The notes under the pieces: model-generated
Told to the model about the DNA's origin: nothing
Databases searched by the model: none
The model's input: the letters and a program-made list of their open reading frames with translations, nothing else
NCBI GenBank assembly: GCA_036389535.1
Contig: DASVPT010000238.1
Span: 1-32,173, forward strand
DNA length: 32,173 bases
Source: Actinomycetota bacterium
GTDB taxonomy: Bacteria; Actinomycetota; UBA4738
Direction of reading: 5' to 3'
Translations under genes and position numbers: made by a program
Shown here: positions 1 through 32,173 of the stretch, in pieces
Layout of the letters: each line of letters starts with the position of its first letter
Position numbering within the stretch: position 1 is the stretch's first letter

Positions 1-1580
1 CGCTCATGATCGGCGCGCGCGACATGGCCTTCCCGAAGCTGAACGCGTTCGGCTACTGGGTCTTCCTCTTCGCCGGGCTGTTCATGCACTCGAGCTTTCT
101 GATCGGACAGGCGCCGGACAACGGCTGGTTCAACTACGTCCCGTTCTCCGCCAGAGAATTCTCGCCCGGCCTCCACGCGGACTACTACACGCTGGGGCTG
201 ATCTTCCTCGGGATCTCCACGACGGCCGGGGCGGCGAACTTCATCGTCACCATCTTCAAGATGCGCGCGCCCGGAATGACGGTGGCGCGGATGCCGCTGT
301 TCTGCTGGGCCATCCTGGCGATGGCGTTCTCGGTGATCTTCGCCCTTCCCTCACTCACCGTGGCGAACGCGATGCTGTTCCTCGACCGGGCGTTCGGGTT
401 CCACTTCTTCGATCCCCGGCACGGCGGGAGCACGTTGCTGTGGCAGCACCTCTTCTGGATCTTCGGGCACCCCGACGTCTACATCATCTTCTTGCCGGCG
501 GCGGGAATCGTTTCGCAGATCGTCCCGGTGTTCTCGCGGCGCCCCGTCGTGGGATACGTGTGGCTGGCGCTCGCCACCACGTCGATCGGGGTGATCGGGT
601 TCGGGGTGTGGGTTCACCACATGTTCGCCACGGGCATTCCGTACGCCTCGATGGCCTTCTTCTCGGCAGCCAGCATGCTGATCACCATCCCGAGCGGCGT
701 GCAGATCCTGGCCTGGACGGCCACGTTCATCGGCGGCCGTCCCGTCTTCAGCACGGCGATGCTGTTCGTGCTGGGCTTCATCTTCATCTTCGTGCTCGGC
801 GGAGTGACGGGCGTGATGTTCGCGGCCATCCCGTTCGACCAGCAGGTCACGGACTCCTACTTCGTGGTGGCGCACTTCCACTACGTGCTCTTCGGCGGCG
901 CGGTGTTCCCGATCTTTGGCGCGTTCTACTACTGGTGGCCCAAGATGTACGGCCGGATGCTGGACGAGCGCCTGGGCAAGATCTCGTTCTGGCTGATCTT
1001 CACCGGCTTCAACCTGACCTTCTTCCCGATGCACATCGTCGGGCTGCTCGGGATGCCGCGGCGCATCTATACCTTCCAGCCGCACCTCGGATGGGACCTG
1101 TACAACCTCATGGAAACGATCGGGGGGTACATCCTGGCCGCCGGGATCCTCGCGACGATGGTGAACTTCTTCTACTCGCGCCGGCACGGCGCTGTCGCCG
1201 AGGCAGATCCGTGGGGCGGCGAGACGCTCGAGTGGGCCACGTCCTCGCCACCTCCGGACTACAACTTCCTTCAGATCCCGAAGGTTCGAAGCCGCGAGCC
1301 ACTGTGGGATCAGCCCGAGCTGAAAGCGATGAACGAGCGGATCCTCGAACCGGAGCAGACGCTGTCCGAAGAGCACGCCACCCTCGGCACAACCGTTCTC
1401 GACGCCGAACCCGAGACGATCCTCCCGATGCCGCACGGCTCCTTCGCGCCCATCGCCGCCGCGTTCGGAATCGCCCTGGTCTTTGCCGGCCTTCTGACCA
1501 AAGCCTGGGGCGTGTCGGTAGGTGGGGCGCTGTTCATGGCCGGGAGCGTCGTCGCGTGGGTCCGAAGGGACATCTCGTGA
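1..1580 (+). CDS. ctaD: Cytochrome c oxidase (aa3-type) subunit I, 5'-truncated by the window edge
   Basis: ORF 6..1580 stays open to the window start. It carries heme-copper oxidase subunit I signatures: LFWIFGHPDVYIIFLP, GVWVHHMFATG, VVAHFHYVLFGG. The C-terminal ~70 aa add two extra hydrophobic helices. Confidence 0.95.
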   Translation, partial: LMIGARDMAFPKLNAFGYWVFLFAGLFMHSSFLIGQAPDNGWFNYVPFSAREFSPGLHADYYTLGLIFLGISTTAGAANFIVTIFKMRAPGMTVARMPLFCWAILAMAFSVIFALPSLTVANAMLFLDRAFGFHFFDPRHGGSTLLWQHLFWIFGHPDVYIIFLPAAGIVSQIVPVFSRRPVVGYVWLALATTSIGVIGFGVWVHHMFATGIPYASMAFFSAASMLITIPSGVQILAWTATFIGGRPVFSTAMLFVLGFIFIFVLGGVTGVMFAAIPFDQQVTDSYFVVAHFHYVLFGGAVFPIFGAFYYWWPKMYGRMLDERLGKISFWLIFTGFNLTFFPMHIVGLLGMPRRIYTFQPHLGWDLYNLMETIGGYILAAGILATMVNFFYSRRHGAVAEADPWGGETLEWATSSPPPDYNFLQIPKVRSREPLWDQPELKAMNERILEPEQTLSEEHATLGTTVLDAEPETILPMPHGSFAPIAAAFGIALVFAGLLTKAWGVSVGGALFMAGSVVAWVRRDIS

Positions 1581-2206
1581 GTGCGGTCGAAGCCTCGGCG
1601 CGGCCTTCACTGCCGACCCATCCCGAAGGGGTCGAGGGTGGGCGCTCTCCGGCCTTTTGGGGGATGGTGATGCTGATCTTCACCGAGGCCACGATCTTCG
1701 GCATCCTCCTGTTCAGCTATTTCTATCTCCGCTTCCAGACCTCACCGCAATGGCCCCCGCCCGGTATCGAGAAACCCAAGCTGTTCCTGGTGTCGATCAT
1801 GACCCCGATCCTGTTGCTCTCGAGCGCACCGATGCACTGGGCCCTGGTCGGAATCAGGAGGGGCAAGGTGGGGCGGCTCCGGTCCGGGATGCTGGCCACC
1901 TTGGTGATGGGAGCGACGTTCCTCGGCCTTCAGGGGTTCGAGTACCACGCCATCCTCACGGAGGAGTTCACCGCGCGGACGAACGTGTACGGATCCCTGT
2001 TCTTCACCATCACGGGATTCCACGGCCTCCACGTCGCGGTGGGGCTCCTCCTGATCGTGTGGGTCCAGTGGTACGCGGCGCGCGGGCGTTTCACCGCCGA
2101 ACGGCACATTCCGGTCGAGAACGTCGCCATGTACTGGCACTTCGTCGACGCCGTGTGGGTGTTCATCCTGGCCAGCCTCTATCTCTCCCCTCACTTCTGG
2201 TCGTGA
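1577..2206 (+). CDS. ctaE: Cytochrome c oxidase subunit III
   Basis: The GTG at 1577 overlaps the ctaD stop (GTGA). The 3' part of ORF 440..2206 shows subunit III motifs (FGILLFSYFYLR, FFTITGFHGLHVAVGL, MYWHFVDAVWVFI). The 5' part of that ORF is an out-of-frame read through ctaD. Confidence 0.9.
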   Translation: MSAVEASARPSLPTHPEGVEGGRSPAFWGMVMLIFTEATIFGILLFSYFYLRFQTSPQWPPPGIEKPKLFLVSIMTPILLLSSAPMHWALVGIRRGKVGRLRSGMLATLVMGATFLGLQGFEYHAILTEEFTARTNVYGSLFFTITGFHGLHVAVGLLLIVWVQWYAARGRFTAERHIPVENVAMYWHFVDAVWVFILASLYLSPHFWS

Positions 2207-2622
2207 TGGAAGCGACACGCGGAGCTCGACGCCGCAGGGCGATGGATCCCCGGAGCCCCCGCGCCCTCCCGCTGTGGTTCGGCGTGCTGGCCCCTCCCTT
2301 GGCCTGGCTCGCCCACCTGCTGTTGGGCGACCTGCTCTACGAACTGGGGTGCGCCGCCGGGATGAGGACGAAAGCGATCCTCGGGCTTCGCCTCGATGCG
2401 TGGGCCGTGATCCAGACGGCCGCCCTCCTGAGCATCACGATCGCGGCCGGCATGCTGGCGTTTCGGGCATGGCGCCAGCTGCAGGCGCAGTCGAACGGCG
2501 GATCGCTCGACCGGGCGAAGGCAATGGCGCTGGTCGGCGTGGCCTCGAGCGCGCTGTATACCCTCATCCTTCTGTTCGGGCTGCTCCCATCCATGTTCCT
2601 TCCGGAGTGTCTGCCGCGGTGA
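2206..2622 (+). CDS. Hypothetical small membrane protein (about 3 TM) inside the cta cluster
   Basis: The ATG at 2206 shares one nt with the ctaE stop (TGATG); an alternative ATG lies at 2242. Hydrophobic segments are LPLWFGVLAPPLAWLAHLLLG, AVIQTAALLSITIAAGMLAF and ALVGVASSALYTLILLFGLL. I recognised no family. Confidence 0.55.
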   Translation: MEATRGARRRRAMDPRSPRALPLWFGVLAPPLAWLAHLLLGDLLYELGCAAGMRTKAILGLRLDAWAVIQTAALLSITIAAGMLAFRAWRQLQAQSNGGSLDRAKAMALVGVASSALYTLILLFGLLPSMFLPECLPR

Positions 2623-3533
2623 TGATCGGGACCGAGGCGTTCGCCGGGGCGCTCGCGAGGGTTCTGAATGGGTGGAGCTTCGATCCCATGGTGATCGCTT
2701 CGATCGCCGTGGTCGGGGCCGGATATGTCGCCGGGCGTCGACGGCTTCGCCGGCCCGGTCGACGAGCCGCTCGAATCGAGATCACCAGGGCGTGGAGAAC
2801 CGTTTGCTTCGCCGCCGGGCTCGCGACGGTCGTCGCGGCGCTCCTGTCGCCGCTCGATGCAAGAAGTGCGGAACTTCTGTCCGCGCACATGGTCCAGCAC
2901 CTGCTCCTGGTCGTGGTGGCCGCTCCGCTCCTGGTGCTCGGTGCGCCGGCGGTTCCACTTCTGCTCGCTCTCCCCACTGGTACTCGGCGTGACCTCCACG
3001 CGCTTGGCGCGAAGCCGTTCGTTGCAACGATCACCAGAACGTTCAGGCGTCCCGTGGTCGCCTGGGCCCTTCATGTCGTCACGCTGTGGACGTGGCACGT
3101 TCCCAACTTCTATGAGGCGGCGGTTCGAACCGATGCGCTGCACGCCCTGGAACACGCCAGCTTCCTCGGGACGGCATTGCTGTTCTGGTTGGTCGTGCTC
3201 GGCCCGAACCGGCATCGTCGCCTCGGCGGTGGCGCCGAGATCCTCTACGTCTTCACCGCGGGTCTCCAGAGCGCCATCCTCGGAGCGCTGTTTACGTTCG
3301 CCGCGTCGCCCCTGTACCCCACGTACGTCCGGCTGGCCGGCGGCGCGTCGGCAGCTCTTCGAGATCAGCAGATCGCCGGGCTGGTCATGTGGATCCCCGC
3401 GGGCGTGGTGTACCTCGGCGCTGCGGCCGGGTTGTTCGTGAAGTGGCTCGGGTCGGTCGAAGAGGAGACCCGGCGCCGTGAGCTGCGTCACGACCTGCCC
3501 CCTTCGCGCGTTCGTGTTGGAGTCGAACCGTGA
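2622..3533 (+). CDS. ctaG: Cytochrome c oxidase assembly factor CtaG (caa3_CtaG family) membrane protein
   Basis: The ATG at 2622 (or GTG at 2619) overlaps the upstream stop. The protein is polytopic and has the family-typical LSAHMVQHLLLVVVAAPLLVLGAP and HALEHASFLGTALLFW. Confidence 0.8.
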   Translation: MIGTEAFAGALARVLNGWSFDPMVIASIAVVGAGYVAGRRRLRRPGRRAARIEITRAWRTVCFAAGLATVVAALLSPLDARSAELLSAHMVQHLLLVVVAAPLLVLGAPAVPLLLALPTGTRRDLHALGAKPFVATITRTFRRPVVAWALHVVTLWTWHVPNFYEAAVRTDALHALEHASFLGTALLFWLVVLGPNRHRRLGGGAEILYVFTAGLQSAILGALFTFAASPLYPTYVRLAGGASAALRDQQIAGLVMWIPAGVVYLGAAAGLFVKWLGSVEEETRRRELRHDLPPSRVRVGVEP

Positions 3534-4297
3534 TGCGTTCTGCTCCGGCGCTGGCAAAGGCGTCCGCCGGCGTGCTGATGGCCGGAGCGGCCGCCGGCAT
3601 CGTGGCGTTCATGCCCTCTGCCGCCAGTCCCGCGCCGCAGGTGCGGCCCGCGCCGGTCGCCGGGCGCTCCATCTACCTCCAGGATTGCGCGTGGTGCCAC
3701 GGCCCGGCGGGGGAAGGCACCGACTTCGGACCCACGCTCCGAGGGGTCGGCCCGGCGTCCACGGACTTCATGCTCAGCACCGGGCGCATGCCGATTCCCA
3801 AGCAGATCGACAATCCGCCGCAACGCCCGGTCCGGTACACACGTGAGGAGATCGCTGCCATCACGCAATACGTGGCGTCGTTTGCACCGGGGCCGCCCAT
3901 TCCGCGTGTCGATCCCGGCTCGGGAGACGAAACGCTGGGGCTCTCGCTGTATCAGGCGAACTGCGCAGCGTGCCACGGCGCGACCGGAACCGGCGGCGCG
4001 TTGACCCAGGGACTGCTGGCGCCGAGCGTCCTTGATTCGACACCGCGAGAGATCGCCGAGGCCATGCGGCTGGGCGGGGCAGGATTGTTGAGCGGCAACA
4101 TGCCGAGGTTCGGCCCGGAGCAGTTCGATGAGCGCGACGTCGATTCGATCGTTGCCTACATCGAGCACCTGCCACGCGAGGATCGTGGCGGCTTGAGCCT
4201 TGGAAGGGTCGGTCCCGTCGCCGAAGGGTTCGTCGCCTGGGCCGTCGGGATGCTCACGCTGTATCTGGTCATTCGGTGGATCGGAGAACGCGGATGA
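3530..4297 (+). CDS. qcrC: Cytochrome bc1 complex diheme cytochrome c subunit
   Basis: It has two CXXCH heme c motifs (CAWCH, CAACH), an N-terminal signal-like segment and a C-terminal TM anchor (FVAWAVGMLTLYLVIRW). It sits in the actinobacterial qcrCAB order. The start GTG 3530 or ATG 3533 overlaps the ctaG stop. Confidence 0.9.
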   Translation: MMRSAPALAKASAGVLMAGAAAGIVAFMPSAASPAPQVRPAPVAGRSIYLQDCAWCHGPAGEGTDFGPTLRGVGPASTDFMLSTGRMPIPKQIDNPPQRPVRYTREEIAAITQYVASFAPGPPIPRVDPGSGDETLGLSLYQANCAACHGATGTGGALTQGLLAPSVLDSTPREIAEAMRLGGAGLLSGNMPRFGPEQFDERDVDSIVAYIEHLPREDRGGLSLGRVGPVAEGFVAWAVGMLTLYLVIRWIGERG

Positions 4298-5187
4298 ACG
4301 AGGGCAGCCGGTCGAACGGGCCGATCGAAGCGGACGAGCCGAACGACCCCAGCCGGCGGCCCGCGACCGGCGCGTCCATCGGATGGGCATTCGTCGTGTC
4401 GGCCCTGGCGTCGCTCGGCCTCGCCGTCGTCTACCTGTACGGCGGCCAGCCCCAAGTCGAGGGCGCCCTCATCGGAATCTCGTTGGGCGGCCTGGCGTAT
4501 GGGTTCGTGATGTGGGCCAAGCTGTTTCTTCCCGGCGGCCATTTCGTAGAAGAGCGAAAACCGCTTTCCTCATCCACCGAAGACCGCGAGGAGTTCCTGG
4601 GACGGCTGTCAGAGGGTGGTGGCCTGATCGGGCGCCGAAAATTCCTGTCGAAGCTGCTCTGGACCGCGCTCGGCGCGCTCGGAGCTGCGCTGTTCTTTCC
4701 TCTTCGGTCGCTCGGTCCGAAGCCGGGGCGCTCGCTCTTCAGTACGGCTTGGGGCCCCGGCGTGCGAGTGGTGTCAGAGAGCGGACAGCCCATATCGGTG
4801 AACGACGTTCCGGTGGGCGGCGTGGTGACGGTGTTTCCCGAAAGCAACCCGGAGGCCACCGACGCGCAGGCGCTGCTCATTCGGATGGGAGACGGCTTTC
4901 GACCCTTGCCGGGGCGAGAGCAGTGGGCTCCCGACGGGTACGTGGCGTACTCGAAGATCTGCACCCACGCCGGGTGCCCGGTCGGGCTGTACGAGCAGAA
5001 ACGCGGTCTGCTCTTCTGCCCCTGTCACCAATCCGTATTCAACGCGCTGGATGGCGCGCGGCCGGAGGCGGGGCCCGCGGCGCGTCCACTTCCGCAGCTT
5101 CCGCTCATGGTCGACGGCGAGGGATTCCTCGCGGCGCAGGGTGATTTCTCCGGCCCGGTCGGGCCGGGGTTCTGGAACCTTCCGTGA
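4294..5187 (+). CDS. qcrA: Cytochrome bc1 complex Rieske iron-sulfur subunit
   Basis: The Rieske 2Fe-2S boxes CTHAGCP and CPCHQS are present, with three N-terminal TM segments. The ATG at 4294 follows GGAGAA and overlaps the qcrC stop (ATGA). The ORF-track start at 4276 is less likely. Confidence 0.9.
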   Translation: MNEGSRSNGPIEADEPNDPSRRPATGASIGWAFVVSALASLGLAVVYLYGGQPQVEGALIGISLGGLAYGFVMWAKLFLPGGHFVEERKPLSSSTEDREEFLGRLSEGGGLIGRRKFLSKLLWTALGALGAALFFPLRSLGPKPGRSLFSTAWGPGVRVVSESGQPISVNDVPVGGVVTVFPESNPEATDAQALLIRMGDGFRPLPGREQWAPDGYVAYSKICTHAGCPVGLYEQKRGLLFCPCHQSVFNALDGARPEAGPAARPLPQLPLMVDGEGFLAAQGDFSGPVGPGFWNLP

Positions 5188-6539
5188 TCGTTCGTCGCCT
5201 GACCCGTTGGTTCGACGACCGCCTCGGCGCGACGTCGTGGGCGCGAACGGCGCTCAACAAGGTCTTTCCGGATCACTGGAGCTTCATGCTCGGAGAGATC
5301 GCGATGTACTGCTTCGCGATCCTGGTCCTCACCGGGATCTACCTGACGTTCTTCTTCGTCCCGAGCTCTCGACCGATCACCTATCAGGGAACCTATGGAC
5401 CGCTTCACGGCGCGACGGTATCGGAGGCGTACGCGTCGGTGGTTCGACTCTCGTTCGACGTGCGGGCCGGCCTGGTGTTTCGGCAGGTGCATCACTGGGC
5501 GGCCAACCTGTTCATCGCCTCGATCCTCGTTCACCTGGCGAGGATCTTCTTGACCGGGGCTTTCCGCCGTCCCCGCGAGATCAACTGGATCATCGGCATG
5601 ACGTTGCTGGTGTTCGCCATCTTCAATGGCTTCACCGGGTACTCGCTCCCGGACGACCTGCTCTCCGGTACCGGCCTTCGCATCGCGTACTCCGTCGCCC
5701 TGTCGATCCCGTTCCTCGGGACCTGGCTGGCGTTCCTGGTGTTCGGCGGCGAGTTCCCGGCTCACGACATCATCCCGCGGTTGTTCGTGATGCACGTGAT
5801 GCTGGTGCCGGCCGCGATCATCGGCCTGCTCTCGATTCACCTGGCCATCGTGTGGCATCAAAAGCACACACAGTTCCCGACCGAAGGCCGAACCGAGACG
5901 AACGTCGTCGGCTCGAAGTTGTGGCCGACGTACGCCATGAAGTCGCTCGGCCTCTTCTTCGGCATCGCCGCCGTGCTCGGGCTGCTCGGAGGCCTCGCGC
6001 AGATCAACCCGGTCTGGCTCTACGGCCCGTTCAACGCGACCACGGTGAGCTCCGCCGACCAACCCGACTGGTATCTCGGGTGGATCGAAGGCGCGCTTCG
6101 GCTCTTTCCAGGGTGGGAGACGCGGGGGTTCGGGCACACCGTGGCCAACCCGTTCTTCCCGGGCGTCGTGATGCCCGGCCTCACGTTCTTGACGCTCTAC
6201 CTGTGGCCGTTCATCGAAGCTCGGTTCACCGGCGATCGCGAGCAGCACAATCTGCTGCAGCGCCCCCGGGACCGCTCCGTTCAGACGGGGATCGGGGCGG
6301 GCGCACTCTCGTTCTACGTCGTGCTGTTTCTGGCCGCGAGCAACGACATCGCCGCCAGAATGTTCGGTGTGTCGGTTGGAGCCATCACGTGGGGCTTTCG
6401 GATCGCCGCGATCGTGGTGCCGTGGGTGGTGGGCTTCGTGGTGTACCGCTTGATGCGAGGGCTGAAGGTGAGTGAAGCGGACCGGTTCATCGAGGTGCCG
6501 ATGAGGGCGATCGTGCGAAATCGGGAGGCTGGGCGATGA
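5184..6539 (+). CDS. qcrB: Cytochrome bc1 complex cytochrome b subunit
   Basis: It has cytochrome b N- and C-terminal domain features (RQVHHWAANLFIASILVHL, GYSLPDD, the PDWY motif in DQPDWYLGWIEG). The GTG at 5184 overlaps the qcrA stop (GTGA). Confidence 0.92.
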   Translation: MIVRRLTRWFDDRLGATSWARTALNKVFPDHWSFMLGEIAMYCFAILVLTGIYLTFFFVPSSRPITYQGTYGPLHGATVSEAYASVVRLSFDVRAGLVFRQVHHWAANLFIASILVHLARIFLTGAFRRPREINWIIGMTLLVFAIFNGFTGYSLPDDLLSGTGLRIAYSVALSIPFLGTWLAFLVFGGEFPAHDIIPRLFVMHVMLVPAAIIGLLSIHLAIVWHQKHTQFPTEGRTETNVVGSKLWPTYAMKSLGLFFGIAAVLGLLGGLAQINPVWLYGPFNATTVSSADQPDWYLGWIEGALRLFPGWETRGFGHTVANPFFPGVVMPGLTFLTLYLWPFIEARFTGDREQHNLLQRPRDRSVQTGIGAGALSFYVVLFLAASNDIAARMFGVSVGAITWGFRIAAIVVPWVVGFVVYRLMRGLKVSEADRFIEVPMRAIVRNREAGR

Positions 6540-7123
6540 CGGCGCCCGCCATCGCCGGCGACGTCGCTGCGGAGAAAGAGCGCCTCCGAACGAAGATGCG
6601 AGCTGTTCGAGACGCCATCCCTCTCGGCGAGCGGACTCGAATGGCTCGGCGCATCGAGGAGAACCTCTTCTCGCTGCCCGAGGTGGAAGCGGCGCGAACG
6701 GTGTTGCTGTTCTCCTCGTTTGGGTCAGAGGTTCCAACTGACGACATGATCGAACGGCTCCTCCGCGAAGGCCGCAGTGTCGTTCTTCCGTACCTCGTCG
6801 AACGCCGGATGGAGGCGGCTGGGATCACCGCCTCGGACCCGCTGGTCGCGACGTCGTATGGACCGAAGGAGCCGCCTCATCGGGTTTCCGTGGATCCGAT
6901 CGGGATTGACGTGGCGATCGCTCCCGGCCTCGCTTTCGATCGCCAGGGGTACCGCCTGGGATACGGCGGAGGGCATTTCGATCGATACCTGGGCCGACTC
7001 AGATCTGACGCATCGCGCGTCGGAATCGCCTTCGCCGTTCAGCTCATACCGAACGTCCCCCGCGGACCGGGCGACACCTCGATGCACATCGTGGTGACCG
7101 AGCAAGAGGTGATCCGGCCCTGA
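6536..7123 (+). CDS. 5-formyltetrahydrofolate cyclo-ligase
   Basis: The family motif GYRLGYGGGHFDRYL is present and the size (195 aa) is typical. The ATG at 6536 overlaps the qcrB stop (ATGA). Confidence 0.85.
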   Translation: MTAPAIAGDVAAEKERLRTKMRAVRDAIPLGERTRMARRIEENLFSLPEVEAARTVLLFSSFGSEVPTDDMIERLLREGRSVVLPYLVERRMEAAGITASDPLVATSYGPKEPPHRVSVDPIGIDVAIAPGLAFDRQGYRLGYGGGHFDRYLGRLRSDASRVGIAFAVQLIPNVPRGPGDTSMHIVVTEQEVIRP

Positions 7124-8205
7124 GCGAAACGCGGCGAGCGGGACGGATCGGCGGGATTCGAATCCAGCTCGATCCCTCGCTTCTCTTCCTCGCTCTCCTG
7201 GTCGGGTTCAACCTGTGGGAGGTTTCTTCATTCCAACGGGCCGACGCCACGGCGATCTTGCTCACGATCGGCGGGACCCTGGTCTTCGTCGCCTCGATCC
7301 TGGTGCACGAGCTTGCGCACGGCATGGTGGCGCGGTTGCGGGGCATGCCGGTCAGCCACATTCGGCTCTACATCTTCGGTGGCACCGCGTACACCTCAGT
7401 CGAGTCGGCCAGGCCGCTCGACGAACTGCTTGTTACCGCGGTCGGGCCCTTGTCGAGCGCGGCCATCGGGGCGGTACTCATCTGGATCTCGAGAGGCGAA
7501 CCTCACTCCTTGCTCGCGTACCGGCTGTTCCTCCTGCTCCTGTACCTCGGGTGGTGGAACCTCTTCCTTGCCGTGTTCAACCTCCTTCCCGGGCTCCCGC
7601 TCGATGGAGGACGGGTGTTCCATGCCGCGATCTGGAAGCTCGCCCGAAACCGCAACCTCGCCACGCGGATCGCCGGCCGAACGGGACAGGGGATCTCCGT
7701 TCTCCTCATTGCGGGCGGCGTCGCGCTGTTCGTGTCGTCGTCCGACTTCCGTGAGCTGTGGTTGAGCTTCATCGGGTGGCAGCTCTTCGCGGGAGCAACG
7801 GCCGAGCTCGCGTTCGCCCGCCGGGAGCAGTTCCTGCGGAGGCCGATCCGCGACCTGATGACGCCACCTCCCCCTGCCGTCCCGGCCGACCTCTCGATCG
7901 CTCAGGCGAAGGAGTCGTTCCTTGCGGGTCATGAAGATGAGGCGTTCCCGGTGATGGAGGCCGGACGGGTGGTCGGGTTCATCGCCGGGCGAAATCTCAC
8001 CGATGCGGCCCCGGAGGGTAAGGTGCGGGAAGTGATGAGAGAGGAGCCTGGAGTGATTCAGGCCGGTCCCGACGACACGTTGGACGCGGTGAACGCCCGG
8101 GCTGGCGAGCGGTACTGGCAGGCGATTGTGGTCGTCGGCGACGGCCGCCTGCTCGGCGTGGTCGAGCGTGCGGCGTTGACGGCGAAGAGGAGGTGGCGAA
8201 GATGA
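7120..8205 (+). CDS. Site-2 protease family (peptidase M50) membrane metalloprotease with a C-terminal CBS pair; the start codon is uncertain
   Basis: It has HELAHG (HExxH), NLLPGLPLDGGRV, and two CBS-like modules at the C-terminus. The ORF track starts at TTG 7258, but the in-frame upstream translation (SETRRAGRIGGIRIQLDPSLLFLALLVGFNLW) is a typical M50 N-terminus. The only plausible initiator there is the CTG at 7120, which overlaps the upstream TGA. Confidence 0.8.
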   Translation: MSETRRAGRIGGIRIQLDPSLLFLALLVGFNLWEVSSFQRADATAILLTIGGTLVFVASILVHELAHGMVARLRGMPVSHIRLYIFGGTAYTSVESARPLDELLVTAVGPLSSAAIGAVLIWISRGEPHSLLAYRLFLLLLYLGWWNLFLAVFNLLPGLPLDGGRVFHAAIWKLARNRNLATRIAGRTGQGISVLLIAGGVALFVSSSDFRELWLSFIGWQLFAGATAELAFARREQFLRRPIRDLMTPPPPAVPADLSIAQAKESFLAGHEDEAFPVMEAGRVVGFIAGRNLTDAAPEGKVREVMREEPGVIQAGPDDTLDAVNARAGERYWQAIVVVGDGRLLGVVERAALTAKRRWRR

Positions 8206-9407
8206 AGACGGTCTTTACGGGCGGCGAGGTGTTCGACCCGCGGAGCGGGGCGACGTCGCGAGGCGATGTCGTCGTGGAGGACGGCCGGATCTCCGAGGTC
8301 GGGACGGGTCTCGACGGCGACCGGGAGATCTCCGTCTCGGGGCGCACCCTGCTGCCGGGGTTCTTCGATTGCCACACGCACCCGCTCTACTCGAACGTCG
8401 ACGTGATGCGAATGCTCCAGACGCCGTTCTCGTACCGCTTCTACGAGGCCGCGCAGAACCTGAAAGCGACGCTGGACATCGGGATCACCACCGTCCGTGA
8501 CGCTGGAGGGTCCGACCTCGGCATCAAGCAGGCGGTCGAGGACGGCCTCATTCCCGGCCCGCGAATGCAGATCTCGATCGTCATGCTGAGCCAGACCGGC
8601 GGTCACGGCGACGAGTGGATGCCCTGCGGGGCATGGGTCCCGTACTTCCACGCGGAGTACCCGGGGGTTCCGCACAACATCGTCGACGGACCGGACGAGA
8701 TGCGCCGGAAGGTCCGCGAGCTCATCCGAAACGGCGCGGACGTGATCAAAGTGGCCACCAGCGGCGGCGTGTTGTCGCCCCGCGACGATCCGCGACATCC
8801 GCACTTCCGGCCCGAAGAGCTCGAGGTTCTGGTCACCGAGGCGTCATCCGCCGGAAGGTGGGTCATGGCGCACGCGCAGAGCGCCGAGGGAATCAAGGCA
8901 GCGGTGCGAGCCGGCATCCGCTCGATCGAGCACGGCATCTTCCTGGACGACGAAGGGATCCAGCTCATGCTGGATCGAGGAACCTACCTGGTCCCCACGC
9001 TGGTCGCTCCGGGGGGCGTCATCCTCGCGGCCGAGCGCGGCGCCCAGATCCCGGAGGCGAGCCTGAAGAAGGCGCGTGAGACCATCGACATCCATCGCGA
9101 GTCCATCGCGAGAGCCATCGCGGCCGGAGTGAAGGTGGCCATGGGAACCGACAGCGGCGTGACCCCGCACGGCGAGAACCTCCGGGAGCTGGAGCTGATG
9201 GCGGACCTCGGAATGTCTCCCGGCCAGGTGCTCACGGCGACGACGCTCACCGCGGCGGAGCTGATGGGCCTCGAGGACGAGCTCGGTTCGCTCGAGCCGG
9301 GCAAGCGAGCGGACATCGTGGTCGTCAACGGCGACCCGTTCGACTTCAAGACGCTCGCCGAAAGGATCGAGGCGGTCTACAAGGACGGCGCCGAGGTGGC
9401 TCGCTAG
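8202..9407 (+). CDS. Metal-dependent amidohydrolase (imidazolonepropionase/prolidase-like superfamily)
   Basis: It has the N-terminal GFFDCHTHP metal-binding motif, plus later AHA.. and GTDSG motifs. The ATG at 8202 lies 10 nt after AGGAGG and overlaps the protease stop (ATGA). Confidence 0.85.
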   Translation: MKTVFTGGEVFDPRSGATSRGDVVVEDGRISEVGTGLDGDREISVSGRTLLPGFFDCHTHPLYSNVDVMRMLQTPFSYRFYEAAQNLKATLDIGITTVRDAGGSDLGIKQAVEDGLIPGPRMQISIVMLSQTGGHGDEWMPCGAWVPYFHAEYPGVPHNIVDGPDEMRRKVRELIRNGADVIKVATSGGVLSPRDDPRHPHFRPEELEVLVTEASSAGRWVMAHAQSAEGIKAAVRAGIRSIEHGIFLDDEGIQLMLDRGTYLVPTLVAPGGVILAAERGAQIPEASLKKARETIDIHRESIARAIAAGVKVAMGTDSGVTPHGENLRELELMADLGMSPGQVLTATTLTAAELMGLEDELGSLEPGKRADIVVVNGDPFDFKTLAERIEAVYKDGAEVAR

Positions 9408-9428
9408 CTTCGCGGTGGAGGACCCGGG

Positions 9429-12400
9429 TCAGGCCGGGTCCGCGACCGACTCTACGAACGCCTTCCCGGCGTCGCAGAACGGGAGGAAATCACACCACCG
9501 GCACTGTCCGCCCGGCGTCGGATCGAACTCCTTCGCCGTGATCCCGCGAAGGACGTTCACCACTCGCTCGCGCGTGTCGCTTGGGTCGCCGGCTGGCCGG
9601 CTGATGTCCTCGCCCGTCGAGAGGTAGAAGTACGTGAGCCTGACGTCCTCGGGCCGCTTCCTCCAAACCTCGGTGCACGCCAGCGCGTACAAATCCAGCT
9701 GAAGCCCGGCCAGGAGGTCATCGGCTCGCGGCGGGGTTCCTGTCTTGTAGTCGACCACCTCCCACGGACCGTCCGGCGTTCCGAAGATGGCGTCGATCCG
9801 ACCGTTCACCACGAAGTCCTCGAGGTACAGCAAGAACGGTCGTTCGGCGAAGAGCGGGGGCGACGTCGCGAACCGGCTTTCGAGAAAGATCTTCTGGAGC
9901 CGCTCCGCCTTTCCGGTCGCCCCGGCCAGCTCTTCGCCCGTGAGGTCGGGAGTCTCGTCCAACTCGAGCAGGGATGCCTGCCCGCTGCTCTTTCGCTCGA
10001 TCCAGGCGTGGACCTGCGTTCCAAGTCGCGCCGCGGGGCCGCTGAACCGCGGCAGCGGCCGCACGCTGGACCAGTAGAACCGCTTCGGACATCGCGCGTA
10101 TTCAATGACGCCCGCCACGGAAACCGCAGCGGGCCGGCCCGGGGTCGGCAAGGGCTCGCCCTCGCGTTCGAGCAGATGCTCGGCGAGCAGCGTGTGTTGT
10201 TTCGCCTCGGTCTCGTATTCGGAGCGGTGTTCGGGAGCCATGGCGTGAACGAGTCTGTCGAGGGACGACGGGTTCGAGGCTACATCCAGGGCCGCTCGGC
10301 GCCACCCGGTCGTGAAGAGCTCGTCCGCCTCATCTCGGAGTGCGCGTCCCGGCCAGTCCCGAACAAAGCGTTCGCGATATCCGACCAGCGGATTGTCCTC
10401 GGAGACCTCGGGCCCGCGATCCACGCTCGCCGCACCGGTGGATTCCCCCCAGGACGCGAGCTCGTCGAAGAAGAGGCTGGACTGCTTGGCGTTCTCCCCT
10501 TCGCCGTACCAGTGGGCGGCGGTGACGAACAACCGTTTGCGAGCCCTGGTGAGCGCCACGTAGCACGTGCGCCGCTCCTCGATGACCTCCTGGTCTCGAA
10601 GCGCGAACCAGAACCCCTTGATGTTCTTCTTGAAGTTCGCCATGTTCGGGAGGATCGCCGCGTCACCCCGCAGCTCGAAGTCGAGCGAGTAGCCGCGCTC
10701 GGCGGGGTTCTGCTGAACCTGCATGTCAGGGAGGAGGTCTTTCGCCAGGCCCGGGACGAACACGTTGTCGAACTCGAGCCCCTTCGCCTGGTGGACGGTC
10801 ATCACCTTGACGCTGTCTTCCTCGCTCGGCTGGACCGGTGACCACTCGGGCCGATCCGCCTCCTCCACGGCACGGACGTAGTCGAGAAACGCCCGCAACG
10901 TCAGCTCGCCCTCGAGGGGCGCGAACGCATGGACCTCGTCCAGGAACGCAGCCAGGTTTCGCTTGGTGGCCATGGCGACCTGTTGATCGGGGCTGGCGTC
11001 GAGCTCAGCCAGGAGACCGGTCCTGCGGATGATCTCCGCGAGGAACTCCCCGACCGGACGCCCGGCCTCCTGCCGAAGCATCGCCAGCTCGTTCCCGAAT
11101 TCCTCCAGTCGGGCCTTTCCCTCCTCCGACAGACCGGTGACGTCGCCGAGATGCTCGAGCGCCTCGGCGAAGAGAAACGGCGCCGGCTCGTCCCGGTCCT
11201 CGCCCCGAAGTCCGTAGTTCTTGTCCTTGGCCCACGCCGCCACCCTCGCCAGGTCCTTGAACCCGACGCGATAACGCGGTCCCAGCAGGATCCGAGCGAG
11301 GCTCACGCTGGCCCGTGGATCTGCGACCGCTCGGGCGTACGCGAGGACCTCCACGACTTCGGGCAGCTTGATGAGCCCAGCGAGACCGACGATCTCAACC
11401 GGGATCTTTCGTTCCGCGAAGGCCTCCTGCAGGGGAACGAACAGCCGGCTCTTGCGGCACAGCACGGCAAAGCTCGACCACGCGTTTTGCCCCGCGTCCT
11501 CGTCGTGGAGCGCCAGAATCCGATCGGCGATCCAACATGCCTCTCGCCACTCGTCCAGAACCCGAACCAGCTCAACCTCGCCCTGTCCATTCGGCGCCCA
11601 CGGCTCGAGCTGTTTTTCAGGATCGGGCCGTTGCTGCTCCGGGATCGGCTGAATGATCTGGTCGGCCGCGGCGAGTATTCGAGCTCCGGATCGGAAATTC
11701 GTGTACAGCGGCAACCGCTCCGCCGGATCGCCGTTAGCCTTGCGGAACTGGTTCCGAAATTCGAGAAGGTTGAACAGGCTGGCGCCGCGCCACCCATAGA
11801 TGCTCTGGTCGGGATCTCCAACCGCGGTGACGGGGAACCCGCCGCCAAAGACCCCGTGAATGAGCCTGGCCTGCGCGACGTTTGTGTCCTGGTACTCGTC
11901 GAGGATCAACGTGTGAAACCGGGAGCGGTATTGCGCGGCGATCTCCGGGAACCGCTCCACGACATCCAGGGCGAGCGTGATCTGGTCGCCGAAGTCGATG
12001 AGTCCGAGCTCCCGTTTGAGCGCCTGAAAGCGTTGGACGGCCCGGGCCAGCTCGATTCGCTCCAGGCCCGCCACGTACGCCTTCTCGCTTCGAAATTCTT
12101 CGAGCTCTTCGAGCCGCGCGTTGACGAAGTCGATGATCTCCTGCGGTTGGCGCCGGTGGTTCGCGGCCTGGTCGGCCAAATTGAGGATCTTGTCGATCAG
12201 CGTGGGCTGCCATTCCGCGTTGACGTGTTCGAACGACATCTCATCGAGGACCCGGGCGCAGAGCTCCCTCCGTTGCGCCTGCGTGAGGATCCTCTGGTCG
12301 TGCTCCACACCGGCGAGGAGCCCGTGTCGCTCGAGGACCTGCGCGGCGAAGCCGTGATAGTTGAGAACCGTTGGCTCCTCCCCCTCGGGCAAATCCAGTG

Positions 12401-12740
12401 AGAGAAGCGCCTCGCGGATCATCAGCATCAGCCGCTCGGTGGCCTTGTTGGTGAACGTCAGGCAAAGGACGTTCCCGGGGAGGATGCCCGGGTGGGTGGC
12501 CGTGATCCGGCCCTGCGCGACCAGCGCGAGATAGACCACGCGGGCCGCCATGACGGAGGTCTTTCCCGAACCCGCCCCGGCCACCACGACGTACGGTTCG
12601 AGCGGCATGGAGATGGCCTTCCACTGCTCGGGCGTGGGATCGGCCCGCATGATCTCCCGGATCTCGCGTGGAATCTCTTCCGAGGAGCTCGGGTGCAGGT
12701 TCGGCCCTTCCGTCGCCGCCCTCACCGCGCGCCCTCCCAC
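9429..12740 (-). CDS. adnB: UvrD/Rep-type helicase fused to a RecB-family nuclease, AdnB-like subunit
   Basis: Walker A is AGAGSGKT and the UvrD helicase motifs are present (DEYQDTN, TVHQAKGLEFD). The C-terminal PD-(D/E)xK module reads GRIDAIF...VVDYKTG. A Cys set is also present (CPKRFYW ... CRWCDFLPFC). It is the second gene of a pair, as in actinobacterial adnAB. The start could instead be the ATG at 12650. Confidence 0.85.
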   Translation of the reverse strand: MGGRAVRAATEGPNLHPSSSEEIPREIREIMRADPTPEQWKAISMPLEPYVVVAGAGSGKTSVMAARVVYLALVAQGRITATHPGILPGNVLCLTFTNKATERLMLMIREALLSLDLPEGEEPTVLNYHGFAAQVLERHGLLAGVEHDQRILTQAQRRELCARVLDEMSFEHVNAEWQPTLIDKILNLADQAANHRRQPQEIIDFVNARLEELEEFRSEKAYVAGLERIELARAVQRFQALKRELGLIDFGDQITLALDVVERFPEIAAQYRSRFHTLILDEYQDTNVAQARLIHGVFGGGFPVTAVGDPDQSIYGWRGASLFNLLEFRNQFRKANGDPAERLPLYTNFRSGARILAAADQIIQPIPEQQRPDPEKQLEPWAPNGQGEVELVRVLDEWREACWIADRILALHDEDAGQNAWSSFAVLCRKSRLFVPLQEAFAERKIPVEIVGLAGLIKLPEVVEVLAYARAVADPRASVSLARILLGPRYRVGFKDLARVAAWAKDKNYGLRGEDRDEPAPFLFAEALEHLGDVTGLSEEGKARLEEFGNELAMLRQEAGRPVGEFLAEIIRRTGLLAELDASPDQQVAMATKRNLAAFLDEVHAFAPLEGELTLRAFLDYVRAVEEADRPEWSPVQPSEEDSVKVMTVHQAKGLEFDNVFVPGLAKDLLPDMQVQQNPAERGYSLDFELRGDAAILPNMANFKKNIKGFWFALRDQEVIEERRTCYVALTRARKRLFVTAAHWYGEGENAKQSSLFFDELASWGESTGAASVDRGPEVSEDNPLVGYRERFVRDWPGRALRDEADELFTTGWRRAALDVASNPSSLDRLVHAMAPEHRSEYETEAKQHTLLAEHLLEREGEPLPTPGRPAAVSVAGVIEYARCPKRFYWSSVRPLPRFSGPAARLGTQVHAWIERKSSGQASLLELDETPDLTGEELAGATGKAERLQKIFLESRFATSPPLFAERPFLLYLEDFVVNGRIDAIFGTPDGPWEVVDYKTGTPPRADDLLAGLQLDLYALACTEVWRKRPEDVRLTYFYLSTGEDISRPAGDPSDTRERVVNVLRGITAKEFDPTPGGQCRWCDFLPFCDAGKAFVESVADPA

Positions 12741-15589
12741 GCGAAGGCTTCCCTTCCCTCGGGCCAGAGAGGACAGAGCGGCTTGAAGTCGCAGAGGCGA
12801 CAGTTCGCTCCGGGGTTCGGGCGGTAGTTCTCGGTCGCCAGCAACTCCTTGACCCGAGCGATGAGCGCGCTCAGCCGCTCAGAGACCTTGGCTTCGTAGT
12901 CCTCCTGCGCGTGCGAATTGAGGCCCATGTGCGCGCGATGGACGGTTCCGTCCTTTCGGTCCTTGAGGAACGCGAGCTCAACCGCCTTCACCGGAAGGAA
13001 CTCGGCGAGCTCCGGGGCGCGGTGGACGGCCAGGTAGTAGATGCCCAGCTGAAGACTCTCTTCCGGCTTCGCTCCCCGTGCCTTCCCAGTCTTGTAGTCG
13101 GTGATCTGGCTTCCGCCGGTCTTCACCTCGCCGACACGGTCGATGTACCCGGTGACCGTGGCGTCGTCGTACTCGAAGGAAAAATGGATCTCGCGGGCCA
13201 GCGACGGTGTGGCGCCGTAGGTCTCGAGCCATGCCGGCAGCATCCGCTCGGTGACCGTTCGTCGAAACGCCTCGGAGATGGCGTAGGACGGGAACTGACT
13301 CGGTTGCCAGCGGCGCTCGGCTTCGGCGACCAACGCGTCACGTTCCCTCGCGATCTCGCCCGCTTCACATTTCTCGATCAGCCCGTGAACGAGGCTCCCG
13401 ACCCATGCGTGATACCCCGCTTCCTCCTCAAGGCCGAGCTCTTCGGCCAGCACGTATTGCAGGGCGCAGTTCTCCAATTTGTCGAGCTTCGAAAACGACG
13501 TGCGGATGCCATGGTGGAGCGGTTCGGCGGTCTGCGTCCAGTCCCGCTGGAACCACCACCGCGACGGATCGTCGCCCGCGGCCACCAGCCCTGCCAGCGC
13601 CGCAACGCGGCGTGAAGCGTTTTGCGAACGATCGGCCAGACGGCGGCGCCACAGTGCCTTCGCCTCGGCGAGCGTCACCGGATCCTGGTCCGTGGAACCG
13701 GGACCTTGCTCCCATGGCACACCGAGCTCGGCAACGAACCGCGACCGAGCGCCCGCCTTCGGCTGCTCGCCGAGGGGTTCGCTCGCCGTGAACACGACGC
13801 GTCGCCGAGCTCGCGTTGCCGCCACGGTGAACAACCGTCGCTCGTCCTCTAGGCGCAGGCGATTCCGCTCGGCCTGCGGAAGCTGACGTTCGAGCACCGC
13901 TAAATCGAACATCGGCTCCGGACGGGAGAGGCTCGGGAAATTGCCCTCGAGCGCGCCGGTCACGACGACGGAGTCGAACTCCAAACCGGCGCTTCCATGC
14001 GCCGTGAGAACGCTGACGACGCCCTCCTCACCGGCCACGTTGATCTCCGGCCCGTCCTGCCCGGCTTCGAGCGCCTCGAGGAACGCGGCCACGGAGGCGT
14101 CTCCTCGTTCGCTCGCTCGCGTCACGGCGGCGACGAAGGCATTCACCGCGTCGAGGTCACGCCAACGCTTGGGTGACCGTTCAGCGTCGTCCACGAGCCG
14201 CTTGGCGTACGGCAACTCCTTCCAGAGGATCGAGAACGCGTCCAGAACCGACGATCCGCTGACGTCGCTCGCCTCGCGAAGAGCCCGGCTGAGCTTGCCG
14301 ACGCCCTCCACTTCCTGGTCCGACATGACGGTCGTGGTGTACGGAAGCTCCAGCGCCGCGGCGGGCGGAGCGCCGGCCGCGGTCGCTGCCCGAACGAGAC
14401 CCCGGGCGATGGCCGGCGAAAGCCTCAGGAGATCGGAGGTGAGCAAGGCCTCGACCAGACCGTCCCTGCTCTCCGGGTACGCCGCCCACCGCAATGCCAG
14501 GGTGAAGGGGTAGACGGCCGGCTCTGAGAGCAACGACACTCCGCCCTGGGCCGTCGACCTCGGCACCCCGGCATCGTCGAGAGCACGCAGGAGTCCGCCG
14601 ACGTGGCTGCCATGTCGTCGAACGATCACCGCAAGCGCTCCCCACGGAACCCCGTCTTCCACATGGATCCTGCGAAGCTCTCGGGCGAGCCCGACTTGTT
14701 CTTCCGACGTGTGCGAGGAGAAACGGGCGACCATGGCGGGCGCCGCCGATCGATGCGGAGTCCGGAGCTCAATCTCATCGACGGCACCGAAGCGCTCGCG
14801 AAACCGGCGGAGCGGCGCGTCGGTGGTTCCCTGGAACGAGAAGATGTGGGACCCCGCGTCTCCTCCCACCACGAGCGTTGTCGGCGCGAGCGTGGCCAGA
14901 AGCCGCTCCTCCGCAAAGGTCGCCTCTTGAAAGTCGTCAACAAGGACGTGGTCGAAGAGCGGCTCTCCCGACGACGCCGCCGTCTGGACGACCAGACCGG
15001 CGTAGTCAACCGTTCCCTCCGCGGCGAGCACGTCGAGATAGCGCCGGTAAAAGCTGGCCACCTCCGCCCAGCCCACCCTCGCATCGGGTCCCGCTTTCGC
15101 CGCGACATCCTCTGGCTGGATCAGCGCCTCTTGCGCCCGCAGCACGAACTGCCGGATTTCGTCCGCGAACCCCCGCAGCCGCAGCATCTTTCCGTAGGTC
15201 GGCCAATCCCCTTCGTCTTCCGCGGTGAGAAGGTCGCGGACCTTCCCGAACTGATCCAGGGCGGTGAGGATGTTCGGTGGCTGCTCGTATTCGAGCGATC
15301 GAAAGCGATGACTCATCACCCGGTACGCCAGTGCGTGGACGGTCAGGACATGAAGCGTTGGAAGAGCCCGCCTGAGCCTTCGTGAAATGGCATCGCGCGC
15401 GGTTTTCCGGGCGTCCTTGCTCCGAACCACCAGCACGACGCGCTCAGGATCGGCGCCGCTCTCGATCAGATGGACGAGTCGCTCACGAAGGATCGTCGTC
15501 TTGCCCGTCCCGGGGCCGCCCGTGACGAGCAGGCTTCCGTGGTCGTGCCGGAGCACGCGCGACTGTTCGGGATCCGGTTCGAACGCCAT
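12722..15589 (-). CDS. adnA: UvrD/Rep-type helicase fused to a RecB-family nuclease, AdnA-like subunit
   Basis: Walker A is GGPGTGKTT and a helicase motif VLTAHGSAGLEFD is present. The C-terminal nuclease reads GYIDRV...ITDYKTGK, with Cys residues NCALQYV ... CRLCDFKPLC. It overlaps the downstream partner by 19 nt. Confidence 0.85.
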   Translation of the reverse strand: MAFEPDPEQSRVLRHDHGSLLVTGGPGTGKTTILRERLVHLIESGADPERVVLVVRSKDARKTARDAISRRLRRALPTLHVLTVHALAYRVMSHRFRSLEYEQPPNILTALDQFGKVRDLLTAEDEGDWPTYGKMLRLRGFADEIRQFVLRAQEALIQPEDVAAKAGPDARVGWAEVASFYRRYLDVLAAEGTVDYAGLVVQTAASSGEPLFDHVLVDDFQEATFAEERLLATLAPTTLVVGGDAGSHIFSFQGTTDAPLRRFRERFGAVDEIELRTPHRSAAPAMVARFSSHTSEEQVGLARELRRIHVEDGVPWGALAVIVRRHGSHVGGLLRALDDAGVPRSTAQGGVSLLSEPAVYPFTLALRWAAYPESRDGLVEALLTSDLLRLSPAIARGLVRAATAAGAPPAAALELPYTTTVMSDQEVEGVGKLSRALREASDVSGSSVLDAFSILWKELPYAKRLVDDAERSPKRWRDLDAVNAFVAAVTRASERGDASVAAFLEALEAGQDGPEINVAGEEGVVSVLTAHGSAGLEFDSVVVTGALEGNFPSLSRPEPMFDLAVLERQLPQAERNRLRLEDERRLFTVAATRARRRVVFTASEPLGEQPKAGARSRFVAELGVPWEQGPGSTDQDPVTLAEAKALWRRRLADRSQNASRRVAALAGLVAAGDDPSRWWFQRDWTQTAEPLHHGIRTSFSKLDKLENCALQYVLAEELGLEEEAGYHAWVGSLVHGLIEKCEAGEIARERDALVAEAERRWQPSQFPSYAISEAFRRTVTERMLPAWLETYGATPSLAREIHFSFEYDDATVTGYIDRVGEVKTGGSQITDYKTGKARGAKPEESLQLGIYYLAVHRAPELAEFLPVKAVELAFLKDRKDGTVHRAHMGLNSHAQEDYEAKVSERLSALIARVKELLATENYRPNPGANCRLCDFKPLCPLWPEGREAFAWEGAR

Positions 15590-15595
15590 GCGCGC

Positions 15596-15617
15596 ATGCT
15601 AACCCCGGGCGCCGACA
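15596..15617 (-). promoter_or_regulatory. RecA-NDp (PafBC-type) DNA-damage promoter motif upstream of the adnA-like gene, implying a leaderless transcript
   Basis: The minus strand reads TGTCGGCG-CCCGGGGT-TAGCAT-GCGCGC-ATG. That is one mismatch to the mycobacterial consensus tTGTCRgtg-N8-TAnnnT. The -10 hexamer ends 6 nt before the start codon. Confidence 0.5.
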
Positions 15618-15672
15618 CCCCTTGACCTGCAGTTTGACGAGCGGTTCGGCCGGCTGAGCGGCAAGCCGGGGG

Positions 15673-16167
15673 CTAAGAGGTGGGGTCTCGCTGACCGGCC
15701 GCGGACGGGGGTGCCCCGGGCTCGGCGGCTTCGGTCCCCGGCGCGGACGGCCCGTGCGTGCCCTCCGGACGCTCCTCGCCGGCCTCCGCATCTTCGGGCC
15801 GAGCTGCCACTCCCCTCAGCTCCTTCCGCTCCACGGACTCGCTGAACGGTCGGTACGCCCCGGCGGGGTCCCAACCCATGACATCCTGTCCTTCGGGAAC
15901 GAAGCGCACCTGGAATCCTTCCTCCGCTCCCCGAACCTGTGCCGCGGAGCGAAACCAAAGCAAGGTGCCGGGCTGGAGCACGACCGGTCCGGAGGTCCCC
16001 GGCGAGCGAAAGGCCGGGTCGTCCACCATCAGGGGAATGGGCCGGAAGATACGCCGGAACGCCTCGTTCTGGTCGCCGCCGGGCCCCAGCTTCACGCCGC
16101 CGCGCCCCCACGTCGCCGACGCCACGACGCTTTTCGAATCCGCTTCTCGGTAGAACTCGGCGCGCAT
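15673..16167 (-). CDS. Hypothetical protein with a Pro/Glu/Ala-rich C-terminal tail
   Basis: It is a 164-aa ORF with very high third-position GC in this frame (hand check about 85%). The competing frames translate to Arg/Gly/Pro junk. I recognised no domain. Confidence 0.5.
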   Translation of the reverse strand: MRAEFYREADSKSVVASATWGRGGVKLGPGGDQNEAFRRIFRPIPLMVDDPAFRSPGTSGPVVLQPGTLLWFRSAAQVRGAEEGFQVRFVPEGQDVMGWDPAGAYRPFSESVERKELRGVAARPEDAEAGEERPEGTHGPSAPGTEAAEPGAPPSAAGQRDPTS

Positions 16168-16195
16168 GCCTCGAAATGATCCGCTGGGAGACGGC

Positions 16196-17152
16196 CTACG
16201 ACTCGGTTCCCACTTCGGGTGCGCCGAATCCGGACCAGACGAACGCCGCGACCAGAGTATGGATCGACATCTCGTGGTCGTATTCGGTGAGGCGGTTCAT
16301 GAGCTCGAGCCGGTCGTCCTCGTTGAACCCGCGCGCCTTCAGAGCCGTCCACTGAAGTTCGATTGGGTGCGGAAGGGCGGCGATGCCGGCCAGGACGGCT
16401 CGGCGAAGCTTCACGGTGCCGGCGTTCCAGACCTGCATCCGCGTGATTCTCCTCAGCTCATTCCAGACCGAGGACAAGCCTGCGGGTCGGGATCCGAGGA
16501 GACGGAGGGCCGCCGGTGCAGAGAGAACGCCGAGAGAACGCTCGATCTCGTCCAGCGTGGCGAGCGCGCCATCGGGCATCGGCTGATCCGCCATCCAGGC
16601 CTGCCAATCCGGCACGCCTCGGCGAATCGGTGGCTCTTCACCGCCCGTTCCGGATATGCGGTCGCCGCGAACGGCACGATAGAGCGCATGGACGACGATC
16701 TGGCTCTTCGCGGAAACCAGGTGAGCGGCTCGCGCGGCCTCTTCGGCTCGTTTCAGTTCGGTTTCCGAAAGCTCCCGTTCGAGGCGCTTGCGGAGATCCG
16801 GCACGTCCCCAGCAGCCCGAACGGCGTCGACCGCCTCCGCTCTCAACCCTCGCGCAAGTGTCAGAAACGTCCTGCCGACGTTGGGACGAATCGCGGACCA
16901 GGCCGACATGAAGAAGGCGGGGAACTCCGCGGCGGCCTCCAGGGCGGGTTCGACCCACGCCGAGCGCAGCGTCTGCCGAACGTCCTCGCGCACGGCGGAC
17001 AGAAGGAGTGCTGGATCGGGCCCGGGAATCGAAGCCCCGTTGCCGTTGCTCTTGGCGGTTTCGACCCCGCCGACGTGCCGGCGTGAACTAATCACTCTGG
17101 TTCCCCGGGCGAATAGTGGGCGAAAGAGCCGGATAAGGCCCTCGGCAATCAT
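16196..17152 (-). CDS. Hypothetical protein, possibly DehI-family (halocarboxylic acid dehydrogenase DehI-like pseudo-dimer fold)
   Basis: It is a 318-aa helical-looking ORF. VREDVRQTLRSAWVEPALEAAAEFPAFFMSAWSAIRP resembles my recollection of the DehI N-terminal motif (EDIRxTLRVPWV...FPxYLxxAW). A weaker second copy is LDEIERSLGVLSAPAALRLLGSRPAGLSSVW. The family assignment is from memory only. Confidence 0.55.
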   Translation of the reverse strand: MIAEGLIRLFRPLFARGTRVISSRRHVGGVETAKSNGNGASIPGPDPALLLSAVREDVRQTLRSAWVEPALEAAAEFPAFFMSAWSAIRPNVGRTFLTLARGLRAEAVDAVRAAGDVPDLRKRLERELSETELKRAEEAARAAHLVSAKSQIVVHALYRAVRGDRISGTGGEEPPIRRGVPDWQAWMADQPMPDGALATLDEIERSLGVLSAPAALRLLGSRPAGLSSVWNELRRITRMQVWNAGTVKLRRAVLAGIAALPHPIELQWTALKARGFNEDDRLELMNRLTEYDHEMSIHTLVAAFVWSGFGAPEVGTES

Positions 17153-17221
17153 GGAGGGTAGCAGCGCAAAACGCCAGCCTCTACGTCCGTTTGACCCATT
17201 CGGTCTCGGACCAAGAACCCA

Positions 17222-17243
17222 TGTCGGTGGGGGTCGCTAAACT
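17222..17243 (+). promoter_or_regulatory. Perfect RecA-NDp (PafBC-type) promoter motif upstream of the Crp/Fnr-family regulator gene
   Basis: The sequence is TGTCGGTG-GGGGTCGC-TAAACT, an exact match to TGTCRGTG-N8-TANNNT. GAGGGAGG (17253-17260) and the ATG at 17266 follow downstream. Confidence 0.55.
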
Positions 17244-17265
17244 CGGGTCGACGAGGGAGGCGGCC

Positions 17266-17949
17266 ATGGCCGGCGTTCAGACCTCTCTCCCCCTCTTCCA
17301 CCTCCCCTCCATTTGGCGTGCGCGTGTGCAGCGGGTAGACGGCACCGCCGTGCGCGAGATAGATGCGGGCTGTGTCCTGGTTCGAGAGGGGGAGCTCCCA
17401 ACGTCGCTCAGCGTCATCGACGCGGGGGCCGTCGCCGAGTGCTCGAGGGCGCTTTCCGGCAGGGTGGCTACCCTCGGCATCCTCGGCCCCGGTGACGTCG
17501 TCGGCATCCACGCCCTCGCCGGTTCTTGCCAAGCGATGCCCGGGGCCACCGCCCTGGTCCGGTCGATCGTGCTCTGCGTTCCGCTGCAAGCGCTGCAGGA
17601 GGCGATCCGCGATGACCCGATCCTGGCGAGTGGGCTTTGCGCCAAGCTCGCCCAGCACCTCAGCCGGGGGCAACGGTCCCTGGCGGAGGCGCTAACGCTC
17701 TCAGTTCCAGAACGTGTCCTCGGTGCGCTGCACGACTTGGCCGCTCGTCATGGCCGCCGTTCTGGCGGCGGGATCAAGATCTCGATCCCCCTGTCGCAAG
17801 ACGTGTTGGCGGCCTTGATCGGGGCGACTCGAGAGAGCGTCAACCGAGCGCTTCGAGACCTCAAGGCGTCGGGAGCGATCCGAACCGACGGGCGGACCTA
17901 CGTGCTGCCACCGTCGAATGGTCAGGTCGCCGAGCTTGGGCGCTCTTGA
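17266..17949 (+). CDS. Crp/Fnr family transcriptional regulator
   Basis: It has an N-terminal cNMP-binding-like beta-roll and a C-terminal HTH (SQDVLAALIGATRESVNRALRDLKASGAI). The ATG at 17266 is preceded by GAGGGAGG. The ORF-track start at 17191 lies inside the promoter region. Confidence 0.85.
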   Translation: MAGVQTSLPLFHLPSIWRARVQRVDGTAVREIDAGCVLVREGELPTSLSVIDAGAVAECSRALSGRVATLGILGPGDVVGIHALAGSCQAMPGATALVRSIVLCVPLQALQEAIRDDPILASGLCAKLAQHLSRGQRSLAEALTLSVPERVLGALHDLAARHGRRSGGGIKISIPLSQDVLAALIGATRESVNRALRDLKASGAIRTDGRTYVLPPSNGQVAELGRS

Positions 17950-18803
17950 AGGATCTCCAGGCTGCATTGAGGACACAGCGAAGACCCCTGGCGAGCGGGC
18001 CGTCCACATCGGGAGCACGCATGTGGAGTGGAGACCCGAAACCGAGCCTCGCGAGGCGAGCCGGCGCGCTCGACGCGGCCCTCCCGTTCGAGCTTCAACA
18101 GATGGGCCAGGACGGATCGTGTTGCCGCCGGGTAGAGGTCGGGTGGGTAGTCGGAGTAGATCGCCTGGACCAACGCTTCGGGCGTTTCGTTTCCGTCTCG
18201 AAGACCGCCCAGGACCTGTTCCTCTCGCTCCTTCCGGTGCTGGACGTATTCCTCGAGCTTCGCCACCGCAGACCACACCACCGGGCCATGCCCCGGGTAG
18301 ATCACCCGCGGCGAAAGCGAAAGCATCGCGGAAAGCGTTCTCATGTAGGCGCTCATGTCCCCGTCCGGCGGATCTACGATGCTCGTTCCCCTCCCGAGGA
18401 CGGCGTCGCCGGTGAACAACGAGCCCGAAAAGGGGTCGTGGAAAACGACGTGGTCCTGAGTGTGTCCGGGCGCGTGCACGACGCGGAGCGTCATGCCGCC
18501 CGCCTCGAGCACCTCGCCGTCGCGTAACCGGTGTTCGCCCTCTTCTGGACGAAAAGCCAAGACCGGAGCGCCCGACATTGAGGCCAGCCGTGGCGCCCCG
18601 GGCGCGTGATCGGGATGCCGGTGAGTCAGCAGGATGGCCTCGATACTCCCGGCCTCACGCCGCACCGCGTCGAGGTGTCCCTCATCGTCGGGGCCTGGAT
18701 CGATGACGAAGGTATGGTTGACGCCGACGATCCACGTGTTGGTTCCCTCCAGCGTGAAGGGTCCGGGGTTCGGCGCGAGGACCCTGATGATCGGAGACCT
18801 CAT
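17922..18803 (-). CDS. MBL-fold metallo-hydrolase with a winged-helix domain and a C-terminal CxxC...CxxC zinc-ribbon-like tail
   Basis: It has HxHxDH (LLTHRHPDHAPG), later His/Asp ligands (HAPGHT, GD), and the C-terminal CSRCGRPARQGSSLCPQCS. Its start overlaps the Nudix stop (ATGA). Confidence 0.85.
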   Translation of the reverse strand: MRSPIIRVLAPNPGPFTLEGTNTWIVGVNHTFVIDPGPDDEGHLDAVRREAGSIEAILLTHRHPDHAPGAPRLASMSGAPVLAFRPEEGEHRLRDGEVLEAGGMTLRVVHAPGHTQDHVVFHDPFSGSLFTGDAVLGRGTSIVDPPDGDMSAYMRTLSAMLSLSPRVIYPGHGPVVWSAVAKLEEYVQHRKEREEQVLGGLRDGNETPEALVQAIYSDYPPDLYPAATRSVLAHLLKLEREGRVERAGSPREARFRVSTPHACSRCGRPARQGSSLCPQCSLEILQERPSSAT

Positions 18804-19435
18804 GACGACCGAACCGGCGGAGGAACCTGCTCGATTCGAAGGCGCAGCACCTCATCGACCGAGGAGCACTCCGCGAGCACTTGAAGGGTTTTCAGCGTCG
18901 GCCACATCAGCTGGACATCGCCTGCCTCAGCCGCCTCGAGCAGCTCCTGCGCCGACCCCCACCACGCCCGCTCGGCCTCGACACCATCGGGATGAGGATC
19001 CATGCCTGAACCCGCTCGAACGGCGAAGAACCGCGCGTCGAACCGGACCGGAATGAACTCGGGAGCGATCCATCTGGCGATCTCGGGAAGCGCTTCGAGC
19101 GGTGGCGGGGGAAGGGCGCCGTCGCCGCCGGGAACTCCACCCGGACGCTCGATCACGCCGTCGCCAGTCACGACGAGGCCGACCTCTTCCGAGAGCTCGC
19201 GGAGCGCGCAGGCCCGCGCCGCCTCCGCGGCGGACCCGAACCACTCCTCCGCCAGCCGCGTGTCCTGCGGCTCGACCACTCCGCCCGGAAACACCATGAA
19301 CCCGGGAAGGAACCGGCTGGTGCTCGAGCGTTTCAGGACCAGGAACTCCAGCCGTCCTTGCACCACCTCGCGCACCACCACCACCGTGGCCGCCGCGCGC
19401 ATCGTCCGTGGAGCCGCGTCATCGGGATTTTGCAT
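18800..19435 (-). CDS. NUDIX hydrolase
   Basis: The Nudix box is GGVVEPQDTRLAEEWFGSAAEAARACALRELSEEVGL (an extended GX5EX7REUXEEXGU). The start may instead be the ATG at 19402 (MRAAATVVVV...). Confidence 0.85.
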   Translation of the reverse strand: MQNPDDAAPRTMRAAATVVVVREVVQGRLEFLVLKRSSTSRFLPGFMVFPGGVVEPQDTRLAEEWFGSAAEAARACALRELSEEVGLVVTGDGVIERPGGVPGGDGALPPPPLEALPEIARWIAPEFIPVRFDARFFAVRAGSGMDPHPDGVEAERAWWGSAQELLEAAEAGDVQLMWPTLKTLQVLAECSSVDEVLRLRIEQVPPPVRSS

Positions 19436-19441
19436 GCGGCC

Positions 19442-20542
19442 ATGATGCCAACCTCCGGGTCAGGTGATGGACTGGCCGCACGGCTTCGCGCGCGTATCGC
19501 AGAGCACGGCCCGATCACCTTCGCGGAGTTCATGGACGCGGCGCTCTATGACCCGGACGAGGGCTTCTACTCCCGACTCGTGGTAGGCGAGGAGGGCGAC
19601 TTCGTCACCAGCCCGCACATCTCTCCGCTGTTCGGGTCGCTGGTCGCTCGGCAGGTGGAGGATTTTTGGGACCTGCTCGATCGCCCCGACCCCTTCACCG
19701 TCGTCGAGGTCGGTGCCAGCGTCGGGACGCTCGCGCACCAAGTTCTCGGCGCTGTGATCCCTCCGGTCTGGCAATCGATCCGTTACGTCGCCGTCGAGCG
19801 GAGCGGAGAAGCCCGCGAAACCGCCCGCTCCACGGGCCTCGAGGTCGCACCGATGCTGAGCGACGTCCCCGCCGGAGCCGCGGGTTGCGTGCTGGCGAAC
19901 GAGCTTCTCGACAACCTCCCCTTTCACCGCGTCCGCGGTACAGGCGAAGGCATCGTCGAGCTGTTCGTCGCCCTCGAAGATGAACGCTTCGTCCTGCGCG
20001 AGGGGCCTCCATCCTCCGACGAGATCCGCCGGTGGACGCCGCAACTTAGCCCCGGCCAGGACGGTGTGGTCAACCTCGAAGCGCTTCGCTTCCTGGACTC
20101 CGCGGGGGCCCTCCTCGATCGCGGATACGTGTGGGTCGTCGACTACGGGTTCGATTTGGCCGGGGCATCGTCGGTCCACGGCTACCGAGGACATCGGCTG
20201 GAGGAGGACGTCCTGGCCCAACCGGGCTCACGGGACATCACCGCCGGCGTCGACTTCGGGGCGCTCGCAGAGCACGCGCACTCGCTCGATCTCTCCATTT
20301 GGGGGCCGGTCACCCAGCGAGAGGCCCTGTTCGCCCTGGGTTACGCGGAGTGGGAGGAAGCGGCTCGATCGGCGCAAGCCGAATACCTGTCGGAGCGTCG
20401 CGGCATTCAGGCAATGCGAACGTTTTCGGACCGGAACCGCGCACGAATGTTGATCGACCCGGGCGGACCGGGCGGCTTCTACGTGATGTGCTTCGGGGTG
20501 CGAACCGGCGACCGGCCGCCGCAGGCCTTCAGGAACGCCTGA
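19442..20542 (+). CDS. SAM-dependent methyltransferase, MidA/NDUFAF7 (DUF185) family
   Basis: ITFAEFMDAALYDPDEGFY, GDFVTSPHISPLFG, VVEVGAS.GTLA and ANELLDNLPFHRV are characteristic of the DUF185/MidA family. Confidence 0.85.
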   Translation: MMPTSGSGDGLAARLRARIAEHGPITFAEFMDAALYDPDEGFYSRLVVGEEGDFVTSPHISPLFGSLVARQVEDFWDLLDRPDPFTVVEVGASVGTLAHQVLGAVIPPVWQSIRYVAVERSGEARETARSTGLEVAPMLSDVPAGAAGCVLANELLDNLPFHRVRGTGEGIVELFVALEDERFVLREGPPSSDEIRRWTPQLSPGQDGVVNLEALRFLDSAGALLDRGYVWVVDYGFDLAGASSVHGYRGHRLEEDVLAQPGSRDITAGVDFGALAEHAHSLDLSIWGPVTQREALFALGYAEWEEAARSAQAEYLSERRGIQAMRTFSDRNRARMLIDPGGPGGFYVMCFGVRTGDRPPQAFRNA

Positions 20543-20969
20543 GTCGCAGCACGAAGTACCCGGTCCCGGCCGCCACGAACGCGCCGGCGATCTCTGTGAG
20601 CGACGCCGCCTTCGTCACGGCCGAGACGTGCCCGTCGACGAACGAGTCGCTGAAGACGCTCCACGTCGGCAGCCAGTGAGCCCCGATGAACCCCAGTCCC
20701 AGTACCAAGCCGCCGATCAGGGCGGCCTGCGGAGCTCGTGGGTGCCTCACCAGCATGAGAACCACCACGATGGCGGTGAGCACGCTGCCGGCGATACCGA
20801 TCGTCCGAAGCTGCGCGCTGATGGTCCCGGCGCCCCGGTGCACATGGTCGTAGTTGTGCCAGACGGCTCCTGCGGCGAAGAACAGCGCCCCCCACTGCAG
20901 TGCGCGGTCGCCGGGCCGAACCTCGGTGTGCGCCGTTCGCCTGGTTGGCTCTGTCGCGGTGGTCGCCAT
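20529..20969 (-). CDS. Hypothetical 4-TM membrane protein, His-rich, co-transcribed with the orphan nuoD
   Basis: It is the 146-aa C-terminal part of the artefactual ORF 20529..22136. The ATG at 20969 is preceded by AAGGAGAGG and lies 23 nt after the nuoD stop. Four hydrophobic helices are present. His residues cluster in WHNYDHVHRG, GAHWLP and DGHV. Confidence 0.6.
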   Translation of the reverse strand: MATTATEPTRRTAHTEVRPGDRALQWGALFFAAGAVWHNYDHVHRGAGTISAQLRTIGIAGSVLTAIVVVLMLVRHPRAPQAALIGGLVLGLGFIGAHWLPTWSVFSDSFVDGHVSAVTKAASLTEIAGAFVAAGTGYFVLRLRRS

Positions 20970-20992
20970 CCGCCTCTCCTTTTGAAGATCGC

Positions 20993-22180
20993 TTAGCGGT
21001 CGACGTCGCCGACCACGAAGAACACGCTGCCCAGAATGGCGATCAGGTCGGGAACAAGCGTCCCCGGAAGCAAGGCGGGGATCATCGCCACGTTGTTGAA
21101 CGACGCCGTGCGCATCTTGAGGCGATAGGGGTAGTCGCCTCCGTCGCCGACCAGGTAATAGCCCATCAGCCCGAGCGGGTTCTCGGTCCTCACGTAGATC
21201 TCGCCCTCGGGGATCTTCATCTTCTTGGGCAGCTTCGGCGAGATGTACTGTCCGGGAGGAAGCTTGTCCATGCACTGCTCGATGATCTTGCAGGACTCCC
21301 ACATCCGCTGGACCAACACCCACAACCGGTCGTAGGAATCGCCGTTTCGTCCGACCGGAACGTCGAACTCCACCTCGCCGTACTTCTCGTACGGCTCGTC
21401 CTTCCTGGGATCCATGGCGACGCCGCTCGCCTGGAGCACTGGCCCGCTGCATCCATAGGCGATGGCGACGTCCGCGGGGAGGACTCCAATTCCGTCGGTG
21501 CGGGCGTGAATGATCTCGTTGCCCATGATGAGGGTCTCGAAGTCGCGCAGCTTCTTGCGCGTCCAATCGAGGACCTCCCATGAATGTTTCAGGAAGCCGC
21601 GCGGAAGGTCGTCCTTCAGCCCTCCGATCCGGACGTACGAATGGTGCATCCGCGCCCCGGTGGCGGATTCCATGAGGCCCTGGATCATCTCTCGCTCGCG
21701 AAATGCGTAGAACATGGGCGTCATCGCGCCCAGCTCCAACGGGAACGAACCCGTGAACATCAGGTGGTTCAGCAGCCGGTTCCACTCGGCCATCATGGTT
21801 CGGATCCACTGCGCCCGTTCGGGAACCTCGACGCCCAGCATGCGCTCGACCGCCATGATCCATCCCAGCTCGTTGTTGAACGCCGACAGCCAGTCGTGGC
21901 GGTTCATGAGTACGAGGACCTGGCGGGGGTCTCGGTACTCTGAAAGCTTCTCCGCGGCGCGGTGCATGTACCCAATGACGGGCTCGGCCGAGATGATCCG
22001 CTCGCCGTCCAGCTCGAGCACAATGCGAAGCACGCCGTGGGTCGACGGGTGCTGCGGCCCGATGTTGAGGATCATCTCCTCGGTTCGAAGAGGACCCTCC
22101 ACCACCACATCGATGCCGCCGCCGCGGACCATCCACGCGTCGCTGGCGGCGGTGTACTGAGCGCGTTCCTGAATGTCCAT
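20993..22180 (-). CDS. nuoD: NADH-quinone oxidoreductase subunit D (49 kDa / NDUFS2 / Nqo4 homolog), stand-alone copy
   Basis: NIGPQHPSTHGVLR, IGYMHRAAEKL, YAFREREMI, HHSYVRIGG and the C-terminal VVGDVDR are present. There are no hydrogenase CxxC motifs and no adjacent nuo genes. Confidence 0.92.
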   Translation of the reverse strand: MDIQERAQYTAASDAWMVRGGGIDVVVEGPLRTEEMILNIGPQHPSTHGVLRIVLELDGERIISAEPVIGYMHRAAEKLSEYRDPRQVLVLMNRHDWLSAFNNELGWIMAVERMLGVEVPERAQWIRTMMAEWNRLLNHLMFTGSFPLELGAMTPMFYAFREREMIQGLMESATGARMHHSYVRIGGLKDDLPRGFLKHSWEVLDWTRKKLRDFETLIMGNEIIHARTDGIGVLPADVAIAYGCSGPVLQASGVAMDPRKDEPYEKYGEVEFDVPVGRNGDSYDRLWVLVQRMWESCKIIEQCMDKLPPGQYISPKLPKKMKIPEGEIYVRTENPLGLMGYYLVGDGGDYPYRLKMRTASFNNVAMIPALLPGTLVPDLIAILGSVFFVVGDVDR

Positions 22181-22258
22181 CAGTGAAAAGAGAGCCGGGC
22201 CACCAATCCGGGAGGGTAGCAGGTGCGTTCAGCCATCAACTGGCAAGGAAAACACCTG

Positions 22259-22287
22259 TTGCTGGCGAAACGCGCGAAGCGTACTCT
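22259..22287 (+). promoter_or_regulatory. Putative sigma-A-type promoter for the delta-60 repeat gene
   Basis: The sequence is TTGCTG-17 nt-TACTCT, ending 12 nt before the ATG at 22300. No Shine-Dalgarno is visible, so the leader would be very short. An imperfect inverted repeat (CAGGTG 22220-22225 / CACCTG 22253-22258) abuts the -35. Confidence 0.3.
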
Positions 22288-22299
22288 GCGACACAGCTG

Positions 22300-23607
22300 A
22301 TGTTTAGCTCGTGCCCGAGAACCACCCTTATTTTCGGCGTTGTGGCGGTCACGCTATGCCTCTTTCTCCCTTCCCCGGCTTACGCAACCGCTGGTGATCT
22401 CGACACAACTTTCAGTCGCAACGGCAAGCTCCATTTCGAATTCGGGGCGGGGACAAATGGAGCGCAGGGCGTGGCCGTTCAGTCGGACGGAAAAATCGTG
22501 TTTGGGGGGTCGATCTCCGCAGACGGATGCGACCACACTCCATACGGCCGGTTCTCTGTTGCTCGGGTCAATCCGAACGGGACGTTCGACTCGACGTTCG
22601 CCGGAGATGGCAAGCGAACCGTCAACGTAGGTTCCGACTGCTATGAGGGGGGATTCGCCCTCGCGCTTCAACCCGATGGAAAGATCCTGCTTGCAGGATC
22701 AGCAGATGGCCGGTTCGCGGTGGTGCGCCTGAACCCCAATGGGACGCTCGACGGGAACTTCTCGCATGACGGAAAGCGAGTCCTCTGGACAGGCGACTCC
22801 GCACTCGAAGGCTTTGCGTTTGACGTCGCGGTACAAAGTGACGGAAAGATCGTCCTAGCGGGTCAGGGATGGCACGGGGATGACGTCGCGGTCGCACGAC
22901 TCAATCCACGTGGGGGCTTTGATCCAACATTCGGTGATGGACGAGGGTTCGTCACCACGGACGTCGTTGGCGCCTCTGACCGCGCAAACGCGTTGGCTAT
23001 TCAGCCCGATGGGAAGATCGTCGTTGCCGGACACGGGGGCGATCACGGCAATGGAAACGACTGGCTTGTAATCCGTTACAACCCGGATGGCTCGCTCGAT
23101 ACGAACTTCGCCGTTGGGGGGATCTTCACCCTGTTCATTGGGGACGCCATCGGTTCGGGGGCGCAAGGCGTCGCAATTCAGAAGGACGGAAAGATCGTAA
23201 CCGGCGGCGAGGCGCCATTTGATGAGACGGGTGGCGATTTCGTCGCCGTGCGTTTAACAGCCACTGGCACCCTGGACAATGAATTTTCCTCCGACGGCAT
23301 AGTCTCCACGAACTTCGGCCCGAACTCTGGAGACGGTGCGGACGCTGTCGTGCTCCAAGGCGACGGGAAAATAATTCTGGGAGGTAACACTGACGCCACG
23401 AGCGACGTGGATCCGGTATTCGCCCTTGCGAGGTACACAACTTCAGGGGAACTCGACCCATCGTTCGGCAATGGTGGATTGGTGACGACCCGGATAAGCC
23501 ACGGGGACCGCCTTCTCGATCTCGCTTTCCGGTCGAAGCGGATCGTCGCCGCCGGGTTCACTTGGGGATGCTGCCGTATGGCCCTGGCGCGCTACGTGAG
23601 CGACTAG
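22300..23607 (+). CDS. Secreted delta-60 repeat domain protein (predicted 7-bladed beta-propeller)
   Basis: The ATG at 22300 gives a signal peptide (MFSSCPRTTLIFGVVAVTLCLFLPSPAYA|TAG). Seven ~60-aa repeats follow the pattern G.LD..F..DGK...A.A.Q.DGKIV.AG...(V/A)RLN. The ORF-track start at 22183 abuts the nuoD start and is unlikely. Confidence 0.8.
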   Translation: MFSSCPRTTLIFGVVAVTLCLFLPSPAYATAGDLDTTFSRNGKLHFEFGAGTNGAQGVAVQSDGKIVFGGSISADGCDHTPYGRFSVARVNPNGTFDSTFAGDGKRTVNVGSDCYEGGFALALQPDGKILLAGSADGRFAVVRLNPNGTLDGNFSHDGKRVLWTGDSALEGFAFDVAVQSDGKIVLAGQGWHGDDVAVARLNPRGGFDPTFGDGRGFVTTDVVGASDRANALAIQPDGKIVVAGHGGDHGNGNDWLVIRYNPDGSLDTNFAVGGIFTLFIGDAIGSGAQGVAIQKDGKIVTGGEAPFDETGGDFVAVRLTATGTLDNEFSSDGIVSTNFGPNSGDGADAVVLQGDGKIILGGNTDATSDVDPVFALARYTTSGELDPSFGNGGLVTTRISHGDRLLDLAFRSKRIVAAGFTWGCCRMALARYVSD

Positions 23608-23617
23608 AGCAACTGCG

Positions 23618-24037
23618 TCAGGCGAGGCCGAGGCCCACGATCTCCCTCAGCGTGAGGAACTCGGCCTTCGGGTCTCGAAGCACCGCTCCCACGGGTTCCA
23701 TCATCCGAACGGTGTGGTCGCCCGCCGGCATGGATCCGATGACTTCACCCTCGACGTATCCGACGGCGTCTTCGAGGATCGGCGATCCGGTGACGCCGGG
23801 GCGCCACTTGACCGATTCGAACTTGCTCACGTCGCGGGCGGACTGGCTGAAGTGCGTGATCCAATCCTCCTGCCCCCGGGCCAGCGGGTGAACCGCCAGA
23901 GCCCGGCTTTGCTCGATGACCTCATTCGTCAGGCTGTCGTTCGGGGTGCACACGACCAGACGCGGCGGATTCAGGCTGCAGGGCGTGATGAACGTCACGA
24001 CCGAGGCGGAGAGGAGGGCGAGGTGAGAACCGGTCAC
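23618..24037 (-). CDS. Flavin reductase-like FMN-binding split-barrel protein; the N-terminus and start codon are unresolved
   Basis: The core matches the Flavin_Reduct family (SASVVTFITPCSLNPPRLVVC, KFESVKWRPGVTGSPILEDAVGYVEGEV). The ORF-track start is GTG 24037. Family-like sequence (EQLEALFGRFETTGCIV) continues in frame upstream to about 24118 without any ATG, GTG or TTG. Confidence 0.7.
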   Translation of the reverse strand: MTGSHLALLSASVVTFITPCSLNPPRLVVCTPNDSLTNEVIEQSRALAVHPLARGQEDWITHFSQSARDVSKFESVKWRPGVTGSPILEDAVGYVEGEVIGSMPAGDHTVRMMEPVGAVLRDPKAEFLTLREIVGLGLA

Positions 24038-24141
24038 GATGCACCCGGTCGTCTCGAACCGCCCGAACAGCGCCTCGAGCTGCTCGCGTTGGGGACCTTC
24101 GACGACTGAGGCGACGGGCCTATGCGTTACGGTTACCTCCC

Positions 24142-25314
24142 ATGGATTTCAGCATCCCGGACGAGTACCAGGAGCTGCTGACCTCCTTCCGATCATTCCT
24201 CGACAGGGAGGTGGCCCCGGTTGAGGACCGATATCGGGTCCAGCTTCAAGAAGACGAGTTCGGCGAGGAGATGCACGAGGCCGGGCTGGCCCTGAGACGC
24301 CGCTCGGCCGAGCTCGGCTTCTACGCGGCGCACATGCCCGAATCGGTCGGCGGCTGGGGTCTCTCGAACCTCGGCTACACCCTTCTGGTGGAGGAGGGCG
24401 GGAAGTCGGGGCTGCGGTTCGCCAGCTTTGTCCTGGGGCCGCCGAATCCCGAATCCCCCAATCCCATCCTCATGGACCTGCCCCGGCATCTGCACGAGAA
24501 GTACGTCGAGCCGCTGGTTCGCGGCGAGACGACCATGTGCTTCGCGCTCACCGAGCCGGATGCGGGATCCGACGCGCAGGCCATCCAAACCACCGCCACC
24601 CTCGACGGCGACGAGTGGGTTCTGAACGGCCGAAAGCACTTCATCACGAACGGGGCCAATGCCGACATCGCCGTGGTGTTCGCGGTCACCGACGCCGAGA
24701 AGCGCGCGGCGGGCGGCATCACCGCGTTCCTGGTCGAGCGCGACGCACCCGGGTTCGTGGTCGGACGAAAGCAGCGAACGCTGGCCGGAGACACCAACCA
24801 GGCGGAGCTCATCTTCGACGACTGTCGAGTCCCGAAAGAGAACGTCATCGGCGAGGTGGGGTTCGGATTCGGCTCGGCCATGAAGTTCCTCAACGCGGGC
24901 CGCGCCTACATCGGCGCGATGTGCGTCGGGGTGGCGGACTACCTGGTTCGAATCTGCACGGACTATGCGAAGGAGCGGAGCACCTTCGGAAAGCCGATCG
25001 GCAAGTACCAGGCGATCCAGTGGATGTTGGCCGACTCTGCGCTCGAGGTCTACGCCGCCCGGCTGATGACGTATCACCTGGCGTGGCTGGTCGACCAGGG
25101 CGACCAACCGATAAAGGAGTCCTCGTTCGTCAAGCTCAACAACACCGAGATGGTGAACCGCGTCGCCGACCGCGCCGTGCAGATCTACGGCGGAATGGGG
25201 CTCCTCACGGAGGGGCCGGTGGAGCGAATCTTCCGGTGGGTTCGGATGCTGCGAATCGTCGAAGGGACCAGCGAGATTCAGCGGTTCATCATCGCCCGCG
25301 CCCTCGGGCTGTGA
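24142..25314 (+). CDS. Acyl-CoA dehydrogenase
   Basis: It has a typical ACAD N-terminus (MDFSIPDEYQELLTSFRSFLDREVAP), CFALTEPDAGSD, and the C-terminal QIYGGMG...RIVEGTSEIQR. Confidence 0.92.
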   Translation: MDFSIPDEYQELLTSFRSFLDREVAPVEDRYRVQLQEDEFGEEMHEAGLALRRRSAELGFYAAHMPESVGGWGLSNLGYTLLVEEGGKSGLRFASFVLGPPNPESPNPILMDLPRHLHEKYVEPLVRGETTMCFALTEPDAGSDAQAIQTTATLDGDEWVLNGRKHFITNGANADIAVVFAVTDAEKRAAGGITAFLVERDAPGFVVGRKQRTLAGDTNQAELIFDDCRVPKENVIGEVGFGFGSAMKFLNAGRAYIGAMCVGVADYLVRICTDYAKERSTFGKPIGKYQAIQWMLADSALEVYAARLMTYHLAWLVDQGDQPIKESSFVKLNNTEMVNRVADRAVQIYGGMGLLTEGPVERIFRWVRMLRIVEGTSEIQRFIIARALGL

Positions 25315-26666
25315 GCCGAACGGATACCCGGCCCAAGATTCCGTCGGTGGACGCACTACTTCGATCCGACCCGGGCCGGAAGGTCGCCCAGAAGCTCGGA
25401 CGCGCCGTCCTGAAACAGGCGCTCCAGGCGACCCTCACCGACATCAGGGCCGAGGCGGCGCGAGGGAGTCCCATCCCGGAGGACGCCGTCATCCTGGCCA
25501 GAGCAGCCGGCGCCGCCGCCCGGAACTACTACGGGCTCAGCGAGGTCATCAACGCCACCGGCGTCATCCTTCACACGGGCCTTGGTCGAGCGCCGCTTCC
25601 GGAACGCGCCGCACATGCGGCAGCCAACGCCGCCCGCGGCTACTCCGATCTGGAAGTCGAGCGCGAGACCGGCGCGCGCGGCAGGCGCACGGCGCGGGCC
25701 GAGGCGCTGCTGAAGTCGCTCACCGGCGCGGAGGACGCCCTGGTGGTCAACAACAACGCGGCGGCCCTGTTGCTGACGCTTTCGGCGCTGGCAGCCCGGC
25801 GGGAAGTGCTGGTCTCCCGAGGGGAGCTCATCGAGATCGGCGGCGAGTTTCGACTTCCCGAGATCATGGCGGCGTCTGGCGCCAAGCTGGTCGAGGTGGG
25901 CACCACCAACCGCACGCGAGCCGGCGACTACCAACGCGCCATCGGCCCGAAGACCGCCCTCATCCTCAAGGTGCATCCGAGCAACTACCGCGTCGTCGGC
26001 TTCACGAACTCGGTCGGCGTGTCCGAGCTCGCCGAGACCGCACGCCGCGCGGGGATTCCGCTCGCGTACGACGTTGGTAGCGGCCTCCTCGATCGCTATC
26101 CGGGCGTTCCGCGAGACGAACCGAGCGTCGCCGAGGCGCTCTCGGGCGGCGCTGACGTCGTGACGTTCTCCGGCGACAAGCTGCTGGGCGGACCGCAGGC
26201 GGGTGTGATCGCCGGCGCCGCACCGCTGATCGAACGGCTTCGCCGCCATCCCATCGCCCGCGCGGTTCGAATCGACAAGATGACGGTCGCGTCGCTGGAG
26301 GCGGTGCTTCGGCTCTATGCCACGGACCGCCGCGGCGAGATTCCCATCTGGCAGATGCTGTCCACGCCGCAGTCCTCGCTGTTCAATCGGGCCCAGGCAC
26401 TGGCGGCGATCTTCCCCGGCGCAACTGCACGAAAGAGCGAGGCCGCGGTGGGTGGCGGCTCCGTCCCGGGATACGCGGTTCCTTCGGCCGAGCTCGTTGT
26501 GCCCGTCGACTCACCGGCCGAGATCGCAGCGAGGCTCCGGATGGGACGCCCGCCAGTCTTTTGCCGGGTCGAGGACGCGGCACTGGTATTCGATGTCGTC
26601 ACCGTGTCAGCGGAGGACGAAGACCGTATGGTTCGGGCCATCCGCTACGCCCTCGAGCAGGGCTGA
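25311..26666 (+). CDS. selA: L-seryl-tRNA(Sec) selenium transferase
   Basis: The GTG at 25311 overlaps the ACAD stop (GTGA). The N-terminus is IPSVDALLR, followed by INATGVILHTGLGRAP and the PLP-lysine motif FSGDKLLGGPQAG. The 5' part of ORF 24537..26666 is an out-of-frame read through the ACAD gene. Confidence 0.9.
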   Translation: MSRTDTRPKIPSVDALLRSDPGRKVAQKLGRAVLKQALQATLTDIRAEAARGSPIPEDAVILARAAGAAARNYYGLSEVINATGVILHTGLGRAPLPERAAHAAANAARGYSDLEVERETGARGRRTARAEALLKSLTGAEDALVVNNNAAALLLTLSALAARREVLVSRGELIEIGGEFRLPEIMAASGAKLVEVGTTNRTRAGDYQRAIGPKTALILKVHPSNYRVVGFTNSVGVSELAETARRAGIPLAYDVGSGLLDRYPGVPRDEPSVAEALSGGADVVTFSGDKLLGGPQAGVIAGAAPLIERLRRHPIARAVRIDKMTVASLEAVLRLYATDRRGEIPIWQMLSTPQSSLFNRAQALAAIFPGATARKSEAAVGGGSVPGYAVPSAELVVPVDSPAEIAARLRMGRPPVFCRVEDAALVFDVVTVSAEDEDRMVRAIRYALEQG

Positions 26667-26681
26667 CCCGAGCGAACGCAG

Positions 26682-28568
26682 GTGAGCGCCGCCGAACCGG
26701 CCAGCGTGACGAGGAGCTCCCCCTCGCTGCACGTAGTGGCGACGGCGGGGCACGTCGACCACGGCAAGTCGGCGCTCATCCTCCGGCTCACCGGCATGGA
26801 CCCCGACCGCCTGGCCGAGGAGAAACGCCGGGGCCTGACCATCGACCTCGGATTCGCCTGGACGACGCTCGAGTCCGGACACGAGGTCGGATTCGTCGAC
26901 GTGCCAGGCCATGAGCGGTTCGTTCGAAACATGCTCGCCGGCGTCGGTCCTGTCCGCCTCGTGCTCTTCGTGGTCGCGGCCGACGAAGGATGGAAGCCCC
27001 AATCCGAGGAACATCTCCAGATCCTGGACGTCCTCGGCGTCGACGGCGCCGTGGTCGCACTGACCAAGGTCGATCAGGTCGATTCGGAGACGCGGAACAA
27101 CCGAACCGCCGAAGTGACGGCCAAGCTCGAGGGAACGGCGCTGGCCGGTGCTCCCATCGTCGGGTGCTCGGCGGTTACGGGTGAAGGGATGGCCGACGTT
27201 CGCGCGGCGCTTGACGCGACCATCGGGAGCGCCACTCCTGCCGAAGCGCTGGGGCGGGCCCGGCAGTTCATCGACCGGGTGTTCACCGTCAAAGGTTCCG
27301 GGACGGTGGTCACCGGCACGCTGACGGGCGGCGCTCTTCACGCCGGCGACGAAGCCGAGGTCCTTCCCTCGGGACACCGAGCGAGGATTCGCGGCCTCCA
27401 GACGCACAAGCGCCCGCTGACCATCGCCCGGCCGGTCTCGCGGGTCGCGGTGAACCTGGCGGGAACCCCGAAGGAGAACCTCGAGCGAGGCGACGTGCTG
27501 ACCGTCCCGGGACAGTGGCGCGCGACCTCGGTCATCGAAGGATCGATGCGAACGGTTCGCGGCCTCGGCCATGCGCTGTCCGCACGCGGCGCCTTCAAGC
27601 TCTACGCGGGGTCCGCGGAGCGAGACGCGCGCATCCGCCTCTATGGACCGCGAGAGCTCCGGGCCGGTGAGGAAGCGTTCGTTCGAGTGACGCTTTCCCG
27701 TCCGCTGGTCCTGGACTTCAAGGACAGCTTCGTCCTGCGCGAGGCCGGGCGACAGGAGACCGTCGCGGGCGGCGTCGTGCTGGATACCGAACCGCCCCTT
27801 CGGTCGACCGGCGACCCGATCGCCAGGCTTCAGGCCCGACAGGATGCCGATCGCGCCGGGCTGGCCTGGCGAGTGGTCGTGGACCGGGGCGCCCTTCGGG
27901 CATCCGAGATGAAATTCCTGGCCGGCGTGGGGCCGGGCGACGCAGAGAGCCGAGGGGCCGCGCGCGTCGGCGCGTGGCTGATGACTCCCGAGTTGTTGGA
28001 GCTTGCAAGCGAAACCGTGATCGGCGCCGTGTCTGACCTCCACGAAAGGCATCCGCTCCAACGCGGCATGGAGGTCCCGCAGGTCCACTCGCTCCTGACC
28101 GGTGTCTCCCGTGCGTTCGCCGACCCCGGGCTGAGCGAGGCGTTGCTCGAGCACCTCGTTGGCGCGGGAGGAGTGCAGCGAGAGGAAAACATCGTCCGCC
28201 TGCCGGACCACGGGGCGCTCACCGCGGGACGCGAAGACGCGGACCGTCTCGTCAGCCGCATAGAGGCGGCCGAGCCAATGCCACCCTCCGTCAAGGAGCT
28301 GGCATCAGAAGGTTTCGACCGCGAATTGATCCAGGCGGCGTGCACCGACGGCCGGCTGGTGCGCGTCTCGCCGGACGTCGTGGTCACGCCACACTTTCTG
28401 GCGCGAGCCGAGGAGGTGGTTCGAGAACGAAGCGCCGACGGCGTCACCGTATCGGCGTTTCGCGAAGCCCTCGGAACGACGCGAAAATATGCGCTGCCGA
28501 TCCTCGAGTACTTCGACGAGAGGAGGATCACGCGCCGCAAGGGCGACGTGAGAGTGCTGAAGGAGTAA
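26682..28568 (+). CDS. selB: Selenocysteine-specific translation elongation factor
   Basis: The GTPase motifs AGHVDHGKS, DVPGHERF and TKVD are present. The C-terminal winged-helix region has VSAFREALGTTRKYALPILEYFD, typical of the SelB mRNA-binding domain. Confidence 0.92.
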   Translation: MSAAEPASVTRSSPSLHVVATAGHVDHGKSALILRLTGMDPDRLAEEKRRGLTIDLGFAWTTLESGHEVGFVDVPGHERFVRNMLAGVGPVRLVLFVVAADEGWKPQSEEHLQILDVLGVDGAVVALTKVDQVDSETRNNRTAEVTAKLEGTALAGAPIVGCSAVTGEGMADVRAALDATIGSATPAEALGRARQFIDRVFTVKGSGTVVTGTLTGGALHAGDEAEVLPSGHRARIRGLQTHKRPLTIARPVSRVAVNLAGTPKENLERGDVLTVPGQWRATSVIEGSMRTVRGLGHALSARGAFKLYAGSAERDARIRLYGPRELRAGEEAFVRVTLSRPLVLDFKDSFVLREAGRQETVAGGVVLDTEPPLRSTGDPIARLQARQDADRAGLAWRVVVDRGALRASEMKFLAGVGPGDAESRGAARVGAWLMTPELLELASETVIGAVSDLHERHPLQRGMEVPQVHSLLTGVSRAFADPGLSEALLEHLVGAGGVQREENIVRLPDHGALTAGREDADRLVSRIEAAEPMPPSVKELASEGFDRELIQAACTDGRLVRVSPDVVVTPHFLARAEEVVRERSADGVTVSAFREALGTTRKYALPILEYFDERRITRRKGDVRVLKE

Positions 28569-28570
28569 GG

Positions 28571-31042
28571 GTGCCGCGCGACCTTCCCACCGGAACCGTC
28601 ACCTTCCTGTTCACCGATATTGAAGGATCCACAAAGCTGCTGGGCGAGCTCGGCGCCGAGGAATACGCCAGAGCGCTTGCAGAGCACCGCCGGATCCTGC
28701 GTGAGGCGTTCGACCGCCACGACGGTGTCGAGATCGACACGCAGGGAGACGCCTTCTTCGTCGCCTTCCCGACGGCGCCCGGCGCGCTCGATGCGGCGAA
28801 GGAAGCACAGCAGGGGCTCTCCGGCGGCCGCATCCGCGTCCGCATCGGTATCCACACCGGTACGCCGCTGGTCGCTGAAGGCAACTACGTCGGGATGGAC
28901 GTCCATCGAGCCGCGCGCATCGCCGCATGCGGCCACGGCGGACAGGTGCTGGTTTCTTCCTCCACCGCTTCCCTGGTCCAGAACGCCGAGCTTCGAGAGC
29001 TCGGTGAGCATCGGTTGAAGGACCTTTCGGCCCCAGAGCGTCTCTACCAGGTTGGCGATCACGAATTTCCTCGGCTCAAGAGCCTTCATCAGACGAACCT
29101 TCCCGTACCGGCGACGCCGTTTCTTGGACGTCAGACGGAGTTGAGCGAGGTGGTCGGTCTTCTCGGACGGGAAGAGGTCCGGCTGGTCACGCTGACCGGT
29201 CCCGGCGGCACCGGAAAGACCCGCCTCGCGCTACAAGCGGCGGGCGAATCGGCGGACGCGTATCCCGACGGCGTGTGGTGGGTGCCGCTCGCGCCGCTTC
29301 GCGACCCGCAACTCGTCTCATCCACGATCGCCCGAACGCTGGGAGGGAGCGTCGGCGCCACCGAGGTCATCGCGGATAAACGAACGCTCGTCCTCCTCGA
29401 CAACTTCGAGCACGTCATAGACGCGGCACCGGATATCGGCGACGTTCTCGCTGAATGCCCCAACGTGAACGTCCTGGTGACCAGCCGCGCACCGCTTCGT
29501 GTGTCCGGCGAATGGGATTACGCGGTGGAACCGCTCTACGAACGAGAAGCGGTTGACCTTTTCGTCCAGCGAGCCCGGGCCGTGAGGCGCGACTTCGAAG
29601 GCAACGGCGTCGTGGGCGAGATCTGCCGCCGGCTCGACCACCTGCCCTTGGCCATCGAGCTCGCCGCGGCCCGAGTGAAGCTTCTTCCACCGTCTGAGCT
29701 GCTCCAGAGACTGGATCGCCGGCTGCCCCTTCTCAAGGCGGGAACGCGGGACGCCCCAGAGAGACAACGAACGCTCCGAGCGACCATCGAGTGGAGCAGC
29801 GACTTACTGGGAGCCGAAGAGCGGCAGTTGTTCGCGCGTCTCGCGGTGTTCGTTGGAGGGTTCACCCTTGCCAGCGCGGAGGCCGTGTGCGACGCCGACC
29901 TCGACAGGCTCGAGGCACTCATCGAGCACAACCTGGTTCGCCGGTGGCAGAGCGGCCGGTTCGGCATGCTGGAAACAATTCGCGAATTCGCGGAGGAGCT
30001 TGCGGAGGACTCTGATGACCCGGAGATGGTTCGGCGGCGCCACGCTGCGCATTTTCTGGAGATCGCCGAATCGGCCAACCTCGCCCTTGAGTCGCTGGGG
30101 CGCGGACCCCAACGACCCGACGTCGTCATCCCAGAACAGCACAACATTCGCGCGGCGATCGACTGGGCGACCAGGGCGGACGTCGAAATGGGTCTACGTC
30201 TGGTGCTCGCCCTGGAGAACTTCTGGGTGACGAACGACCCGACCGAGGGTGCGCGACGGTTCGAGGCCCTCCTCCCGCGCGCCGGACACGTCGATCTGGT
30301 TCTGCGCGCGAGGGCGTTGCGCGATTACGCCGGCGCCATCGACATGGCCGGGGACCACGAGGGATCACGGGTTTTCTACGAACAGAGCCGTGACCTCTTT
30401 CGCGAAGCGGGGGACGAAAGTGGCGTTGCGACCGGAATCTTTCGAATCGGAATCGTCGCCCACCACAGAGGTGATCTCGACGAGGCACGCAAGCTCTACG
30501 AGGAAAGCCTCGCCATCTTTCGGCGAATCGGCGACCGAATCGGTGAACTGCAAGTCGTCGGCTCTCTGGGCAACCTCGCATACGACCGAGGAGATCGGGT
30601 CCTCGGCCGAACCTTGGTCCAGCGAGCGATCGACATGGCCGAAGAAGCCGAGTGGGAATGGTGGGCTGTCGGCAACAGCGCTGTGTTGGCCCACGAGACG
30701 TTGGAAGAGGGCAACGTCGAAGAAGGGGAACGGCGAGCGCGGGAAACGCTCGACCGTGCATTCCGGATCCGGGACCGTAGGAGCACGGTGAACGGCCTCG
30801 GGATGCTCGCTTGGGCTGCAGCGGCGAGGGGAGACACAGCACGAGCCGGGACCCTGTGGGCCGCGGTCGAGGCCGAAGCCGCCAGAGCACCCATCTCTCG
30901 ATGGGATATATGGCAGCCGATCTTCGCCCCGCACGTCGCCGGTCTTCCTCGGCCCGACTCTGTGCTATCCCTGGACGAGGCGGTCGCGTACGCGCTTTCC
31001 ACGGAACCGGCTAAGGGCGGCGAGCGGCCGGGAGAGACCTAG
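28571..31042 (+). CDS. Class III adenylate/guanylate cyclase-like domain fused to an NB-ARC-type STAND NTPase and TPR repeats
   Basis: The GTG at 28571 follows AAGGAG, 2 nt after the selB stop. The cyclase-like domain reads VTFLFTDIEGST, TQGDAFFVAF, RIGIHTG, DVHRAARI. The P-loop is GPGGTGKT, Walker B is LVLLDNFEH, and VLVTSR and HLPLAIELAA are also present. The C-terminal ~300 aa are TPR-like. Confidence 0.85.
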   Translation: MPRDLPTGTVTFLFTDIEGSTKLLGELGAEEYARALAEHRRILREAFDRHDGVEIDTQGDAFFVAFPTAPGALDAAKEAQQGLSGGRIRVRIGIHTGTPLVAEGNYVGMDVHRAARIAACGHGGQVLVSSSTASLVQNAELRELGEHRLKDLSAPERLYQVGDHEFPRLKSLHQTNLPVPATPFLGRQTELSEVVGLLGREEVRLVTLTGPGGTGKTRLALQAAGESADAYPDGVWWVPLAPLRDPQLVSSTIARTLGGSVGATEVIADKRTLVLLDNFEHVIDAAPDIGDVLAECPNVNVLVTSRAPLRVSGEWDYAVEPLYEREAVDLFVQRARAVRRDFEGNGVVGEICRRLDHLPLAIELAAARVKLLPPSELLQRLDRRLPLLKAGTRDAPERQRTLRATIEWSSDLLGAEERQLFARLAVFVGGFTLASAEAVCDADLDRLEALIEHNLVRRWQSGRFGMLETIREFAEELAEDSDDPEMVRRRHAAHFLEIAESANLALESLGRGPQRPDVVIPEQHNIRAAIDWATRADVEMGLRLVLALENFWVTNDPTEGARRFEALLPRAGHVDLVLRARALRDYAGAIDMAGDHEGSRVFYEQSRDLFREAGDESGVATGIFRIGIVAHHRGDLDEARKLYEESLAIFRRIGDRIGELQVVGSLGNLAYDRGDRVLGRTLVQRAIDMAEEAEWEWWAVGNSAVLAHETLEEGNVEEGERRARETLDRAFRIRDRRSTVNGLGMLAWAAAARGDTARAGTLWAAVEAEAARAPISRWDIWQPIFAPHVAGLPRPDSVLSLDEAVAYALSTEPAKGGERPGET

Positions 31043-31497
31043 GCGATTTCGGCGATCAGCTCGACCTCGACCGGAACCCCGAGCGGAAGCTCCGCCACCC
31101 CGACCGCCGCGCGGGCGTGCTTCCCGGCGTCGCCGAACACCTCGACGAACAGGTCGCTGGCGCCATTCGCCACTTTCGGCTGATCGGTGAACCCGGTGGA
31201 AGACGCAACGAAGACGGTGACCTTGGCGATACGGCGGACTCGGTCCAGGGATCCCAGCTCCGTGCGGAGCGCCGACAGCGCCTGAAGCGCGCAGCGCCGG
31301 GCGGCCTCCGCCCCCGCCGCCAGGTCGATCTCGGCACCGAGCTTTCCCGTCCACATCGGCGCGCCTTGATCCATGGCGACCTGGCCGGAGACGAACGCGA
31401 GGTTCCCGGCGACGGCCACGGGGATGTAGGACGCAACCGGCGCCGGTGCGGCCGGCAGTTCCAGACCCAGTTCGGAAAGGCGCTGTTCGGCTCCCAC
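31039..31497 (-). CDS. RidA/YjgF/TdcF family protein
   Basis: It is 152 aa with family-typical [29 protein letters not shown]. Its stop shares the palindrome CTAG with the convergent cyclase-STAND gene. Confidence 0.88.
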
Positions 31498-31533
31498 GGG
31501 GGATAACGCTACCGCGGACTCCAGGCGGGGGCG

Positions 31534-31800
31534 CTACGAGGCCTGCTGCTGGTCCCGAATCAGCATCCGGCGTTCGTGCTCGTTGAGGCCGCCCCATACG
31601 CCGAACGCTTCACGGACCCTGAGGGAATATTCGAGGCACTCCATCCGAACGGGACAGGTGGCGCAGATGGCTTTGGCTCGCTCCTCGCGGACGACGCGCT
31701 CCTGTCGGCTCTCACCGTCCGGCGGAAAGAAGGTGGTCGAATCCTCGCCGCGGCACGCGGCTCTCCACTGCCACCCATATGCCCAGCTTTCCATGGCCAT
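31534..31800 (-). CDS. WhiB family transcriptional regulator
   Basis: It has four Cys (AACRGED ... CATCPVRMEC), the GVWGG turn and a basic C-terminus. The start could be ATG 31800, ATG 31794 or the ORF-track GTG 31833. Confidence 0.85.
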   Translation of the reverse strand: MAMESWAYGWQWRAACRGEDSTTFFPPDGESRQERVVREERAKAICATCPVRMECLEYSLRVREAFGVWGGLNEHERRMLIRDQQQAS

Positions 31801-31866
31801 CGTTTTCGGCCGGCGGGCCAATCCCCCTTCCACACCCGTCGTTGATGTGTACGACGAATGAGGGGG

Positions 31867-31886
31867 GTCGTTCGTTCCCGAACGAC
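31867..31886 (-). terminator. Perfect 8-bp/4-nt-loop hairpin between the histidine kinase stop and whiB; candidate terminator or regulatory hairpin with no U-tract
   Basis: The sequence is GTCGTTCG-TTCC-CGAACGAC. It lies 47 nt downstream of the kinase stop on the minus strand and is followed by CCCCCTCATT rather than a U run. Confidence 0.3.
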
Positions 31887-31932
31887 GGTGGCTTCACAGA
31901 ATCGCCACAAGAGCTGGGTTGGCGCGGCGGTG

Positions 31933-32173
31933 TCAGGCTGGGGCGAGGACCAGATCGGCCGCGGTCGGCACCTCGAGCGGAAGGGCGATCCTGAACGCGG
32001 CCCCGCCTCCGGGCGCTTCCTCCACCCAGACCCGGCCGCCGCACGCATTCACCAGCTGCCGGACGATCGGCAGGCCCAGTCCGATTCCCGGGCGCGTGCT
32101 GCTGGGCTCCAAACGCGTGAACCGCTCGAAGATTCGCTCGGTCAGATCCGGCGGGATACCCGGCCCGGCGTCG
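31933..32173 (-). CDS. Sensor histidine kinase, C-terminal HATPase_c fragment (5' end outside the window)
   Basis: The minus-strand translation is DAGPGIPPDLTERIFERFTRLEPSSTRPGIGLGLPIVRQLVNACGGRVWVEEAPGGGAAFRIALP, containing the G1 and G2 boxes. The stop TGA is at 31933-31935. This ORF is not in the ORF track because it is partial. Confidence 0.8.
   Translation of the reverse strand, partial: DAGPGIPPDLTERIFERFTRLEPSSTRPGIGLGLPIVRQLVNACGGRVWVEEAPGGGAAFRIALPLEVPTAADLVLAPA

What the first reader, a model, noticed from the sequence alone, without database searches (positions are those of the whole stretch)
19442..22180. Orphan nuoD plus His-rich 4-TM protein operon converging on a MidA/NDUFAF7-type methyltransferase
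A full-length NuoD (NDUFS2/Nqo4 homolog) sits with no nuoA/B/C or other nuo genes around it. Upstream is a divergent secreted-protein gene. Downstream is only a 146-aa four-helix membrane protein with clustered His residues and its own AAGGAGAGG ribosome site. Converging on this pair, with a 14-nt 3' overlap, is a DUF185/MidA methyltransferase. Its mitochondrial ortholog NDUFAF7 has one established substrate: an Arg of NDUFS2 in the G(L/Y)xHRGxEK loop. This NuoD keeps that Arg (IGYMHRAAEK, R74, codon 21959-21961). Linkage of enzyme and substrate homologs outside a complex I operon suggests two possibilities. One is an undescribed NuoD-based membrane redox module; the other is a methylation-dependent maturation step in bacteria. 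The bacterial role of MidA is essentially unstudied.
Basis: partly seen in the sequence, partly recalled or inferred. Interest (0 to 1): 0.7.

Follow-up and report, generated by a model that had tools for sequence, protein, structure and literature searches.

The report
Orphan NuoD2 paired with MidA methyltransferase
A stand-alone copy of a respiratory complex I subunit sits beside a homologue of the enzyme that methylates that same subunit in mitochondria, and this pairing recurs across many actinobacteria, which suggests a maturation step that has not been studied in bacteria.

Summary
All three genes are real and lie at the stated coordinates. No other nuo gene is in the window.

The 395-aa protein is a true NuoD, but it belongs to a separate clade. 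In this clade the quinone-binding Tyr (Thermus Y87) is Trp. In this lineage the Asp (D139) is Glu. Both changes are invariant in 82 relatives.

The earliest branch of the clade sits inside an 11-gene nuoABCDHIJKLMN operon that lacks E, F and G, in Ca. Actinomarinales. All other members are orphans, like the separately encoded nuoD2 of Streptomyces.

A PF02636 (MidA/NDUFAF7-type) gene stays next to this NuoD in at least four gene arrangements:
- 44 of 47 informative loci of the window's lineage;
- 19 of 21 informative metagenome loci of other Actinomycetes, in one case with a 4-nt overlap;
- directly after the Actinomarinales operon.

The 146-aa membrane protein is not part of the system. Only the two nearest relatives carry it there. 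Other genomes hold unrelated genes at that spot, and a homologue in Nocardioidaceae lies in another context.

Verdict: the enzyme–substrate linkage is supported. The "NuoD + 4-TM redox module" is not supported. I could not test whether this lineage also carries the membrane-arm genes.

The parts
20993..22180 (-). nuoD2-type gene: 395-aa NuoD/NDUFS2 homologue of the Trp-type clade
   Evidence: Pfam and NCBIfam. PDB alignment. 73-95% identical in 80 species-level MAGs. Falls in the Trp-type clade in a neighbour-joining tree, bootstrap 86.
21959..21961 (-). Codon of R74, equivalent to the dimethylated Arg of mitochondrial NDUFS2 (HRGxEK loop)
   Evidence: Alignment to mouse NDUFS2. Arg in 81 of 82 family members. 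Coordinates checked.
21890..21892 (-). Codon of W97, replacing the quinone-ligand Tyr (Thermus Nqo4 Y87)
   Evidence: Alignment. Invariant in 82 of 82. Also Trp in the nearest 50%-identity clusters, whereas 80 of 150 representatives are Tyr/Asp.
21734..21736 (-). Codon of E149, replacing Thermus Nqo4 D139 (partner of H38)
   Evidence: Alignment. Invariant in 82 of 82.
22037..22039 (-). Codon of H48, equivalent to Thermus H38, retained
19442..20542 (+). MidA/NDUFAF7-type (PF02636) methyltransferase, convergent on nuoD2
   Evidence: Linked to Trp-type NuoD in 44 of 47 and 19 of 21 informative loci.
19712..19726 (+). SAM-binding glycine loop of MidA. It reads GASVG here, against GAGDG in 54 of 66 relatives.
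20529..20969 (-). 146-aa four-helix membrane protein. Probably co-transcribed with nuoD2 here, but a lineage-specific insert rather than part of the conserved system.
   Evidence: Present at this spot only in L005 and L006. Other genomes carry other inserts there. Family of 26 proteins. Unrelated context in Nocardioidaceae.
20529..20542 (.). 14-nt overlap of the 3' ends of the 146-aa ORF and the methyltransferase gene

Best explanation
The 395-aa gene is a NuoD2-type subunit. It belongs to a distinct actinobacterial NuoD clade in which the quinone-site Tyr is Trp and, in this lineage, the Asp is Glu.

The ancestral home of the clade is an 11-gene nuo operon without the NADH module (no nuoE, F or G). 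Ca. Actinomarinales still has that layout. In the ancestor of the high-GC lineages, nuoD2 left the operon and has since been encoded alone, as in Streptomyces.

The PF02636 methyltransferase has travelled with it. It is most likely its maturation factor. By analogy with NDUFAF7 acting on NDUFS2, it would methylate R74 in the HR(G/A)xEK loop before or during assembly with a NuoB2 subunit and a membrane arm encoded elsewhere.

What is shown: family and clade membership, the residue changes, and the conserved linkage.
What is inferred: the methylation of R74, and the existence of partner nuo2 genes in this lineage.

The 146-aa membrane protein is an incidental insert at a variable spot between the two genes.
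For: Family assignments.

Residues: W97, E149, H48, R94 and H179 are invariant, and R74 is Arg in 81 of 82.

Constraint: NuoD is the most conserved gene of the locus (median 80% identity, against 46% for MidA and 63% for SelA). It is more conserved than MidA in 57 of 57 loci.

Clade: the Trp-type clade has bootstrap 86 of 100 with the operon-encoded Actinomarinales NuoD as first branch. All orphans group together at 99 of 100.

Actinomarinales layout: nuoA-B-C-D-H-I-J-K-L-M-N, then PF02636 on the same strand. The literature identifies this as the EFG-less paralogue that exists beside a full 14-gene operon (PMC7771536; bioRxiv 10.1101/2021.02.01.429150).

Streptomyces: nuoD2 lies apart from the nuoA2-B2-H2..N2 operon (PMC8388888, PMC3765725).

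Linkage:
- 44 of 47 informative loci in the window's lineage;
- Nocardioidaceae and other Actinomycetes;
- 19 of 21 informative metagenome loci;
- a 4-nt MidA/NuoD overlap in L144.

In the two groups, the genes surrounding the pair are unrelated. They are selA, nudix and MBL in one group, and the fol-pan core region in the other.
Against: I could not retrieve any nuoB2 or nuoH2-N2 genes for the window's lineage. None lies within 10 kb in about 150 orphan loci.

In the window the two genes are convergent, so they are not co-transcribed.

The target Arg is also kept in most canonical NuoDs (128 of 150 representatives), so keeping it proves nothing.

The window's own MidA has an atypical SAM loop, GASVG.

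Two Actinomycetes loci (L095, L096) and three loci of the window's lineage have the orphan NuoD without MidA nearby.

Some orphan NuoDs have eroded quinone-site loops. That fits poorly with a working quinone reductase in those lineages.

No biochemistry exists for any bacterial MidA.
Confidence: 0.6

Rival explanations
1. Stand-alone system. The orphan Trp-type NuoD and MidA work as a two-protein unit that does not assemble with any nuo membrane arm. The NuoD fold has been recruited to a new role.
For: No nuo partner lies within 10 kb in about 150 loci. In class Actinomycetes the gene occupies a fixed slot in the fol-pan core-genome region. Many of these orphans have eroded quinone-site loops yet are retained.
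Against: The window's lineage keeps H48, R94 and H179 invariant. In complex I these are the residues near cluster N2 and the quinone. It also shows 73-95% identity, typical of a subunit with many contacts. The earliest branch of the clade is encoded inside a complete 11-gene operon. Streptomyces has a D-less nuo2 operon that needs a NuoD (PMC8388888).
Confidence: 0.15
2. Sole nuoD. The lineage has one complex I whose nuoD has simply moved away from the rest of the operon. The first reader listed this as a way to refute the lead.
For: I could not exclude it, because the rest of the genomes could not be searched. The very high conservation would suit an essential single-copy subunit.
Against: The protein falls in a clade separate from canonical Tyr/Asp NuoDs. 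Members of that clade coexist with a full nuoA-N operon that has its own nuoD, both in Streptomyces and in Ca. Actinomarinales (PMC8388888, PMC7771536). Its best PDB matches are Thermus and cyanobacterial proteins, not mycobacterial NuoD.
Confidence: 0.1
3. Inhibitor-resistant spare part. The Trp-type NuoD swaps into the canonical complex I and makes it insensitive to piericidin- or rotenone-type quinone-site inhibitors made by soil neighbours.
For: Y87W mutants strongly resist quinone-site inhibitors, and Y87W was reported in NuoD of piericidin-producing Streptomyces (PMC4758237). The lineage lives in soil.
Against: The change is fixed across a whole phylum-level clade, including streamlined marine Actinomarinales where it sits in its own operon. 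No biosynthetic or resistance context lies around the gene. This idea does not explain the MidA link.
Confidence: 0.1
4. NuoD and the 146-aa four-helix protein form a new membrane redox module.
For: In the window the two genes are 23 nt apart on one strand and the second has a good ribosome site. The small protein has three invariant His.
Against: It is present at this spot only in the two nearest relatives. The same gap elsewhere is empty or holds BNR-repeat, AAA, subtilase or GNAT genes. The family has only 26 members, and its Nocardioidaceae homologue lies far from any NuoD or MidA. NuoD carries no redox cofactor of its own (established knowledge of complex I).
Confidence: 0.02
5. The NuoD-MidA adjacency is inherited synteny with no functional meaning.
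For: Within the window's lineage the whole selB-selA-nuoD-midA-nudix-MBL block is syntenic. The two genes are convergent there.
Against: The pair persists while everything around it changes, and it appears in four orientations. In L144 the reading frames overlap by 4 nt. The eukaryotic orthologues are an enzyme-substrate pair.
Confidence: 0.05

Closest known systems
Streptomyces nuoD2 and the nuo2 operon (nuoA2, B2, H2-N2)
   Same: An extra NuoD encoded away from all other nuo genes in an actinobacterium. It is assumed to serve a second complex without the NADH module (PMC8388888, PMC3765725). The high-GC orphans examined here (Nocardioidaceae and others) form one clade with the window's protein.
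   Different: I could not read a Streptomyces nuoD2 sequence or its neighbours, so its Trp/Glu signature and its MidA neighbour are not verified. The window's lineage is a separate uncultured group with a different genomic slot (selA side rather than the fol-pan region). The papers do not mention a methyltransferase partner.
EFG-less 11-gene nuo operon of Ca. Actinomarinales, followed by an NDUFAF7 homologue
   Same: Trp/Glu-type NuoD (50% identical) and a PF02636 gene in the same unit. The association was noted in bioRxiv 10.1101/2021.02.01.429150. F420 was proposed as donor in PMC7771536.
   Different: There NuoD is inside the operon with A, B, C and H-N. Here it is alone with MidA.
Mitochondrial NDUFAF7 (MidA) acting on NDUFS2 Arg85
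   Same: Homologous enzyme family (PF02636) and homologous substrate family. The Arg and its loop are conserved (PMC3750175 for the modification).
   Different: MidA identity is low and its best PDB matches are uncharacterised bacterial DUF185 proteins. No methylation has been shown in any bacterium. The NuoD partner is a divergent paralogue, not the canonical subunit.
Y87W / Y144W quinone-site variants of NuoD (49-kDa subunit)
   Same: The same Tyr-to-Trp substitution at the quinone head-group ligand (PMC4758237).
   Different: Those are laboratory mutants or reported strain-specific variants linked to inhibitor resistance. Here the Trp is a clade-wide, ancient character, coupled to Asp-to-Glu.
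Other 11-subunit complex I relatives (cyanobacterial NDH-1, archaeal Fpo)
   Same: No NuoEFG, and a non-NADH donor. NdhH is the second-best solved-structure match.
   Different: The NdhH in the alignment keeps the Tyr and Asp, and Fpo is reported to keep the Tyr. FpoD scores 339 bits against a cut-off of 600.

Membership tests
NuoD / NDUFS2 / Nqo4 (PF00346, NCBIfam PRK06075) | Full-length match to the family profile above the curated cut-off | tested here: met
   PF00346 296 bits (cut-off 24). NF004739 437.5 bits (cut-off 360). TIGR01962 444.7 bits, just below its 459 cut-off.
NuoD / NDUFS2 / Nqo4 (PF00346, NCBIfam PRK06075) | Loss of the four [NiFe] cysteine ligands of the hydrogenase ancestor | tested here: met
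   The N-terminal site reads HRAAEK and the C-terminal site VGDVDR, with no Cys. The hydrogenase profile hit is only 22 bits.
NuoD / NDUFS2 / Nqo4 (PF00346, NCBIfam PRK06075) | Canonical quinone head-group ligands: His (Tt H38), Tyr (Tt Y87) and Asp (Tt D139) | tested here: not met
   His is kept. Tyr is Trp and Asp is Glu, invariant in 82 sequences. It is therefore a NuoD by descent and fold but not a canonical quinone site.
NuoD / NDUFS2 / Nqo4 (PF00346, NCBIfam PRK06075) | Encoded with the other nuo genes | tested here: not met
   No nuo gene in the window or within 10 kb in about 150 related loci.
Trp-type NuoD2 clade of the EFG-less actinobacterial complex | Groups with the NuoD of the 11-gene operon and with other orphan NuoDs, apart from Tyr-type NuoDs | tested here: met
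   Neighbour-joining tree: Trp-type bipartition 86 of 100, orphans 99 of 100.
Trp-type NuoD2 clade of the EFG-less actinobacterial complex | Partner genes nuoA2, B2 and H2-N2 in the same genome | not testable with these tools
MidA / NDUFAF7 (PF02636, COG1565) | Match to the family profile above the cut-off and to solved family members | tested here: met
   132 bits (cut-off 23.3). 1zkd 7e-27, 4f3n 6e-24, Dictyostelium NDUFAF7 homologue 4e-19.
MidA / NDUFAF7 (PF02636, COG1565) | Intact SAM-binding GxGxG loop | tested here: inconclusive
   The window has GASVG (middle Gly replaced by Ser), unique among 66 relatives. The relatives have GAG(D/T/H/S/R)G.
MidA / NDUFAF7 (PF02636, COG1565) | Symmetric dimethylation of the HRGxEK Arg of the NuoD/NDUFS2 partner | not testable with these tools
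   The Arg is present (R74, 81 of 82), but only mass spectrometry can show modification.
MidA / NDUFAF7 (PF02636, COG1565) | Functional association with complex I (tested here as genomic association) | tested here: met
   Linked to Trp-type NuoD in 44 of 47 and 19 of 21 informative loci, and it follows the 11-gene operon in Actinomarinales.
146-aa membrane protein: any described family | Profile or fold match | tested here: not met
   No Pfam or NCBIfam hit. Foldseek against PDB gives only generic four-helix bundles, best E=0.38.

The most novel reading that the evidence does not exclude
The orphan Trp-type NuoD and its MidA partner form a self-contained, phylum-wide two-protein system that no longer belongs to any complex I-like assembly. 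A complex I catalytic-core fold, still matured by arginine methylation, would have been recruited to a new and unknown role. In most Actinomycetes it would be fixed in the fol-pan core-genome region.
Probability: 0.15. Interest if true: 0.8.

Novelty: new variant of a known kind. Interest (0 to 1): 0.55.

Why it matters
NDUFAF7/MidA is an essential assembly factor of mitochondrial complex I. What its bacterial homologues do has not been tested.

Here the homologue proves to be a faithful genomic companion of one particular NuoD paralogue across Actinomycetota. That paralogue has a rebuilt quinone site. The same family includes the orphan nuoD2 of Streptomyces, a genetically tractable organism.

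This yields a direct experiment: delete midA or nuoD2, then look for dimethyl-arginine and for assembly of the second complex, the one without an NADH module. That experiment would address three things:
- where complex I assembly factors came from;
- what the widespread "nuo2" enzymes do;
- why their quinone site carries Trp in place of the otherwise essential Tyr.

Tried and rejected
1. Partner nuo genes of the window's lineage. I looked for nuoB, nuoC and nuoH-N by tblastn, using the full Actinomarinales set against all fetched loci and the window. Only NuoD and MidA hit.

2. The 146-aa protein as a partner. I tested this by synteny, a homologue search, a context look-up, a structure prediction and a fold search. 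All were negative.

3. Promoter and terminator scan of 19000-22600. Nothing above the shuffled expectation.

4. tRNA scan for selC next to selA/selB. None in the window.

5. Literature searches for a described bacterial MidA-NuoD link. They returned only the Actinomarina preprint remark.

6. Reading the gene as a hydrogenase large subunit. Rejected: no Cys ligands and a weak profile hit.

7. FpoD. Rejected: 339 bits against a cut-off of 600.

8. All were repeated correctly.
Full report
**Observation**

The three genes exist as described.
- The 395-aa ORF at 20993-22180 (-) matches Pfam Complex1_49kDa (E=2e-88). It scores 437 bits on the NCBIfam NuoD model PRK06075, whose cut-off is 360.
- Twenty-three nucleotides downstream on the same strand lies a 146-aa ORF (20529-20969). 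AAGGAGAGG sits 3 nt before its ATG. AlphaFold predicts four helices with pLDDT 85.
- The 366-aa ORF at 19442-20542 (+) matches PF02636/Methyltransf_28 (E=3e-38). It also matches the solved DUF185 proteins and the Dictyostelium NDUFAF7 homologue.
- The 3' ends of the last two genes overlap by 14 nt.
- R74 in IGYMHRAAEK aligns with the Arg of mouse NDUFS2 HRGTEK.

The rest of the window encodes CtaD, a CtaG-type assembly factor, QcrC/A/B, an M50 protease, an amidohydrolase and AdnA/AdnB. It also encodes two hypothetical proteins, Crp, a metallo-beta-lactamase-fold protein and a Nudix protein. The remaining genes are a secreted delta-60 repeat protein, a flavin reductase, an acyl-CoA dehydrogenase, SelA, SelB and a cyclase-STAND protein. 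A tblastn search with a complete NuoA-N set finds only NuoD.

**What kind of NuoD it is**

Aligned to Thermus Nqo4, the protein keeps H38 (H48 here), R84 and H169. The quinone head-group ligand Y87 is Trp (W97), and D139 is Glu (E149). A scan of species-representative genomes returned 80 loci, all from uncultured Actinomycetota MAGs, with NuoD 73-95% identical. In 82 sequences W97, E149, H48, R94 and H179 are invariant, and R74 is Arg in 81.

NuoD is the most conserved gene of the locus. Its median identity is 80%, against 63% for SelA and 46% for MidA.

A search of 1.8 billion cluster representatives gave this picture:
- The nearest outside clusters (56%, about 60% and 50% identity) also carry Trp and Glu.
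- A wider set carries Trp with a variable second position.
- 80 of the 150 best representatives are canonical Tyr/Asp.

In a neighbour-joining tree the Trp-type sequences form one group (bootstrap 86 of 100). All orphan NuoDs group together (99 of 100). The first branch is a 33%-GC organism's NuoD.

**Where the relatives sit**

The 33%-GC relative is encoded in nuoA-B-C-D-H-I-J-K-L-M-N, next to a heliorhodopsin and an iron-uptake cluster. That matches the published description of Ca. Actinomarinales. Those genomes have a full 14-gene nuo operon plus this EFG-less paralogue, for which F420 was suggested as donor (PMC7771536).

The 56%-identical group belongs to Nocardioidaceae/Propionibacteriales. 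There NuoD is an orphan. More divergent Trp-type orphans from other Actinomycetes occupy a fixed slot between the pan/nad genes and DUF3180-folK-folB-folP-folE-ftsH.

Two papers state that Streptomyces has a complete nuoA-N operon and a second cluster nuoA2, B2, H2-N2 without the N-module. They add that nuoD2 is encoded separately (PMC8388888, PMC3765725). An orphan nuoD in an actinobacterium is therefore a known layout. The window's gene is best read as a nuoD2-type gene of a separate, uncultured lineage.

**The methyltransferase link**

This is the part of the lead that holds up and grows stronger.
- Window's lineage: 44 of 47 loci with at least 6 kb downstream of NuoD contain the MidA homologue. 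It is always convergent. In 36 of 61 loci the two stop codons are within 350 nt.
- Nocardioidaceae: MidA lies upstream on the same strand, separated by one to three genes.
- Locus L094: MidA is divergent, about 35 nt away.
- Ca. Actinomarinales: MidA directly follows nuoN on the same strand. A heliorhodopsin preprint noted this in passing (10.1101/2021.02.01.429150).
- Metagenome scan with an alignment of Actinomycetes Trp-type NuoDs: 66 Trp-type loci, of which 43 contain MidA. Of the 21 loci with at least 5 kb on both sides, 19 have MidA within 5.7 kb, mostly upstream and co-directional.
- Locus L144: the MidA reading frame overlaps the NuoD start by 4 nt.

The genes around the pair are unrelated between the window's lineage (selA, nudix, MBL) and the other Actinomycetes (fol-pan region). 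The pair has therefore stayed together through rearrangement. The four Tyr-type loci caught by the same scan lie inside nuoABC-D-HIJK operons.

**The 146-aa protein**

It is found after NuoD only in the two closest relatives (L005, L006). Elsewhere the gap is empty or holds a BNR-repeat protein, an AAA_14/DUF4143 ATPase, a subtilase or a GNAT. A search of 5.8 billion proteins finds only 26 relatives. A Nocardioidaceae homologue lies between an AraC/DJ-1 regulator and pfkB/aldolase genes, with no NuoD or MidA nearby.

The family has conserved HNxDHxRRG and AHWLPTWSxxSDSF motifs. It has no profile or fold match. It is an accessory insert at a variable spot. It is probably co-transcribed with nuoD2 in this genome, but it is not part of the conserved system.

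**Mechanism**

Shown:
- a NuoD paralogue clade with a rebuilt quinone site;
- descent from an operon without the NADH module;
- a conserved PF02636 companion.

Inferred:
- MidA methylates R74 as NDUFAF7 does with NDUFS2 R85. The modification itself is documented in PMC3750175. The enzyme assignment is established knowledge of the family.
- NuoD2 then joins a NuoB2 subunit and a membrane arm encoded elsewhere. The result would be a complex I-like enzyme that feeds the menaquinone pool of the Qcr-Cta chain present in the same window.

Trp in place of the Tyr is known from mutants to abolish decyl-ubiquinone reduction and to confer inhibitor resistance (PMC4758237). The site must therefore work differently from canonical complex I.

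Weak points:
- No partner nuo genes could be retrieved for this lineage.
- The Arg is also kept in most canonical NuoDs.
- The window's own MidA has an unusual GASVG SAM loop.
- A few genomes have the orphan without a nearby MidA.
- Several Actinomycetes orphans have eroded quinone loops. This keeps open a stand-alone, non-respiratory role.

**Verdict**

The enzyme-substrate linkage is real, widespread and largely undescribed. The "NuoD + 4-TM module" is not supported, and the orphan status itself is a known actinobacterial arrangement.

I rate this a new variant of a known kind, with moderate to good interest, because it makes the function of bacterial MidA directly testable.

Noticed in passing
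window 19712-19726: The SAM-binding glycine loop of this MidA reads GASVG (middle Gly replaced by Ser). 54 of 66 relatives have GAGDG and none shares the Ser. This copy may be weakened, or it may be a tolerated variant.
   Followed up: partly
window 20529-20969; proteins P0450-P0475: The 146-aa protein defines a very small family (26 proteins in 5.8 billion) of four-helix membrane proteins. It has invariant HNxDHxRRG and AHWLPTWSxxSDSF motifs and three invariant His. No family or fold match; function unknown.
   Followed up: yes
between NuoD and MidA in L008, L037-L084 (e.g. L048 11198-12673): The NuoD-MidA intergenic spot is an insertion hot spot in this lineage. About a dozen genomes carry a ~485-aa BNR-repeat protein there. 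Others carry an AAA_14/DUF4143 ATPase, a subtilase, a GNAT or unknown ORFs.
   Followed up: partly
L092 6860-11182; L095, L096 10001-11160; L094: In class Actinomycetes the orphan NuoD sits in a fixed slot of the conserved ftsH-folE-folP-folB-folK-DUF3180 ... panC-panD-nadB-nadC-coaX-lysS region, often with two bPH_2 genes between it and MidA. Several of these NuoDs have eroded beta1-beta2 and D139 loops. The two loci without MidA nearby (L095, L096) are among the eroded ones.
   Followed up: partly
window 25311-28568: selA and selB lie next to nuoD2, and this synteny holds through most of the lineage. There is no tRNA-Sec gene in the window (0 tRNAs), and no selenoprotein gene was identified.
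   Followed up: partly
window 1-6539: The window also carries ctaD (cut at the edge), a Caa3_CtaG assembly factor and qcrC-qcrA-qcrB. This is the actinobacterial menaquinol:cytochrome c / aa3 branch, so the organism is an aerobic menaquinone respirer.
   Followed up: no
L175-L179 (e.g. L176 1488-2594): Four high-GC metagenome contigs carry Tyr-type NuoDs (43-44% identical) inside nuoA-B-C-D-H-I-J-K... operons without E, F or G. EFG-less operons with a canonical quinone site therefore also exist in these soils.
   Followed up: no
window 16196-17152 and 15673-16167 (-): Two hypothetical proteins (318 aa and 164 aa) with no family match are conserved next to Crp and AdnA across most of the lineage.
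   Followed up: no
PMC4758237: The Y87W reported for NuoD of piericidin-producing Streptomyces may reflect the Trp-type nuoD2 paralogue rather than a strain-specific resistance change in the canonical subunit. I could not check this here.
   Followed up: no
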